Source: Dehalococcoidia bacterium (lineage in GTDB: Bacteria; Chloroflexota; Dehalococcoidia; UBA2979). From it: a stretch of DNA of 64,000 nucleotides. The stretch covers positions 1,920,001-1,984,000 of the forward strand of contig OZ253555.1 of NCBI GenBank assembly GCA_965262725.1, read 5' to 3'. The notes beneath the pieces are model-generated. The model saw only the letters and a program-made list of their open reading frames with translations. It was not told the origin of the DNA and made no database searches. Below, one piece after another: positions 1 through 64,000 of the stretch. Position numbers and translations under genes: made by a program. Position 1 is the stretch's first letter. The number at the start of each line of letters is the position of its first letter.

Positions 1-494
1 CTGAGGTCCAGCACTTTTAGGTTGGAGAGGCTGCCCAGCTCCGCCGGTATCTCCCCGCTCAAGCTGTTCCAGCCGAGGTCCAACTCTACCAGGTTGGAGA
101 GGCCGCCCAGCTCCGCCGGTATCTCCCCGCTCAAGTCGTTGCTCTTGAGGTCCAGCTCTGTCAGGCTAGAGAGGCTGCCCAGCTCCGGCGGTATCTCTCC
201 GCTCAAGTCGTTGCTCTTGAGGTCCAGTATCTCCAGGTTGGAGAGGTTGCCCAGCTCCGCCGGTATCTCCCCGCTCAAGTCGTTGTCGCGGAGGTACAGT
301 CCCTCCAGGTTGGAGAGGCTGCCCAGCTCCGGCGGTATCTCCCCGCTCAAGTCGTTGTCGCTGAGGCTCAGGCTCTTCAGGTTGGAGAGGCTGCCCAGCT
401 CCGCCGGTATCTCCCCGCTCAAGTCGTTGTAGCTGAGGCTCAGGCTCTTCAGGTTGGAGAGGCTGCCCAGCTCCGCCGGTATCTCCCCGCTCAA
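1..494 (-). pseudogene. Plant-type leucine-rich-repeat protein, 5' part lost; runs off the left window edge
   Basis: 72-nt tandem period; minus strand reads LSGEIPAELGSLSNLKSLSLSYND (24-aa LRR), about 7 units. Fused directly to an IS1380 fragment at ~495. Confidence 0.85.
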
Positions 495-1190
495 AGCGGA
501 CATCCAGCGCGCGGCAGGCGGCGACGACGGCGTGGGTGTAGAAGCCGCTGTCGGCGCGCATCGTGAGCTGCCCCGACGCCCTCGGCGGAGTCGCACCCGC
601 GCCACCGTCTCACGCAGGAAGTGGGCGGCGCCGCGGCCGCTGTGCGCGCGGCCCTCGCGCAGCCGCGCCATCAGCACGTCGCCTGAGCCGGCCGCCACCA
701 CGAGCAACGGGTGATAGCCGCGCGCGCCGCTGTAGCCGGGCTGGCGGGCGCCCTCCTTGGCGAGGCCGTAGGTCTCGCAGAGCGTCGAGTCGAGGTCGAT
801 TGTGAGCGGCGCGTCGCCGGGTCCCGCTCCGGCCGCCCAGGCGCGGTCGAGCTGGCGGACGTGGCCCCAGCGGAAGCTGCGCAGGAAGGTCCCGAGGGTG
901 GACGGCGCCTTCACGGTGCAGCCGAGCACGCGCCCGGCGCCGCCGGCGCGCAACGCATCGGCGTCGTCGATGCAGTCGCCGCCCGCGAGCGCCGAGGCGA
1001 CCAGGGTCAGCAGCTTGTCGCCGGCGTTCGCGCGCCCCGCCGCGTCACCGAGGTCGAGATGGCGCTCGGCGAGCTCGCGGAGGCCGAACCGGCCGGCGAG
1101 GGTGGCGGGGAGCAGCAGGCCCGCGTGGTCCACGAGGTGGTCGTCGTCGAAGGCGATGTCTATCCGGTCGGGGTCGCTCGTTGGTAGCAT
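495..1190 (-). pseudogene. IS1380-family transposase remnant (copy 1): internal deletions, 3' truncated
   Basis: Clearly homologous to 30403..31728 (DDHLVDHAGLLLPATLAG, IDLDSTLCETYG, RADSGFY); ATG at 1190. Confidence 0.85.
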
Positions 1191-1574
1191 CGAATGGGGT
1201 GCGCCAGGCTAACTGGTGCTTGGGCAGGAGGTGCAAGTCCTCTACGGCGAAGGAGCAAGCCACTCCACGCGGTTCCGCGAGCCGTGCGCGACTCGTCGCG
1301 AGGCGAGCCGTGAAGCGTCGGCAGCGGGGTAGGCGGGCGGAGCTATTGAGCATCGAAAGATGCATAATCCGGAGTGCCGAGGCTTTCCCATTGGTCGAAG
1401 GCAACACCGGCAACGGCGCTTCTGGCGAGCCGTCGTCGGGCTCTGCGGTGTCAAAGAACTCACGCACGTCTGCACGTCCAGCACCGGGACCTCATATGGA
1501 TGCCTCGGTTGTCAAGCCCCGTCCAGCGGTACTTGAACGTCCGGTCTGCTGCGGCGGCGGTCGCGCGAGGATGA

Positions 1575-1798
1575 CGACTCCGGGGTGGCGAAGGAGGGAT
1601 GAGCGGGAATTGTTCGACGTCTTGTCACTCTCATATTCGCGGGTTGCCAGTGGCAGAGCCGCATGACCCTTCTTCGTCAGGAGCAGGCGCATTCTGATAT
1701 CGCGGGTTGGCGACGCGAAGCGTCGTTGCCGCATGGTTCCGTCGCGCAGTCTCCGAAACGTAGTCCCGCTTATCCGTCCTTCACCGCCCCCGGAGTCG
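1575..1798 (-). ncRNA. Predicted bridge RNA unit 2 of IS110-A copy 1
   Basis: Same sequence as 38292-38515. Confidence 0.7.
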
Positions 1799-1952
1799 AG
1801 GTCCCCGCCCTCCGCGGCCAGCTCCGCTGCATGCTCCTCACTCGCGGCGATGCCTGAGAGCCCCTGCTCCGTCGGGCGGATGTGCTCATCCGTCATCTCG
1901 ACCCTCTGCAGGTAGCTGCCGAAGGCCGCCTGGGCGCCCTTCTCCTGGAAGA

Positions 1953-2176
1953 CGACTCCGGGGTGGCGAAGGAGGGATGAGCGGGAATCACTCGACGTTG
2001 TGTCACTCTTATAGTCGCGGGTTGCCAGTGGCAGAGCCGCATGACCTTTCTTCGTCGGGAGGGGGCGCCGTCTGGGAACGCGGGTTGGCGACGCTTCGCG
2101 TCGTTGCCGCATGGTCCCGTCGCGCGATCTCCAGAATGTGGTCCCGTTCATCCGTCCTTCACCGCCCCCGGAGTCG
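1953..2176 (-). ncRNA. Predicted bridge RNA unit 1 of IS110-A copy 1 (donor-guide variant)
   Basis: Matches 37791-38014 except position 2010, where the right donor guide TATGAG becomes TATAAG. Confidence 0.7.
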
Positions 2177-2242
2177 ACGTCTCCGCCCTCCGCGGCCGGT
2201 CTGTCCTCCTCTCCGTCCGCTCGCTGTTCGTGGCCAGCCGGC

Positions 2243-3355
2243 TCAGGCGGCCTGCTGCCGCTCTTCAGCGTGGGTGCGCAGCACCGCCCAGATGGCGGCG
2301 AGCAGCTCCCGCGCCACGGCCACGACGGCGACCTGCGACGGCTTGCCTCGCTCCTTGAGATGCCGGTAGCGCCGGGACATCCGGGAACCGGTCTTGTCGG
2401 CCATCGCGACCGCCCAGCCCGGCTGGCCCTGCCGCCGTCTGCGCAGCGGCGCCCCGACGCGGTACGGGCGGATGCTGTGCCAGCCCGCCTCGACCAGCAC
2501 GCGCCGGACGTGCTCGTTCCCCGTCTTGGTGATGCCGCCGCGCCGCGTCCTCGGGCCTGAGCTGTGCTCGCTCGCCACCAGCCCCACGTACGCTGCCAGC
2601 TGGTCGGGGCTTCCGAATCGCGTGATATCGCCGAGCTCGCCCAGGATCGTCATGGCGGTGACCGTGTCGATGCCGCGGAAGCAGCGGAGGAGTCCCGCCT
2701 CCGGCGCATACTCCTCACTCGCGACGATGTCTGAGAGCCTCTGCTCCATCAGGCGGATGTGTTCATCCGCCATCTCCACGCGCTGCAGGTAGCCGTCGAA
2801 TGCCGCCTGGTCGCCCAGCTCCTCGAAGGAGAGCGAGCGCAGCCAGCACCGGTGCTCTCGGGTCCACGTAGACTTACCATAATGGTGGCCCGAGCGCAGC
2901 AGGAACCCCGACAGTTGCACCTGGGCCGTCTTGCGGGCCGCAACGGCGTCCTCGCGCCCACGGGTGAGGTTGCGCACAGATTCCTGCCGCTCAGTCGGCT
3001 GGTGCACCTCGGTGAGCAGTCCCGCGCGCAAGAGATGCGCCAGGTTCCGCGCGTCGCGGCGGTCCGTCTTGACGCGGTCTCCCGGCTTTGTGGGGATCAG
3101 CGCCGGCGCGATGACGCGGCAGTCGATCCCCTTCGCATCGAGAGTGCGCTTCAGCCCGAACCCGGTCGGGCCCGCCTCGTAGCAACAGACCACGGAATCC
3201 CCGGCCTCGCGGCGCAGTCGCCGCGCCAGCGCCGCCACGGACGTCGGCTCGTTGGCGAGCTGCCACTCTTCGGGCTTCTTCTCCCCGTGCAGAACGGAGA
3301 CGTTGATCGTCCGCGCGTGCACGTCGAGGCCCACGTATAGCTTCGTCTGGTCCAT
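2243..3355 (-). CDS. IS110-family DEDD recombinase/transposase (370 aa)
   Basis: YVGLDVH, CCYEAG and KTDRRDA DEDD motifs; C-terminal SEHSSG and GGITKTGN. Confidence 0.95.
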   Translation of the reverse strand: MDQTKLYVGLDVHARTINVSVLHGEKKPEEWQLANEPTSVAALARRLRREAGDSVVCCYEAGPTGFGLKRTLDAKGIDCRVIAPALIPTKPGDRVKTDRRDARNLAHLLRAGLLTEVHQPTERQESVRNLTRGREDAVAARKTAQVQLSGFLLRSGHHYGKSTWTREHRCWLRSLSFEELGDQAAFDGYLQRVEMADEHIRLMEQRLSDIVASEEYAPEAGLLRCFRGIDTVTAMTILGELGDITRFGSPDQLAAYVGLVASEHSSGPRTRRGGITKTGNEHVRRVLVEAGWHSIRPYRVGAPLRRRRQGQPGWAVAMADKTGSRMSRRYRHLKERGKPSQVAVVAVARELLAAIWAVLRTHAEERQQAA

Positions 3356-3916
3356 CTGGTCTGCCCCCTACCCCTTCCATGTTCCGGTCCGGTTCCGCTC
3401 CGATGTTGCACTCGGAACAGAAACCGACACCGGTTCTCAAGGTGTCGAGGCATCCATAGGGTCTGGGAGGGCTCGGCCTTGTCCCTGCGTGTTGCCACGC
3501 CGGGACCGCAACGGAAAGGGCGATTCCGTAATCCGTTGACGCACGAGGTCGAGCAATCAGATCCGGCCATAGTAGTGATGAGGGCGGCGAACAAAGAGGA
3601 GTAGACACCCTCGGCGGAGTCGACGGAGCGAAGGGCCGGACCGGAGGGGAAGCTGGCGAAGCCCGGCACTGGCGGGACACTGCGCCCGCGTTTGGTGTCA
3701 CTCGGGCCACCCGGCTACGGCACCTCTTGGGTGCCGTCTGACCTGACGGAGGAGCCGTATGCGTTAACGCGCACGTACGGATCTGTCCGGGGGGCGGCCG
3801 GCAACGGCCGTCCCTACCGGAATTGCTCCCTGTGGCTGTGACGTGATTCGTTCAAAAACCATTGTCCCAGCTACAGCGGAGCACCCAACCGCAGACGCTC
3901 GCGCACTCTTCTTCGG

Positions 3917-5833
3917 TTCGCGGTAGGGATGCCGGTTGCCCGGCACCCCCCGCACAGATCCGGACGTGCCCTCTCGGGCATCCGGCTCCTACCTCAAGTG
4001 CGTGACGGCAAATCGCTCCGCAGGCCACGGGTGAAGGATGGAGATTCGGGGCCAGTGTTTCTGGCACAGGGCAAGGATGCGCTCCCACGTGAAACGGTCG
4101 CGCTGCGACCGCCGTCGGAGAACGCGCAGCCAGAGCCGCTTCACGAAACGAACAAACCGCGTGAGCGCCGGCGAGCTGGTCGGCACCGCGTAGTAGCCAA
4201 GCCACCCACGCAGTACCCGCCCCAGCCACTGCCCCGTCGTCACGGGGTTGTCGTGCATGCGCCGCCACAACTCGGCCTTGATGACCTTCAGCGTCCGGCG
4301 CATCCGCTTCGCAACGGGCTTGCGCCCCAGCCCGAATCTCCCGTCGCGTCGGGTCCGGCAGTAGTGCGTCATGCCGAGAAAGTCGAACGTTTCCGGTCGG
4401 CCCTCCCCGCGCTTCCGCCTGTTCGCCAGCGCGAACCTGCCGAACTCAAGTAGACGGGTCTTCTCCGGGTGCAGCTCCAGCCCGTAGGCCGCGAACCGCT
4501 CCCGGAGTGCCTCCATGAACCGCACCGCATCGCTGCGGTGCTGGAAACCCAGGACGAAGTCATCGGCATACCGCACGATGTACGCCTCGCCCCGGACCTC
4601 CCGCGGTCGCCACTCGCGCGCAAACCAGTCGTCGAGCACGTTGTGCAGGTACACGTTCGCAAGCAGCGGCGATATCGGCGCCCCCTGCGGCATCCCCCGC
4701 ACGAAATCGACTTCCGGCTCCGCGTCCATGACGCCGACGCTCAGCCACTTTCGTATCAGGCGCAACACCCGCTGGTCCCCGATGCGCATCTCCAGAAACG
4801 ACATCAGCCGCCCCCGGTCGATGCTGCCGAAGAACTCCCGGATGTCCACCTCGACAATCCAGCTGACCTTGCGCCGTTCGACCGCGTAGGCCAGTGCGTC
4901 CAGCGCGTCATGCGCCGAACGCCCCGGCCTGAAGCCATGCGAGAAGCCGTAGTAGCCCGACTCGTAAATCGGGTTCAAAAGATTGTCCACCACCGCCCGC
5001 TGAACGATCTTGTCCTCCAGCGAGACGATACCGAGCGGCCGTATTCCCCCGTCCGGCTTGGGTATCTCTACCCGCCTGACGGGCTTCGCCCGGTACGCTC
5101 CACGGTGTACGCGGCCATGCAGGTCGAGCAATCGCTCGTCCAGCCCGTCCCCGTATTCTCGCCACCTCACCCCGTCCACGCCCGGAGCCGCATCCCGCTT
5201 CAACGCGAGATACGCCTCCCGCAGCGCCTCCGGCGTGATGTGGTGCAAGAGCGCGGTGAGTTTCTCTCCCGGCTTCCGTTCCACGAACTGCCGTATCCTC
5301 TCCGCTCCGGGTGACACCGCACCCCGACTCTGCGTCCGGACCGTGCCGGTGCTTTGAGGATTCCTCTCGGTTGGGGCCCTTTGCTCCAGCGACTCCGCCG
5401 GGGCTCGCGCCCCCTTGTTCGCCGCCTTCATCGCTCGTACGGCCCCATCAGACTGCTGCGCATCGTTCATCATCGGCTACGGTTTACGTCCCTTCCCGAC
5501 GCGGTCCCGGCGTACGACTCGTCGGGACAACGCGCAGCTCTCCCAAGTCCCGGCGATAGACGTGTGTGCGTGCATGGGGTCTTCGACACCGTGGGGCCCG
5601 ACCACGACTCGCCAGTAGCGCCGTCGCCGGTATTGCCTTCGACCAATCCAAGAGCCTCGGCACCCCAAATGGCCCTTTCGATGCTCATTAGCCCCGCCCG
5701 CACACCCCGCTGCCGACGCTTCACAAGCCGCCTCGCGACGACCCGCGCACGGCTCGCGGAATGACATGAGTGGCTAGCTCTTTGCCATAGAGGACTTCCA
5801 CCTCCTGCCTACTCGCCAGTTAGCCTGGCGCTC
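3917..5833 (-). mobile_element. RT-encoding group IIB class E-like intron B, inserted in the IS1380 left terminal repeat
   Basis: 5' GAGCGCCAGGCTAACTGG; D5 GAGCCGGATGCCC...GGGCACGTCCGGATCT; D6 bulged A at -8, ends AA. EBS1 TGGATT pairs with IBS1 GATCCA; EBS2 AGGGC pairs with IBS2 GCCCT. Confidence 0.9.
3989..5473 (-). CDS. ltrA: Group II intron reverse transcriptase/maturase, no endonuclease domain; true start may lie downstream
   Basis: APGVDG, IPKPDGGIRPLGI, GMPQGAPISPLLANVYLH, RYADD and FDFLG motifs, followed by the X domain. Confidence 0.95.
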   Translation of the reverse strand: MMNDAQQSDGAVRAMKAANKGARAPAESLEQRAPTERNPQSTGTVRTQSRGAVSPGAERIRQFVERKPGEKLTALLHHITPEALREAYLALKRDAAPGVDGVRWREYGDGLDERLLDLHGRVHRGAYRAKPVRRVEIPKPDGGIRPLGIVSLEDKIVQRAVVDNLLNPIYESGYYGFSHGFRPGRSAHDALDALAYAVERRKVSWIVEVDIREFFGSIDRGRLMSFLEMRIGDQRVLRLIRKWLSVGVMDAEPEVDFVRGMPQGAPISPLLANVYLHNVLDDWFAREWRPREVRGEAYIVRYADDFVLGFQHRSDAVRFMEALRERFAAYGLELHPEKTRLLEFGRFALANRRKRGEGRPETFDFLGMTHYCRTRRDGRFGLGRKPVAKRMRRTLKVIKAELWRRMHDNPVTTGQWLGRVLRGWLGYYAVPTSSPALTRFVRFVKRLWLRVLRRRSQRDRFTWERILALCQKHWPRISILHPWPAERFAVTHLR

Positions 5834-5844
5834 TGGATCAGGGC
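5447..5844. repeat. 398-bp near-identical inverted repeat with 29783-30180 (IS1380 end plus intron B 5' half)
   Basis: Direct sequence comparison; the pair brackets the giant gene. Confidence 0.9.
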
Positions 5845-8800
5845 TTATTGACCTTCTCCGCTACTGCCGGGTGTCCCCTCGCCGGCACGCTCCCCGAGAG
5901 GCGGCTCGTGCTTGGCGATCAGTGGCGTAAGCGGGCGCACGCCGTCGGTGAACAGCTCGCGGAAGGGCGCATTGACGAAGGGCGGCGCCCCGAGGATGTA
6001 GGGGGTGAACTCGCTGTCGTGCAACGTGTAGAGAGCCGACACATGCTGGCTCTGCATACACGCCGCGAGTTCCCCGACGCTCCCCCCTTCATAGACGACG
6101 AGGTTGAAGCCCTCCACCATGGCGCCGTGCAAGCAGCCTGGCCAGGTCTCCGGTTCGCTGCCCGTCGGCGAGTGGATCTCGCCGGGTACGAGTCTCCCCT
6201 CTTGAGATTCGTTGCTTACGGCGACGAGTGGCGTGAGTGGGGCAAGGGCCTCGGCAAACAGCTCGCGGAACGGCTGATTCACAAACCTCGGCGCTCCCAG
6301 GATGTACGGAACGTATGCCCCATCGGCCAGGGCGTAGAGGGCCACGACCCCTCGGCTGAGCGCGCAAGCCTCCAGTTCTTCCACACTGCCGCCTGCATAG
6401 AGGACGAAGCTGAATCCGACGGCCAGTTCCCCAGACAGACAGACCGGCCGGACGCGGTAGACGGTCCTGCGGCTCCCGTCCGCCGAGATTACCGTGACTG
6501 TGATCTCGCCCTCTGGCTCGACTGCAACCTGGTGCCCATTCGCCGGGTCGGCGTCGCGGTCAGCTGGCTCTATGACGACCGTCGCGTCTTGCCGTCGAGC
6601 CTCCGCTTCGACCGTCGTCACGGTGAGGCCCGGCGTGATGAGCCCCCAGTAGTCAGTCGTGCCACGGAAGAATGCGTCGATCGACATACCGCTCAGCGAG
6701 AGTGAGGCGAGGCAGGTGTCGATGGATTTCGGCATGTCGTACCTGTAATGGCGCTCGTCCTGTGCGTCTGCGACGTACATCACGCCACAGTCCGACCAGA
6801 TGCCACGCGGGTCGCTGTTGCCCGCCCCCCGGAGCTGCGCGAAGTCCCTATCGCGGACGCGCACAAGCGCGCTCGCAGCGGGGCTACCCTGTGGGAAGGT
6901 GAGCGAGCCGGAGGCGGGGCGGTAGTCGGTCCCGGCGCGGGCGCTGCCATTGGCGGTGGTGTAGCCGACCGTGAGGTCGGCGCTGGGGATGACGCCGGTT
7001 GGTGACAGGGAGACGGGATAGGTCGCCGTAGCGCCCTCGTCCACCGAGGCGTCGCCCTCGAGGACAACGGTGATCGGATCAGAGGGCGCGATGGTGGCCG
7101 AGGCCTCGCCATTGTGCTCGTCGACGGTGACGCCGGTAGGGAGGTTGCCGCCTGCGGGGCCGAGGCTGACGGTGAGGGACTCGGCCAGCTCGGAGAGGTT
7201 GTCGTCTGCTAGGGCGAGCGTGATGGTCCGGGTGGCGCCGGCGACGGAGCCGACGGCGAAGGTCACCGGCATGGTGTTGACGACGCTGTCAGCGGACAGC
7301 ATGAACGAGCCGCTGGTGGGCCAGTAGTCGCGGCCCGCAACCGCATCTCCCGACACCGACCAGGCGACGCTCACCGCCGCCGCCACCTCAGCCGAGAGGG
7401 TGACGGTGAAGGTGACGTCGGAGCCCTCCTCGAGGTCACCTGCGGGAGCGCTGATCGCGAGCGTGGCGCGGTCGTCGTCCTCGAGGGTGATGGTGGCCTC
7501 AGTGACTGTGAGGCGGCCGCTGTGGACACCCTGCACGAGGATCGTCTCGTCACCCTCGACCACACTGTCGTCGCTGGGCGTGAGCAGGAAGCTGGTCGTG
7601 GCCGAGGGCCGGCCGGCGGCGATGGTGATGGCACCGAGGGGGGTCGCCGTGTAGTCGGCGCCGGAGCTGGCGCTGCCGCCCAGGCTGAGCCTGAGCGTGG
7701 TGTCCGTCGGCAGGGTGGCGCCTCCATGCATGGTCGCGGTCACGGTGAGGGTAGTGGCGGCGGAGCCCTCGGCGATACTGCGCTCGGAGACCGACAGGGC
7801 GATACCGCTGCGGGGTGCGTCGTCGTCGTTGATGGTGGTGGTCAACGGCGAACCGCTGACTGTCAGGGGCTCGCCCCCGCCGCCGGATGCGTCGCGGAGC
7901 TCGAGCGTGAAGGTCTCGCCGCGCTCGGCGGCGCCGTCCTCGATGGTGCTCACCTGTACGGTCTGCGCACTGCCGCCGCTCGCGGTGAAGGTGAGCGAGC
8001 CGGAGGCGGGGCGGTAGTCGGTCCCGGCGCGGGCGCTGCCATTGGCGGTGGTGTAGCCGACCGTGAGGTCGGCGCTGGGGATGACGCCGGTTGGTGACAG
8101 GGAGACGGGATAGGTCGCCGTAGCGCCCTCGTCCACCGAGGCGTCGCCCTCGAGGACAACGGTGATCGGATCAGAGGGCGCGATGGTGGCCGAGGCCTCG
8201 CCATTGTGCTCGTCGACGGTGACGCCGGTAGGGAGGTTGCCGCCTGCGGGGCCGAGGCTGACGGTGAGGGACTCGGCCAGCTCGGAGAGGTTGTCGTCTG
8301 CTAGGGCGAGCGTGATGGTCCGGGTGGCGCCGGCGACGGAGCCGACGGCGAAGGTCACCGGCATGGTGTTGACGACGCTGTCAGCGGACAGCATGAACGA
8401 GCCGCTGGTGGGCCAGTAGTCGCGGCCCGCAACCGCATCTCCCGACACCGACCAGGCGACGCTCACCGCCGCCGCCACCTCAGCCGAGAGGGTGACGGTG
8501 AAGGTGACGTCGGAGCCCTCCTCGAGGTCACCTGCGGGAGCGCTGATCGCGAGCGTGGCGCGGTCGTCGTCCTCGAGGGTGATGGTGGCCTCAGTGACTG
8601 TGAGGCGGCCGCTGTGGACACCCTGCACGAGGATCGTCTCGTCACCCTCGACCACACTGTCGTCGCTGGGCGTGAGCAGGAAGCTGGTCGTGGCCGAGGG
8701 CCGGCCGGCGGCGACGGTGATGGCACCGAGGGGGGTCGCCGTGTAGTCGGCGCCGGAGCTGGCGCTGCCGCCCAGGCTGAGCCTGAGCGTGGTGTCCGTC

Positions 8801-11800
8801 GGCAGGGTGGCGCCTCCATGCATGGTCGCGGTCACGGTGAGGGTAGTGGCGGCGGAGCCCTCGGCGATACTGCGCTCGGAGACCGACAGGGCGATACCGC
8901 TGCGGGGTGCGTCGTCGTCGTTGATGGTGGTGGTCAACGGCGAACCGCTGACTGTCAGGGGCTCGCCCCCGCCGCCGGATGCGTCGCGGAGCTCGAGCGT
9001 GAAGGTCTCGCCGCGCTCGGCGGCGCCGTCCTCGATGGTGCTCACCTCTACGGTCTGCGCGCTGCCGCCGCTCGCGGTGAAGGTGAGGAGTTCAAGCTGC
9101 CTGGGCACGGGCAGTGCGTAGGCGAAGAGCCTGTGGTCGGAGACCCAGATCGTGATGCCGTCGGACCACAGCCCGCGCGGGTCACCGTTGGCGCGGTGCA
9201 GGGAATACTTGGCGATCAGCTCGCCGCTCGATCGGATGTAGGCGAAGAGAGCGTCCTGGTTGGCGTCCAGCACCCACATGAGCTTCCCGTCGGACCAGAT
9301 ACCACGCGCAGCGCCGTTCTGGCCGACCAGTGCGAGTTCGCGGTCCTGCAGGCGCTCGCCGCTTTCGAGCTTGTAGGCGAAGAGTCGGTCCTGACCGCTG
9401 TCGGACACCCAGATCGTGACGCCGTCGGACCACAGGCCTCGCGGCGCGCGGTTGGTCTCATCGAGTTCAAACTCGCGCTCCTGGATCCGCTTGCCGCTGG
9501 CGAGGTCGTACGCATGGATGGCGTCGTCGGCACCCCGGACGTTCACGGCCTGCCACAGTATGTCGCCATCGGACCAGATGCCGGTCCAGCCGTAGCCGTC
9601 GCGCTCGACAGCTTCCGTTGAGGTCCGCTCAGGGGGGATACCCACAGGATCATCGGCGTCGGTGACGGTCACCGCCACCCCGGCGGCCTCGTCGTCGCTG
9701 ACGGTCACCGCCACCGCGGCGATGGTCGCGCCGTCGTACTCGTCGGCGCTGCGGGCGGCCACCACCGCGTGGGCGATGGACGCCGCGTCGTTCACCGCGT
9801 CGGCGTCCTCGGCGGCCCGCACCGTCACCGTCTGCGCCGTGCTCCAGTTGGCCCGGGTGAAGGTCAGCGTGGCCGGCGACGCCGTCACGTCGGCGCTGCC
9901 GCTCCTGGGCACGCTGATCACCACGTCGGAGGCGGGCTGGGCGTCCAGGACCACCGTGTAGGCGCCGCTGCCGCCCTCGGCCACCTCCAGCGTGGTTTCG
10001 GACACCGTCACCCCGGCGTCATCGTCGCTGACGGTCACCGCCACCGCGGCCACGGCGACGGCGTCGTACTCGTCGGCGCTGCGGGCGGCCACCACCGCGT
10101 GGGCGATGGACGCCGCGTCGTTCGCCGCGTCGGCGTCCTCGGCGGCCCGCACCGTCACCGTCTGCGCCGTGCTCCAGTTGGCCCGGGTGAAGGTCAGCGT
10201 GGCCGGCGACGCCGTCACGTCGGCGCTGCCGCTCCTGGTCACGCTGATCACCACGTCGGCGGCGGGCTGGGCGTCCAGGACCACCGTGTAGGCGCCGCTG
10301 CCGCCCTCGGCCACCGTCAGCGTGGTTTCGGACACCGTCACCCCGGCGGTCTCGTCGTCGCTGACGGTCACCGCCACCGCGGCCACGGCGACGGCGTCGA
10401 ACTCGTTGGCGCTGCTGGCGGCGTCGACGGCGTGGGTGATGGAGGCCGCGTCGTTCACCGCGTCGGCGTCCTCGGCGGCCCGCACCGTCACCGTCTGCGC
10501 CGTGCTCCAGTTGGCCCGGGTGAAGGTCAGCGTGGCCGGCGACGCCGTCACGTCGGCGCTGCCGCTCCTGGTCACGCTGATCACCACGTCGGCGGCGGGC
10601 TGGGCGTCCAGGACCACCGTGTAGGCGCCGCTGCCGCCCTCGGCCACCGTCAGCGTGGTTTCGGACACCGTCACCCCGGCGGTCTCGTCGCTGACGGTCA
10701 CCGCCACCGCGGCCACGGCGACGGCGTCGTACTCGTCGGCGCTGCGGGCGGCCACCACCGCGTGGGCGATGGACGCCGCGTCGTTCGCCGCGTCGGCGTC
10801 CTCGGCGGCCCGCACCGTCACCGTCTGCGCCGTGCTCCAGTTGGCCCGGGTGAAGGTCAGCGTGGCCGGCGACGCCGTCACGTCGGCGCTGCCGCTCCTG
10901 GTCACGCTGATCACCACGTCGGCGGCGGGCTGGGCGTCCAGGACCACCGTGTAGGCGCCGCTGCCGCCCTCGGCCACCGTCAGCGTGGTTTCGGACACCG
11001 TCACCCCGGCGTCATCGTCGCTGACGGTCACCGCCACCGCGGCCACGGCGACGGCGTCGTACTCGTCGGCGCTGCGGGCGGCCACCACCGCGTGGGCGAT
11101 GGACGCCGCGTCGTTCGCCGCGTCGGCGTCCTCGGCGGCCCGCACCGTCACCGTCTGCGCCGTGCTCCAGTTGGCCCGGGTGAAGGTCAGCGTGGCCGGC
11201 GACACCGTCACGTCGGCGCTGCCGCTCCTGGGCACGCTGATCACCACGTCGGAGGCGGGCTGGGCGTCCAGCTTCACCGTGTAGGCGCCGCTGCCGCCCT
11301 CGGCCACCTCCAGCGCGGTTTCGGACACCGTCACCCCGGCGTCATCGTCGCTGACGGTCACCGCCACCGCGGCGATGGTCGCGCCGTCGTACTCGTCGGC
11401 GCTGCGGGCGGCCACCACCGCGTGGGCGATGGACGCCGCGTCGTTCACCGCGTCGGCGTCCTCGGCGCCAGCCACCGTCACCGTCTGCGCCGTGCTCCAG
11501 TTGGCCCGGGTGAAGGTCAGCGTGGCCGGCGACGCCGTCACGTCGGCGCTGCCGCTCCTGCTCACGCTGATCACCACGTCGGCGGCGGGCTGGGCGTCCA
11601 GGACCACCGTGTAGGTTGCGTTGCCGCCCTCGGCCACCGTCAGCGCGGTTTCGGACACCGTCACCCCGGCGTCATCGTCGCTGACGGTCACCGCCACCGC
11701 GGCCACGGCGACGGCGTCGTACTCGTTGGCGCTGCGGGCGGCCACCACCGCGTGGGCGATGGACGCCGCGTCGTTCGCGGCGTCGGCGTCCTGGGCGGCC

Positions 11801-14800
11801 CGCACCGTCACCGTCTGCGCCGTGCTCCAGTTGCTCGGCGTGAAGGTCAGCGTGGCTGGCGACGCCGTCACGTCGGCGCTGCCGCTCCTGCTCACGCTGA
11901 TCACCACGTCGGAGGCGGGCTGGGCGTTGAGCTTCACCGTGTAGGCGCCGTTGCCGCCCTCGGCCACCGTCAGCGTGGACGCGGACACCGTCACCCCGGC
12001 GTCATCGTCGTCGGTGACGGTCACCGCCACCGCGGCCACGGCGACGGCGTCGTACTCGTTGGCGCTGCGGGCGGCCACCACCGCGTGGGCGATGGACGCC
12101 GCGTCGTTCGCGGCGTCGGCGTCCTGGGCGGCCCGCACCGTCACCGTCTGCGCCGTGCTCCAGTTGGCCCGGGTGAAGGTCAGCGTGGCCGGCGACGCTG
12201 TCACGTCGGCGCTGCCGCTCCTGGTCACGCTGATCACCACGTCGGCGGCGGGCTGGGCGTTGAGCTTCACCGTGTAGGCGCCGCTGCCGCCCTCGGCCAC
12301 CGTCAGCGTGGTTTCGGACACCGTCACCCCGGCGTCATCGTCGCTGACGGTCACCGCCACCGCGGCCACGGCGACGGCGTCGTACTCGTTGGCGCTGCGG
12401 GCGGCCACCACCGCGTGGGCGATGGACGCCGCGTCGTTCGCGGCGTCGGCGTCCTGGGCGGCCCGCACCGTCACCGTCTGCGCCGTGCTCCAGTTGGCCC
12501 GGGTGAAGGTCAGCGTGGCCGGCGACGCTGTCACGTCGGCGCTGCCGCTCCTGGTCACGCTGATCACCACGTCGGCGGCGGGCTGGGCGTTGAGCTTCAC
12601 CGTGTAGGCGCCGCTGCCGCCCTCGGCCACCGTCAGCGTGGTTTCGGACACCGTCACCCCGGCGTCATCGTCGCTGACGGTCACCGCCACCGCGGCCACG
12701 GCGACGGCGTCGTACTCGTTGGCGCTGCGGGCGGCCACCACCGCGTGGGCGATGGACGCCGCGTCGTTCGCGGCGTCGGCGTCCTGGGCGGCCCGCACCG
12801 TCACCGTCTGCGCCGTGCTCCAGTTGCTCGGCGTGAAGGTCAGCGTGGCTGGCGACGCCGTCACGTCGGCGCTGCCGCTCCTGCTCACGCTGATCACCAC
12901 GTCGGCGGCGGGCTGGGCGTTGAGCTTCACCGTGTAGGCGCCGTTGCCGCCCTCGGCCACCGTCAGCGCGGTTTCGGACACCGTCACCCCGGCGTCATCG
13001 TCGTCGCTGACGGTCACCGCCACCGCGGCCACGGCGACGGCGTCGTACTCGTTGGCGCTGCGGGCGGCCACCACCGCGTGGGCGATGGAACCCGTATCGT
13101 TCGCGGCGTCGGCGTCCTGGGCGGCCCGCACCGTCACCGTCTGCGCCGTGCTCCAGTTGCTCGGCGTGAAGGTCAGCGTGGCCGGCGACGCCGTCACGTC
13201 GGCGCTGCCGCTCCTGCTCACGCTGATCACCACGTCGGAGGCGGGCTGGGCGTTGAGCTTCACCGTGTAGGCGCCGTTGCCGCCCTCGGCCACCGTCAGC
13301 GTGGACGCGGACACCGTCACCCCGGCGTCATCGTCGTCGCTGACGGTCACCGCCACCGCGGCCACGGCGACGGCGTCGTACTCGTTGGCGCTGCGGGCGG
13401 CCACCACCGCGTGGGCGATGGAACCCGTATCGTTCACCGCGTCGGCGTCCTGGGCGGCCCGCACCGTCACCGTCTGCGCCGTGCTCCAGTTGCTCGGCGT
13501 GAAGGTCAGCGTGGCCGGCGACGCCGTCACGTCGGCGCTGCCGCTCCTGCTCACGCTGATCACCACGTCGGCGGCGGGCTGGGCGTCCAGGACCACCGTG
13601 TAGGTTGCGTTGCCGCCCTCGGCCACCGTCAGCGTGGTTTCGGACACCGTCACCCCGGCGTCATCGTCGCTGACGGTCACCGCCACCGCGGCCACGGCGA
13701 CGGCGTCGTACTCGTTGGCGCTGCGGGCGGCCACCACCGCGTGGGCGATGGAACCCGTATCGTTCACCGCGTCGGCGTCCTGGGCGGCCCGCACCGTCAC
13801 CGTCTGCGCCGTGCTCCAGTTGCTCGGCGTGAAGGTCAGCGTGGCTGGCGACGCCGTCACGTCGGCGCTGCCGCTCCTGCTCACGCTGATCACCACGTCG
13901 GAGGCGGGCTGGGCGTTGAGCTTCACCGTGTAGGCGCCGCTGCCGCCCTCGGCCACCTCCAGCGTGGTTTCGGACACCGTCACCCCGGCGTCATCGTCGT
14001 CGCTGACGGTCACCGCCACCGCGGCCACGGCGACGGCGTCGTACTCGTTGGCGCTGCGGGCGGCCACCACCGCGTGGGCGATGGACGCCGTATCGTTCAC
14101 CGCGTCGGCGTCCTGCGCGGCCCGCACCGTCACCGTCTGCGCCGTGCTCCAGTTGCTCGGCGTGAAGGTCAGCGTGGCCGGCGACGCCGTCACGTCGGCG
14201 CTGCCGCTCCTGCTCACGCTGATCACCACGTCGGAGGCGGGCTGGGCGTCCAGCTTCACCGTGTAGGTAGCGCTGCCGCCCTCGGCCACCGTCAGCGTGG
14301 TTTCGGACACCGTCACCCCGGCGTCATCGTCGCTGACGGTCACCGCCACCGCGGCCACGGCGACGGCGTCGTACTCGTTGGCGCTGCGGGCGGCCACCAC
14401 CGCGTGGGCGATGGACGCCGCGTCGTTCGCGGCGTCGGCGTCCTGGGCGGCCCGCACCGTCACCGTCTGCGCCGTGCTCCAGTTGCTCGGCGTGAAGGTC
14501 AGCGTGGCCGGCGACGCCGTCACGTCGGCGCTGCCGCTCCTGCTCACGCTGATCACCACGTCGGCGGCGGGCTGGGCGTTGAGCTTCACCGTGTAGGCGC
14601 CGTTGCCGCCCTCGGCCACCGTCAGCGTGGTTTCGGACACCGTCACCCCGGCGTCATCGTCGTCGCTGACGGTCACCGCCACCGCGGCCACGGCGACGGC
14701 GTCGTACTCGTTGGCGCTGCGGGCGGCCACCACCGCGTGGGCGATGGAACCCGTATCGTTCACCGCGTCGGCGTCCTGGGCGGCCCGCACCGTCACCGTC

Positions 14801-17800
14801 TGCGCCGTGCTCCAGTTGCTCGGCGTGAAGGTCAGCGTGGCTGGCGACGCCGTCACGTCGGCGCTGCCGCTCCTGCTCACGCTGATCACCACGTCGGAGG
14901 CGGGCTGGGCGTCCAGCTTCACCGTGTAGGTAGCGCTGCCGCCCTCGGCCACCGTCAGCGTGGTTTCGGACACCGTCACCCCGGCGTCATCGTCGCTGAC
15001 GGTCACCGCCACCGCGGCCACGGCGACGGCGTCGTACTCGTTGGCGCTGCGGGCGGCCACCACCGCGTGGGCGATGGACGCCGCGTCGTTCGCGGCGTCG
15101 GCGTCCTGGGCGGCCCGCACCGTCACCGTCTGCGCCGTGCTCCAGTTGCTCGGCGTGAAGGTCAGCGTGGCCGGCGACGCCGTCACGTCGGCGCTGCCGC
15201 TCCTGCTCACGCTGATCACCACGTCGGCGGCGGGCTGGGCGTTGAGCTTCACCGTGTAGGCGCCGTTGCCGCCCTCGGCCACCGTCAGCGTGGTTTCGGA
15301 CACCGTCACCCCGGCGTCATCGTCGTCGCTGACGGTCACCGCCACCGCGGCCACGGCGACGGCGTCGTACTCGTTGGCGCTGCGGGCGGCCACCACCGCG
15401 TGGGCGATGGAACCCGTATCGTTCACCGCGTCGGCGTCCTGGGCGGCCCGCACCGTCACCGTCTGCGCCGTGCTCCAGTTGCTCGGCGTGAAGGTCAGCG
15501 TGGCTGGCGACGCCGTCACGTCGGCGCTGCCGCTCCTGCTCACGCTGATCACCACGTCGGAGGCGGGCTGGGCGTTGAGCTTCACCGTGTAGGCGCCGCT
15601 GCCGCCCTCGGCCACCTCCAGCGTGGTTTCGGACACCGTCACCCCGGCGTCATCGTCGTCGCTGACGGTCACCGCCACCGCGGCCACGGCGACGGCGTCG
15701 TACTCGTTGGCGCTGCGGGCGGCCACCACCGCGTGGGCGATGGACGCCGTATCGTTCACCGCGTCGGCGTCCTGCGCGGCCCGCACCGTCACCGTCTGCG
15801 CCGTGCTCCAGTTGCTCGGCGTGAAGGTCAGCGTGGCCGGCGACGCCGTCACGTCGGCGCTGCCGCTCCTGCTCACGCTGATCACCACGTCGGAGGCGGG
15901 CTGGGCGTCCAGCTTCACCGTGTAGGTAGCGCTGCCGCCCTCGGCCACCGTCAGCGCGGTTTCGGACACCGTCACCCCGGCGTCATCGTCGTCGCTGACG
16001 GTCACCGCCACCGCGGCCACGGCGACGGCGTCGTACTCGTTGGCGCTGCGGGCGGCCACCACCGCGTGGGCGATGGACGCCGTATCGTTCGCGGCGTCGG
16101 CGTCCTGGGCGGCCCGCACCGTCACCGTCTGCGCCGTGCTCCAGTTGCTCGGCGTGAAGGTCAGCGTGGCCGGCGACGCCGTCACGTCGGCGCTGCCGCT
16201 CCTGCTCACGCTGATCACCACGTCGGCGGCGGGCTGGGCGTTGAGCTTCACCGTGTAGGCGCCGTTGCCGCCCTCGGCCACCGTCAGCGTGGTTTCGGAC
16301 ACCGTCACCCCGGCGTCATCGTCGTCGCTGACGGTCACCGCCACCGCGGCCACGGCGACGGCGTCGTACTCGTTGGCGCTGCGGGCGGCCACCACCGCGT
16401 GGGCGATGGAACCCGTATCGTTCACCGCGTCGGCGTCCTGGGCGGCCCGCACCGTCACCGTCTGCGCCGTGCTCCAGTTGCTCGGCGTGAAGGTCAGCGT
16501 GGCTGGCGACGCCGTCACGTCGGCGCTGCCGCTCCTGCTCACGCTGATCACCACGTCGGCGGCGGGCTGGGCGTTGAGCTTCACCGTGTAGGCGCCGTTG
16601 CCGCCCTCGGCCACCGTCAGCGTGGTTTCGGACACCGTCACCCCGGCGTCATCGTCGTCGCTGACGGTCACCGCCACCGCGGCCACGGCGACGGCGTCGT
16701 ACTCGTTGGCGCTGCGGGCGGCCACCACCGCGTGGGCGATGGAACCCGTATCGTTCACCGCGTCGGCGTCCTGGGCGGCCCGCACCGTCACCGTCTGCGC
16801 CGTGCTCCAGTTGCTCGGCGTGAAGGTCAGCGTGGCCGGCGACGCCGTCACGTCGGCGCTGCCGCTCCTGCTCACGCTGATCACCACGTCGGCGGCGGGC
16901 TGGGCGTTGAGCTTCACCGTGTAGGTTGCGTTGCCGCCCTCGGCCACCGTCAGCGTGGTTTCGGACACCGTCACCCCGGCGTCATCGTCGCTGACGGTCA
17001 CCGCCACCGCGGCCACGGCGACGGCGTCGTACTCGTCGGCGCTGCGGGCGGCCACCACCGCGTGGGCGATGGACGCCGTATCGTTCACCGCGTCGGCGTC
17101 CTGGGCGGCCCGCACCGTCACCGTCTGCGCCGTGCTCCAGTTGCTCGGCGTGAAGGTCAGCGTGGCTGGCGACGCCGTCACGTCGGCGCTGCCGCTCCTG
17201 CTCACGCTGATCACCACGTCGGCGGCGGGCTGGGCGTTGAGCTTCACCGTGTAGGCGCCGCTGCCGCCCTCGGCCACCTCCAGCGTGGTTTCGGACACCG
17301 TCACCCCGGCGTCATCGTCGCTGACGGTCACCGCCACTGCGGCCACGGCGACGGCGTCGTACTCGTCGGCGCTGCGGGCGGCGTCGACGGCGTGGGTGAT
17401 GGAGGCCGCGTCGTTCACCGCGTCGGGGTCCTGGGCGGCAGCCACCGTCACCGTCTGCGCCGTGCTCCAGTTGGACGTGGAGAAGGTCAGGGTGGCCGGC
17501 GACACCGTCACGTCGGGGCTGCCGCTCTTGGTGACGCTGATCACCACGTCGGAGGCGGGCTGGGCGTCCAGCTTCACGGTGTAGGTTGCGCTGCCGCCCT
17601 CGTCCACCTCCAGCGTGGTTTCGGACACCGTCGCCCCGGCGGTCTCGTCGTCGGTGACGGTCACGGCCACCCCGGCGATGGTCGCGGCGTCGAACTCGTT
17701 GGCGCTGCCGGCGGCGTTGACCGCGTGGGTGATGGACGCCGCGTCGTTCACCGCGTCGGCGTCCTGGGCGGCGGACACCGTTACCGTCTTCGCCGTGTCC

Positions 17801-20800
17801 CAGTTGGACGAGGAGAAGGTCAGGGTCGCCGGAGACACCGTCACGTCGCTGCTGCCGGTCTTGGTGACGCCGATCACCACGTTGGAGGTGGGCTGCACGT
17901 CCAGGACCACCGTGTAGGTGGCGCTGCCGCCCTCGGCCACCGTCAGCGTGGTCTCGGACACCGTCGCCCCGGCAGTGTCGTCGTCGTCGACGGTCACGCG
18001 CCGCACGGCGTCGGGCGCGGCGTCGAACTCGTCGGCGCTCTCGGCGTCCACGACGCTATGGGTGATGGAGGCCTCGTCGTCCACCGCGTCGGCGTCCTCG
18101 GCGGCCCGGACCCTCACGAGCTGCCCTGTGTCCCAATTGCCATTCGTGAAGGTCAGCGTATCCTGGTCGCCGTCTGTACTGCCGTCGGTGTCCACCGCCA
18201 CGTCGCTGCTGCCGCTCACGGTTACGCGCACCACCACGTTGCTCGTGGGTTGGGCGCTCAGTCGCACAGTGTAGCCACCGGATCTGATGCCCTCCGATAT
18301 CATAATTGCGTCGCCAGGCACGACCAGCGTGGCGTCATCATCGTCGGTGACGGTCACCGCCACCCCGGCGATGGTCACGGCGTCGTACTCTTTGGCGCTG
18401 CTGGCGGCGTTGACCGCGTGGGTGATGGACGCCGCGTCGTTCACCGCGTCGGCGTCCTGGGCCCCCCGCACCGTCACCGTCTGCGCCGTGCTCCAGTTGG
18501 CCGTGGTGAAGGTGAGCTTCGCCGGCGTCGCCGTCACGTCGCCGCTGCGGGTCACCGTGATCACCACGTCGGAGTCGGGCAGGGCGTCCAGGACCACCGT
18601 GTAGGTGGCGCTGCCGCCCTCGGCCACCGTCAGCGCGGTTTCGGACACCGTCACCCCGGCGTCGTCGTCGGCCACGGTCACGGTCACCCCGGCGATGGTC
18701 ACGGCGTCGTACTCTTTGGCGCTGCTGGCGGCGGTGACCGCGTGGGCGATGGACGCCGCGTCGTTCACCGCGTCGGCGTCCTGGGCGGCGGACACCGTCA
18801 CCGTCTTCGCCGTGCTCCAGTTGGCCGGGGTGAAGGTCAGGGTGGCCGGCGACACCGTCACGTCCGAATTGTCGCTGCTCACCGTGATCACCACGTCCGC
18901 GGCGGGCAGGGCGTCCAGGACCACCGTGTAGGTGGCGCTGGTGCCCTCGTCCACCGTCAGCTTGGACGCGGACACCGTCACCCCGGCGTCGTTGTCGTCG
19001 ACGGTCACGTGCCGCACGGTGTCGGGCGCGGCGTCGAACTCGTCGGCGCTGTCGGCGTCCACGACGCTATGGGTGATGGAGGCCGCGTCGTCCACCGCGT
19101 CGGCGTCCTGGGCGGCCCGGACCCTCACAAGCTGCCCTTTGTCCCAATTGCCATTCGTGAAGGTCAGCGTATCCTGGTCGCCGTCTGTACTGCCGTCGGT
19201 GTCCACCGCCACGTCGCTGCTGCCGCTCACGGTTACGCGCACCACCACGTTACCCGTGGGCTGGCCGCCCAGCTTCACATCGTAGGCAGTGCTACTGCTG
19301 CCCTCGTCCATCTTTAACTTCTCGACATCCAAGACCAGCCTGGCGTCGTCGTCGGTGACGGTCACCGCCACCCCGGCGATGGTCACGGCGTCGAACTCGT
19401 CGGCGCTGCGGGCGGCGTCGACGGCGTGGGCGATGGCGGCCGCGTCGTTCACCGCGTCGGCGTCCTGGGCGGCAGCCACCGTCACCGTCTGCGCCGTGCT
19501 CCAGTTGGACGGGGTGAAGGTCAGGGTGGCCGGAGACACCGTCACGTCCGTATTGCCGCTGCTCACCGTGATAACCACGTCGGAGGCGGGCTGGGCGGCC
19601 AGCTTCACGGTGTAGGTGGCGCTGCCGCCCTCGGTCACCGTCAGCGTGGTTTCGGACACGCTCACCCCGGCGTCGTCGTCGGTGACGGTCACCGCCACCC
19701 CGGCGATGGTCACGGCGTCGTACTCGTCGGCGCTGCTGGCGGCCACCACCGCGTGGGTGATGGAGGCCGTGTCGTTCACCGCGTCGGCGTCCTCGGCGGC
19801 GGACACCGTTACCGTCTTCGCCGTGTCCCAGTTGGCCGTCGTGAAGGTCAGCCGCGCCGAAGACACGGTCACGTCCGTATTGCCGCTGCTCACCGTGATC
19901 ACCACGTCGGAGGCGGGCTGGGCGTCCAGGACCACCGTGTAGGTCGAACTGTTGCCCTCGGGGATGCGCAATGTAGCAGGGGACACCGTCACCCCGGCGT
20001 CGTCGTCGGCCACGGTCACGGTCACCCCGGCGATGGTCACGGCGTCGAACTCGTCGGCGCTGCTGGCGGCCACCACCGCGTGGGTGATGGACGCCGCGTC
20101 GTTCACCGCGTCGGCGTCCTGGGCCGCCCGCACCGTCACCGTCTGCGCCGTGCTCCAGTTGGCCCGGGTGAAGGTCAGCGTGGCCGGCGACACGGTCACG
20201 TCGGGGCTGCCGCTCCTGGTGACGCTGATCACCACGTTGGATGCGGGCTGGGCGTCCAGCTTCACCGTGTAGGTGGTGCTGGTGCCCTCGGCCACCGTCA
20301 CCGTGGTTTCGGACACCGTCACCCCGGCGTCGTCGTCGGTGACGGTCACCGCCAGTTCGGCGATGCTCACGGCGTCGAACTCGTCGGCGCTGCTGGCGGC
20401 CACCACCGCGTGGGTGATGGAGGCCGCGTCGTTCACCGCGTCGGCGTCCTCGGCGGCGGACACCGTTACCGTCTGCGCCGTGTCCCAGTTGGACGGGGAG
20501 AAGGTCAGGGTGGTCTGGTTGCCGGACGTCGCGCCGTCGGTGTCCGCCGTCACGTCCGAATTGTCGCTGCTCACCGTGATCACCACGTCCGCGGCGGGCT
20601 GGGCGTCCAGCTTCACGGTGTAGGTTGCGTTGCCGCCCTCGGCCACCGTCAGCGTGGTTTCGGACACCGTCGCCCCGGCGTCGTCGTCGGTGACGGTCAC
20701 CGCCACCCCGGCGATGGTCACGGCGTCGAACTCGTTGGCGCTGCGGGCGGCGTCGACGGCGTGGGCGATGGCGGCCGCGTCGTTCACCGCGTCGGCGTCC

Positions 20801-23800
20801 TGGGCGGCAGCCACCGTCACCGTCTGCGCCGTGCTCCAGTTGGACGGGGTGAAGGTGAGCTTCGCCGGCGTCGCCGTCACGTCCGAATTGTCGCTGCTCA
20901 CCGTGATCACCACGTCGGAGGTGGGCTGCACGTCCAGGACCACGGTGTAAGTGTTGTTGCCGCCCTCGGTCACCGTCAGCGTGGTCGCGGACACCGTCGC
21001 CCCGGCGGTCTCGTCATCGGTGACGGTCACCGCCACCCCGGCGCTGCTCACGTTGTCGAACTCGTTGGCGCTGCGGGAGGCGTCGACGGCGTGGGTGATG
21101 GACGCCGCGTCGTTCGCCGCGTCGGCGTCCTGGGCCGCCCGCACCGTCACCGTCTGCGCCGTGCTCCAGTTGGCCGGGGTGAAGGTCAGCGTGGTCTGGT
21201 TGCCGGACGTCGCGGCGTCGGTGTCCGCCGTCACGTCCGAATTGTCGCTGCTCACCGTGATCACCACGTCGGAGGCGGGCTGGGCGTCCAGCTTCACGGT
21301 GTAGGTTGCGCTGCCGCCCTCGGCCACCGTCAGCGCCGTTTCGGACACGCTCACCCCGGCGTCGTCGTCGGTGACGGTTACGCTCACGCGGGCGATGCGG
21401 AGGCCGTCGTACAGGTCGTCGCTGTCGGCGTCCACCACCGCGTGGGTGATGGAGGCCGCGTCGTTCACCGCGTCGGCGTCGTGGGCCGCCCGCACCGTCA
21501 CCGTCTGCGCCGTGCCCCAGTTGGCCGTGGTGAAGGTCAGGGTCGCCGGAGACACCGTCACGTCCGTGTTGTCGCTGCTCACCGATATTACCACGTCCGA
21601 CGCGGCCTCGGTGTCGAGGAGCACGGTGTAGGTCGCGCTGCCGCCCTCGGCCAGCGACCGCGCCTTGGGGGACACGGTCACCCCGGGGTCGTCGTCGTTG
21701 ACGAACACTTCCAGGGCGATGAGAGGGACACTGCGGTACTCCTCGGCGCTGCTGCCGGGGATAATGCCGTGGTAGATGGTGGCCGAGTCGTCCGCCGAGT
21801 CATCGTCGTCGGGGGCCCGCACCGTCACCGTCTGGGGGGTGTTCCAGTTGGCCGGGGTGAAGAGCAACTCCACCGCCGCCAGGGTACCCAGTCCGGGCAG
21901 ATCGAACGTGATAGGGGACCCGTCCACCGTAATGCCCCGGCTGCCGAGCACCCCTATTATTAGCGCCACGTTGGAAGTGGGCTTGGTGGTCAGGGCCACC
22001 GTGTAGGAGAAAGGTATGCCCTCCGTCATCACAATCCCGTCGGTTTGGGACACTCTCATCCCGGGGTCGTCTTCGGTGACGGTCACGCTCACGCGGGCGA
22101 TTTGGAGGCCGTCGTACAGGTCGTCGCTGCTGGCGTCCACCACCGCGTGGCTGATGGCGGCTGCGTCGTCCACCGCGTCGGCGTCCTGGGCGGCGGACAC
22201 CGTCACCGTCTGCGCCGTGTCCCAGTTGGCCGTCGTGAAGGTCAGGGTGGCCGGAGACACCGTCACGTCGGAGCTGCCGCTTTTGGTTACGTTGATCACC
22301 ACGTCGGAGGTGGGCTGCACGTCCAGTACCACGGTGTAGGTTGCGCTGCCGCCCTCCGGCGCCTTCACTGAAATGACGGACACCGTCACCCCGGCGGTCT
22401 CGTCATCGGTGACGGTCACGGCCACCCCGGCGATGGTCACGTTGTCGTACTCGTCGGCGCTGCGGGCGGCGTCGACGGCGTGGGCGATGGAGGCTGCGTC
22501 GTCCACCGCGTCGGCGTCCTGGGCGGCGGCCACCGTCACCGTCTGCGCCGTGTCCCAGTTGGCCGTCGTGAAGGTCAGGGTGGCCGGCGACACGGTCACG
22601 TCCGTATTGCCGCTGGCGGTGACGCTTATCACTACGTCGGAGGTGGGTTGAAGGTTCAGCACCACGGTGTAAGTTGCGCTGCCGCCCTCGGCCACCTCCA
22701 GCGCGGTTTCGGACACCGTCGCCCCGGCGGTGTCGTCGTCGGTGACGGTCACGGCCACCCCGGCGATGGTCACGTTGTCGTACTCGTCGGCGCTGCGGGC
22801 GGCGTCGACGGCGTGGGCGATGGACGCCGCGTCGTCCACCGCGTCGGCGTCCTGGGCCGCAGCCACCGTCACCGTCTGCGCCGTGTCCCAGTTGGCCGTC
22901 GTGAAGGTCAGGGTGGCCGGAGACACCGTCACGTCGCTGCTGCCGCTGGCGGTTACGCTTATCACCACGTTGGATGCGGGCTGCACGTCCAGGACCACGG
23001 TGTAGGTTGCGCTGCCGCCCTCGGCAACCGTCAGCGTGGTTTCGGACACCGTCGCCCCGGCGGTCTCGTCGTCGGTGACGGTCACGGCCACCCCGGCGAT
23101 GGTCACGTTGTCGTACTCGTCGGCGCTGCGGGCGGCGTCGACGGCGTGGGCGATGGCGGCTGCGTCGTTCACCGCGTCGGCGTCCTCGGCCGCGGCCACC
23201 GTCACCGTCTGCGCCGTGTCCCAGTTACTGGAAGTGAAAGTCAAAGTGGCCGGCGACACCGTCACGTCGGCGCTGCCGCTCTTGGTGACGTTGATCACCA
23301 CGTCGGAGGTGGGCTGGACGCCCAGCTTCACCGTGTAGGTTTTGCTGCCCCCCTCGTTCACCCTCAGCCTGGGCCTGGACACCGTCACCCCGGCGGTCTC
23401 GTCGTCGGTGACGGTCACCGCCACCCCGGCGATGGTCACGGCGTCGTACTCGTCGGCGCTGCGGGAGGCGTCGACGGCGTGGCTGATGGAGGCCGCGGCG
23501 TCCACCGCGTCGGCGTCCTGGGCCGCGGCCACCGTCACCGTCTGCGCCGTGCTCCAGTTGGCCGGGGTGAAGGTCAAAGTGGCCGGCGACACCGTCACAT
23601 CGGGACTGCCGCTGGCGGTTACGTTGATCACCACGCCGGAGGTGGGCTGCGCGCCCAGGACCACGGTGTAAGTGTTGTTGCCGCCTTCGGCCACCTCCAG
23701 CGCGGTTTCGGACACCGTCACCCCGGCGGTCTCGTCGTCGGTGACGGTCACCGTCACCCCGGCGATGCTCACGTTGTCGTACTCGTCGGCGCTTTCGGCG

Positions 23801-26800
23801 GCCACCACCGCGTGGGTGATGGCGGCCGTGTCGTTCGCGGCGTCGGCGTCCTGGGCCGCCCGCGCCGTCACCGTCTGCGCCGTGCCCCAGTTACTGGAAG
23901 TGAAAGTCAAAGTGGCCGGCGACACGGTCACGTCCGTATTGCCGCTGGCGGTGACGTCGATCACCACGTCAGAGGAGGGCTGTTTGTTCAGCACCACCGT
24001 GTAGTTGCTGTTGCCGCCCTCGATCACCGACACCGCTGTTTCGGACACCGTCACTCCGACCGCGTCGTCGTCGACGACGATCACCTCCACCACGTTGTCG
24101 TATCTCAAGCCGTTGTACTGGCTGCAGGTGCACCGTACAACGTAGGATACCTGGGCCCTGTCGCTCGCCTCGATGTCCTGGGAGGCGGACATCGTCACCG
24201 TCTGCGCTGTGTCCCAGTTGCTGGAAGTGAAGAACAGCGACGCCGGCGCCCGCGTCACGTTCCCGTCGGAGACGAGAAGAACGAAGACCGTCACTCCGAA
24301 GGCGCCTGGGGGTGAGGTGTTAAGCACCACGGTGTAGGTGGCGCTGCCGCCCTCGGCCACCGTCAGCCGGGACACGGAGCTTGTCACCCCGGCGGTGGGG
24401 GTTTCGTCGTCGATGACGGTCACCCGCACCCGGGCGATGGTCACGTTGTCGTACTCGTCGGCGCTTTGGGCGGCCACCACCGCGTGGGTGATGGCGGCCT
24501 TGTCGTTCGCCGCGTCGGCGTCCTGGTCCGCGGCCACCCTCACCGTCTGCGCCGTGCTCCAGTTGTTCGGGGTGAAGGTCAGCGTGTTCTGGCTGCCGGA
24601 CGTCGCCGCGTCGGTGTCCACCGTCACGTCGGAATTGTTGCTGGTCACCGCGATCACCACGTCGGAGGTGGGCTGGGCGTTCAGCGCCACGGTGTAGGTG
24701 TTGCTGCCGCCCTCGTCCATCCTCATCCTGGGCCTGGACACCGTCACCCCGGCGGTCTCGTCGTCGTCGACGGTCACCGCCACCCCGGCGATGGTCGCGG
24801 TGTCGTACTCGTCGGCGCTTTCGGCGGGCGCCACCGCGTGGGCGATGGCGGCCGAGTCGTCCGCCGCGTCGGCGTCCTGGGCGGCGGCCACCGTCACCGT
24901 CTGCGCCGTGTCCCAGTTGTCCCCGGTGAAGGTCAGGGTGGCCGGCGACACCGTCACGTCGGTACTGCCGCTCTTGGTTACGTTGATCACCACGTCGGAG
25001 GTGGGCTGCGCGTCCAGGACCACCGTGTAGGTGTTGTCGCCGCCCTCGGCCACGGTCAGCGTGGTTTCGGACACCGTCACGCCGACGGTGTCGTCGTCGG
25101 TGACGGTCACGGCCACCCCGGCGGCGGCCAAGCCGCTGTACGGGCCGGACACGTTGTCGGACGACACAGTGTAGCGCAGCTGGGCTTTGTCGTTCACCGC
25201 GTCGGCGTCGTGGGCGGCGGCCACCGTCACCGTCTGCGGTGTGTTCCAGTTGCTCGGGGTGAAGGTCAGCCTGTTCTGGATGCCTGGCTGCGTCGCGTCG
25301 GTGTCCAACGTCACGTCCGGGTTGTCGTCGGCGATGATAATCGCCACGTCGGCGGAGGGCTGGGTGTTCAGCACCACGGTGTAGGTGGCGCTGCCGCCCT
25401 CGGCCACCGCCAGCGTGGATTCGGAGTTTGTCACGCCCGCGTCGTCATCGGCGACGGTCACCGCCACCCCGGCGATGGTCGCGGTGTCGTACTCGTCGGC
25501 GCTTTCGGCGGGCACCACCGCGTGGGCGATGGCGGCCGAGTCGTTCACCGCGTCGGCGTCGTGGGCGGCCCGCACCGTCACCGTCTGGGCCGTGCTCCAG
25601 TTGCTCGAGGTGAAGGTCAGCCGCGCCGGCGCCGGCGTCACGGCCGAATTGCTGCTGGTCACCGTGATCACCACGTCGGAGGAGGGCTGGGGGTCCAGCT
25701 TCACCGTGTAGGTGTTGCTGGCGCCCTCGACCACTGTCAGCGTGGTTTCGGACACCGTCACGCCGACGGTCTCGTCGTCGATGACGGTCACGGCCACCCC
25801 GGCGGCGAGCACGCTGTTGTACGGGCCGGACCTGTCGGCCGTATAGCTTACCGCGTGGTCCAGCTGGGCTTGGTCGTCCGCGGCGTCGGCGTCCTGGGCG
25901 GCGGACACCTTCACCGTCTGCGGCGTGTTCCAGTTGCCCGGGGTGAAGAGCATGAAGGCCTGGAGGCCTGGGAAGATCGCGTCGGCGTCCACCTTCACGT
26001 CCTGGTTGTTGTTGTCAATGCGAATCAGCACGTCGGCGGCGGGCTGGGCGTTCAGCACCACGGTGTAGGTGGCGCTGGCGCCCTCGTCCAACGTCAGCGT
26101 GGTTTCGGACACCGTCACCCCGGCGGTCTCGTCGTCGGTGACGGTCACGGCCACCCCGGCGGCGAGCACGCTGTTGTACGGGCCGGACCTGTCGAACGTA
26201 TAGCTTACCGCGTGGTCCAGCTGGGCCTGGTCGTCCGCGGCGTCGGCGTCCTGGGCGGCGGACACCTTCACCGTCTGCGGCGTGCTCCAGTTGCCCGGGG
26301 TGAAGAGCAAGAAGGCCTGGGCGCGTGCCCTACCCGCATCGGCGTCCACCCCCACGTCCAGGTTGTTGTTGTCAATGCGAATCAGCACGTTGGAGGCGGG
26401 CTGGGCGTTCAGCACCACGGTGTAGGTGGCGCTGGCGCCCTCGTCCAACGTCAGCGCGGTCTCGGACACCGTCACCCCGGCGGTGTCGTCGTCGGTCACG
26501 GTCACCGACACCCCGGCGATGGCCGCGGTGTCGTACTCGTCGGCGCTCTGGGAGGCGTCGACGGCGTGGGCGATGGCGGCCGTGTCGTTCACCGCGTCGG
26601 CGTCCTGTGCCCCCCGCACCGTCACCGTCTGCGCCGTGCTCCAGTTGGCCGGGGTGAAGGTCAGGGTGGCCGGCGACACCGTCACATCGGGACTGCCGCT
26701 CCTGGTGACGCCGATCACTACGTCGGAGGTGGGCTGCCTGTTCAGCACCACGGTGTAGGTGGCGCTGCCGCCCTCGTCCAACGTCAGCGTGGTTTCGGAC

Positions 26801-27747
26801 ACCGTCACCCCGGCGGTCTCGTCGTCGCTGACGGTCACGGCCACCCCGCTCGGAGCCGCCACAACCGGGGCGTCCGTTTTCTGTTGCGCATTCTTGCCCG
26901 ATCCTTGGCTGTCGGTGTAAGCCGCCGTGGCTCGCAGGTAGCTGCCAACGTCGGCGGCAACCGGTCTGTAGGTGGACGACGTTGCGCCGGCAATAGCGGT
27001 CCACGTAGTTTGGTCCGAGGATTTACTCCAGGTCCAACCTATGATGGAAACACCCCCGTCGAGGTCGGTGATACTGGCCGTCAGGTCTATGCCAACGACG
27101 GGCGCTTGGGACGACAGGGTTATCGCGCCCGCCTCGTCCTCGTTGGTTACTGTGATGGTCAGTGTTACTTTGCTGCTCAAGTTATTGGGGTCGGTGGCGA
27201 TAACATCGACCTGGTACGAGGATTTGGTCTCGTAGTCCAGCGGCGCGTTGGCCCGCAATTCCCCGACGGTAGTATCGTTGATGTTGAAGGAGGCGGCGTC
27301 GGTCCCGCCCAGGGAGTAGGTGATCGCCTCGCCGTTCGGCTCTTCGGCCGCAACAGTGGCGACGATGGTGGTGATATCGGCGTTCTCCGGCGTATCCCAG
27401 GTGGTGTCGGTATTGGCTGGGAACCGGGGAGCCACCTGGGGAGTGACCCGCAGGATCTTGTCCGCGCCGTTGCCCTCGGAGGTGGAAACATACAGGGCGT
27501 CGGTGTCCGCGTCCGTGGCCCCGACAGGCGCGCCGATGTTTGCGCCTGCGGCGGTGTTCTCGGCCACCGATCGGGCACCGTCCTCGCTGGACGGGAACGC
27601 CGGTTGACTGTTGGTTACCTGCGCCGCAGCGCTACCCACGATTAGGAAGGCGAGGAATAAGGCGCTTACTGCGGTCGCCGACAGGATTCGCTGCCGACGG
27701 CGCGGCAGAGTGTTCACTGTGTGCGGGAACGGGGTATTCCCCATCAC
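5845..27747 (-). CDS. Giant secreted repetitive surface protein/adhesin (7300 aa)
   Basis: Signal peptide (RRRQRILSATAVSALFLAFLIVGSAAA), cadherin-like domains (LDYETKSSY), ~51 Asp-rich ~110-aa beta-sandwich repeats, WSDG propeller-like repeats, Calx-beta-like block and a duplicated C-terminal domain. Confidence 0.9.
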   Translation of the reverse strand: MMGNTPFPHTVNTLPRRRQRILSATAVSALFLAFLIVGSAAAQVTNSQPAFPSSEDGARSVAENTAAGANIGAPVGATDADTDALYVSTSEGNGADKILRVTPQVAPRFPANTDTTWDTPENADITTIVATVAAEEPNGEAITYSLGGTDAASFNINDTTVGELRANAPLDYETKSSYQVDVIATDPNNLSSKVTLTITVTNEDEAGAITLSSQAPVVGIDLTASITDLDGGVSIIGWTWSKSSDQTTWTAIAGATSSTYRPVAADVGSYLRATAAYTDSQGSGKNAQQKTDAPVVAAPSGVAVTVSDDETAGVTVSETTLTLDEGGSATYTVVLNRQPTSDVVIGVTRSGSPDVTVSPATLTFTPANWSTAQTVTVRGAQDADAVNDTAAIAHAVDASQSADEYDTAAIAGVSVTVTDDDTAGVTVSETALTLDEGASATYTVVLNAQPASNVLIRIDNNNLDVGVDADAGRARAQAFLLFTPGNWSTPQTVKVSAAQDADAADDQAQLDHAVSYTFDRSGPYNSVLAAGVAVTVTDDETAGVTVSETTLTLDEGASATYTVVLNAQPAADVLIRIDNNNQDVKVDADAIFPGLQAFMLFTPGNWNTPQTVKVSAAQDADAADDQAQLDHAVSYTADRSGPYNSVLAAGVAVTVIDDETVGVTVSETTLTVVEGASNTYTVKLDPQPSSDVVITVTSSNSAVTPAPARLTFTSSNWSTAQTVTVRAAHDADAVNDSAAIAHAVVPAESADEYDTATIAGVAVTVADDDAGVTNSESTLAVAEGGSATYTVVLNTQPSADVAIIIADDNPDVTLDTDATQPGIQNRLTFTPSNWNTPQTVTVAAAHDADAVNDKAQLRYTVSSDNVSGPYSGLAAAGVAVTVTDDDTVGVTVSETTLTVAEGGDNTYTVVLDAQPTSDVVINVTKSGSTDVTVSPATLTFTGDNWDTAQTVTVAAAQDADAADDSAAIAHAVAPAESADEYDTATIAGVAVTVDDDETAGVTVSRPRMRMDEGGSNTYTVALNAQPTSDVVIAVTSNNSDVTVDTDAATSGSQNTLTFTPNNWSTAQTVRVAADQDADAANDKAAITHAVVAAQSADEYDNVTIARVRVTVIDDETPTAGVTSSVSRLTVAEGGSATYTVVLNTSPPGAFGVTVFVLLVSDGNVTRAPASLFFTSSNWDTAQTVTMSASQDIEASDRAQVSYVVRCTCSQYNGLRYDNVVEVIVVDDDAVGVTVSETAVSVIEGGNSNYTVVLNKQPSSDVVIDVTASGNTDVTVSPATLTFTSSNWGTAQTVTARAAQDADAANDTAAITHAVVAAESADEYDNVSIAGVTVTVTDDETAGVTVSETALEVAEGGNNTYTVVLGAQPTSGVVINVTASGSPDVTVSPATLTFTPANWSTAQTVTVAAAQDADAVDAAASISHAVDASRSADEYDAVTIAGVAVTVTDDETAGVTVSRPRLRVNEGGSKTYTVKLGVQPTSDVVINVTKSGSADVTVSPATLTFTSSNWDTAQTVTVAAAEDADAVNDAAAIAHAVDAARSADEYDNVTIAGVAVTVTDDETAGATVSETTLTVAEGGSATYTVVLDVQPASNVVISVTASGSSDVTVSPATLTFTTANWDTAQTVTVAAAQDADAVDDAASIAHAVDAARSADEYDNVTIAGVAVTVTDDDTAGATVSETALEVAEGGSATYTVVLNLQPTSDVVISVTASGNTDVTVSPATLTFTTANWDTAQTVTVAAAQDADAVDDAASIAHAVDAARSADEYDNVTIAGVAVTVTDDETAGVTVSVISVKAPEGGSATYTVVLDVQPTSDVVINVTKSGSSDVTVSPATLTFTTANWDTAQTVTVSAAQDADAVDDAAAISHAVVDASSDDLYDGLQIARVSVTVTEDDPGMRVSQTDGIVMTEGIPFSYTVALTTKPTSNVALIIGVLGSRGITVDGSPITFDLPGLGTLAAVELLFTPANWNTPQTVTVRAPDDDDSADDSATIYHGIIPGSSAEEYRSVPLIALEVFVNDDDPGVTVSPKARSLAEGGSATYTVLLDTEAASDVVISVSSDNTDVTVSPATLTFTTANWGTAQTVTVRAAHDADAVNDAASITHAVVDADSDDLYDGLRIARVSVTVTDDDAGVSVSETALTVAEGGSATYTVKLDAQPASDVVITVSSDNSDVTADTDAATSGNQTTLTFTPANWSTAQTVTVRAAQDADAANDAASITHAVDASRSANEFDNVSSAGVAVTVTDDETAGATVSATTLTVTEGGNNTYTVVLDVQPTSDVVITVSSDNSDVTATPAKLTFTPSNWSTAQTVTVAAAQDADAVNDAAAIAHAVDAARSANEFDAVTIAGVAVTVTDDDAGATVSETTLTVAEGGNATYTVKLDAQPAADVVITVSSDNSDVTADTDGATSGNQTTLTFSPSNWDTAQTVTVSAAEDADAVNDAASITHAVVAASSADEFDAVSIAELAVTVTDDDAGVTVSETTVTVAEGTSTTYTVKLDAQPASNVVISVTRSGSPDVTVSPATLTFTRANWSTAQTVTVRAAQDADAVNDAASITHAVVAASSADEFDAVTIAGVTVTVADDDAGVTVSPATLRIPEGNSSTYTVVLDAQPASDVVITVSSGNTDVTVSSARLTFTTANWDTAKTVTVSAAEDADAVNDTASITHAVVAASSADEYDAVTIAGVAVTVTDDDAGVSVSETTLTVTEGGSATYTVKLAAQPASDVVITVSSGNTDVTVSPATLTFTPSNWSTAQTVTVAAAQDADAVNDAAAIAHAVDAARSADEFDAVTIAGVAVTVTDDDARLVLDVEKLKMDEGSSSTAYDVKLGGQPTGNVVVRVTVSGSSDVAVDTDGSTDGDQDTLTFTNGNWDKGQLVRVRAAQDADAVDDAASITHSVVDADSADEFDAAPDTVRHVTVDDNDAGVTVSASKLTVDEGTSATYTVVLDALPAADVVITVSSDNSDVTVSPATLTFTPANWSTAKTVTVSAAQDADAVNDAASIAHAVTAASSAKEYDAVTIAGVTVTVADDDAGVTVSETALTVAEGGSATYTVVLDALPDSDVVITVTRSGDVTATPAKLTFTTANWSTAQTVTVRGAQDADAVNDAASITHAVNAASSAKEYDAVTIAGVAVTVTDDDDATLVVPGDAIMISEGIRSGGYTVRLSAQPTSNVVVRVTVSGSSDVAVDTDGSTDGDQDTLTFTNGNWDTGQLVRVRAAEDADAVDDEASITHSVVDAESADEFDAAPDAVRRVTVDDDDTAGATVSETTLTVAEGGSATYTVVLDVQPTSNVVIGVTKTGSSDVTVSPATLTFSSSNWDTAKTVTVSAAQDADAVNDAASITHAVNAAGSANEFDAATIAGVAVTVTDDETAGATVSETTLEVDEGGSATYTVKLDAQPASDVVISVTKSGSPDVTVSPATLTFSTSNWSTAQTVTVAAAQDPDAVNDAASITHAVDAARSADEYDAVAVAAVAVTVSDDDAGVTVSETTLEVAEGGSGAYTVKLNAQPAADVVISVSRSGSADVTASPATLTFTPSNWSTAQTVTVRAAQDADAVNDTASIAHAVVAARSADEYDAVAVAAVAVTVSDDDAGVTVSETTLTVAEGGNATYTVKLNAQPAADVVISVSRSGSADVTASPATLTFTPSNWSTAQTVTVRAAQDADAVNDTGSIAHAVVAARSANEYDAVAVAAVAVTVSDDDDAGVTVSETTLTVAEGGNGAYTVKLNAQPAADVVISVSRSGSADVTASPATLTFTPSNWSTAQTVTVRAAQDADAVNDTGSIAHAVVAARSANEYDAVAVAAVAVTVSDDDDAGVTVSETTLTVAEGGNGAYTVKLNAQPAADVVISVSRSGSADVTASPATLTFTPSNWSTAQTVTVRAAQDADAANDTASIAHAVVAARSANEYDAVAVAAVAVTVSDDDDAGVTVSETALTVAEGGSATYTVKLDAQPASDVVISVSRSGSADVTASPATLTFTPSNWSTAQTVTVRAAQDADAVNDTASIAHAVVAARSANEYDAVAVAAVAVTVSDDDDAGVTVSETTLEVAEGGSGAYTVKLNAQPASDVVISVSRSGSADVTASPATLTFTPSNWSTAQTVTVRAAQDADAVNDTGSIAHAVVAARSANEYDAVAVAAVAVTVSDDDDAGVTVSETTLTVAEGGNGAYTVKLNAQPAADVVISVSRSGSADVTASPATLTFTPSNWSTAQTVTVRAAQDADAANDAASIAHAVVAARSANEYDAVAVAAVAVTVSDDDAGVTVSETTLTVAEGGSATYTVKLDAQPASDVVISVSRSGSADVTASPATLTFTPSNWSTAQTVTVRAAQDADAVNDTGSIAHAVVAARSANEYDAVAVAAVAVTVSDDDDAGVTVSETTLTVAEGGNGAYTVKLNAQPAADVVISVSRSGSADVTASPATLTFTPSNWSTAQTVTVRAAQDADAANDAASIAHAVVAARSANEYDAVAVAAVAVTVSDDDAGVTVSETTLTVAEGGSATYTVKLDAQPASDVVISVSRSGSADVTASPATLTFTPSNWSTAQTVTVRAAQDADAVNDTASIAHAVVAARSANEYDAVAVAAVAVTVSDDDDAGVTVSETTLEVAEGGSGAYTVKLNAQPASDVVISVSRSGSADVTASPATLTFTPSNWSTAQTVTVRAAQDADAVNDTGSIAHAVVAARSANEYDAVAVAAVAVTVSDDDAGVTVSETTLTVAEGGNATYTVVLDAQPAADVVISVSRSGSADVTASPATLTFTPSNWSTAQTVTVRAAQDADAVNDTGSIAHAVVAARSANEYDAVAVAAVAVTVSDDDDAGVTVSASTLTVAEGGNGAYTVKLNAQPASDVVISVSRSGSADVTASPATLTFTPSNWSTAQTVTVRAAQDADAANDTGSIAHAVVAARSANEYDAVAVAAVAVTVSDDDDAGVTVSETALTVAEGGNGAYTVKLNAQPAADVVISVSRSGSADVTASPATLTFTPSNWSTAQTVTVRAAQDADAANDAASIAHAVVAARSANEYDAVAVAAVAVTVSDDDAGVTVSETTLTVAEGGSGAYTVKLNAQPAADVVISVTRSGSADVTASPATLTFTRANWSTAQTVTVRAAQDADAANDAASIAHAVVAARSANEYDAVAVAAVAVTVSDDDAGVTVSETTLTVAEGGSGAYTVKLNAQPAADVVISVTRSGSADVTASPATLTFTRANWSTAQTVTVRAAQDADAANDAASIAHAVVAARSANEYDAVAVAAVAVTVTDDDDAGVTVSASTLTVAEGGNGAYTVKLNAQPASDVVISVSRSGSADVTASPATLTFTPSNWSTAQTVTVRAAQDADAANDAASIAHAVVAARSANEYDAVAVAAVAVTVSDDDAGVTVSETALTVAEGGNATYTVVLDAQPAADVVISVSRSGSADVTASPATLTFTRANWSTAQTVTVAGAEDADAVNDAASIAHAVVAARSADEYDGATIAAVAVTVSDDDAGVTVSETALEVAEGGSGAYTVKLDAQPASDVVISVPRSGSADVTVSPATLTFTRANWSTAQTVTVRAAEDADAANDAASIAHAVVAARSADEYDAVAVAAVAVTVSDDDAGVTVSETTLTVAEGGSGAYTVVLDAQPAADVVISVTRSGSADVTASPATLTFTRANWSTAQTVTVRAAEDADAANDAASIAHAVVAARSADEYDAVAVAAVAVTVSDETAGVTVSETTLTVAEGGSGAYTVVLDAQPAADVVISVTRSGSADVTASPATLTFTRANWSTAQTVTVRAAEDADAVNDAASITHAVDAASSANEFDAVAVAAVAVTVSDDETAGVTVSETTLTVAEGGSGAYTVVLDAQPAADVVISVTRSGSADVTASPATLTFTRANWSTAQTVTVRAAEDADAANDAASIAHAVVAARSADEYDAVAVAAVAVTVSDDDAGVTVSETTLEVAEGGSGAYTVVLDAQPASDVVISVPRSGSADVTASPATLTFTRANWSTAQTVTVRAAEDADAVNDAASIAHAVVAARSADEYDGATIAAVAVTVSDDEAAGVAVTVTDADDPVGIPPERTSTEAVERDGYGWTGIWSDGDILWQAVNVRGADDAIHAYDLASGKRIQEREFELDETNRAPRGLWSDGVTIWVSDSGQDRLFAYKLESGERLQDRELALVGQNGAARGIWSDGKLMWVLDANQDALFAYIRSSGELIAKYSLHRANGDPRGLWSDGITIWVSDHRLFAYALPVPRQLELLTFTASGGSAQTVEVSTIEDGAAERGETFTLELRDASGGGGEPLTVSGSPLTTTINDDDAPRSGIALSVSERSIAEGSAATTLTVTATMHGGATLPTDTTLRLSLGGSASSGADYTATPLGAITVAAGRPSATTSFLLTPSDDSVVEGDETILVQGVHSGRLTVTEATITLEDDDRATLAISAPAGDLEEGSDVTFTVTLSAEVAAAVSVAWSVSGDAVAGRDYWPTSGSFMLSADSVVNTMPVTFAVGSVAGATRTITLALADDNLSELAESLTVSLGPAGGNLPTGVTVDEHNGEASATIAPSDPITVVLEGDASVDEGATATYPVSLSPTGVIPSADLTVGYTTANGSARAGTDYRPASGSLTFTASGGSAQTVQVSTIEDGAAERGETFTLELRDASGGGGEPLTVSGSPLTTTINDDDAPRSGIALSVSERSIAEGSAATTLTVTATMHGGATLPTDTTLRLSLGGSASSGADYTATPLGAITIAAGRPSATTSFLLTPSDDSVVEGDETILVQGVHSGRLTVTEATITLEDDDRATLAISAPAGDLEEGSDVTFTVTLSAEVAAAVSVAWSVSGDAVAGRDYWPTSGSFMLSADSVVNTMPVTFAVGSVAGATRTITLALADDNLSELAESLTVSLGPAGGNLPTGVTVDEHNGEASATIAPSDPITVVLEGDASVDEGATATYPVSLSPTGVIPSADLTVGYTTANGSARAGTDYRPASGSLTFPQGSPAASALVRVRDRDFAQLRGAGNSDPRGIWSDCGVMYVADAQDERHYRYDMPKSIDTCLASLSLSGMSIDAFFRGTTDYWGLITPGLTVTTVEAEARRQDATVVIEPADRDADPANGHQVAVEPEGEITVTVISADGSRRTVYRVRPVCLSGELAVGFSFVLYAGGSVEELEACALSRGVVALYALADGAYVPYILGAPRFVNQPFRELFAEALAPLTPLVAVSNESQEGRLVPGEIHSPTGSEPETWPGCLHGAMVEGFNLVVYEGGSVGELAACMQSQHVSALYTLHDSEFTPYILGAPPFVNAPFRELFTDGVRPLTPLIAKHEPPLGERAGEGTPGSSGEGQ
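6895..9087 (-). repeat. 1092-bp near-perfect tandem duplication (Calx-beta-like block)
   Basis: 6895-7986 repeats at 7987-9078 with only a few substitutions. Confidence 0.9.
9660..26840 (-). repeat. ~51 tandem 330-360-bp coding repeats; ~23 near-identical units at 9690-17340
   Basis: Unit AGVTVSETTLTVAEGG...TLTFTPSNWSTAQTVTV...VAVTVSDDD recurs every ~330-333 bp. Confidence 0.95.
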
Positions 27748-27937
27748 CTATTCACCCCTCTGCCACCGCCGTACCTAGATCGAATGCATGTTCAACAAAA
27801 ATCCAGACTGGGAGACGATTGTACTATCGTGCACTCCCAGACCCACAACCAAGACTTCTCCCCCGTCGGCCCCGACCGCAATCGGGACGATGATGCGTGT
27901 GTCAAGCCGCAATGCATCACCAACGGCGTGCGCCATC

Positions 27938-28305
27938 ATGACACAGGGACTCCTACCCATCGAGTACGCCGAGGCGCCGCGCTCGGGGGCGGGCGTCACG
28001 GCGCTGGCAGGCCTGCTCCTCTACCTCGATCTACTGGAGGCCGCGGGGCTGCGCGGATCGTTCGCGCGTCGCGCTCCCACGGCCCGCGTGCAGGGCTGGA
28101 GCGAGAGCCAGCTCTCCGTCGCCCCTCGTGCTCCTCAACCTCGCCGGCGGGGAGTCGGTCGACGACCTGGCATGCTCGAGCAGGACGAGTGCTTGGGCGA
28201 GGTCGTGCGGCAGGCCGAGCGCCACGGCGTGCGCCGCCGCACGCGGCGGGCGCGGCGGCCCCTTCCGGTGCCGGTGACCACCCGAGCGCCATCCCGCCCG
28301 TGGGA
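27938..28305 (+). pseudogene. N-terminal remnant of a different IS1380-like transposase
   Basis: MTQGLLPIEY...GVTALAGLLLYLDLL...QGWSESQL, then frameshifted LVLLNLAGGESVDDL. Confidence 0.6.
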
Positions 28306-28441
28306 ATGACAACTCCGTATGGCCCCTTACCTTCTTCAAATGAGCTCAGTAACCTCTGAGCCCGGGAAGCCCAGCGCGGCCGCCAGCCATCCCGCGAGTC
28401 CGGTAGCCTCTTGGGCCAGGGCACGCATCGCGGTAACCTAA

Positions 28442-29769
28442 GGGCACTTCGAAGAATGACTATATCGTCGGCATGGTGAATGATATACTGTAGCCATCAG
28501 TGTCATGGTTACGGGGGATGATATGGGCCAACTTGGATTCTTCAATGTGGACGACCGCTACGACGCTCTCGACGCCAAGGGCGACCCACTCGCCAAGCTC
28601 GACCAAATCATCCCGTGGGAGCAGTTCAGACCTCAGTTAGAAGCCGTCTGGGCCACGCCCGAAGAAGAGCGTAAATCACCGGCCGGACGCAAGCCATGGG
28701 ACGCAATCGTCATCTTCAAGGGATTGATACTCGGCGTACTCTACAACCTCTCCGATGAACAGATTGAGTATCAGATCCGCGACCGTCTCTCCTTCTCCCG
28801 CTTCTGCGGCACAGGCATCGAAGGCCGGGTGCCCGACGCCACCACCTTCTGGCTCTACCGCGAGCAGTTGACCAGGGCGGGCGCCATCGCCGAGTTGTTC
28901 CAGGCCTTCGACCACTATCTCGCCAGCCAGGGCTACCGCGCCAGTGGCGGACAGATCGTCGACGCCTCGATCGTCTCGGTGCCGATCCAGCGCAACAGCC
29001 GCCGGGAGAACGAGTCGCTCAAGCAGGACCTCATTCCCTCGGAGTGGGTCTTCAATCCGGCGAAGCTGGCCCAGAAAGACCTCGACGCCCGCTGGACGAA
29101 GAAGCACGGGAAGAGTCACTACGGCTACAAGAACCACATCACCATCGATCGGCGCCACAAGCTGGTGCGTTCCTACGCCGTCACCGATGCCGCGGTCCAT
29201 GACAGCCAGGTGATCGACCAGCTGCTCGACTCTCCGAACACGTCACCCGATGTGTGGGCAGACCGTGCCTATCGGTCGCGGGCGATTGAGGCAATGCTCA
29301 CGGAGAAAGGTCTGACGAGCCGCATCCATCGGAAGGCCGCTGCCAACCGGCCGTTGACGGCGGCTGAGGAGGCGGTCAACCGGGGATGGTCGCAAGTACG
29401 GGCCCGGGTTGAGCACATCTTCGGCTCGCAGACGAACGAGATGGGCGGCACGCACATCCGTACGATCGGCGTGCGGCGGGCAGTGACGCAGATCGGCTTC
29501 AAGAACCTGGCGTACAATATTCGCCGTCTGGCGCACCTCGAACACCGCCGTACGGCTGCCGCGGCCTAGCTTGCCGCCACCCGTCCACAGACCTCACACC
29601 AGCCTCTAGTTCGGTGCTTTGACAGTCCCGTTTAACTGTCAATTATCCCGCTTCACCTATGCTCTCGCGGACTCACCCACACCCCCTGGGGTCTCCTCAG
29701 CTACGCCCTCTGCCCCCTCGTGCCCTCACCGATACCTTCATCAAAAATCGCGAGTTCTTCGAGGTGCCC
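28442..29769 (+). mobile_element. IS5-family element, copy 1
   Basis: TIR GGGCACTTCGAAGAA/TTCTTCGAGGTGCCC; CTAA target duplication (28438-28441, 29770-29773). Confidence 0.9.
28505..29569 (+). CDS. IS5-family DDE transposase
   Basis: GDPLAKLDQIIPWEQFR, QIVDASIV, YGYKNH, WADRAY and VRARVEHIFG motifs. Confidence 0.95.
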   Translation: MVTGDDMGQLGFFNVDDRYDALDAKGDPLAKLDQIIPWEQFRPQLEAVWATPEEERKSPAGRKPWDAIVIFKGLILGVLYNLSDEQIEYQIRDRLSFSRFCGTGIEGRVPDATTFWLYREQLTRAGAIAELFQAFDHYLASQGYRASGGQIVDASIVSVPIQRNSRRENESLKQDLIPSEWVFNPAKLAQKDLDARWTKKHGKSHYGYKNHITIDRRHKLVRSYAVTDAAVHDSQVIDQLLDSPNTSPDVWADRAYRSRAIEAMLTEKGLTSRIHRKAAANRPLTAAEEAVNRGWSQVRARVEHIFGSQTNEMGGTHIRTIGVRRAVTQIGFKNLAYNIRRLAHLEHRRTAAAA

Positions 29770-29793
29770 CTAACGTGCCTTAGCCCTGATCCA

Positions 29794-30180
29794 GAGCGCC
29801 AGGCTAACTGGCGAGTAGGCAGGAGGTGGAAGTCCTCTATGGCAAAGAGCTAGCCACTCATGTCATTCCGCGAGCCGTGCGCGGGTCGTCGCGAGGCGGC
29901 TTGTGAAGCGTCGGCAGCGGGGTGTGCGGGCGGGGCTAATGAGCATCGAAAGGGCCATTTGGGGTGCCGAGGCTCTTGGATTGGTCGAAGGCAATACCGG
30001 CGACGGCGCTACTGGCGAGTCGTGGTCGGGCCCCACGGTGTCGAAGACCCCATGCACGCACACACGTCTATCGCCGGGACTTGGGAGAGCTGCGCGTTGT
30101 CCCGACGAGTCGTACGCCGGGACCGCGTCGGGAAGGGACGTAAACCGTAGCCGATGATGCACGATGCGCAGCAGTCTGAT
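29794..30180 (+). pseudogene. 5' fragment (D1-D2) of intron B behind an orphan IS1380 left end (29783-29793)
   Basis: Near-identical to 5833-5447; cut off at J2/3 by the right end of IS1380 copy 2. Confidence 0.85.
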
Positions 30181-30402
30181 CTCGAATCCACCGATCGAAG
30201 CTTGACGAGGCGGGGTGCCGGGCTGCCGGAGAGTTCGGCGGGCGTGCCGGCGTTCGCCGGGCGGCGCCGGGGGCGGGCCGGAGCCAGGAGCCGTCGCTGA
30301 GCGCAGCTCGGGGGCGCTGAGGGTGCGGGCGCGAGGGTGCGCGAGGCGTGCGCGGGCATGCTGGCGCGAGCCTCGGACCCGGGTCGGCGCTGTGAGCGGG
30401 CG

Positions 30403-31728
30403 TCAGGCCGGGAGCGGTATCGCCCGTAGTCGCGCGAGCGCGGCTGCCAGCTGCTCTGCCCAGGGCCAGCGCTTCGGGAGGTGCAGAGTCCACCGCCGGG
30501 CAGAGCGGGTGAGCCGTCCGGCGAGAGAGAAGTAGCGTCGCCTGAGCGTCCTGGTCGTCACGATCCCCTCGCCGAGCCCGAGGCGTGCCGTCCAGCGGGC
30601 GAGGTTGTGCGCGATCACCTGCACCGCGAGCCACGCCGCGTTCGCGGCGAAGCGGCCCGAGGGGAGATGGTTCAACCCGACGCCGTACTTGAGGTCGCGG
30701 ATCGCGTTCTCGATCTCGGCGTGACGGCGATGGTCGGCCTCCAGCTCCATCATCTCCCCCGCGCGATCGGTGATGAAGGCATGGTAACTGTAGTTCACGA
30801 AGAGTGCGAGCTGTGAGCCGGGCGTCGGCTTGACGCGCCGCACGATGAGCCGCACCGCGGTGGCGTCCCTCGTGTGCTGGAACGGCGTGTAGGTCGTCTC
30901 GGCGACAGCGGCGCCGTCGTCCTGCCAGTACGGGATCGGCGTCCAGTCCTCTTCCGGTATCGCCTCGATCAGCCGGCGTACGTTCGGCTGCTGGCGAATG
31001 GTGATGGAAAAGCGGACATCCTGCTTGCGACAGACGGCGACGACAGCGTGGTTGTAGAAGCCGCTGTCGGCGCGCACCGTGAGCTGCCCGCTCGCCCCGG
31101 CGTCGCGCACCCGCGCCACCGTCTCACGGAGAAAGTGTGCGGCCCCCCGAGCGGTGTTGGCACGGCCCCCGCGCAGCCGGGCCATCAGCACCTCACCCGT
31201 CCCGGCCGCCACCGCGAGCAGCGGGTGATAGCCGCGCACGCCCGTGTAGCCGTGGTGCCGGGCGCCCTCCTTCGCCAGGCCGTAGGTCTCGCAGAGCGTC
31301 GAGTCGAGGTCGATGGTGAACGGCGCCGCGCCGGGTCCCGCCCCGGCCGCCCAACTGCGGGCCAGCAACTCGCGGCTGACGCGGTCGAGCTGACGGACGT
31401 GGCCCCAGCGAAAGCTGCGCAGGAAGGTCCCGAGGGTGGACGGCGCCTTCACGGTGCAGCCGAGCACGCGCCCGGTGCCGCCTGAGCGCATGGCATCGGC
31501 GTCATCGATGCAGTCGCCGCCCGCGAGCGCCGAGGCGATGAGAGTCATCAGCTTGTCGCCGACGTTCGCCCGCCCCGCTGCGTCACCGAGGTCGAGGTGG
31601 GCGTCTGCCAGTTCACGGAGGCCGAGCCGGCCAGCGAGCGTGGCCGGGAGCAGCAGGCCCGCGTGGTCCACGAGGCGGTCGTCGTCGAAGGCGATGTGTA
31701 TCCGGTCGGGGCTGCTCGTTGCTAGCAT
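30403..31728 (-). CDS. IS1380-family DDE transposase (441 aa)
   Basis: TIDLDST, GYHPL, VRADSGFY and HRRHAEIENAIRDLKYG motifs. Confidence 0.92.
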   Translation of the reverse strand: MLATSSPDRIHIAFDDDRLVDHAGLLLPATLAGRLGLRELADAHLDLGDAAGRANVGDKLMTLIASALAGGDCIDDADAMRSGGTGRVLGCTVKAPSTLGTFLRSFRWGHVRQLDRVSRELLARSWAAGAGPGAAPFTIDLDSTLCETYGLAKEGARHHGYTGVRGYHPLLAVAAGTGEVLMARLRGGRANTARGAAHFLRETVARVRDAGASGQLTVRADSGFYNHAVVAVCRKQDVRFSITIRQQPNVRRLIEAIPEEDWTPIPYWQDDGAAVAETTYTPFQHTRDATAVRLIVRRVKPTPGSQLALFVNYSYHAFITDRAGEMMELEADHRRHAEIENAIRDLKYGVGLNHLPSGRFAANAAWLAVQVIAHNLARWTARLGLGEGIVTTRTLRRRYFSLAGRLTRSARRWTLHLPKRWPWAEQLAAALARLRAIPLPA

Positions 31729-32030
31729 CGAATGGGGTGCGCCAGGCTAACTGGTGCTTGGGCAGGAGGTGCAAGTCCTCTACGGCGAAGGAGCAAGCCA
31801 CTCCACGCGGTTCCGCGAGCCGTGCGCGACTCGTCGCGAGGCGAGCCGTGAAGCGTCGGCAGCGGGGTAGGCGGGCGGAGCTATTGAGCATCGAAAGATG
31901 CATAATCCGGAGTGCCGAGGCTTTCCCATTGGTCGAAGGCAACACCGGCGACGGCGCTTCTGGCGAGCCGTCGTCGGGCTCTGCGGTGTCAAAGAACTCA
32001 CGCACGTCTGCACGTCCAGCACCGGGACCT

Positions 32031-34123
32031 CATATGGATGCCTCGGTTGTCAAGCCCCGTCCAGCGGTACTTGAACGTCCGGTCTGCTGCGGCGGCGGTC
32101 GCGCGAGGATGACGACTCCGGGGTGGCGAAGGAGGGATGAGCGGGAATTGTTCGACGTCTTGTCACTCTCATATTCGCGGGTTGCCAGTGGCAGAGCCGC
32201 ATGACCCTTCTTCGTCAGGAGCAGGCGCATTCTGATATCGCGGGTTGGCGACGCGAAGCGTCGTTGCCGCATGGTTCCGTCGCGCAGTCTCCGAAACGTA
32301 GTCCCGCTTATCCGTCCTTCACCGCCCCCGGAGTCGAGGTCCCCGCCCTCCGCGGCCAGCTCCGCTGCATGCTCCTCACTCGCGGCGATGCCTGAGAGCC
32401 CCTGCTCCGTCGGGCGGATGTGCTCATCCGTCATCTCGACCCTCTGCAGGTAGCTGCCGAAGGCCGCCTGGGCGCCCTTCTCCTGGAAGGAGAGGAAGCG
32501 CGGACAGCGCCGGCGCTCGTGCGCCCAGCAGGACTTCCCATAATGGTGCCGCGCGAGCAGCGAGCACCCCGCCGACGGCTGCTGCGCCGTCTTGCGCGGC
32601 CGCGCGAAGATGACGACTCCGGGGTGGCGAAGGAGGGATGAGCGGGAATCACTCGACGTTGTGTCACTCTCATAGTCGCGGGTTGCCAGTGGCAGAGCCG
32701 CATGACCTTTCTTCGTCGGGAGGGGGCGCCGTCTGGGAACGCGGGTTGGCGACGCTTCGCGTCGTTGCCGCATGGTCCCGTCGCGCGATCTCCAGAATGT
32801 GGTCCCGTTCATCCGTCCTTCACCGCCCCCGGAGTCGACGTCTCCGCCCTCCGCGGCCGGTCTGTCCTCCTCTCCGTCCGCTCCCTGTTCGTGGCCAGCC
32901 GGCTCAGGCGGCCTGCTGCCGCTCTTCAGCGTGGGTGCGCAGCACCGCCCAGATGGCGGCGAGCAGCTCCCGCGCCACGGCCACGACGGCGACCTGCGAC
33001 GGCTTGCCTCGCTCCTTGAGATGCCGGTAGCGCCGGGACATCCGGGAACCGGTCTTGTCGGCCATCGCGACCGCCCAGCCCGGCTGGCCCTCCCGCCGTC
33101 TGCGCAGCGGCGCCCCGACGCGGTACGGGCGGATGCTGTGCCAGCCCGCCTCGACCAGCACGCGCCGGACGTGCTCGTTCCCCGTCTTGGTGATGCCGCC
33201 GCGCCGCGTCCTCGGGCCTGAGCTGTGCTCGCTCGCCACCAGCCCCACGTACGCTGCCAGCTGGTCGGGGCTTCCGAATCGCGTGATATCGCCGAGCTCG
33301 CCCAGGATCGTCATGGCGGTGACCGTGTCGATGCCGCGGAAGCAGCGGAGGAGTCCCGCCTCCGGCGCATACTCCTCACTCGCGACGATGTCTGAGAGCC
33401 TCTGCTCCATCAGGCGGATGTGTTCATCCGCCATCTCCACGCGCTGCAGGTAGCCGTCGAATGCCGCCTGGTCGCCCAGCTCCTCGAAGGAGAGCGAGCG
33501 CAGCCAGCACCGGTGCTCTCGGGTCCACGTAGACTTACCATAATGGTGGCCCGAGCGCAGCAGGAACCCCGACAGTTGCATCTGGGCCGTCTTGCGGGCC
33601 GCAACGGCGTCCTCGCGCCCACGGGTGAGGTTGCGCACAGATTCCTGCCGCTCAGTCGGCTGGTGCACCTCGGTGAGCAGTCCCGCGCGCAAGAGATGCG
33701 CCAGGTTCCGCGCGTCGCGGCGGTCCGTCTTGACGCGGTCTCCCGGCTTTGTGGGGATCAGCGCCGGCGCGATGACGCGGCAGTCGATCCCCTTCGCATC
33801 GAGAGTGCGCTTCAGCCCGAACCCGGTCGGGCCCGCCTCGTAGCAACAGACCACGGAATCCCCGGCCTCGCGGCGCAGTCGCCGCGCCAGCGCCGCCACG
33901 GACTTCGGCTCGTTGGCGAGCTGCCACTCTTCGGGCTTCTTCTCCCCGTGCAGAACGGAGACGTTGATCGTCCGCGCGTGCACGTCGAGGCCCACGTATA
34001 GCTTCGTCTGGTCCATCTGGTCTGCCCCCTACCCCTTCCATGTTCCGGTCCGGTTCCGCTCCGATGTTGCACTCGGAACAGAAACCGACACCGGTTCTCA
34101 AGGTGTCGAGGCATCCATAGGGT
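32031..34123 (-). mobile_element. IS110-A copy 2 (2093 bp); bridge RNA units at 32614-32837 and 32113-32336
   Basis: Same sub-terminal IRs; CT cores at 32029-32030 and 34124-34125. Confidence 0.9.
32904..34016 (-). CDS. IS110-family recombinase
   Basis: Identical protein to 36612..37724; 3 aa differ from copy 1. Confidence 0.95.
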   Translation of the reverse strand: MDQTKLYVGLDVHARTINVSVLHGEKKPEEWQLANEPKSVAALARRLRREAGDSVVCCYEAGPTGFGLKRTLDAKGIDCRVIAPALIPTKPGDRVKTDRRDARNLAHLLRAGLLTEVHQPTERQESVRNLTRGREDAVAARKTAQMQLSGFLLRSGHHYGKSTWTREHRCWLRSLSFEELGDQAAFDGYLQRVEMADEHIRLMEQRLSDIVASEEYAPEAGLLRCFRGIDTVTAMTILGELGDITRFGSPDQLAAYVGLVASEHSSGPRTRRGGITKTGNEHVRRVLVEAGWHSIRPYRVGAPLRRRREGQPGWAVAMADKTGSRMSRRYRHLKERGKPSQVAVVAVARELLAAIWAVLRTHAEERQQAA

Positions 34124-34904
34124 CTGGGAGGGCTCGGCCTTGTCCCTGCGTGTTGCCACGCCGGGACCGCAACGGAAAGGGCGATTCCGTAATCCGTTGA
34201 CGCACGAGGTCGAGCAATCAGATCCGGCCATAGTAGTGATGAGGGCGGCGAACAAAGAGGAGTAGACACCCTCGGCGGAGTCGACGGAGCGAAGGGCCGG
34301 ACCGGAGGGGAAGCTGGCGAAGCCCGGCACTGGCGGGACACTGCGCCCGCGTTTGGTGTCACTCGGGCTACCCGGCTACGGCACCTCTTGGGTGCCGTCT
34401 GACCTGACGGAGGAGCCGTATGCGTTAACGCGCACGTACGGATCTGTCCGGGGGGCGGCCGGCAACGGCCGTCCCTACCGGAATTGCTCCCTGTGGCTGT
34501 GACGTGATTCGTTGAAAAACCATTGTCCCAGCTACAGCGGAGCACCCAACACCAGCCGCTCGCGCACTCTTCGTTCGGTTTCCGGTAGGGACGCCGGTTA
34601 CCCGGCGCCCCCCGGACAGATCCGTACGTGCGCGCTAGCGCATACGGCTCCTCTCCCGGGTATGACGGTCGGGGCTGAAACGCACCCTGCCGTATCGGCT
34701 CGGACTTCTTGTGCCACAGGTCACCCGGCTCAGTGTCCGGCCCATGTCGAGTCCTCGCAGATTCCCCGCGAGTCCGGCCCTTGGCTCCTCCGACTCCGCA
34801 GAGGCTCGCGCCCCCTTCTATGAGGGTCGTCTGATCCGCAAGGCCGACGTGGCGGCCTTCTGCGCCGTTCTACCGATCGCGCCTCCCGTCCGCAGCCCTG
34901 TGGT

Positions 34905-35105
34905 GGTTGTCGGTGCCGATGCGAGTGGTGCCGCCGTCTTGTCCCCGGGACGTTGTGGTGACCGTGCTTCTATTCGCACTCGTCGAGGGGCCGCTCCGGG
35001 CCCGGTGCATGATGATCAGCCTGTCTCCAGGGTGTGGGCGCTGCCATCTTGTTCCCGTCCTCGTTGGGACCAGGGGGTTCCGCAGTCGCCCGCGTGTCGG
35101 CATCT
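34905..35105 (-). ncRNA. Predicted bridge RNA of IS110-B (ends approximate)
   Basis: Target guides CCCCCT (35072-35077) and GAACAAG (35048-35054) match site CCCC-CT-TGTTC. Donor guides TCATC (35011-35015) and ATAGAAG (34967-34973) match circle junction TCAT-CT-TCTAT. Confidence 0.8.
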
Positions 35106-35163
35106 CTCGTATCCTCCGAAGCCCACCGGCCGCCCGGTCGCCTCGCTCCTCGCGTGCTGTCTG

Positions 35164-36255
35164 CTACGCCGCCTCGGCCGCGCGCGCGTGGCGCAACGGC
35201 TCGTAGACCTCCCCGCTCTTCCAGAGCGCAAGCATCAGCACCGCCAGTCGCCTCGCGACCGCGACGACGGCACGCTTCTTCGCATTGCCGGCCCCCGACT
35301 CCGCGTAACGCAGCCCCCACCTGCGGAGGTCGCTGTCGGGGCCGAAGGGGCCCAGGATGTAGTGCGCGGCCTGGTTCAGCACCCGGCGCAGCGCCACGTC
35401 CCCTTCCTTCGTGATCCGCAGCTGGGGCTGCCGATCACCGGAATCGCGGCTCCGGGGCACCAGCCCCAGGTAGGGCCCCACCTCCCTGTTCTTGGGGAAG
35501 CGGGCCGGGTCCTCGATGGTGAGGATGAAGGTGAGCGAGGTGATCGGGCCGACGCCCACGATCTGCCGCAGCGCGCCGGTCTCCGCGTAGCGCTCGCACA
35601 TCGCGGCGAACTTCTTGTCGGCCTGGCGGATCTCCCCGGTCAGCTGCTCGATCTGGTGGAGCACCGGCAGCAGCGCCGGGCCCAGCTCCTCGGGGATGTG
35701 CTCTCTGACCGCGCGGTGGAAGGCCGGCGCCGTGCAGCCCGGAAGCGCCGCGCCCCACGCCTTCACCGCGCCCCGGACGTGGTTGATGAACATCGTGCGC
35801 GCCCGGACCAGCGCCTCGCGGCTGCGGAGCACCTGGAGGTCCGCCTGCGCCATGGCGCTTCGGTGCCGGATGGGGAAGAGGAGCGCCGGGTCGAATCGGC
35901 CGAGCCGTGCGAGGTGCTCGGCATCGGAGCGGTCGGTCTTGCGCTGGCTGCGCGCGATCAGCCTGACCTGCCTCGGGTTGGCGACGATCACGTCGTGACC
36001 GAGCTCCGCGAACATCCGGCTCAGCCACGGGGACCGCGGCCCCACCTCCATCACCACCCGGGCGCCCTGCAGTGGGGTGAGCGCCCGCGTGAGCGCCGCG
36101 GTCGTGGTGCGGACTCGCTCCTCCCGCACGATCTCCCCGTCGCCACCGAGGACGCAGAGGTGGCTGTAGCGGTCGCTGACGTCGATGCCGACAGTCACGA
36201 GCTCCGCATCCCCCACCTTCCTGCTCTCTGTGACATCTGATGTACGCTGTGCCAC
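35164..36255 (-). CDS. IS110-family recombinase B (GTG start after AGGAG)
   Basis: TVGIDVS, VVMEVG, KTDRSDA, LVPRSRDSG and ITKEGD motifs. Confidence 0.92.
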   Translation of the reverse strand: MAQRTSDVTESRKVGDAELVTVGIDVSDRYSHLCVLGGDGEIVREERVRTTTAALTRALTPLQGARVVMEVGPRSPWLSRMFAELGHDVIVANPRQVRLIARSQRKTDRSDAEHLARLGRFDPALLFPIRHRSAMAQADLQVLRSREALVRARTMFINHVRGAVKAWGAALPGCTAPAFHRAVREHIPEELGPALLPVLHQIEQLTGEIRQADKKFAAMCERYAETGALRQIVGVGPITSLTFILTIEDPARFPKNREVGPYLGLVPRSRDSGDRQPQLRITKEGDVALRRVLNQAAHYILGPFGPDSDLRRWGLRYAESGAGNAKKRAVVAVARRLAVLMLALWKSGEVYEPLRHARAAEAA

Positions 36256-36611
36256 GGTCGGTCTCCTACCTCTCTCGGCTCGCCTGAGCCGTTCTCCTGG
36301 GCCACCACGTGAGCCCGTGCTTGGAGGGGAAGTATCCCCTCTGAGGAGGGGACCGACCCTCATGTCATCTTGTTCGCCGGTCTCACAGCTACTATGGCCG
36401 AATCAGATTGCTTCACGGCGTACATCAGCGGCGTACGGCTTCTACCTTCCCGCTGCGGCCCCCCCGACAGGAACTGTCACAGGGGCACCGTGGAGCCCTC
36501 CCAGACCCTATGGATGCCTCGACACCTTGAGAACCGGTGTCGGTTTCTGTTCCGAGTGCAACATCGGAGCGGAACCGGACCGGAACATGGAAGGGGTAGG
36601 GGGCAGACCAG

Positions 36612-37724
36612 ATGGACCAGACGAAGCTATACGTGGGCCTCGACGTGCACGCGCGGACGATCAACGTCTCCGTTCTGCACGGGGAGAAGAAGCCCGAAGA
36701 GTGGCAGCTCGCCAACGAGCCGAAGTCCGTGGCGGCGCTGGCGCGGCGACTGCGCCGCGAGGCCGGGGATTCCGTGGTCTGTTGCTACGAGGCGGGCCCG
36801 ACCGGGTTCGGGCTGAAGCGCACTCTCGATGCGAAGGGGATCGACTGCCGCGTCATCGCGCCGGCGCTGATCCCCACAAAGCCGGGAGACCGCGTCAAGA
36901 CGGACCGCCGCGACGCGCGGAACCTGGCGCATCTCTTGCGCGCGGGACTGCTCACCGAGGTGCACCAGCCGACTGAGCGGCAGGAATCTGTGCGCAACCT
37001 CACCCGTGGGCGCGAGGACGCCGTTGCGGCCCGCAAGACGGCCCAGATGCAACTGTCGGGGTTCCTGCTGCGCTCGGGCCACCATTATGGTAAGTCTACG
37101 TGGACCCGAGAGCACCGGTGCTGGCTGCGCTCGCTCTCCTTCGAGGAGCTGGGCGACCAGGCGGCATTCGACGGCTACCTGCAGCGCGTGGAGATGGCGG
37201 ATGAACACATCCGCCTGATGGAGCAGAGGCTCTCAGACATCGTCGCGAGTGAGGAGTATGCGCCGGAGGCGGGACTCCTCCGCTGCTTCCGCGGCATCGA
37301 CACGGTCACCGCCATGACGATCCTGGGCGAGCTCGGCGATATCACGCGATTCGGAAGCCCCGACCAGCTGGCAGCGTACGTGGGGCTGGTGGCGAGCGAG
37401 CACAGCTCAGGCCCGAGGACGCGGCGCGGCGGCATCACCAAGACGGGGAACGAGCACGTCCGGCGCGTGCTGGTCGAGGCGGGCTGGCACAGCATCCGCC
37501 CGTACCGCGTCGGGGCGCCGCTGCGCAGACGGCGGGAGGGCCAGCCGGGCTGGGCGGTCGCGATGGCCGACAAGACCGGTTCCCGGATGTCCCGGCGCTA
37601 CCGGCATCTCAAGGAGCGAGGCAAGCCGTCGCAGGTCGCCGTCGTGGCCGTGGCGCGGGAGCTGCTCGCCGCCATCTGGGCGGTGCTGCGCACCCACGCT
37701 GAAGAGCGGCAGCAGGCCGCCTGA
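36612..37724 (+). CDS. IS110-family recombinase
   Basis: Same DEDD and SEHSSG motifs as copies 1 and 2. Confidence 0.95.
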   Translation: MDQTKLYVGLDVHARTINVSVLHGEKKPEEWQLANEPKSVAALARRLRREAGDSVVCCYEAGPTGFGLKRTLDAKGIDCRVIAPALIPTKPGDRVKTDRRDARNLAHLLRAGLLTEVHQPTERQESVRNLTRGREDAVAARKTAQMQLSGFLLRSGHHYGKSTWTREHRCWLRSLSFEELGDQAAFDGYLQRVEMADEHIRLMEQRLSDIVASEEYAPEAGLLRCFRGIDTVTAMTILGELGDITRFGSPDQLAAYVGLVASEHSSGPRTRRGGITKTGNEHVRRVLVEAGWHSIRPYRVGAPLRRRREGQPGWAVAMADKTGSRMSRRYRHLKERGKPSQVAVVAVARELLAAIWAVLRTHAEERQQAA

Positions 37725-37790
37725 GCCGGCTGGCCACGAACAGGGAGCGGACGGAGAGGAGGACAGACCGGCCGCGGAGGGCGGAGACGT

Positions 37791-38014
37791 CGACTCCGGG
37801 GGCGGTGAAGGACGGATGAACGGGACCACATTCTGGAGATCGCGCGACGGGACCATGCGGCAACGACGCGAAGCGTCGCCAACCCGCGTTCCCAGACGGC
37901 GCCCCCTCCCGACGAAGAAAGGTCATGCGGCTCTGCCACTGGCAACCCGCGACTATGAGAGTGACACAACGTCGAGTGATTCCCGCTCATCCCTCCTTCG
38001 CCACCCCGGAGTCG
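37791..38014 (+). ncRNA. Predicted bridge RNA unit 1 (target GGGAC-CT-GGGAR)
   Basis: Long closing stem CGACTCCGGGG...CCCCGGAGTCG. Target guides GGGACC (37849-37854) and TTCCCAG (37889-37895); donor guides GGTC (37921-37924) and TATGAG (37954-37959). Confidence 0.85.
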
Positions 38015-38029
38015 TCATCTTCGCGCGGC

Positions 38030-38275
38030 CGCGCAAGACGGCGCAGCAGCCGTCGGCGGGGTGCTCGCTGCTCGCGCGGCACCATTATGGGAAGTCCTGC
38101 TGGGCGCACGAGCGCCGGCGCTGTCCGCGCTTCCTCTCCTTCCAGGAGAAGGGCGCCCAGGCGGCCTTCGGCAGCTACCTGCAGAGGGTCGAGATGACGG
38201 ATGAGCACATCCGCCCGACGGAGCAGGGGCTCTCAGGCATCGCCGCGAGTGAGGAGCATGCAGCGGAGCTGGCCG
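38030..38275 (+). pseudogene. Degenerate internal fragment of an IS110-A-like recombinase gene between the two bridge RNAs
   Basis: RKTAQ...HHYGKS...AAFGSYLQRVEMTDEHIR resembles RKTAQ...HHYGKS...AAFDGYLQRVEMADEHIR in the intact gene. Confidence 0.8.
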
Positions 38276-38291
38276 CGGAGGGCGGGGACCT

Positions 38292-38515
38292 CGACTCCGG
38301 GGGCGGTGAAGGACGGATAAGCGGGACTACGTTTCGGAGACTGCGCGACGGAACCATGCGGCAACGACGCTTCGCGTCGCCAACCCGCGATATCAGAATG
38401 CGCCTGCTCCTGACGAAGAAGGGTCATGCGGCTCTGCCACTGGCAACCCGCGAATATGAGAGTGACAAGACGTCGAACAATTCCCGCTCATCCCTCCTTC
38501 GCCACCCCGGAGTCG
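38292..38515 (+). ncRNA. Predicted bridge RNA unit 2 (target GGAAC-CT-GATAT)
   Basis: Same scaffold 501 nt downstream. Target guides GGAACC (38350-38355) and ATATCAG (38390-38396); donor guides GGGTC (38421-38425) and ATATGAG (38454-38460). Confidence 0.8.
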
Positions 38516-38899
38516 TCATCCTCGCGCGACCGCCGCCGCAGCAGACCGGACGTTCAAGTACCGCTGGACGGGGCTTGACAACCGAGGCATCCATATGAGG
38601 TCCCGGCGATAGACGTGTGCGCGTGCATGGGGTTCTTCGACACCGTGGGGCCCGACCACGACTCGCCAATAGCGCCGTCGCCGGTATTGCCTTCGACCAA
38701 TCCAAAAGCCTCGACACCCCAAATGGCCCTTTCGATGCTCATTAGCCCCGCCCGCACACCCCGCTGCCGACGCTTCACAAGCCGCCTCGCGACGACCCGC
38801 GCACGGCTCGCGGAATGACATGAGTGGCTAACTCTTTGCCATAGAGGACTTCCACCTCCTGCCTACTCGCCAGTTAGCCTGGCGCTCTGGATCAGGGCT

Positions 38900-39097
38900 A
38901 TGCGTATCCTCGACGCCTTCATCGAGGCCGTCCCTGTGTTCAGCGACGACCTGGAGGAGATGTTTCGGGCAGAGGAGCCGCTGCGAGAGCAGGCCTTACA
39001 GACTCTTCGTCGGGCGGCCCGCTACGTTCAGGAGGTGGACGACCAACTCAGCGCCGCGGGACGCCCCCGGCCTCCAGTATGGAACCACCCGGTCTGA
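38900..39097 (+). pseudogene. Probable C-terminal gene fragment cut by IS1380
   Basis: Protein-like reading frame that starts right at the IS end. Confidence 0.4.
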
Positions 39098-39279
39098 GTC
39101 GGCAAACGAAGCGACTGGTGCGAAACGCGGCCTGCCCGATTGCCGCCGTGTCGATCGAGCTGGCAGAAGCGGCTGATCAGGCGCGACCGGGGCGAGCGCA
39201 ATCGAGCGGCGATTGCGGGCCTAGTCAGCCCGATCGTAGCCCGGGCCTGTAGAATGGGGTGGCGCGGGAGCGAGTCAAC

Positions 39280-39870
39280 ATGACGACGACCACCGAGGCG
39301 AAGCTGCTGACCGTCGGCGACCTGCTACGGCTCGACGCCGAGGGCGTGCGCGGCGAACTGATCCGGGGGGTGCTCTGCGAGACCATGCCAGCGGGACAAC
39401 GACACGGGAAGATTGTGGCAAGGCTTGTGGCTGCGTTGGTCAACTTCGCTGAGGCAGGGAGACTGGGCACGGTCGTCGCATCCGACTCGGGGGTCTGGCT
39501 GGAGCACGATCCCGACACGGTGCGCGAGCCGGACATCGCGTTCACATCAGTCGAGCGGCTGCCGCTCGACGAGGATGTCGCAGGGTACGCTGAGGTGGTC
39601 CCCGACCTTGTCGTGGAGATCGCCTCACCGAGCGACAGTCGCCGCGAGGTGCACGACAAGGCGCGGATGTGGCTCAGCCACGGCGTGCGCCTTGTCTGGG
39701 CCGTCCACCCGGAGGCGCGCGCAGTGGATGTGCATCGACCTGACGGCGATGTGGAGACGCTCGGCGAGCCGGATGCCCTCGACGGGCTGGACGTGCTGCC
39801 GGGCTTCACCTGCGACGTAAGCGCAGTCTTCGGTGGGCCAGCGGCAGGAGCTGTGCGGCAAGACGGCTGA
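39280..39870 (+). CDS. Uma2/DUF820 family PD-(D/E)XK endonuclease
   Basis: GELIRG, VREPDIAF, VPDLVVEIASPSD and K..WL.HGVRLVW motifs. Confidence 0.9.
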   Translation: MTTTTEAKLLTVGDLLRLDAEGVRGELIRGVLCETMPAGQRHGKIVARLVAALVNFAEAGRLGTVVASDSGVWLEHDPDTVREPDIAFTSVERLPLDEDVAGYAEVVPDLVVEIASPSDSRREVHDKARMWLSHGVRLVWAVHPEARAVDVHRPDGDVETLGEPDALDGLDVLPGFTCDVSAVFGGPAAGAVRQDG

Positions 39871-40470
39871 GGTAGGCGCGGTGGCTGAGCCGGTCTCGCA
39901 GCGCGGCATCTTTGCGCACCTGCGCAACGGTTCCCCGAGCGCCGTCAGCGTACGCAAGGCCGCGCTCGCCGTGGCGCACCTGCGCAAACGAGCGACCAGA
40001 GACGCATCACGATGTCCGCACCACGCCGCTCCAGCGCGACGTCGACGCATGGCCAACCGGATTGGCGGCACGCGGAGGAACGCGCGCACGGCGGCCGCGG
40101 CCGGCGGGGGCGGCCTGCCGCACGACGGTGATGGCGACCGTGGCCGTGGCGACGCCGCCCCGCGCCGGCTTCGAGATGGGCACGGCCTCTCCATCCTCGA
40201 AAGCGTGTACTCGTCGACATCCTGTGACGAGCGCCGGGATAGCGGTCCGATCGCCTGCGTCGCGCAGTGCGGTGTACGTGGTCACGATCAGGTTTCCCGC
40301 ATCGTCCAATAGATGTCCTTCGGAGATCGGGGTCATCTCAGCGTCATGTGGATGTCGCTCGTGCCAATTCGGTCCCCGAGAACAGCGAACGATGGGTCAG
40401 GAAGGGCGTGACGGAGACAACTGGATCCCGATGCTGGAGGCCCTCGCCGACGCCTCAGGCGGGGCGGTAC

Positions 40471-40860
40471 TCAAGGAGCGGCGACCGGCCCGTGATAGAG
40501 GCGACGCGCACAGCGCTCACGCTCGAACGGTTCGCCAGCGTTGAGCCCGATCAGTGCGGTGCTTACGGGCTCCGGGAGGCTTCCCCAGAACGCTAGCGAG
40601 CTACCGTCGAGCTCGGCCACGGTTATCCATCTCCCCGGTTCGACCTCTTCCTCGATTGCCTCGATAGCGTAGTTGTGCAGGCCCCAGGTCTGGGTATGGC
40701 ACCGGTAGGGGCCAGCCGCCTCGATCGCGACGACGACCTCGTCGGTGAAGTTCGGCGCGTCCCCGTCATCGAAGCCGAGCTTCAAGTTCCAACGTCGATG
40801 TCCCGGCGGGTGCCAGTACGTCTCCTTTCGTACCTGAGAGCCAGCGTATTGAGCGCCCTT
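40471..40860 (-). CDS. Hypothetical protein (start uncertain)
   Basis: Protein-like central part (WNLKLGFDDGDAPNF...IEAIEEEV); no family recognised. Confidence 0.35.
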   Translation of the reverse strand, partial: KGAQYAGSQVRKETYWHPPGHRRWNLKLGFDDGDAPNFTDEVVVAIEAAGPYRCHTQTWGLHNYAIEAIEEEVEPGRWITVAELDGSSLAFWGSLPEPVSTALIGLNAGEPFERERCARRLYHGPVAAP

Positions 40861-41096
40861 CGTGCCCGTCTGTCCCGCTCGTATCGCTCCGTGGTGACAG
40901 GTTGACGCCAAATTGATGCCAACGGCCAAATGGAACGGCGCTGGCGATCGACAGCGCAAGATTGTGGCGTCCGGGGGAGTGCAGCAGTTGCTGTCCGGGG
41001 CTGGCTCCATCGCTACAATGCGCGGCGGCCGCACGGCGGCATCGGCGGCGCTGTTCCCGCGTCCTCCCTGTAGGCAGCGTCCGTGGGGAATAGACA

Positions 41097-41510
41097 ATGC
41101 CTAGATCCGGCGGCGAGGCTGACAAGCTGGGGAACCGATACGAGGGCTTGTGGGCAGTTCATGCTGCACTGGACCTCATCGACGGCGAACACGTCGACCT
41201 GACAATCGAAGCGATCGGGGACGAAGCCGCCGGGGTCGAGTTCGTTCGGACGAACCGCTCAGGTGCCCCCGAGTACCACTCCATCAAGCGCCAACAAGGG
41301 AAGGGCAACTGGACACTCAGCCGTCTCGCTGAGGAGGGGCCGACGGGGAGGAGCATCCTCGGCGACCTCATCGCGAAGGTCGACAGTGGGGGTGAAGCGG
41401 TCTTCAGCTCCGGCACTAGCGTAAGCGAACTCGAGAGACTGATTGACCAATCTCGCGCGACTGAGTCTTTCGACGAATTCGGTGCGCGCATCGAGCAAAA
41501 CGCCATGCGT
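41097..41510 (+). pseudogene. N-terminal Cap4-like nuclease domain of a large defence-type protein, truncated
   Basis: GGEADKLGNRYEGLW...GVEF...EYHSIKRQ resembles N-terminal PD-(D/E)XK effector domains of STAND/Avs-like proteins. Confidence 0.6.
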
Positions 41511-41956
41511 TCCGGGCAGGTTGTGAGTACGGAGTGGACGTAGACCTCGAAGACCGTGCGGATCAGCGGATTGTCGAGTCGGATGAACTCCACGTCCCAC
41601 GAGGCAACCGTCGCCTTGGCTTGGTTGAAGTAGCGAGCAACCTGCGGGTCGGCCTGCAGTTCCGCTCGCGTGCGGCCCTCGACGACGACGCGACGCTTCC
41701 TTGCTCGCTCGACGGCCATCGAGAAGGCAAGGGTCGCGGAGTGGTGCGTGCTGCTTGGGCGTGTGTGTTGCGCGAGGCGGTTGCGCAAGTTGCGAGTCTG
41801 TCCGACATATCGATAGCGTTCGCCGTCGCTGAACAGGTAAACCCCCGGGACAGCGGGTACCTTGCCCGGCGTAGGCGGTGATTGCGGAGCGTCCAGCAAC
41901 GGACGCATCTTCGACCAGATGCGCTCCCCGCTTTGCCAGGATGGCTCAACGTCCAA
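41511..41956 (-). pseudogene. GIY-YIG nuclease, 3' end lost
   Basis: PGVYLF...YRYVGQTRNLRNRLAQH; the frame then runs into the antisense of the Cap4-like fragment. Confidence 0.7.
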
Positions 41957-42830
41957 GCGATGTGGACCCTGCTGGCCGACTACGCGAAGGAGCAGCGATT
42001 GCTCGATCCCCTGATCGCGATGACCTCAGAAGACCTCGGCCGCTCTGGATCGTGGCGGGCGATCGAGGCCATGCCCGAGATCGCCGCCGACGATCCCGAG
42101 CGGTGGCGTGACGTGCTCGGCTGGGCAGCGAGCCGGCTCGCCGAGCGTGCCGCCACCGATCCCTGGTCGGTCGCCCTTCTCATCGAGAAGAGCAGTGGTG
42201 TGGTCCCTCTCCCCGTGAGTGAGCCCGCGAGGGAGATTCGGTCTCCGTCTGCTGGAGAGGACGAGGCGCTCATCCTGGTCTGAGAAGTCGAGCCTCACGG
42301 AGGATTCCCTGATCGGGGGATTCCTGAACCTCCCGGCGGGGAAGGCAATGCAGGCGCTGCTCGAGCTGGCACGCCGGGAGATGGCCGACTTGGAGGCCTC
42401 CACCGGGACGCAGCCCGGCGTGCCGCAGTGGTTCCGGTCCAGCGTGCTGGACGTGATCGAGCGCGACGATCTGGCTCTGGGGATCGATGCATGGGTGGGG
42501 GTGGGCCGCTACTATGCCTTGCTGGCCAGTCGATCGCCCGACGCAGTCGCCTTCGTCGCGGCTCGCCTGGAGTCCGAGGCGTCGGACCTCTCGACCCCCA
42601 CACTTGCCTTTTGGGCGGGATACCTGTGGTCACCCTCGGTGTGGCCCCGCGCACTGGAGCGCCTCCAGGACGCCTATAGGCAGCACGCCCTGATCCTGCA
42701 GCGGGCGCAAGCTCTAGATGAACATCTTCGAGAGTCGTTCTTCCATCACGTGGTGATGGGAGCTCTCAGGGGGGTGGGCGACTACGAGGACATCTTGCAG
42801 GCCACCCTCGGTCCCCCCTTCACTCCGCAG
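41957..42830 (+). pseudogene. Frameshifted helical C-terminal region of a large protein; probable continuation at ~44412-44791
   Basis: Two overlapping frames (WTLLADYAKEQ..., FLNLPAGKA...FWAGYLW) end at an AT-rich insert; similar coding style resumes after it. Confidence 0.45.
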
Positions 42831-42840
42831 GCCGAACTGA

Positions 42841-42990
42841 CCTAGTTTGAACAGCAGTAATGCCCTAGTTATTGCTGTTTCCAACTAATGCAAATGCATC
42901 CATTAGGCCAGCACATAAAGGGACTTAAATCAAAAACCCGAAGTTCGGGCTCGTTGCCAGAGTGTGCTGTCCTAATGGATGCATTTGTAT
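42841..42990. repeat. AT-rich paired inverted repeats
   Basis: IR1 42843-42860/42869-42887; IR2 28 bp with 2 mismatches 42888-42915/42963-42990. The 21-mer at 42841-42861 repeats exactly at 44183-44203. Confidence 0.85.
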
Positions 42991-43037
42991 CAGGTTTGAA
43001 AAACTAGTGTCTAGAATGAGGCTAGAGTCTTGACTGC

Positions 43038-43899
43038 GTGCGTCCGGAAGTCGAAGGGGTGGTGACGTGATGACGTGACCGGTCCGGAGACATGCTCGTT
43101 GCTGCCAGCCGGTGAGAGTCCGGCACGGGTAACTGTCAGGAGGCCCGTTAGCAGGTCGGCGGCGTGGACGGGAAACGGTCTGCGTCGAAGCCCGACGTCA
43201 AGAGCCCTATGAGGGGGAGCAAACGTGCGGTCCGCAGCATGACGCGAAGTCTGCCGCGCCGTGAGACTCGCCTGTCTATTGACAGGACCAAGGAGGAGCC
43301 GAGCCCGGGTGGTCAGGGCGAAGGCCATGGACGAGGTGAAGATCCTGGAATGCAGCCTCAAGAAACCTCCCGGCGTATGGGACGTGGAACGTACGGAAGG
43401 TAGCGACGGGAACCGGAGAAGCCCTCCCCGGCCCGGCACCCTGTGAGAGGGCGTCGGAGCGAGGCGTCCTATAACCGGTCAGAGCCGGGAAGTGGACAGC
43501 CAGCCGGAAGGGTGGCGGAGGGGGTCGTAGTACCGCTGGAGCCGGACGGACAACATAACCGCCGGTGATGGGAAGGACCCCTACTTTGTCCGTGCATGTT
43601 GCTGGGGGTGTGGACTGGTGAGTGCCCCTCGGGGCTAGCAACCACTTGGTAGGGTTCGAGGCTCTCCGCACATGCTGTACCGGCTGGCCAAGGCACGACC
43701 CACGTTGTGGGGAGCGCTGCATGCCATCTGGTGAAGGGCATCGGTGAGCCGGATGAGGGAGAACCTCACGTCCGGTTCGATGTGGCAGGGGCTGGAGACG
43801 GACGCTGCTATGGCCGTGGAGTTGGGCACCACCGGGAAACCGGCTTGGAACTGATGCGCCACCGCCTACGGCTCGCACCGCGCCAGCCCCTGACCCTAC
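43038..43899 (+). mobile_element. ORF-less group II intron D (different class, 862 nt)
   Basis: 5' GTGCG; D5 GAGCCGGATGAGGGAGAACCTCACGTCCGGTTC; ends CCCTGACCCTAC. EBS1 GTGGTCA pairs with TGACTGC; EBS2 AGACTC pairs with GAGTCT. D4 keeps only an RT relic (LRHMLYRLAKA). Confidence 0.88.
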
Positions 43900-43968
43900 A
43901 ACTATCACCACCTACAGTCGACCATCTTGTTGGTGCTACACTGAGCCAGAGTTCAACGAGAAGCTGGC

Positions 43969-44169
43969 TCAGTTGAGACGAACCAATAAGTCCGCAACCA
44001 TCTTGAGATCGTTGGCGTGGCTAACAAGCTTCTTCGCGTCAATCAAATCCCGAGCCACCACAGCCTGCTCCAACGAGAGTCGTTCGCCAAGAAGGAGTCG
44101 CAAGGACTCATGTAGGTGAAGTCCTGCCCGGTCAATCTGGTCGTAGAGTTCGCTAACCATATCAGTCAT
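43969..44169 (-). CDS. Small hypothetical helical protein (66 aa)
   Basis: AGGAG upstream of ATG; lower GC than the surroundings. Confidence 0.5.
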   Translation of the reverse strand: MTDMVSELYDQIDRAGLHLHESLRLLLGERLSLEQAVVARDLIDAKKLVSHANDLKMVADLLVRLN

Positions 44170-45069
44170 GTGGTGAGGGTCTCCTAGTTTGAACAGCAGT
44201 AATACATGAATCGAACTAACCTAGGTTGAATCATGCATGAAAAACGTGTCAGGGCTGAACTGCTCAGCCTCTCTCAGAATAGCAATGAGTTTTTCAGTCA
44301 GGTTCGTCAGCGACCTAATCTATCTCGAAGGTAACAAGGCCGAACTCCTCAACTTGTCTGAGAAGCCCAACGAACTCGTCCGCATTGAGTATAGTAGCGA
44401 ATCGGGGGTTCGGACGGCGCTGCGCTGGCGACGTACCTGCGATGGCTGGACGAACTCGATCGCCCCCCTACGGAGATCGGAGACCTGATCGAGGCATCGC
44501 TCGACCAATCAACAGACGGCTTGGAGGCCGATCAGGTTCTCCGGTACCTTGCATCCCACGTGGAGGACGCTCCTGAGCGCGTCCTCACGCTCTTCGGGAG
44601 CTGCGTGGACTGGCATCGGCTGCGCGGGCGTCTCTCGGCTCCCGCGTGAGGAGACACACACCCTGCTTGCGGGTCTCGCGCCCCGGCTACATGGCAGCCC
44701 CGAACTCGCTCGGATCCTCGACGGTCTTGCCGAATTGGGAGTAATTTCGACTCAGGATGTCCGCCGCTACCTCGCTGCCCTCGACTCGTAGTGCCCCGGA
44801 TCTCCAGCGCCCTGAACAGCGTCGACGGCTCGTGCGGCAGGCTCCTTGATGTGGGATCCGCGCCGGACCGTCACTCACGATCGGGCATCCGTCGCCCGAT
44901 CGCGCTCGCGCGCCCGCAGGCGGCGACGTGAACCCTGAAGCCCGACGCTGCGCGGCACACGCGGCAGATCACTTGGCCGGGGCACTCGTGCGTCAACCCG
45001 CAGTGCGGGTGCGGATGCCCCGAGCTCAGGGGCGCCGGCGGCCGCCGTCCCGACCTGCCGGTTCGGGAA

Positions 45070-45800
45070 GGCAGCGTGGGACGCGGGTTCCACGGCGTTT
45101 CCTGCTACGGGACGCGAGTCCTATGGGAACGGAGCCCCCGTAGTAGTCCGAGGACGGGAAAGCCGTCCACATGGCGAAGGGGGGCAGGTGTCTTGAGACC
45201 TGACCGAAGGAGGTGCGCGAGATGCGCAACGCCGAAACCGCGTTGGGAATCATCCAACAACGTGGCAAACAGGGACAGCCGCTGGAACGCGTCTATCGGC
45301 TCCTGTTCAATCGGAACCTGTATCTCCTGGCCTACGGCAAGCTCTATCGCAACAAGGGGGCCATGACCCCCGGGGCGACGGGCGAGACCGTGGACGGGAT
45401 GACCATGAGCAAAATCGACGCCACGGAGATCGACCGAGGATGGAGCGGGACAACCTGGTTCATCGAAGGGGATATCGCCGAGTGCTTCGACCGGCTGGAC
45501 CATAAGGTCCTGCTCGACGTACTGGGCGAACACATCCACGACAACCGCTCCCTGCGCCTCCTCGCGGGGCTGCTTGAGGCGGGGTACCTAGAGGGGGCGA
45601 CACAACGCCACGCTGAGCGGCACGCCGCAAGGCGGCGTCGTGAGCCTCATTCTCGGACATCTATCTGGACCGATTGGACAAGTACGTCGGGGCGGTGCTC
45701 CAACCGGCACACACCCGCGAAACCAAGCGACGAACGAACCGGACGTACCGGCGGCTCTGGGAGCAGGCCGCGTACGCGAGGAGCACGCCCGGGTGCGCGA
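45070..45800 (+). pseudogene. Degraded ML-class (IIA-like) group II intron: D2/D3 plus a deleted, frameshifted RT (ATG 45222)
   Basis: LAYGKLYRNKGAMTPG, WFIEGDI..CFD and GTPQGGVVS (other frame); no YADD, D5 or D6 seen. Confidence 0.85.
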
Positions 45801-45965
45801 GCGCAGGCGCCCACCTGGGCATCGCTAGACTCGTGCAGGGCAGCCGGTCGAGTTCGCCGTCGATGCCCCCGAGCGGCAGATGCCCGTTCGCTTCCGGAGC
45901 GCAAGCACCACATGTAGTGTCTCCGCTGTGGCACTGGCTGCCCCGATCGCGGAGAGTTGAGACCC

Positions 45966-48900
45966 ATGATCGTGCTCCACGCGGCCATCTCCGAGGGCGC
46001 GCTGCTGCTCTGGGGCGAGACCCCGCCGGGGGACGCCAGCTCCCCTCCACCCGCCGGGGGCCCCCGCCGCCGCGCCCGGCCCCACCCGTTCGCGGCCAGC
46101 GCGCTCGGAGTCGCACGGGCGATCGCGGACGCCGCTCCCTGCACCCCCGTGGCGCCCGCGGACGCCTGGAAGGTCGGAGCGTGGCTCCCCACCCGGGGCT
46201 CGCGGCCGCTCCCCTCGACCGCGCTGCTCGGCGACGCTCCGCCGTCCCGCGCTCGGATCCGGATCGCCCGCTGGTCGGTTGCGGCCCTCCCGCTCGCCCC
46301 CGCTGACGCCCGGGGACTGCTTGTCGCAGCAGCCGGAGGAGAGCGCGCGATGGCCCCGGGCGTGATCGCGGCGAGCGACCTGCGCTACTGGGCGGACGCG
46401 CTGCGGCTGGCGACCACCCTGGTCGCGAGCGGCCAGTTCCTGCCGGGACTCGACGCAGGGCCGGGCGGCGCCCACGCCACCTGGGATCCGGTCTACACGG
46501 GCGCGAACGCAGAACGCCTCGCCGCCCTCGCTCGGCGGATGCCGGCCGCGGCGCGGGCCCTCTCACGCGCGCGGACCGCACCTGGGGCGCCCGCCGCGGA
46601 GGTGTTGCGCCACGTGATGGCGCGCGTCACCGACCGCCTGGTGCGAAACGCCGCGGGCGGCCTGGGAGCAGGCTCGCACGCCGCCCCCGAGAGCGCGCAC
46701 GACGCGTGGCTCTCCGCCCTCCGTTCGCCCGACGGCGGTGTGGAGTGGCCGGCGGCGGATCTGCGACAGCTCGCGGCGGAGGTCGATTCGTGGCGTGCTC
46801 CGATCGCGGTGTCGGAGCATTCGCCGTACCGTCTCTGCTTCCGCCTCGAGGAGCCCGCCGCCGTGCCGGACGGGGGCGACGACGCTGGTGCGGCCGCTGA
46901 GGGAGAGGAGGGAGCGCCGGAGCACGGCTGGTACCTGCGCTACCTGCTTCAACCCCACGACGACCCGAGCCTGCTGGTGCCGGTCGACGAGGTCTGGTCG
47001 GGCCGCATCCCGAAGCTGCCCGGGCGCTCGGGCGACGGCCTCCACGAGTTCCTGATCGCCTCGCTCGGGCAGGCGGCCGGCCTCTGCCCCGCCGTCCTCG
47101 CAGGTCTGGAAGACACCGCTCCCGCCGGGTGCCGCCTTGATGCGGATGGCGCGCACGCGTTTCTGACCCGCGACGCCCTCGCCCTTGGGCAGGCGGGATT
47201 CACGGTCATGCTTCCGGCCTGGTGGACGCGGCGGGGAAGCAGGCTGCAGCTCAGCGCCCGGGCCCGCGTCCGGGGCTCCCGCCACAAGGCGGGGGACGGA
47301 ACCCTGCTGGATGCGATCGCCCGCTTCGATTGGGAGCTCGCCATCGGCGAGCGAGCGCTCAGCTTCGGTGAGCTGGAGCAGCTTGCCCTGCTGAAGAGCC
47401 CGCTGGTTCGGATGCGCGGCCGGTGGGTGCAGGTGCGCCCCGAGGAGATCCGCGCGGCGATCGAGTTCTGGACCTCCCGCGGCTCGGACACGGCAACGGT
47501 CCGCGAGCTCGTGCAGATGGCGCTCGGTTCGCAGGACCTGCCCGGTGCTCTGGACTTCGGGGGAGTCGAAGCCGACGGGTGGATCGGCGAACTCCTGGGG
47601 CGGCTTCGGGGGACGGCCGCGTTCGAGCAGCTCCCGCCCCCCGCCGGATTCACCGGCACGCTCCGCCCCTACCAGCTCCGCGGCTACTCCTGGCTCGCCT
47701 TCCTCGGGCGCTGGGGTCTTGGGGCCTGCCTGGCCGACGACATGGGGCTGGGGAAGACGATCCAGACCCTGGCCCTGATCGAGCGCGACCGCGAGCTCGG
47801 CTCCACGCGACCGGTGCTCCTGATCTGCCCGACGTCGGTCCTGAACAACTGGCGCAAGGAGGCCAGCCGCTTTACACCCGGTCTCCGCGTGCTCGTCCAC
47901 CACGGGCCCGGCCGCAGCCGGGGCGAGGCGTTCGCCCGCGAGGCGCGGCGGCACGGCCTCGTCATCTCCAGCTACCAGCTGCTCGCCCGTGATCTCGACA
48001 CCCTGACGGAGGTCGACTGGGGCGGGATCGTGCTGGACGAGGCGCAGAACATCAAGAACCCGGAGACGCTGCCGGCACGCGCCGCGCGGGCGCTTCAGGG
48101 CGGCTACCGGATCGCCCTCACCGGGACGCCGGTCGAGAACCATGTCGGGGAGCTGTGGTCGATCATGGAATTCCTGAACCCCAGCCTGTTGGGGACGGAG
48201 GGTGCGTTTCACCGTCGGTTCCTGGTGCCGATCCAGGCCGCGCGCGACCCCGACGCCGGCGAGCGGCTCCGGCGCCTCACGGGGCCGTTCATCCTGCGTC
48301 GGCTCAAGACCGACAGATCGATCATCTCGGACCTGCCGGAGAAGCTGGAGGCGAACGTCTACTGCCTGCTGACGCGGGAGCAGGCGTCGCTCTACGCCTC
48401 CGTGGTGGACGAGACACAGCGGGCGCTCGCGGGGGCCGAGGGCATCCGGCGGCGCGGGTTGGTGCTGGCGACGATCTCGAAGCTCAAGCAGGTCTGCAAC
48501 CACCCCGCGCAGTTCCTGGGCGACAACTCGCGGATTGACGGCCGCTCCGGCAAGCTGCAACGGCTGACGGAGATGGTGGAGGAGGTCGTGTTGGCGGGCG
48601 AACGCGCGCTCGTCTTCAGTCAGTTCGCGGAGATGGGGAGCATGATCCAGCGCCACCTCCAGAGCACGCTCGGGCGCGAGGCGCTGTTCCTCCACGGCGG
48701 GGTCGCGCGCCGACAGCGCGACGAGATGGTCGAGCGCTTTCAGGACGAAGGCTCGGCGCCGGCGATCTTCGTGCTGTCGCTCAAGGCGGGCGGCACGGGG
48801 CTGAACCTGACAGCCGCCAACCACGTCTTCCACTTCGACCGCTGGTGGAACCCCGCTGTCGAGAACCAGGCGACCGATCGTGCCTTCCGCATCGGCCAGT

Positions 48901-49088
48901 CCCGCCACGTCCAGGTGCACCGCTTCGTCTGCAGCGGAACGCTCGAAGAGAGGATCGACGAGATCATCGAGCGCAAGAGAGAGGTCGCCGATCTCGTCGT
49001 CGGCACCGGCGAGGGATGGTTGACCGAACTCTCCGAGGCAGAGCTGCGCGAGGTGCTCGCGCTCGGCAGTGAGGCGGTCGCGGACTGA
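45966..49088 (+). CDS. SNF2-family helicase/ATPase
   Basis: LRPYQ, LADDMGLGKT, LDEAQNIKN, ALTGTPVEN, GTGLNLT and QATDRAFRIGQ motifs. Confidence 0.95.
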   Translation: MIVLHAAISEGALLLWGETPPGDASSPPPAGGPRRRARPHPFAASALGVARAIADAAPCTPVAPADAWKVGAWLPTRGSRPLPSTALLGDAPPSRARIRIARWSVAALPLAPADARGLLVAAAGGERAMAPGVIAASDLRYWADALRLATTLVASGQFLPGLDAGPGGAHATWDPVYTGANAERLAALARRMPAAARALSRARTAPGAPAAEVLRHVMARVTDRLVRNAAGGLGAGSHAAPESAHDAWLSALRSPDGGVEWPAADLRQLAAEVDSWRAPIAVSEHSPYRLCFRLEEPAAVPDGGDDAGAAAEGEEGAPEHGWYLRYLLQPHDDPSLLVPVDEVWSGRIPKLPGRSGDGLHEFLIASLGQAAGLCPAVLAGLEDTAPAGCRLDADGAHAFLTRDALALGQAGFTVMLPAWWTRRGSRLQLSARARVRGSRHKAGDGTLLDAIARFDWELAIGERALSFGELEQLALLKSPLVRMRGRWVQVRPEEIRAAIEFWTSRGSDTATVRELVQMALGSQDLPGALDFGGVEADGWIGELLGRLRGTAAFEQLPPPAGFTGTLRPYQLRGYSWLAFLGRWGLGACLADDMGLGKTIQTLALIERDRELGSTRPVLLICPTSVLNNWRKEASRFTPGLRVLVHHGPGRSRGEAFAREARRHGLVISSYQLLARDLDTLTEVDWGGIVLDEAQNIKNPETLPARAARALQGGYRIALTGTPVENHVGELWSIMEFLNPSLLGTEGAFHRRFLVPIQAARDPDAGERLRRLTGPFILRRLKTDRSIISDLPEKLEANVYCLLTREQASLYASVVDETQRALAGAEGIRRRGLVLATISKLKQVCNHPAQFLGDNSRIDGRSGKLQRLTEMVEEVVLAGERALVFSQFAEMGSMIQRHLQSTLGREALFLHGGVARRQRDEMVERFQDEGSAPAIFVLSLKAGGTGLNLTAANHVFHFDRWWNPAVENQATDRAFRIGQSRHVQVHRFVCSGTLEERIDEIIERKREVADLVVGTGEGWLTELSEAELREVLALGSEAVAD

Positions 49089-50008
49089 TGGCGGCCCCCG
49101 ACGCCGGCGGCTACAACCCCCCGCCGGGGCCGCGTCCGGCGAAGGGGGGCATCCGGTCGCAGTCGCGCAGGGGCGGCCAGGAGCGCTGGTGGGCCGGGCG
49201 CTGGCTCGCGGCGCTCGACCGCCGCTCGCTCGCGGGCCGGCTCGCACGCGGCCGCTCGTACGCCCGCCGGGGGCAAGTGCTCTCGATCAGCGTCGAACAG
49301 GGAGTCGTCACGGCGGAGGTGCAGGGTTCGCGCCGGCGGCCCTACTGGGTCACGGTCTGGGTGCGGGCGCTGGGGGCGGAGGAGAAGGGGCGGCTCGTGC
49401 GCGGGCTCGCCGGGCGCCCCGCCGTCGCCGCCCGCCTCCTGGCCGGGCACGTGCCCGAGGAGGTCGAGGACATCTTCCGCGAGGCCGGGGCCTCGCTCTT
49501 TCCCGATGACCGCACGGATCTGCAGACTGAATGCTCCTGCCCCGACTGGTCGAATCCGTGCAAGCACGCGGCGGCGGTCTACGTGCTGCTCGGCGAGGAG
49601 TTCGACCGCGATCCGTTCCTGATCTTCCGGCTCAGGGGCGTGGAGCGCGAGGAGATCGTCGCGCTCGCCGCGGGCGGGCAGGCCGGAGCCGGGGCGAGAC
49701 CGGACGACAAGCCGGCGAGCGAGCCGGTGCCGGACGAGCCGCTCCCCGAGAACCCCGACATCTTCTGGGACGGACGGCCCGCGGCACCAGCCGCGCCCCC
49801 GCCGGTGCTCCCGGCCGCGGCCGCCCTTCCCCGGAGGCTCGGCCCCTTCCCGTTCTGGCGGGGGCAGGAGCAGTTTCTTCCGGCGCTGGACCCGCTCTAC
49901 CGGGCCGCATCGGCGGCCGGCGTCGAGCTCGTCGCAGGCCTGGCCGGCGGAGGCGGCGCCCCTGAACCGGACCCCGGGCACCCGGACCCCGGGCAGCCGG
50001 CCGGGTAG
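49088..50008 (+). CDS. SWIM zinc-finger protein, coupled to the SNF2 gene
   Basis: RLARGRSYARRG and CSCPDWSNPCKHAAA; TGATG stop/start overlap. Confidence 0.92.
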   Translation: MAAPDAGGYNPPPGPRPAKGGIRSQSRRGGQERWWAGRWLAALDRRSLAGRLARGRSYARRGQVLSISVEQGVVTAEVQGSRRRPYWVTVWVRALGAEEKGRLVRGLAGRPAVAARLLAGHVPEEVEDIFREAGASLFPDDRTDLQTECSCPDWSNPCKHAAAVYVLLGEEFDRDPFLIFRLRGVEREEIVALAAGGQAGAGARPDDKPASEPVPDEPLPENPDIFWDGRPAAPAAPPPVLPAAAALPRRLGPFPFWRGQEQFLPALDPLYRAASAAGVELVAGLAGGGGAPEPDPGHPDPGQPAG

Positions 50009-50029
50009 GGGGGCGGTCAGCGGCTCCCG

Positions 50030-51340
50030 CTACGAGGGGGGCGGCCGCTCCCCATCCGCCGCCCCCGCGCTTTCCTCCGCGGCTGGCTGCTCGAGGGCGG
50101 CGTCCTGCCGGTAGCTGAACGCAAGCGCGGTCTCCTCGATCTCCGGCTCCGCGCCCGGATAGAGCCGCCTCAGATCCCACTCGTTGATCCAGCGCCGGAC
50201 GAAGGAGCGGATCGTGCGGCGGCCGCCCTGTCCGATGCCCGTCTCGATCTCGGGAGCGGTCCAGTCGTAGGCCCGGGAGTGGATCCCGAGCAGCTGGCGG
50301 TAGAGATCCCTGAGCATCGCCTCCCCGGGCTCGGCCAGCAGGTGCTGGTTCCGCTCCAGAAGCCGCATGCCGATCTCGGCGCGCGAGGCGGCGAGGTCGT
50401 CGGGAGCGCGCCCGCGCGCCCGGAGACGGGGCAGGGCCTGCCGCCGGTCGTCCTTCTCATCGAGGACCACCGCCGCGAAGTCGGCCGTGACCGTCCCCAC
50501 CATGACGAGACCGGGGTAGCGCTCCCGGACATCCTGCCCCATCCAGCGGGTGAGTTCGGCGTAGGAGCGCGCACGCTGCAAGATACTGTAGTTGGCGACG
50601 AGCTCGATCTCGTCGATCAGGACCACCCAGCCGCGGTAGCCAGCGGCGCGGATCAATTCCAGCACGAATCGGAGTCGCTGCGGCGGGAGCTCGCGCTGGA
50701 GCGGGGCGCGGAATGCGTAGTTCGCGAGCCGGCCAGCCTCCCGCAGCCCGTCGCGGACGCGCCGAACCGCCATCCGCTCCCCCGACCAGAACCAGGCGAT
50801 CTCGCTCGCGAGCTCGAGATCGCGGCTGTGCTCGTGCACCGTGAGCGTGGCCGGGAAGATGCGGTGCAGCCCGTTACTATCCTCGTCGGCCCACCGCACG
50901 AACTCCCGGTAGCGCGCCGAGTCGTGATCGAGCCTCTGGGCCAGCTCCTCGACCATCTGCCCGGTGGTGTTCGGGACGCGGCCGCTGACGACCGCGGCGC
51001 GGAAGACCTTGTCGAGGTCGAAGAGCGGCGTCTCCTTGCTGATCACGACCCGGCTGCAGACGAAGCCACGCTCCAGAGCCAGCGACTCGAGTCCCCCCAG
51101 GAGGTGCGACTTCCCGGCACCGAACTCACCGGCGACCAGCATCCCCTCGCCCGACGGCGGCCGGGTGTCCCCCGACGCGCGGTCGAGTATCGCGCGGACA
51201 TCGCGCTCGACGGCGGGCTGGTTGGAGCCGAGAACGGCCACGGCGTCTCGATTGGGAACGCCGTGACGCAGCGCCTCCAGGGCGCGGCGGCAGGCCAGCC
51301 TCTCCGCCGAGGGGTCCGTGCGCGGGGACTCTGCTCTCAT
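50030..51340 (-). CDS. BrxD/DUF2791-like P-loop ATPase
   Basis: ALEALRHGVP, Walker A GEFGAGKSH, Walker B VVLIDEIE; ATG at 51340. Confidence 0.8.
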   Translation of the reverse strand: MRAESPRTDPSAERLACRRALEALRHGVPNRDAVAVLGSNQPAVERDVRAILDRASGDTRPPSGEGMLVAGEFGAGKSHLLGGLESLALERGFVCSRVVISKETPLFDLDKVFRAAVVSGRVPNTTGQMVEELAQRLDHDSARYREFVRWADEDSNGLHRIFPATLTVHEHSRDLELASEIAWFWSGERMAVRRVRDGLREAGRLANYAFRAPLQRELPPQRLRFVLELIRAAGYRGWVVLIDEIELVANYSILQRARSYAELTRWMGQDVRERYPGLVMVGTVTADFAAVVLDEKDDRRQALPRLRARGRAPDDLAASRAEIGMRLLERNQHLLAEPGEAMLRDLYRQLLGIHSRAYDWTAPEIETGIGQGGRRTIRSFVRRWINEWDLRRLYPGAEPEIEETALAFSYRQDAALEQPAAEESAGAADGERPPPS

Positions 51341-51342
51341 GC

Positions 51343-52299
51343 TCAGTCCCCCAGCCGCACCAGCGCCGACATCGGGTTGAAGCGCCGCCGGTCCCGGACC
51401 TCCTCGGCGATTCGCCCCATGAGCGCGCGGTAGATCACGAGCCCCCGGCCGCGCTCGTCGGGGTCGAGAAAGTCGCCCGAGACGAGCACGACGAGGAGCA
51501 GGCCGGGCAGGCGGTCGGTGCTGTCGATGAGCTCGCGCAGCACCTCGTAGTGATCCATGACGGCGGGCCGCGTGTAGTAGCGCGATCCGTCGCGGGGGTT
51601 GCGCCTCACGGTGACCCGAGCGTCGTCCATCACCAGCAGCGTCCCGGGATGGCCGCAGAAGCGGACCCAGTACAGCAGCGATTCGAAGAAATGACGGGCA
51701 TTCGTGCGCATGATGGTGTTGTAGATGGAGTACGGCCGAACGGGGGAGACGCGCCGGTTGCGACCGGTCAGCCACTCGACCAGCGGCGCCGCACTCTCGC
51801 CGCGCCCGTCCATCTCCGCGAGCAGGAGGTGGGTCATCGCGAAGCGAAAGTCGCGAGACATCCCGCGGTTCTCGCGGACCGCATCGGGCACGAGCCTTCG
51901 CAGCTCCAGGGCGATCTGCCCCTCGTCGACGCCGTTGTCGTCCGCGATCACCCGCAGGATCGGCGCCTCTGCGAGCGGATCGACGCTGCCGCAGCGGTAC
52001 GGCAGCTCGCCCTCGCAGAGGCGTACGATCGCCCGCCGCGCCAGGAGTCGCCAGTCGACCTGGTCGGCGACCGCGAAGAAGATGTCCTGCGGCATGTGCA
52101 CCCGCGTCTCTCGGGCGTCGACGCGGACGGACACGTAGTCAAGCTCGTCGGCCAGCTGCCCCAGCCCGCGAGCGACCAGAGGCGTCAGTCCGTTCTCCGC
52201 CGCCACCACGAACTTGACCGCGGAGCCGCCGTCGCGCACGAAGCCGTCCATGTAGTCATTCCGGATGACCTCGAGCCACCCCCGGGTCGTTGCGCTCAT
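51343..52299 (-). CDS. DUF2791-like paralog with degenerate Walker A
   Basis: YMDGFVRDGGSAVKFVV, LLVMDD and YEVLRELIDSTD; no GKS/T. Confidence 0.7.
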   Translation of the reverse strand: MSATTRGWLEVIRNDYMDGFVRDGGSAVKFVVAAENGLTPLVARGLGQLADELDYVSVRVDARETRVHMPQDIFFAVADQVDWRLLARRAIVRLCEGELPYRCGSVDPLAEAPILRVIADDNGVDEGQIALELRRLVPDAVRENRGMSRDFRFAMTHLLLAEMDGRGESAAPLVEWLTGRNRRVSPVRPYSIYNTIMRTNARHFFESLLYWVRFCGHPGTLLVMDDARVTVRRNPRDGSRYYTRPAVMDHYEVLRELIDSTDRLPGLLLVVLVSGDFLDPDERGRGLVIYRALMGRIAEEVRDRRRFNPMSALVRLGD

Positions 52300-53099
52300 A
52301 CGTCCGCCCCGGAGAACCGGATCCCGTAATAGACAACGGTCTCGCCGCGGGGGTCGATGAAGGTGATCGTCCCGCGGGGTGTACGCGTTCCGGTCGATGC
52401 CGGGAACGAAACCCGGGCACCCGACCGCACCTCACGGACGCCGCTCTCCTCCAAGTGGTAGAGATCGCGGGCGAAATCCAGCTGCGTGTACTCCCGCCCC
52501 GTCCCGGGCAGGCCCGTGAAGAGCCGATAGATGCGGTCGAGCCGGATCACCTCGCCCACGCCACCGAGCGCGAGCGCGCTGGGTACATCGCTCTGACATA
52601 ACTCAAGGTAGGCGCCGTACAGGGAGTGGAGAAAGGCGCGCGGCTGGAACCGGGCGGGACGCTCCTGCACGCGGATGAGGTCCGCCACCACCCGCGTCGG
52701 GCGCACCGACGCGCTGCGGCGGCGGTCGATCCGGATCGCTCGATCCCCGGCCAGCACGCGCACAATCGAGGGGTGCGCAATCAGCCGGTCATCGCGGCTG
52801 AAAAGCTGGAGCCCCTCCCGGTCGGCGCACGCGACGAGCTCGTCGGAATAGCGAGTGCGCAGGTAGTCGACCTCGCCCTCGGCCGAGAAGGGCCAGGCCT
52901 TCGCCGCCTCGTCGACCCGTGCGCCGATCTGCTCCAGGCCCTCGTCCAGGCGCTCCGTCTCGCGCCGGAGGGCGGCGATGTTGCCGTCCCGTGCGGCGCG
53001 CTTGAGCTGCCTGACCAGCCGGGACATCTCGGAGAGCGCCGCCAGCACCGAGTCCGCCGCCGCCTCGCTCGTCGCGAATCCCTCCTCGAGAGTCGCCAT
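52296..53099 (-). CDS. Hypothetical protein with coiled-coil N-terminus, first gene of the DUF2791 operon
   Basis: ATG at 53099; ATGA overlap with the next gene. Confidence 0.7.
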   Translation of the reverse strand: MATLEEGFATSEAAADSVLAALSEMSRLVRQLKRAARDGNIAALRRETERLDEGLEQIGARVDEAAKAWPFSAEGEVDYLRTRYSDELVACADREGLQLFSRDDRLIAHPSIVRVLAGDRAIRIDRRRSASVRPTRVVADLIRVQERPARFQPRAFLHSLYGAYLELCQSDVPSALALGGVGEVIRLDRIYRLFTGLPGTGREYTQLDFARDLYHLEESGVREVRSGARVSFPASTGTRTPRGTITFIDPRGETVVYYGIRFSGADV

Positions 53100-53189
53100 C
53101 GCCACCCCGCTCGCGAGCGTCCGGCCCCGCCGGCCCCGTACGCTACGCCAACGCGCCCACAGGCGCAGCCCCTCTCGCCCACGATGCGG

Positions 53190-53402
53190 GACACGCCGCT
53201 CGCCAACATCGGCTGCCTCGCCGTCTTCCAGGTGGCGGGGTCGGACGCACGGCAGCTCGTCTGGGAGCTCGATCGCGACCGCGTCTCCGAGGAGGACCTC
53301 GTCTCGTTGCCCGTGCACCACGCCTACGTGCGGGCGACGGTGGGCACGGAGCGCACGCCCGCCTCGGTGGAGGTGCTCAAGCCCGAAGAAGGGAACCCCG
53401 GC
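53190..53402 (+). pseudogene. Fragment resembling a TraD/VirD4-like coupling protein C-terminus
   Basis: LANIGCLAVFQVAGSDARQL...EDLVSLPVHHAYVR. Confidence 0.5.
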
Positions 53403-53407
53403 AGGGT

Positions 53408-53620
53408 GTCCTCGCGATAGCCGTCCTGCACGGCCACCAGCTCCTCGCAGCCGTCCGGGCGCACCCCGACCAACACCAGGCAGCAGAGCCGGTCCTCCTC
53501 GAGACGCACGGTGAAGTGGACGCCGTCCGCCCAGAGGTAGACGTAGTCGACCTCTGCCAGTCTGCGTCGCTGGCAGCGCTCGTGCTCGGCCTGCCACGCC
53601 TCCGTGAGCCGCCCCACGGT
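53408..53620 (-). pseudogene. IS256-family transposase internal fragment
   Basis: YVYLWADGVHFTVRLEEDRLCCLVLVGVRPDG..ELVAVQDGYRE. Confidence 0.85.
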
Positions 53621-53639
53621 CGCTGTTGCGATCGCTCTA

Positions 53640-54967
53640 GGGCACTTCGAAGAATGACTATATCGTCGGCATGGTGAATGATATACTGTAGCCATCAGTG
53701 TCATGGTTACGGGGGATGATATGGGCCAACTTGGATTCTTCAATGTGGACGACCGCTACGACGCTCTCGACGCCAAGGGCGACCCACTCGCCAAGCTCGA
53801 CCAAATCATCCCGTGGGAGCAGTTCAGACCTCAGTTAGAAGCCGTCTGGGCCACGCCCGAAGAAGAGCGTAAATCACCGGCCGGACGCAAGCCATGGGAC
53901 GCAATCGTCATCTTCAAGGGATTGATACTCGGCGTACTCTACAACCTCTCCGATGAACAGATTGAGTATCAGATCCGCGACCGTCTCTCCTTCTCCCGCT
54001 TCTGCGGCACAGGCATCGAAGGCCGGGTGCCCGACGCCACCACCTTCTGGCTCTACCGCGAGCAGTTGACCAGGGCGGGCGCCATCGCCGAGTTGTTCCA
54101 GGCCTTCGACCACTATCTCGCCAGCCAGGGCTACCGCGCCAGTGGCGGACAGATCGTCGACGCCTCGATCGTCTCGGTGCCGATCCAGCGCAACAGCCGC
54201 CGGGAGAACGAGTCGCTCAAGCAGGACCTCATTCCCTCGGAGTGGGTCTTCAATCCGGCGAAGCTGGCCCAGAAAGACCTCGACGCCCGCTGGACGAAGA
54301 AGCACGGGAAGAGTCACTACGGCTACAAGAACCACATCACCATCGATCGGCGCCACAAGCTGGTGCGTTCCTACGCCGTCACCGATGCCGCGGTCCATGA
54401 CAGCCAGGTGATCGACCAGCTGCTCGACTCTCCGAACACGTCACCCGATGTGTGGGCAGACCGTGCCTATCGGTCGCGGGCGATTGAGGCAATGCTCACG
54501 GAGAAAGGTCTGACGAGCCGCATCCATCGGAAGGCCGCTGCCAACCGGCCGTTGACGGCGGCTGAGGAGGCGGTCAACCGGGGATGGTCGCAAGTACGGG
54601 CCCGGGTTGAGCACATCTTCGGCTCGCAGACGAACGAGATGGGCGGCACGCACATCCGTACGATCGGCGTGCGGCGGGCAGTGACGCAGATCGGCTTCAA
54701 GAACCTGGCGTACAATATTCGCCGTCTGGCGCACCTCGAACACCGCCGTACGGCTGCCGCGGCCTAGCTTGCCGCCACCCGTCCACAGACCTCACACCAG
54801 CCTCTAGTTCGGTGCTTTGACAGTCCCGTTTAACTGTCAATTATCCCGCTTCACCTATGCTCTCGCGGACTCACCCACACCCCCTGGGGTCTCCTCAGCT
54901 ACGCCCTCTGCCCCCTCGTGCCCTCACCGATACCTTCATCAACAATCGCGAGTTCTTCGAGGTGCCC
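53640..54967 (+). mobile_element. IS5-family element, copy 2 (transposase 53703..54767)
   Basis: Near-identical to 28442-29769; no matching target duplication. Confidence 0.9.
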
Positions 54968-55001
54968 TGGGGGGTGTTTACATATGAGGAATACGGCACG
55001 A

Positions 55002-55445
55002 TCAGGTGCTCGTAGTTAGCGGTAGGTAGTTGTCAGCGGATCGTACCTGCAGCGCCAGCAAGCCGTTCTCTGGATCGTAGGTCATCGCGCAACGGTCCAG
55101 TACATCGCGCCCCAGCAGGGAGTCGGACACGTTGTTCATCTTGGCAATGAACACTACCTGCTCGTAAGCGACGATCGACTTCGTATCGTCACAGGCGAAG
55201 ATGATAGACCCATGCTCTCCGTAGCATGATAGACCGCCGCCGACACCGCCGAAGTCTTGATCACCTGCGAGGTTGGCGAGCTGCCCCTGCAGGATGCGCG
55301 AAGCATCGGGAAGCGACAGCACCGACGCATCGGCGCCCGTGTCAACGAGAAACTCGACAATCCCTACGCTGCCGAGTCTCGGAAACGAGATGACGGCGCG
55401 AAGTCGTGGCCGCCCGCCGGGGCCGAAGTAGCCGCGCAGGATCAC
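55002..55445 (-). CDS. Retropepsin-like aspartyl protease
   Basis: FLVDTGAD and LLGRDVL motifs; GTG start overlaps the upstream TGA. Confidence 0.85.
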   Translation of the reverse strand: MILRGYFGPGGRPRLRAVISFPRLGSVGIVEFLVDTGADASVLSLPDASRILQGQLANLAGDQDFGGVGGGLSCYGEHGSIIFACDDTKSIVAYEQVVFIAKMNNVSDSLLGRDVLDRCAMTYDPENGLLALQVRSADNYLPLTTST

Positions 55446-55726
55446 AGAATCAGTAGTTGTTCCGTCGCGGTCAGGAACTTCACGACCGCCCTCCGTCGAG
55501 GCAGATCCTTGGCGTCGAGCAGATCCAATACCGCATCGAAAGCCTCGCCGTGTGCGACGACCTCGCCGTCGAGGATGGCAACCCACTGCTCCGCGTACTG
55601 CTCGAGAAGTTGCACCTTGCTCTCGTTGAACACCCGCACATCGTCCCCGAACTGTTCGAGTTCCTGGCACATGAGGGCTGGCGGGTAGCCCTCGAGGCCG
55701 CGCTGGTCCTTCTGAGTCTTGGCCAT
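55442..55726 (-). CDS. DUF5678-like small protein
   Basis: LLEQYAEQWVAILDGEVVAHG; AGGAG RBS. Confidence 0.75.
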   Translation of the reverse strand: MAKTQKDQRGLEGYPPALMCQELEQFGDDVRVFNESKVQLLEQYAEQWVAILDGEVVAHGEAFDAVLDLLDAKDLPRRRAVVKFLTATEQLLIL

Positions 55727-55849
55727 GTTGGACACTCCTTCGCCGCAGGCTCTTCTTAGAGGATACAGGGTACTGACCGGGGTCGAGCTGCGCGGGCAGG
55801 GGAAGCGACTGACGGCGCGCTGCCCGTTCCACGAGGACCGCACCCCGAG

Positions 55850-58188
55850 CTGGCGATCGCCGCGGCGCTCGATTGCCATCCGGTCACCGTCGGCAAGTGG
55901 CGCCGGCGCTTTGCACAGTGGCGGCTCGATGGGCTACAGGATGAGCCGCGCCCCGGGGCGCCGCGCACGATCACCGATGCACAGGTGGAAGCGGTGATCG
56001 TCACGACGCTGGAGGAGCAGCCTCCCAACGCGACGCACTGGTCGACCAGATCGATGGCAGCCGCGCTCGGGATGTCGCAGTCGGGGATCTCCAGGATCTG
56101 GCGCGCCTTCGGCCTGAAGCCGCGCCTCGTGGAGAGCTTCAAGCTGTCGCCCGACCCGCAGTTCATCGACAAGGTCCGTGACGTGGCCGGGCTCTATCTC
56201 AACCCGCCCGACGCGGCGGTTGTGCTGTGCGTGGACGAGAAGACCCAGATCCAGGCACTCGACCGCACCGCTCAGACGGTGCCGATGATGCCCGGCGTCC
56301 CCGCCCGCCAGACGCACGACTACATCCGTCACGGCACGACGAACCTCTACGCGGCGCTCGATGTCGCTTCGGGATGCGTGATCACGGAGATGACCCCCCG
56401 GCACCGGGCTCGGGAGTTCCAGCAGTTCCTCACCCTCATCGACCGCAGCGTTCCCCGTGAGCTGGCGGTGCATGTCGTGCTCGACAACGTCTCCACGCAC
56501 CGCACGCCCGCCATCCAGCGCTGGCTCCAGCGCCATCCCCGCTTCACCTTGCATTTCACGCCGACCTACAGCTCCTGGATGAACCTCGTGGAGCGCTGGT
56601 TTGCAGAGCTCACCAGCAAGTGGCTCCGGCGCGGCACGCACCACAGCGTCCCTGATCTGATCCGCTCAGTGGAGATGTGGGTCGCCAGCTGGAACGAGAA
56701 TCCGAGGCCCTTCATCTGGCACAAGTCCGCGGACCAGATCCTGGACAACCTCACCGGCTATCTAGCAGGGTCGGGAAAAAGGCCCCCTTTGGCGCGGCCA
56801 CGGAGCGAATCACCGCCAAGAGGGCGTATGCGGCGTCATTTCGGGGCCGATTCTGGCCCCCTCCGGGGCTCTCTCAGCCCGTCCGGGCGCCCCGGGACCT
56901 ACTCCGGGCGCACTACGCCCGTGACAGCGCGGCGTCGATATTGGCCACGCGCACCAGGTTGTACGCGGCAGCGCCCATCTCCATCCAGAAACCGTTGACC
57001 TGTTCGCCGATGTAGCGGAGCTTGCGCCCGCCCCCCACGGTCTTCAGCCACCCGAAGCTCTCCTCCACCATCTTGCGCCGGCGCTGACTCACCTCGTAGC
57101 CGGGCGTCTGCGCCACCTCCTCGGGGATGGCGCTGTGCTTCGCTCGCCGTGCCACGTGCGGCACGACCCCGAGTTCGCACAGCCCCTCCACGAAGTGCTT
57201 CGCGTCGTATCCCTTGTCGGCGCCCAGCGTCGCCCCCGGTGTCAGGCTGCGCTCGGCCATGGCCAGCGCCGCATCCCGCTCCGCCCGCCCGTGCGCCGTC
57301 GTGAGCTCGACGTCGACGATGAGCCCGTTGCGGTTCTCCGTCATCACATGCCCGATGTAGCTCGGGCGCGCCGCCTGCCCGTTCCCCTTCCGGTACAGGT
57401 GCGCGCCGGGATCGGTCGTGCTGACGTGGGTGTCCCGGTGCCGGCGCTCGCCGCGGAAGTCGACGTCCGGATTGCGGCCCGCAGGCTTGTCCCCGTCCTG
57501 CTCGTCGCGTGACCGGTAGCTCTTGTGCGACGCCCACGCCTCGAGCTGCGACCCGTCGACCGTGAAGTGCTCCTCGGACAGCAGGTTCCGCTCCCTCGCC
57601 TCCCTCACGACTTCCTCGAAGAACCCCCGGGCGATGTCGCCGTCAAGGAGCCGGGAGCGGTTCTTCGAGAACGTGGAGCGGTCGAAGGAACCGGGGTCTC
57701 CCGGGAGGTCGAGGAACCACTTGAACGCCATGTCGGACCGCAGCCGCTCGCAGAACTGGCTCTCGCTACGAATCGAGAAGAAGGCGATGAGGAGTGTCGA
57801 CTTGAGCAGCGTCTCGGGCGGAATCGACGGTCGCCCGGACTCGCTGTAGAGACCGTCGAAGCGCGGGGAGAGATTGGCGAGCGCCCGGTCGACGATGGGC
57901 TTGATGCGTCGGAGCGGGTGGTCGCTGGGGACGAACATCTCCGGGCAGGTGAGAGTGGCGCGGCCCTGGTCCTCGCTCTGTCCTCGCATCGATATCCTCC
58001 CTCGTGGGGGTCCCTCTTGTATGATCGTTAGTATACTCGTCTTATCAGTTACAGTCGACCACTACCTGGGGCTTCTGACAGCTACCGGGGGCGTTTGTTG
58101 CACCCGCGGGGCACCGCCGGCCATGCTCCGGGCACCCAGGGAGAAAATCACAACCCTGCTAGAGCGCATCCCTGACTCAGGACACTAG
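55850..58188 (+). pseudogene. IS630-family transposase, 5' truncated and split near its C-terminus by an IS5
   Basis: TVGKWRRRF, VDEKTQIQAL and PTYSSWMNLVERWF; removing 56766-58162 restores GYLERIPDSGH-stop. Preceded by a CHC2-like relic (CPFHEDRTPS). Confidence 0.88.
56766..58158 (-). mobile_element. Second IS5-family element (transposase 56913..57989)
   Basis: CAGGGT/ACCCTG ends; CTAG duplication (56762-56765, 58159-58162); GRPSIPPE, FTVDGS, LGADKGYD and VEESFGWLK motifs. Confidence 0.9.
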
Positions 58189-58298
58189 TCGGGCGACGAT
58201 CTCGCCCACGGTCGACGACGAGGGTCTCGGCCATGCGGTCTCGTCAACAGGGCCGACACGCTTCTGTAAGATGGTTGTGCGCCGACGTGGAGTGCTGG

Positions 58299-58541
58299 AT
58301 GAGCCGCGACGATGATCTGCGACAGAGAATCCTCAGTGGGCGATCTGACGCAAACATCCGCTTCGAGCAGCTCCGCTCGTTCCTGTTGCGGCTGGGCTTC
58401 ACCGAGCGCGTCCGCGGAAGCCACCATATCTTCAGGCGAGAGGGCGTCCGCGAGCTAATCAACCTGCAGCGCGATGGGAGCCACGCGAAACCCTACCAGG
58501 TACGGCAGGTCCGTCAGGCAATCCTGAGAAACCACCTGTGA
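58299..58541 (+). CDS. hicA: HicA-family toxin
   Basis: LGFTERVRGSHHIF and AKPYQVRQV. Confidence 0.9.
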   Translation: MSRDDDLRQRILSGRSDANIRFEQLRSFLLRLGFTERVRGSHHIFRREGVRELINLQRDGSHAKPYQVRQVRQAILRNHL

Positions 58542-58549
58542 GGAAGCTG

Positions 58550-58762
58550 ATGCACAAGTACGAGGTCATCATCTACTGGAGCAACGAGGACGACACCTTC
58601 GTCGCGGAGGTGCCCGAGCTTCCCGGTTGCAGCGCCCACGGCGACACCAAGGCGTCCGCCCTGCAGAGCGTCGAGCAGGCGATCGACCTCTGGATCGACA
58701 CGGCGCGGGAGTTCGGCGACTCCGTCCCGGACCCCCGCGGTGAACGCCTGATGCTGGCGTAA
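58550..58762 (+). CDS. hicB: HicB-family antitoxin
   Basis: FVAEVPELPGCSAHGDT...VPDP. Confidence 0.92.
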   Translation: MHKYEVIIYWSNEDDTFVAEVPELPGCSAHGDTKASALQSVEQAIDLWIDTAREFGDSVPDPRGERLMLA

Positions 58763-59265
58763 GGCCGCATGAGCGCCCTCGCCGGAGCTGACGGTGAGGC
58801 CGCCGCGCCTGAGTGGCTCGCAGCCTTGGCTGGCAGACCGCGCATGCCCCGACATTGGCCCCGGGACGGCAGATCTTCGTGAGTGCCACCGAGGCGCGTT
58901 ATGGCGGCGTGTCCGCGGAGCATGGCCATGTGGCAGCAAAGCAGGAGCTCTCGACCTGCTGATCCCGGGCAATCGGGGCGTTCGGTGGAAGTTGAGCCGC
59001 CGGCTCCGTCCACTCGATCACGCTGCGTGAGGGCCTTGTGCAGTTGAGTTGCGGGTGGATCGCACCGCCGATTGAGAAGCGTGTCGGAGTGAACACCGCA
59101 GGCCGCGTCGTTGCGAGCGCCTGCGAGTACACTGCCGGACAGAGGAAGGGCCAAGCTGTTGCGATCGCTCTAGTGTCCCGAGTTGCAAATGCTGAAAACA
59201 ATGGGGATTATATACAAAACTGCCACGAGATGATATGATCCTTGTGTAGCAAGGAGAATCCGGAG

Positions 59266-60204
59266 ATGACGCAGAAGGCGCCGGGCCAGTACCACCGCAA
59301 GGGGATGAGCATGCGAGAGTTGTTTCGCTTGTTCCCCGACGACACGACCGCCGAGGACTGGTTCGTAGAGACCCGCTGGGGCGGCTCTCCCGCCTGCACA
59401 GCCTGCGGCTCCCTAGACGTGAAGACCGACGCCGTCCACAAGTCCATGCCCTTCCGCTGCCGCGACTGCAAGAAGCGCTTCAGCGTTCGCACCGGCACGG
59501 CCATGCAGTCCTCGAAGCTTGGCTACCAGACATGGGCGATCGCGATCTACGTGCTCTCGACCTCGCTCAAGGGTGTTTCGTCGATGAAGATGCACCGCGA
59601 CCTCGAGGTCACGCAGAAGTCCGCGTGGCACCTCGTACACCGCATCCGCCAGGCATGGGAGGCGCAGGGCGACCTCAACGGCTTCATCGGCCCCGTCGAG
59701 GCGGACGAGACCTACATCGGCGGTAAGGAGCACAACAAGCACGCGAGCATGAAGCTGCGCGCGGGCCGCGGGCCTGTCGGCAAGACCGCCGTCGCCGGCG
59801 TCAAGGATCGTGTATCAGGCCAGGTGAGCGCCCGCGTCGTCGAGCGCACCGACGGCGCGACGCTCAAGCCGTTCGTCCTCTCGCGCATCGCGCAGGAGGC
59901 CGATGTCTACACGGACGACCACGGCGCGTACCGGGGCCTCCCGAATCACGAGACGGTCGCCCACAGCGTGGGCGAGTACGTCAACGGTCAAGCTCACACG
60001 AACGGTATCGAGTCGTTCTGGTCGATGCTCAAGCGCGGCTACTACGGGACGTACCACCGCATGAGCCCGAAGCACCTCGACCGCTACGTCGCCGAGTTCG
60101 CGGGCCGCCACAACCAGCGCCCGATGGACACGATCGATCAGATGGCCGCGATCTGGCGGGGGATGCAGGGCAAGCGCCTGCGCTACTGTGACCTTGTGGC
60201 CTAG
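59266..60204 (+). CDS. IS1595-family transposase
   Basis: Zn ribbon CTAC/CRDC; VEADETYIGG, YTDD and HTNGIESFWSMLKRG motifs. Confidence 0.95.
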   Translation: MTQKAPGQYHRKGMSMRELFRLFPDDTTAEDWFVETRWGGSPACTACGSLDVKTDAVHKSMPFRCRDCKKRFSVRTGTAMQSSKLGYQTWAIAIYVLSTSLKGVSSMKMHRDLEVTQKSAWHLVHRIRQAWEAQGDLNGFIGPVEADETYIGGKEHNKHASMKLRAGRGPVGKTAVAGVKDRVSGQVSARVVERTDGATLKPFVLSRIAQEADVYTDDHGAYRGLPNHETVAHSVGEYVNGQAHTNGIESFWSMLKRGYYGTYHRMSPKHLDRYVAEFAGRHNQRPMDTIDQMAAIWRGMQGKRLRYCDLVA

Positions 60205-60222
60205 TCGCGTGAGACCCCCGAG

Positions 60223-60567
60223 CTAGGGGTCGATCCGGAGGACGTTATCCAGCCCGCAGGTCCTTGCTGTCGCGGAGAGACGATCCTGCTCGGTGAGGGC
60301 CTCATGGTAGGCTTCGATCATGTCTCGCAGAGAATGGCCATCCCACGTAACGTCCTCGACGGTTGCGCCTGCATCAGCGTAGTTCTTGGCGATAACGCCA
60401 TCCTTGAGGCACACGGCGCGGGGTGTGTCGACGAGAGCCTTCCCAAGCTCCTGTAGCTGGCGTCCAACCGACTGGAGCCGCATCTGCGCGAACCCGCGAG
60501 CCTGCTGGTTCGCAGCAAAGCTCGTCACAAGCTCAGCGATCGCCTGATCGGTCTGCTTGGGGGTCAT
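60223..60567 (-). CDS. Hypothetical passenger protein
   Basis: 114-aa ORF from ATG 60567, convergent on the transposase. Confidence 0.55.
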   Translation of the reverse strand: MTPKQTDQAIAELVTSFAANQQARGFAQMRLQSVGRQLQELGKALVDTPRAVCLKDGVIAKNYADAGATVEDVTWDGHSLRDMIEAYHEALTEQDRLSATARTCGLDNVLRIDP

Positions 60568-60763
60568 ACCGGTGATTGTACCGGAGCGTGTCGCCGCGCG
60601 TACACGCCATTTGTGGTAGCATCCCGCAGCTCTCGCCAGAGCGACCTGCATCGGCACCTCTCAGAGGTCGGGGAGACCCATGTCTCCTCGCGGGGCTGTG
60701 CCGGTGTAAGGGCCATCTGGCGAGAGCGGTCAATCCCCGACCTGCTCCGCGAGGGGGCTCCAC

Positions 60764-61258
60764 GTGCTGTCGTCGCTCATCTTGGCCGTGCTTATCGTGA
60801 TCGCGTCCCACCTCGCTGGCAGCGACCTGAGCGCCCTGTTTCCGGACGACCTGACCGACGAACACCGCGCCCTCGTCAAGAGCGCGGTGCCCGAGCCAGA
60901 TCCGCCGGCCGGGACATTTGACGGGGTGGGGGATTTCACGAGCGACTCCTTTGTGCTCGCCCCCGGCAGATACACTGCCCGCTCCACGTGGCTGGACGCA
61001 GAGCACACCGAGTTCCTCGACCTGTGCAGCATGCAGGTGCTCGACCGCTCGGCGTCGAAGTGGGTCGAGGACCACAGCAAGTACGGCACGTCCATCGTCG
61101 CGATTCGCGACACCTCTGTCGGCTGGAACAAGGAGCGCGGTCACTGGGAGGCGGTGCAGGTGGTCACCTTCACAGCCCGGCTCACAGCGCGCATCGAGCT
61201 CCTGGTGCTCTGCGACGGGGCCTGGCATGTCGAGATCGCCCCCTCGGACGCACCTTGA
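60764..61258 (+). CDS. Hypothetical secreted or membrane-anchored passenger protein
   Basis: Hydrophobic N-terminus; beta-rich C-terminal domain. Confidence 0.6.
   Translation: MLSSLILAVLIVIASHLAGSDLSALFPDDLTDEHRALVKSAVPEPDPPAGTFDGVGDFTSDSFVLAPGRYTARSTWLDAEHTEFLDLCSMQVLDRSASKWVEDHSKYGTSIVAIRDTSVGWNKERGHWEAVQVVTFTARLTARIELLVLCDGAWHVEIAPSDAP

Positions 61259-64000: not shown

Follow-up and report, generated by a model that had tools for sequence, protein, structure and literature searches.

The locus examined here raises the question of why two different insertion sequences should lie inside the same group II intron, and whether an RNA guide placed them there. In a sequence-only reading of the window (the whole stretch of DNA analysed, 64,000 nucleotides of a Dehalococcoidia genome, with positions counted from its first nucleotide), two distinct IS110 elements, here IS110-A and IS110-B, were proposed to be RNA-programmed to invade conserved intron domains, possibly as a form of RNA-guided control of retroelements. 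What that reading stated about the sequence was confirmed throughout, apart from small corrections. The explanation that best accounts for the whole, with a probability of roughly 85%, is RNA-guided insertion of IS1111-type elements that use introns as multicopy landing sites. The features concerned are collected in Table 1.

Table 1. Introns, insertion sequences and predicted guide RNA genes in the window
Feature	Position	Strand	Description
Intron A	1199..3850	+	ORF-less A-type group II intron; 3′ end approximate
IS110-A in intron A	1493..3462	-	119-bp internal deletion
Intron B	3906..5845	-	Full-length group II intron with RT/maturase ORF
Empty IS110-B target	5408..5422	-	In full-length B-type intron (intron B)
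Intron A′	31737..34490	+	ORF-less A-type group II intron; 3′ end approximate
IS110-A in intron A′	32031..34123	-	100% identical to the copy at 36505-38597
Intron C	34578..38887	-	ORF-less group II intron; ribozyme of ~655 nt minus both ISs, split into three pieces
Intron C, piece 1	38600..38887	-	5′ end to 3′ strand of D1 closing helix
Intron C, piece 2	36371..36502	-	D2 and 5′ half of D3
Intron C, piece 3	34578..34814	-	3′ half of D3, D4 stub without ORF, D5, D6
IS110-B in intron C	34817..36368	-	1552 bp; same orientation as intron
IS110-B bridge/seek RNA gene	34962..35104	-	Predicted; target loop 35072-35077 and 35048-35054, donor loop 35011-35015 and 34967-34973
IS110-B transposase	35164..36198	-	344 aa, in-frame GTG at 36198; PF01548 and PF02371; NF033542 216 bits (cut-off 140)
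IS110-A in intron C	36505..38597	+	2093 bp; antisense to intron
IS110-A transposase	36612..37724	+	370 aa; PF01548 and PF02371; NF033542 235 bits (cut-off 140)
IS110-A guide-RNA module 1	37834..37966 (approximate)	+	Predicted; target-loop segments 37848-37854 and 37890-37895 match intron site
Second transposase gene fragment in IS110-A	38025..38268	+	~80% identical
IS110-A guide-RNA module 2	38335..38467 (approximate)	+	Predicted; donor-loop segments 38420-38425 and 38454-38461 match IS ends exactly

The host introns belong to one family, recognized by RF02005, which scores 163-170 bits (cut-off 49) and has five matches in the window and 19 across the genome. The match in intron C (38631-38852) reaches 170 bits, and the 5′ end of this intron was set by comparison of the 19 copies. 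RF00029, which covers D5 and D6, scores 36 bits on intron C (34580-34652; E = 1.5e-4) against a cut-off of 40 and 39.3 bits, slightly below that cut-off, on intron A′ (E = 2.4e-5), the E-values referring to the 4.7 kb searched. The ORF of intron B matches TIGR04416 (326 bits against a cut-off of 300) and RVT_1, whereas introns A, A′ and C are derivatives from which the RT/maturase ORF is absent. About 12 near-identical B-type introns occupy loci with different 5′ exons that have a short exon motif in common, an indirect indication that this family would be capable of self-splicing and retrohoming. The first piece of intron C is 98% identical to the B-type intron, and it is precisely at the IS110-A junction that the sequence changes type; pieces 2 and 3 are bridged in metagenome contigs. 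Intron A′ starts 10 nt from the gene of an IS1380-family transposase.

Both insertion sequences are IS110-family members, as had been proposed: PF01548 and PF02371 are found in all four transposase ORFs and NF033542 scores above its cut-off, with only 29% identity between the IS110-A and IS110-B proteins. Subterminal inverted repeats of 13 bp in IS110-A (36509-36521 and 38583-38595) and 10 bp in IS110-B (36354-36363 and 34820-34829), together with a guide RNA gene downstream of the transposase, where the non-coding region extends for ~870 nt and ~350 nt, respectively, identify them as two distantly related elements of the IS1111 type. In intron C, IS110-A is flanked on both sides by an AG core (36503-36504 and 38598-38599), as is IS110-B on the minus strand (36369-36370 and 34815-34816), and insertion has caused no target duplication beyond this core dinucleotide common to both junctions.

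These features are consistent with a mechanism in which each element would produce a folded non-coding RNA containing two internal loops: one would pair with both target strands around the two-base core, the other with the junction formed when the ends of the excised element are joined into a circle. Strand exchange at the core by a DEDD recombinase would then leave a single copy of the core at either junction, with nothing else duplicated. In IS110-B the target loop would be written for 13-15 nt of DNA encoding D3 of the 19-copy intron family, and in IS110-A the active one would be written for a shorter motif, in which the 3′ strand of the D1 closing helix is included; the introns would constitute a multicopy landing site renewed by their own retrohoming. 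We infer that the RNAs are expressed and the circles formed, and the predicted circle junctions agree with the mapped element ends.

IS110-A was correctly said to occur three times in the window at the same motif of 3′ D1. All three copies have the same dinucleotide at both flanks, ~30 nt past the end of the RF02005 match. Pairing with intron nucleotides 6-10, in which two positions co-vary among five intron types, places the site in the 3′ strand of the D1 closing helix. A fourth copy occupies the same intron site elsewhere in the genome, beyond the window. Occupancy follows the core: four of five introns with CT are filled, as against none of 14 with TT, among them intron B.

Within the non-coding region of IS110-A, two tandem guide-RNA modules are predicted, which the sequence-only reading had not mentioned. 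The family consensus fold (11 sequences) has two stem-enclosed internal loops, with invariant stems and hypervariable loops, and the right flanks of four distinct relatives fit their own loops over 7-8 nt. The donor loop of module 1 has one mismatch to each IS110-A end, and the target loop of module 2 (~38349-38355 and ~38390-38396) specifies a site other than the intron target. There may be a division of labour in which module 1 contributes its target loop and module 2 its donor loop.

It is almost an even question whether the association of IS110-A with introns is instead incidental, a short motif (2-3 bases, the core and ~5 bases) happening to occur in some D1 closing helices and one or two insertions having later been copied by segmental duplication or recombination. 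A preponderance of other copies outside introns had been named as the observation that would tell against the original proposal, and it applies in part to IS110-A, through a near-identical element in the MAG G403 with a 98% identical protein and the same guide letters. Eight of its nine copies (eight identical, one partial) lie outside introns, the ninth is beside one, and their flanks share only ~9-11 nt. All four copies in the present genome are in introns, three of them in one duplicated block: copies A, A′ and the fourth have the same neighbours, an IS1380-family gene and a convergent intron, and their flanking sequences are identical over hundreds of bases, so that they may not represent separate insertion events. 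Recombination between copies could also explain the change of type at IS110-A in intron C. Against this, none of ~40 non-intron 9-mer sites in this genome is filled, compared with the CT-core intron sites above; the two remaining exact 12-mer sites, one of them intronic, are both empty; and the sequences 3′ of IS110-A in introns C and A′ diverge past ~10 nt, indicating at least two backgrounds. The real target of IS110-A is a short motif that happens to be present in the intron, and its case is weaker than that of IS110-B.

IS110-B inserts in the third domain before the ORF, that is D3, where it had been placed from the outset. Its full copies in the genome, four of four, occupy one position in four different intron copies, namely three B-type introns with different 5′ exons and intron C. 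A genome search found no occurrence of the 15-nt target outside introns; ten exact empty occurrences and one with a single mismatch are all intronic, so that four of 14 exact sites are filled. The empty target in intron B had been predicted at 5410-5420 and is indeed present, with slightly wider limits (Table 1). An exact empty version of the intron C site is also found, public metagenome contigs of X1, X5 and X19 joining 34814 to 36369 and thereby skipping exactly 1554 bases, which is IS110-B plus two. No such junction occurs in contigs of X6, all four runs having been examined as contigs, which cannot show transcript starts, levels or rare junctions.

These copies could in principle be passengers, a single insertion having been multiplied with its intron or a larger block, in which case the repeated site would say nothing about targeting. 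This would suit the three A-type copies of IS110-A and the mutually identical IS110-B copies at 3.31 and 3.51 Mb of the genome. It is nevertheless improbable for the set as a whole, given that the three B-type hosts of IS110-B differ in their 5′ exons and carry distinct SNP haplotypes, each nearest a different empty intron, and that the filled introns do not form one clade. IS110-B further occurs in intron C, which has no ORF, and a second MAG (L021/L079) has it at the same intron junction, and the co-variation between guide and flank in its relatives (see below) requires no copying.

The orientation of IS110-B, sense to the intron in four of four copies, might suggest that the arrangement is functional, either as reversible RNA-guided silencing of retrohoming introns or as exploitation of intron transcription by the sense-oriented element. 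Elements of the IS110 family are known to excise precisely, which would suit reversible silencing, as would IS110-type insertions in seven of the 19 introns. However, an asymmetric guide itself fixes orientation, which is hence not evidence of function; nine of the 19 introns are uninterrupted; and relatives with other guides lie in ordinary sequence, most of those of IS110-B being outside introns (an intron nearby at four of 20 scanned genome loci and at none of 16 metagenome loci). The proposed control of retroelements drew no support. The surroundings of the elements contain neither a host gene nor a regulator and show no conserved synteny, and a functional role is very unlikely.

A guide RNA is likewise predicted for IS110-B. 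Aligned with 10 homologues, 34962-35104 has a consensus fold of two internal loops, hypervariable in sequence and enclosed by invariant stems; the helices are near-invariant and covariation is thin, with compensatory changes at two of 29 pairs, and at two of 28 in the IS110-A family. All four guide segments of IS110-B had been described as exact matches to target and donor, which is true of short stretches only. The two target-loop segments match the two halves of the target over 6 nt (35072-35077) and 7 nt (35048-35054), and one donor segment (34967-34973) matches the right end plus core over 7 nt, but the other (35011-35015) has just 5 nt of match to the left end and pairs one core base. In one relative (L006) the left-end donor segment carries a mismatch.

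In relatives, guides and flanks change together. An in-genome relative, IS110-B2, has other flanks and matching changes in its target loop and right-end donor segment. Across 10 IS110-B-related elements with different targets, each guide scores highest with its own flanks, without a tie, in all 10 rows (mean 10.9 for cognate pairs; mean 3.7 and maximum 7 for non-cognate pairs). An internally deleted relative (L025) is an exception, its guides not fitting its flanks. Choice of target by protein or DNA structure with no RNA guide, for instance through hairpin-rich intron DNA, is scarcely credible when near-identical proteins (87-94% DNA identity) occur in unrelated sequences that fit their own loop letters in 10 of 10 cases, even though both intron sites lie in helix-encoding DNA and a preprint on ISPpu10 reportedly describes a structural layer of recognition. 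The original interpretation is supported in part: guide-directed invasion of introns stands for IS110-B, with all copies intronic, an intron-only target and co-variation in 10 of 10 related elements, and is weaker for IS110-A.

The elements resemble the described seekRNA systems. Subterminal inverted repeats and a long downstream non-coding region are also reported for ISEc11, ISPa11 and ISKpn4 (Siddiquee et al., 2024; PMC11187229), and in IS1111 elements such repeats span 7-17 bp and lie a few bases inside each end (PMC11208160). The IS110-B transposase, at ~340 aa and with the GL-P----SG motif, is like those of seekRNA-bearing IS1111 elements (PMC11187229). In IS1111-type seekRNAs, the match to the top strand lies 5′ of that to the bottom strand; short segments matching both target strands, top strand first, and a target peculiar to each close lineage recur here (PMC11187229). 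IS110-A differs from ISEc11, ISPa11 and ISKpn4 in its longer protein (370 aa) and two RNA modules, and the evidence here is confined to sequence (PMC11187229). The present target, DNA encoding a ribozyme domain of a group II intron, has no counterpart among the seekRNA targets in the relevant parts of that account (PMC11187229).

With the bridge RNA of IS621 and IS110 elements there are likewise common features, including an RNA with one loop for the target and one for the donor, a core of two bases and a DEDD recombinase that has a Tnp domain (Durrant et al., 2024, PMC11208160; Hiraizumi et al., 2024, PMC11208158). The IS621 guide is reprogrammable, and IS1111 members are predicted to carry a bridge RNA in their right end (PMC11208160; PMC11208158). 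Unlike the elements described here, IS621 carries its RNA in the left end, is without long subterminal repeats and has a REP-like target (PMC11208160; PMC11208158); by comparison, the core here reads AG in element orientation and the RNA structures are predicted. ISPa11, ISPpu9 and ISPpu10 offer a parallel in landing site, with 100% of copies at one repeat family (Tobes and Pareja, 2006; PMC1525189). REPs are short host repeats (PMC1525189), whereas the repeat used here is an autonomous mobile retroelement that would create sites by retrohoming. A known IS1111-type element has a fixed target inside another mobile element, so that one preys on the other and gains many safe sites; its prey is the end of a DNA transposon, used at one site, in contrast to the three sites in a retroelement ribozyme used here by related elements.

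RNA-guided insertion into introns as multicopy landing sites is well supported, and group II introns constitute a new target class for the known IS110 mechanism. Guides in two IS110 lineages cover three conserved places in the intron, D3 and both strands of the D1 closing helix, the 5′ strand being specified by the guide of a 90% relative in another MAG, and one guide was found to target the guide-RNA gene of a sister IS. That bridge-RNA elements of this lineage specialize on other mobile elements by rewriting their guides is a tentative extension with the odds rather against it. With 1.5-2 kb inserted into D1 or D3, splicing would probably stop until precise excision; insertion would then turn the intron off and excision turn it back on, while retrohoming would supply the insertion sequences with new sites. 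If selected and not due to chance, this would amount to a predator-prey relation between group II introns and IS110 elements, with introns joining the repeated DNA that serves the IS110 family as landing sites.

The ends of IS110-A and IS110-B, the two elements of IS1111 type inserted in group II introns of the window, were set by reading the minus strand and comparing all copies, and both elements show an identical dinucleotide at their two junctions (AG in the orientation of the element, CT on the opposite strand). The circle junctions predicted by the sequence-only reading follow from the ends as mapped. The transposases, of 370 aa in IS110-A and 344 aa in IS110-B, both score above the cut-off as 'IS110 family RNA-guided transposase' but share only 29% identity, and the elements are two lineages; all features tested are consistent with the IS1111 group of the IS110 family. 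The layout of the locus (see the table) was derived from self-comparison of the window together with Pfam and NCBIfam. The window has a G+C content of 70.6% and covers positions 1,920,001-1,984,000 of a host genome consisting of a single contig of 3.67 Mb. Rfam detects RF02005, a group II intron model, at five places in it (163-170 bits; cut-off 49) and RF02003 at one; the window holds three copies of IS110-A and one of IS110-B, with IS1380-family and IS5-family elements around them. Genome-wide there are 19 RF02005 matches, representing introns of which seven carry an IS110-type element, two carry an IS5-family element, one is truncated and nine are uninterrupted.

Coordinates of introns, insertion elements, guide segments and neighboring features (window positions unless marked genome)
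Feature	Position	Strand	Details
Intron A	from 1199	+	ORF-less A-type
Intron A'	from 31737	+	ORF-less A-type
Intron B	3906-5845	-	full-length B-type, RT/maturase ORF
Intron C	38887 down to ~34578	-	ORF-less
B-type intron 5' piece	29782-30180		truncated
IS110-A	36505-38597		2093 bp; 13-bp subterminal inverted repeats
IS110-B	34817-36368		1552 bp; 10-bp subterminal inverted repeats
IS110-B guide segment	35072-35077		6 nt; complement of top strand, right target half + core
IS110-B guide segment	35048-35054		7 nt; same letters as left target half + core
IS110-B guide segment	34967-34973		7 nt; same letters as right end + core
IS110-B guide segment	35011-35015		5 nt; complement of left end
Empty IS110-B site in intron B	5408-5422
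Threefold arrangement	493-3990; 31009-34652; genome 2020544-2029237
IS5-family element sites	28441-29769; 53639-54967; genome 1522773-1524988, 1876116-1877443
IS21-family element	genome 2020976-2025008, 1708743-1711348		in fourth IS110-A copy and in IS110-B2
Adhesin-like open frame	5848-27747	-	7300 codons
RF02003 match	43106-43242	+	103 bits
GIY-YIG domain ORF	41159-41956	-
Uma2-family ORF	39259-39870	+

Several further features of the locus were recorded. B-type introns start with GAGCG and not the usual GUGYG (at 5845 and 38887 in the window and in 12 other genome copies), A-type introns start with GUGCG, and a short motif ending in CCA is common to the 5' exons. Two B-type introns are broken in their RT region by an IS5-family element (DDE_Tnp_1 plus DUF772), the two insertion points agreeing to within ~25 nt; a further copy is 12 nt away from the truncated intron piece. 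The long open frame beside intron B, a giant adhesin-like gene with Calx-beta, cadherin and fibronectin-type domains, ends at the exact start of that intron; Pfam gave no match for the long frames opposite its strand. The RF02003 match belongs to a group II intron model other than RF02005 and has the GIY-YIG and Uma2-family ORFs nearby.

The four guide segments of IS110-B sit in a 350-nt region 3' of its transposase, in the order described for IS1111-type seekRNAs in PMC11187229. The predicted fold of 11 homologous regions has two stem-enclosed internal loops, a target loop and a donor loop for the element ends, with invariant stems and hypervariable loop letters (29 pairs, two compensatory). 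An E-value search of Rfam over 34300-39000 returned intron models only, none matching the guide-RNA regions. The same two-loop architecture is found in the IS110-A family, where four distinct relatives each have a right flank that fits the loops of the element itself across 7-8 nt.

Natural rewriting of these loops is evident within the same genome and beyond it. IS110-B2, a degenerate relative 92-96% identical to IS110-B that is split by an IS21-family element (IstA/IstB), lies in unrelated sequence, and its two target-loop segments and right-end segment differ from those of IS110-B exactly where its own flanks and ends require. By IS110-B protein, the closest relatives belong to Dehalococcoidia metagenome-assembled genomes (MAGs), and in five MAGs relatives with 70-94% DNA identity occupy many different sequences, with loops that follow the flanks. 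When guides and flanks were compared in a 10 x 10 table, the cognate pair was the unique best in 10/10 rows, with a mean score of 10.9 as against a non-cognate mean of 3.7 and maximum of 7. Exceptions are one mismatch in the left-end segment of one relative (L006), and an internally deleted copy in MAG G404 (L025) whose guides, of the intron 5'-end type, are unlike its own flanks; these flanks are those of a locus in another MAG (L008), and the copy is probably a recombinant. Some 70%-identity relatives (L013, L015, L017) are followed by two to five tandem repeats of the terminal ~49 nt of their right end, and in L015 the entire guide-RNA region is also repeated. At two metagenome loci (L055:1984-3536; L057:2349 onward) an IS110-B relative is inserted in the guide-RNA gene of a same-family copy, between target and donor loops. 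The guide loops of the inserted element fit this site, so that one IS is directed at a sister IS.

All four full copies of IS110-B in the genome occupy one intron position, in three B-type introns with differing 5' exons and in intron C. The 15-nt target occurs empty at ten exact sites and one with a single mismatch, each 152-153 nt past an RF02005 match, and nowhere else in the genome; 4/14 exact sites are thus filled. The three filled B-type introns have differing haplotypes (11 variable intron columns), each closest to a different empty copy, indicating independent insertions as opposed to the spread of an intron already loaded.

IS110-A is likewise present as four genome copies, all at the same intron site, filling 4/5 of the introns with core CT and 0/14 of those with core TT. 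The copies in introns A and A' and the fourth copy have their flanks in common and are each accompanied by an IS1380-family gene and by a convergent intron; they may represent one insertion duplicated along with its surroundings. This arrangement of IS1380-family gene, A-type intron with IS110-A, and convergent B- or C-type intron occurs three times; the convergent introns have common 3' flanks and differing 5' exons. Intron C has a mosaic structure: the first ~290 nt (38600-38887) are 98% B-type, what follows (compared over 36371-36502) is of another type, and the two meet precisely at the IS110-A junction. An inversion between two inverted identical IS110-A copies was considered as its origin and rejected, since intron A and the fourth copy match the arrangement of A' without inversion.

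The IS110-A element is itself composite. On the 3' side of its transposase (37725-38597) lie an RNA module (module 1), a 244-bp stretch of another transposase gene (~80% identical) and a further RNA module (module 2), 88% identical to module 1. The module 1 target loop fits every insertion seen (four here and nine in MAG G403), and its donor loop differs from the right end at one or two positions. The module 2 donor loop fits both IS110-A ends exactly, and its target loop specifies another site, of 13 nt, which occurs once in the genome (position 2411044) and is empty. The right-end terminus of single-module relatives has the letters of the 3' segment of the module 2 target loop, which suggests that a tandem insertion with later deletion gave rise to the composite. 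It moves as a unit, with eight identical copies in G403 and two here. As separate target and donor loops function in vitro for IS621 (PMC11208158), the two modules may divide the labor. IS110-A might then be a natural example of the two loops coming from separate RNAs, an arrangement so far demonstrated solely in vitro, for IS621.

Within the intron, the IS110-A site lies ~30 nt past the end of the RF02005 match, and five of its bases pair with intron nt 6-10, two of the pairs varying on both sides or via G-U among five intron types. Judged from these sequences, IS110-A would hit the closing helix of domain 1 (D1), with the core dinucleotide within the helix. In the consensus fold of the five types, a branched domain (D2) comes next, followed by a helix that shows compensatory changes and surrounds the site of IS110-B; on this predicted fold the site is in the third domain (D3), ahead of the D4 region where the ORF begins. 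The '3'-D1' and 'D3' assignments of the sequence-only reading are therefore supported, from five sequences and predicted folds. Placement of the IS110-B site within the RT gene (frame from 5473) was rejected, as the RT model begins at frame residue 82 and the site is also kept in ORF-less introns.

Intron specificity differs between the two elements in other genomes. A search with the IS110-B protein as query (E<=1e-60) gave no match in 400 other same-phylum genomes, the window's own being the only one to contain it; the relatives in MAGs came from a scan of genome contigs alone. A filled D3 junction at the same position occurs in a second MAG (L021/L079), and three of the remaining MAGs have empty D3 sites (L076, L078, L081). 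In G404, a 90% relative (L012; ~locus 2333-3885) carries guides that specify the first 20 nt of an intron, and its insertion point, at ~nt 11 of the intron, falls in the 5' strand of the same D1 helix as the IS110-A site. At another locus (L011, ~2334) an intact intron 5' end meets the IS one base in from the left end of the IS, a pattern that intron insertion into the IS would produce; no intron 3' end was found within that locus. RF02005 was near 4/20 scanned genome loci of IS110-B relatives (L026 and L027 lie outside the scan) and 0/16 metagenome relatives, a count of little weight as many contigs are short. Guide sets aimed at introns number 3 of ~20, with introns ~1% of the genome, an enrichment without significance once the two index elements are removed. 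For IS110-A in G403, an intron is beside only 1/9 copies and the common flank is only ~9-11 nt; ~40 such 9-mers lie outside introns in the present genome, all empty of IS110-A. The sequence-only reading would be refuted if most other copies lay outside group II introns; this is therefore partly the case for IS110-A, with 8/9 copies outside them in G403, and is not the case for IS110-B.

Public sequencing runs were consulted as Logan contigs (24 runs; X1, X5, X6 and X19 compared), from which depth, RNA ends and circle junctions are unreadable. Contigs from three studies (X1, X5, X19) join 34814 to 36369, omitting 1554 bases that equal IS110-B plus one core copy, and pass from 36504 into the D1 of an intron of another type (33 other letters, then a diverged match). 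X19 is an RNA library whose empty-form contig may be DNA, and uncovered parts and small shares of RNA runs X19/X20 carry no weight. The contigs confirm the IS110-B boundaries and show that related populations hold the intron without interruption; the empty form fits a never-filled site as well as an excised one. They also bear out the mosaic nature of intron C in the window.

The insertions are best read as ordinary IS1111-type recombination events directed by guide RNAs whose targets lie in intron DNA, with IS110-B having in this genome a sole target, the intron family, that is renewed by retrohoming (probability about 0.85). An insertion of 1.5-2 kb in the D1 closing helix or D3 likely blocks splicing, as expected from the roles of these domains. 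The further suggestion of RNA-guided control of retroelements was not borne out, and no sign of a control system directed by the host was seen.

Known targets of the IS110 family include Tn21-family ends, for IS4321/IS5075, and attC. REPs are repeated-sequence targets described in PMC1525189. A full-text search, which did not cover subscription journals, found no report of IS110/IS1111 insertion into group II introns, although such cases could be present in the ISfinder-wide target logos of PMC11187229 or in Supplementary Table 5 of PMC11208160. Targeting of repeats and other mobile elements is already known; new here is the target class, accompanied by a well-resolved natural series of guide rewriting.

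Bridge recombinases, now in use as programmable genome-writing tools, derive in nature from IS110/IS1111 elements, whose natural targets and speed of guide rewriting are still poorly charted. The present elements provide a clean natural series in which near-identical recombinases have guide loops rewritten for at least 10 targets, each checkable against its flanks. Group II introns, an autonomous retroelement, join REPs, transposon ends and attC as landing sites; a retroelement that copies itself is a self-renewing target, and whether DNA transposons restrain intron spread becomes testable here.

Follow-up and report, generated by a model that had tools for sequence, protein, structure and literature searches.

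Element anatomy and its two bridge RNA units

The window analysed here, a 64,000-nt stretch of a Dehalococcoidia contig, contains an insertion sequence of the IS1111 type on the forward strand (copy A, 36505..38597; 2093 bp), which is 100% identical to a second copy (copy B) within exactly these bounds, with diverging flanks. The core dinucleotide AG, which is CT on the guide-sense strand, adjoins the element on the left (36503..36504) and on the right (38598..38599) and is the sole sequence common to both junctions. A 13-bp inverted repeat lies 4 nt inside the left tip and 2 nt inside the right one, the left subterminal repeat TATGGATGCCTCG (36509..36521) being the reverse complement of its pairing partner on the right, CGAGGCATCCATA (38583..38595). 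Between a left end of 107 nt and a right non-coding end of 873 nt lies the gene for a 370-aa DEDD bridge recombinase (36612..37724, +), the reading frame of which is open in 8/8 copies listed. The protein matched DEDD_Tnp_IS110 (1.5e-17) and Transposase_20 (3.7e-21) in Pfam (PF01548 and PF02371) as well as ISCro4 (3.5e-9) and IS621 (7.1e-8) in the PDB. Its alignment with ISCro4 places GLDV (GxDV), EA, KTDrrDA (KTDxxDA) and SSG (SG) on matching motifs, which hold the catalytic residues according to the accessible part of PMC11208158.

The right non-coding end holds two bridge RNA units of 224 nt on the same strand, unit 1 (37791..38014) and unit 2 (38292..38515), which start 501 nt apart and share 88.2% identity over 263 nt (BLAST). 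In each of them the fold is a long closing stem interrupted by two internal loops (-118.4 kcal/mol, z = -6.07 for unit 1; -110 kcal/mol, z = -5.99 for unit 2), and none of 200 shuffled sequences folded equally well. In unit 1, the target loop has the guide arms GGGACC (37849-54) and TTCCCAG (37889-95), and the donor loop AAGGTC (37919-24) and CTATGAG (37953-59). The corresponding arms of unit 2 are GGAACC (38350-55) and ATATCAG (38390-96) in the first loop, and AGGGTC (38420-25) and ATATGAG (38454-60) in the donor loop. A covariance model of the family, R1, scored each unit at 275 bits, with compensatory changes across the family in 38 of 72 pairs, a number reached by 0/500 shuffles. Unit 2 forms 71 and unit 1 forms 70 of the 72 model pairs, and 77 and 78 of 84 family-conserved columns, respectively, are kept. 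In the relatives L014, L026 and L021, the guide arms covary with the element ends and flanks. An earlier reading of this DNA from its letters (the sequence-only reading) had given the element bounds, the two units with their spacing and the guide-loop assignments, and had proposed folding and a covariance model as a check. The coordinates and sequences were confirmed, and the covariation in the three relatives shows the loops to have been assigned correctly.

Model matches fell within elements in 8/8 cases on the sense strand in this genome (G000) and in 18/18 full-length cases in a congeneric genome (G180). The model search found no full-length solo unit in either genome, and one 59-nt fragment lay outside elements in G180. 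Nine units in three related genomes occur singly. The sequence-only reading had looked towards further arrays in other elements; every relative examined, in a small sample searched with a family-specific model, carries one unit per element.

Several features bear on family membership. The recombinase combines an N-terminal DEDD RuvC-like domain with a C-terminal Tnp domain carrying the catalytic Ser, and the RNA has two internal loops with arms matching the target flanks and the element ends. The dinucleotide core comes without further target duplication, AG being present at 4/4 copies in G000 and at the 8 complete copies in G180, and contigs with an empty site (runs X1 and X6) contain a single AG. 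In the accessible part of PMC11208160, IS1111 elements are described by a short left end, by a long right end that harbours the RNA, and by inverted repeats of 7-17 bp in subterminal position, all of which are found here. The evidence supports placing 36505-38597 among the IS1111-type bridge-recombinase elements of the IS110 family, with two complete bridge RNA units.

A TTGACA box (38575..38580, +) stands exactly 17 nt before the core, at a distance equal to that in L014, L026 and L021, and would be the -35 element of a predicted promoter at the junction of the abutted ends, in the circular intermediate expected for the IS110 family. A consensus promoter and terminator scan of the linear element returned 0 sites, a result of little weight at 70% G+C. 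The element is present in 20 sequencing runs from 10 studies, all of them as contigs of DNA or unrecorded type and none listed as RNA; 4 of these runs were examined.

Copies, activity and insertion sites

Three copies lie in the window and a fourth, copy D, elsewhere in the genome. On the reverse strand, copy B (32031..34123) and copy C (1493..3462) each contain two units, copy C being set apart by 5 substitutions and by the loss of 123 nt from the scar described below. Two-unit copies number 4 in this genome and 9 in the congeneric one and lie in differing contexts, and 8 copies in G180, identical over 1973 bp, occupy 8 unrelated contexts. As identical copies occupy different contexts, the element is active.

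All four G000 copies are flanked by ccctcccAG on the left and AGgtcccgg on the right. Over the two genomes, 12/12 right flanks and 13/13 left flanks fit the target loop of unit 1, in agreement with the sequence-only reading, and three more contig ends (run X7) carry GTCCCG. The insertion target is domain IV of a group II intron, domains 1-4 of which were recognised beside copy A (38631..38852, -; Rfam RF02005, 170 bits). An intact sister group II intron carries an RVT_1 reading frame at 3989-5473 (-). The frame at 35164-36363 (-), considered as an intron reverse transcriptase, proved by Pfam to encode another IS110-family recombinase, distinct from that of the element. Within one group II intron family, two distinct elements of the IS110 family insert at sites some 135 nt from each other.

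Origin and maintenance of the unit pair

The spacer of 277 nt between the units contains a scar (38025..38268, +), which had been overlooked by the sequence-only reading and is a decayed copy of recombinase codons 37026-37268 with 79% identity. Scar and codons differ at 54/243 positions, distributed 19/19/16 over the three codon positions, and with its 22% divergence spread so evenly the decay is neutral. Homology 3' of unit 1 ends at 38032, with no element-end sequence thereafter. Because a decayed copy of part of the recombinase gene sits between the units, the pair arose long ago by tandem duplication within the element. The segment that was doubled would have run from the middle of the recombinase gene to shortly beyond the RNA, part of it being lost again in a later deletion of 502 bp. 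A sister element was also considered as the source of unit 2; R1 found no GGAACC/ATATCAG target loop in the element's own genome, in 150 genomes of the class, in the genomes of 5 relatives or in metagenome loci, and the even codon-position spread in the scar argues against a recent capture from a working sister.

The two units differ from one another at 4/141 paired and 26/95 unpaired positions (Fisher p = 3e-8), and no difference breaks a pair. In the interior alone, where paired and unpaired positions interleave, the differences fall on 2/73 paired and 23/82 unpaired positions (p = 1.3e-5). The paired positions also hold fewer differences than the scar (p = 3.6e-8). Between two host lineages, the units differ at 4/448 positions and the scar at 6/157 (p = 0.023). 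Two independent deletions have shortened the proximal part of the scar, one of 123 nt in copy C and one of 120 nt in copy D and G180, and both spared unit 2. This depletion of differences at paired positions, with no pair broken, is read as selection maintaining both RNAs; unit 2 is apparently kept rather than decaying. Gene conversion could contribute to the resemblance of the two units, most of all in their outer stems, which are identical.

These same comparisons bear on whether unit 2 is a functionless by-product of the duplication, resembling unit 1 through gene conversion or chance and persisting through its position between the recombinase gene and a right end that is indispensable. The adjoining scar is clearly junk, no flank examined shows use of the unit 2 target loop, the outer stems share long identical blocks of the kind expected from conversion, and in copy D unit 2 is broken by nested insertions in an element whose recombinase frame is still open. 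However, the 22% divergence of the scar predicts about 30 differences in 141 paired positions where 4 were observed, and the depletion persists in the interleaved interior. Conversion would not spare stems only, and the scar also has a conversion partner, yet it decayed. With the scar hit by two independent deletions that never took unit 2, we consider a passenger relic improbable.

The role of unit 2 and its relation to known systems

The sequence-only reading had taken unit 2 to be reprogrammed to GGAAC-CT-GATAT, giving a natural array, comparable to CRISPR or TIGR arrays, in which one donor is directed to two different targets, by unit 1 to GGGAC-CT-GGGAG and by unit 2 to the new address. 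Unit 2 is intact and apparently selected, as repeated guide units would be, and its donor loop is perfect; the stems of its first loop show 0 differences in 22 nt, with the arms changed at 4/13 positions. The genome also contains an exact 12/12 match to the unit 2 site at G000:2411044, where about 0.06 would be expected by a hand estimate from base composition. This site lies inside a 240-bp repeat of 4 copies, the other 3 of which carry 10-11/12, and the repeat adjoins tRNA-like remnants. None of the neighbouring reading frames (DUF2207, cadherin-like) is a mobile-element gene. The repeat was considered as an insertion of the element family and rejected because a broken copy in G251 (L038) ends 5 nt before the site, not at the core. 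The exact match is a weak lead.

Against the array, the site is unoccupied, and the address is not seen in use: GGAAC-CT-GATAT fits 0/12 right flanks (GTTCC) and 0/13 left flanks (ATATCAG), a small sample in which rare use could be missed, and the three X7 contig ends carry the unit 1 type of flank given above. Free 9-mer sites GGAACCTGA exist, 18 in G000 and 12 in G180 (40 and 31 for GGGACCTGG), and no 12-mer site within 1 mismatch occurs in G180. The sequence-only reading had also named beforehand, as one of three findings that would jointly count against it, a lack of enrichment of unit differences at guide positions, and such a lack was found (6/26 guide and 20/69 other unpaired positions, p = 0.62). 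We regard the two-guide array as unlikely. The earlier observation that no such site occurs in the window did hold, as GGAACCTGATAT has no match there with up to 1 mismatch allowed. Allowing 2 gives 4 matches, and 3/4 of these, which that reading had passed over, are the element's own right junctions GGGACCTCATAT, the best matches in the window at 10/12.

Quite unlikely, in our judgement, is that unit 2, produced and bound, serves as a brake or decoy, for instance by sequestering recombinase and donor ends in complexes unable to reach a target or by steering new copies to the right junctions of those already resident: its perfect donor loop, a first loop without a used target and the match to the element's own right junctions would suit such a role, but tandem dimers or junction insertions are absent among 13 copies and no observation speaks directly for it.

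The reading that we put forward, tentatively and at somewhat less than even confidence, is that of an active element with a doubled bridge RNA gene, both copies of which are selected, and with the guide content partitioned into a division of labour. Both RNAs would be made and bound. Unit 1, carrying the target address GGGAC-CT-GG, would supply target recognition for insertion, and unit 2 would recognise the donor ends, both in copy-out and on the donor side of the synapse. The donor arms of unit 2 match the element ends at 6/6 and 7/7 positions, as do those of the single-unit relatives L014 and L026, and the right donor arm of L021 matches at 7/7 (right end only). Those of unit 1 match at 5/6 and 6/7 in copies A, B and D, and at 6/6 and 5/7 in G180. 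All three substitutions of unit 1 across lineages (3/3) fall in its donor arms, once at 37920 and twice at 37957. The right arm of the former target loop of unit 2, ATATCAG, is the donor guide of L026 and L021, and because of this identity the first loop reads more like the element's own right end than like a new address. Unit 2 would thus read both element ends with its exact donor loop, with the right arm of its first loop resembling the right end.

Such a partition is possible because the loops of one synaptic complex can come from different RNA molecules. In the accessible part of PMC11208158, the two loops of one IS621 complex derive from two RNA molecules, and separate target-loop and donor-loop molecules support recombination. 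For excision, donor-arm recognition alone suffices and a complex of two donor loops is proposed, according to the accessible part of bioRxiv 10.64898/2026.08.31.748434. IS621 and CazIS110, for which this mechanism was published, belong to the IS110 group, whereas the element here is of the IS1111 type. Other observations stand against a division of labour. All four loops are structurally intact, which is unexpected if the donor loop of unit 1 and the first loop of unit 2 are simply dispensable, and the donor arms of unit 1 match well enough for it to work alone, so that a need for unit 2 is unsupported. The presence of G, A and C at 37957 in three lineages could reflect the tuning of a position in use and not a relaxed constraint. 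The left arm of unit 2, GGAACC, has an A-C mismatch to the real flank GGGAC, which fits poorly with selection to read the junction of the element itself.

A more specific form of the division of labour, which we find doubtful, would split the cycle between the two diverged RNAs, with unit 1 as the insertion guide and unit 2 as a donor-end specialist driving copy-out. AGGGTC, ATATGAG and ATATCAG would read the element's own ends, and with the fourth arm one base off the right flank, unit 2 would grip the right junction together with both ends. If true, separate 'go out' and 'go in' guides would be found in nature for the first time in an RNA-guided recombinase.

Bridge recombinases are under development as programmable genome editors, and the element touches on the number of RNA molecules per synapse, the separation of excision from insertion, and half-match off-targets. 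The neutral divergence of the scar, 22% compared with 1.7% between the copies of two host lineages, indicates that two full, diverged bridge RNAs have been retained over a long history, and the pair is therefore a ready-made experiment on which arms selection keeps exact. A compact two-RNA design might serve for higher copy-out or cleaner insertion.

Among known systems, the element resembles the IS1111-group elements ISEc11 and ISPa11, as far as these are described in the accessible parts of Siddiquee et al. 2024 (PMC11187229) and Durrant et al. 2024 (PMC11208160), in its DEDD recombinase, its short left and long right end, its subterminal inverted repeats (13 bp here), an RNA 3' of the gene with two loops matching flanks and ends around the core, and site-specific insertion into a repeated genomic element. 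It differs from them in having two complete tandem RNA units split by a gene-fragment scar and in its target, domain IV of a group II intron. Those parts of the two papers make no mention of tandem, two seekRNA or multiple bridge RNA arrangements in natural elements, nor was a natural tandem or dual bridge RNA found in the literature searched, including the main text of PMC11208158, PMC13626964 and PMC13604230.

IS621 (8WT6) and ISCro4 (9T56) share a homologous recombinase and the logic of target and donor loops, and the position next to the core here behaves like a handshake guide, by analogy with the accessible part of PMC11208158; their RNA lies 5' of the gene, one per element, and the sequence similarity is distant. 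ISPpu9 of Pseudomonas putida is likewise an IS110-family element with an extra RNA-coding module, ssr9, 3' of the recombinase gene. According to the accessible part of PMC12288879, ssr9 moves independently, occurs solo and is dispensable for transposition, whereas the second unit here is a full guide-RNA paralogue that neither has end boxes of its own nor occurs solo at full length in G000 or G180. Closest to the proposed division of labour are CazIS110-1 (bioRxiv 10.1101/2025.10.25.684509), in which a truncated target-loop RNA acts with the full bridge RNA, and IS621, for which the accessible part of bioRxiv 10.64898/2026.08.31.748434 describes half-match recombination between two donor loops. 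In these, as would be the case here, more than one RNA species or two molecules share one transposition cycle, and donor-arm recognition can drive copy-out; their RNAs come from one gene, whereas here two diverged genes would supply them.

Element anatomy and the paired units

The two-unit element occupies 36505-38597 on the forward strand (copy A; 2093 bp, with the dinucleotide AG at both borders) and encodes a recombinase of 370 aa (36612-37724, forward strand) with both Pfam domains of IS110-family recombinases. ISCro4 and IS621, bridge recombinases of solved structure, show distant but significant similarity to it, and in the alignment with ISCro4 the GxDV, EA, KTDxxDA and SG motifs match up. 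With a short left end (107 nt non-coding), a long right end (873 nt) and a 13-bp subterminal inverted repeat just inside the tips (36509-36521 and 38583-38595), the element has the features by which PMC11208160 defines the IS1111 subgroup. Within the recombinase gene, 37536, a first codon position, has a different base in each of three closely related lineages. A TTGACA box (38575-38580) stands exactly 17 nt ahead of the core, as in the single-unit relatives L014, L026 and L021 (4/4 family members), and fits the -35 half of a putative junction promoter; across the junction, no -10 consensus comes after it.

Unit 1 (37791-38014) and unit 2 (38292-38515), both on the forward strand, are 88% identical, and each has two internal loops inside a long closing stem, with a hairpin splitting each loop. 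The sequence-only reading of two bridge RNA units in one element held up, as both fold well (z = -6.07 for unit 1 and -5.99 for unit 2, with equally good folds in 0/200 shuffles each) and a covariance model built from the units (R1) finds a family: in related elements it matches one homologous unit, placed after the recombinase gene. In a 14-sequence alignment, 91.4% of structure cells were paired compared to 32-46% with the partners slid, and compensatory changes fell at 38 of 72 pairs compared to 21.3 in shuffles (0/500 reaching 38), figures somewhat flattered by the fitting of this alignment to the covariance model. Rfam has no family for these units. At the tip of the target-loop hairpin, the 3-nt loop reads GAA in unit 1 (37870-37872) and its reverse complement, TTC, in unit 2 (38371-38373), on a perfect palindromic stem, a difference that a hairpin template switch would give.

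The 277-nt spacer between the units includes a decayed gene fragment, or scar, at 38025-38268, copied from recombinase codons 37026-37268 and 79% identical to them. Because the second repeat consists of this mid-gene fragment plus a unit, with 502 nt (37269 to 37769) absent, the pair arose by a tandem duplication of ~1 kb followed by deletion between short similar words. The scar differs from the working gene at 54 of 243 positions, distributed 19/19/16 by codon position, which we take to mean that it drifted without protein constraint over most of its divergence. The duplication is therefore old, and it is unlikely that a working sister element was the source of a recent capture.

Guide assignments and insertion sites

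Relatives with other ends and targets bear out the earlier assignment of target and donor arms, which covary with flanks and ends in L014, L026 and, on the right side only, L021. In the target loop, the left arm is core plus right flank in reverse complement, and the right arm is left flank followed by core; in the donor loop, the left arm is core plus element start, again in reverse complement, and the right arm is element end followed by core. Unit 1 carries target arms GGGACC/TTCCCAG and donor arms AAGGTC/CTATGAG, and unit 2 carries first-loop arms GGAACC/ATATCAG and donor arms AGGGTC/ATATGAG.

Across the genome of the window (G000) and its congener G180, 13/13 left flanks end in CCAG, and the 12 right flanks start with GTCCC (10), GTCTC (1) or GTCCT (1), which on the guide-sense strand is the unit 1 address GGGAC-CT-GG. 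The sequence-only reading had given the element two different targets, the second at GGAAC-CT-GATAT; all flanks fit unit 1, and none of the 12 right and 13 left flanks fits that second site. Free 9-mers number 18 (G000) and 12 (G180) for GGAACCTGA, compared to 40 and 31 for GGGACCTGG. A two-target array, in which both units guide insertion, each to its own site, is in our judgment unlikely: the lack of unit 2-type insertions speaks against equal use of both addresses, though only as moderate evidence because insertion events are so few.

All four copies in G000 lie in domain IV of group II introns, upstream of the reverse-transcriptase frame, and two sister introns in the window are empty, with core AA instead of AG; most insertion sites in G180 are not intronic. 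Domain 1-4 of the intron matches six times in the 64 kb (1234-1460, 5577-5798, 29829-30050, 31772-31998, 38631-38852 and 43106-43242), and many more copies lie elsewhere in the genome. A second, unrelated IS110-family recombinase gene (35164-36363, reverse strand; PF01548, PF02371) belongs to a 1.8-kb repeat unit (34687-36462) in the same intron, ~135 nt from the site of the two-unit element. Three more copies of this repeat unit (96% identity) likewise interrupt introns; thus two different bridge-type elements home to neighbouring sites in one intron family. Elsewhere, a 240-bp repeat (G000:C1:2410970-2411219 and three other copies, L001-L004; also L036 in the related genome G251) lies beside tRNA-like 3' remnants, for which ARAGORN and Rfam give weak tRNA-like calls only. 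It is 91% conserved in another genus, and the genome's single exact GGAACCTGATAT lies in one copy. From 9661 to ~25000 runs a tandem array of ~46-47 copies of a 330/333-nt unit (60-100% identity to a reference copy), probably a giant repeat protein since the unit length is divisible by 3.

Activity of the element and a signature of selection on both units

Comparison of copies indicates that the element is active with its two units together. Copies A and B (32031-34123, reverse strand) are 100% identical over exactly 2093 bp with diverged flanks; there are four copies in G000 and nine in G180, where eight of the nine are identical over 1973 bp in eight unrelated contexts. The two-unit arrangement also occurs on contigs from four public runs, each of a different study, and two of these runs have the empty site as well. 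Only single units were found in the related genomes G350, G251 and G270 (all nine) and in more distant metagenome relatives, and no units were found in 150 other genomes of class Dehalococcoidia. In G180, one isolated match of 59 nt (G180:C2:167682-167740), to positions 129-187 in the donor-loop part of the RNA model, falls outside the element copies, and of the copies L006 and L007 one has an intron-like right flank and an unrelated left flank and the other the converse, which suggests that two element copies have rearranged with each other.

Unit 1 and unit 2 differ at 30 of 236 positions, fewer than the scar's neutral yardstick of 22% (p = 0.008). These differences fall at 4/141 paired positions, 6/26 guide-arm positions and 20/69 other unpaired positions, a depletion at paired positions relative to the rest (p = 3e-8) and to the scar (p = 3.6e-8). 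In the interior alone, where stems and loops interleave, 2/73 paired versus 23/82 unpaired positions differ (p = 1.3e-5), and block conversion of identical outer stems is therefore no explanation. The four paired changes break no pair (model pairs formed: 70/72 in unit 1, 71/72 in unit 2), and of 84 family-conserved columns, defined as conserved in at least seven of eight relatives, 78 persist in unit 1 and 77 in unit 2. Between two host lineages, the units differ at 4/448 positions and the scar at 6/157 (p = 0.023). The proximal scar was lost twice independently, by deletions of 123 nt (copy C, 1493-3462, reverse strand, and one metagenome run) and 120 nt (copy D and G180), and every copy has unit 2. 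From these sequence patterns we conclude that unit 2 has probably been under purifying selection as a folded RNA. We give an unselected relic, as an account of unit 2, the same low probability as the two-target array. An enrichment of differences in guide positions did not appear: as a class, the guide arms have diverged no further than the other unpaired positions (p = 0.62), and may therefore have drifted.

In copy D (G000:C1:2020976-2025008), a 4-kb nested insertion splits unit 2; it combines a 1.35-kb repeat with a 2.6-kb element, the latter present in at least 15 copies at 96-100% identity. One frame may resemble an IS21-type helper protein.

Proposed division between the units and known systems

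Unit 2 donor arms match the element ends at 6/6 and 7/7 positions, like those of single-unit relatives, and unit 1 donor arms match at 5/6 and 6/7 (copies A, B and D) or 6/6 and 5/7 (G180). All three substitution events in unit 1 across lineages lie in its donor arms, at 37920 once and 37957 twice; the latter, the base adjoining the core in the right arm, is G, A and C in three closely related lineages. The right first-loop arm of unit 2, ATATCAG, is identical to the right donor guide in L026 and in L021 (and is found in a related unit from two metagenome runs), and the best window matches to the predicted unit 2 site, at 10/12, are the element's own three right junctions, GGGACCTCATAT. The left first-loop arm of unit 2, mismatched to the real flank, counts against an own-junction reading. 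A regulatory or junction-directed role for unit 2 is the least likely of the alternatives.

The pattern reads best as duplication followed by partition between unit 1 and unit 2, a reading to which we give slightly less than even odds. The exact target address would be retained in unit 1 and the exact donor address in unit 2, with the fold needed by the protein in both. Published work describes related behavior: for IS621, separate target-loop and donor-loop molecules are functional, and a single synapse draws its two loops from two RNA molecules (PMC11208158); excision requires donor arms alone, probably via two donor loops (bioRxiv 10.64898/2026.08.31.748434); and for CazIS110-1, the full RNA works together with a truncated target-loop RNA (bioRxiv 10.1101/2025.10.25.684509). 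No natural element with two bridge RNAs was found in the accessible literature, whose supplementary tables may list an undiscussed case. In ISPpu9, as far as its available description goes, the extra ssr9 module differs in kind from the second unit here.
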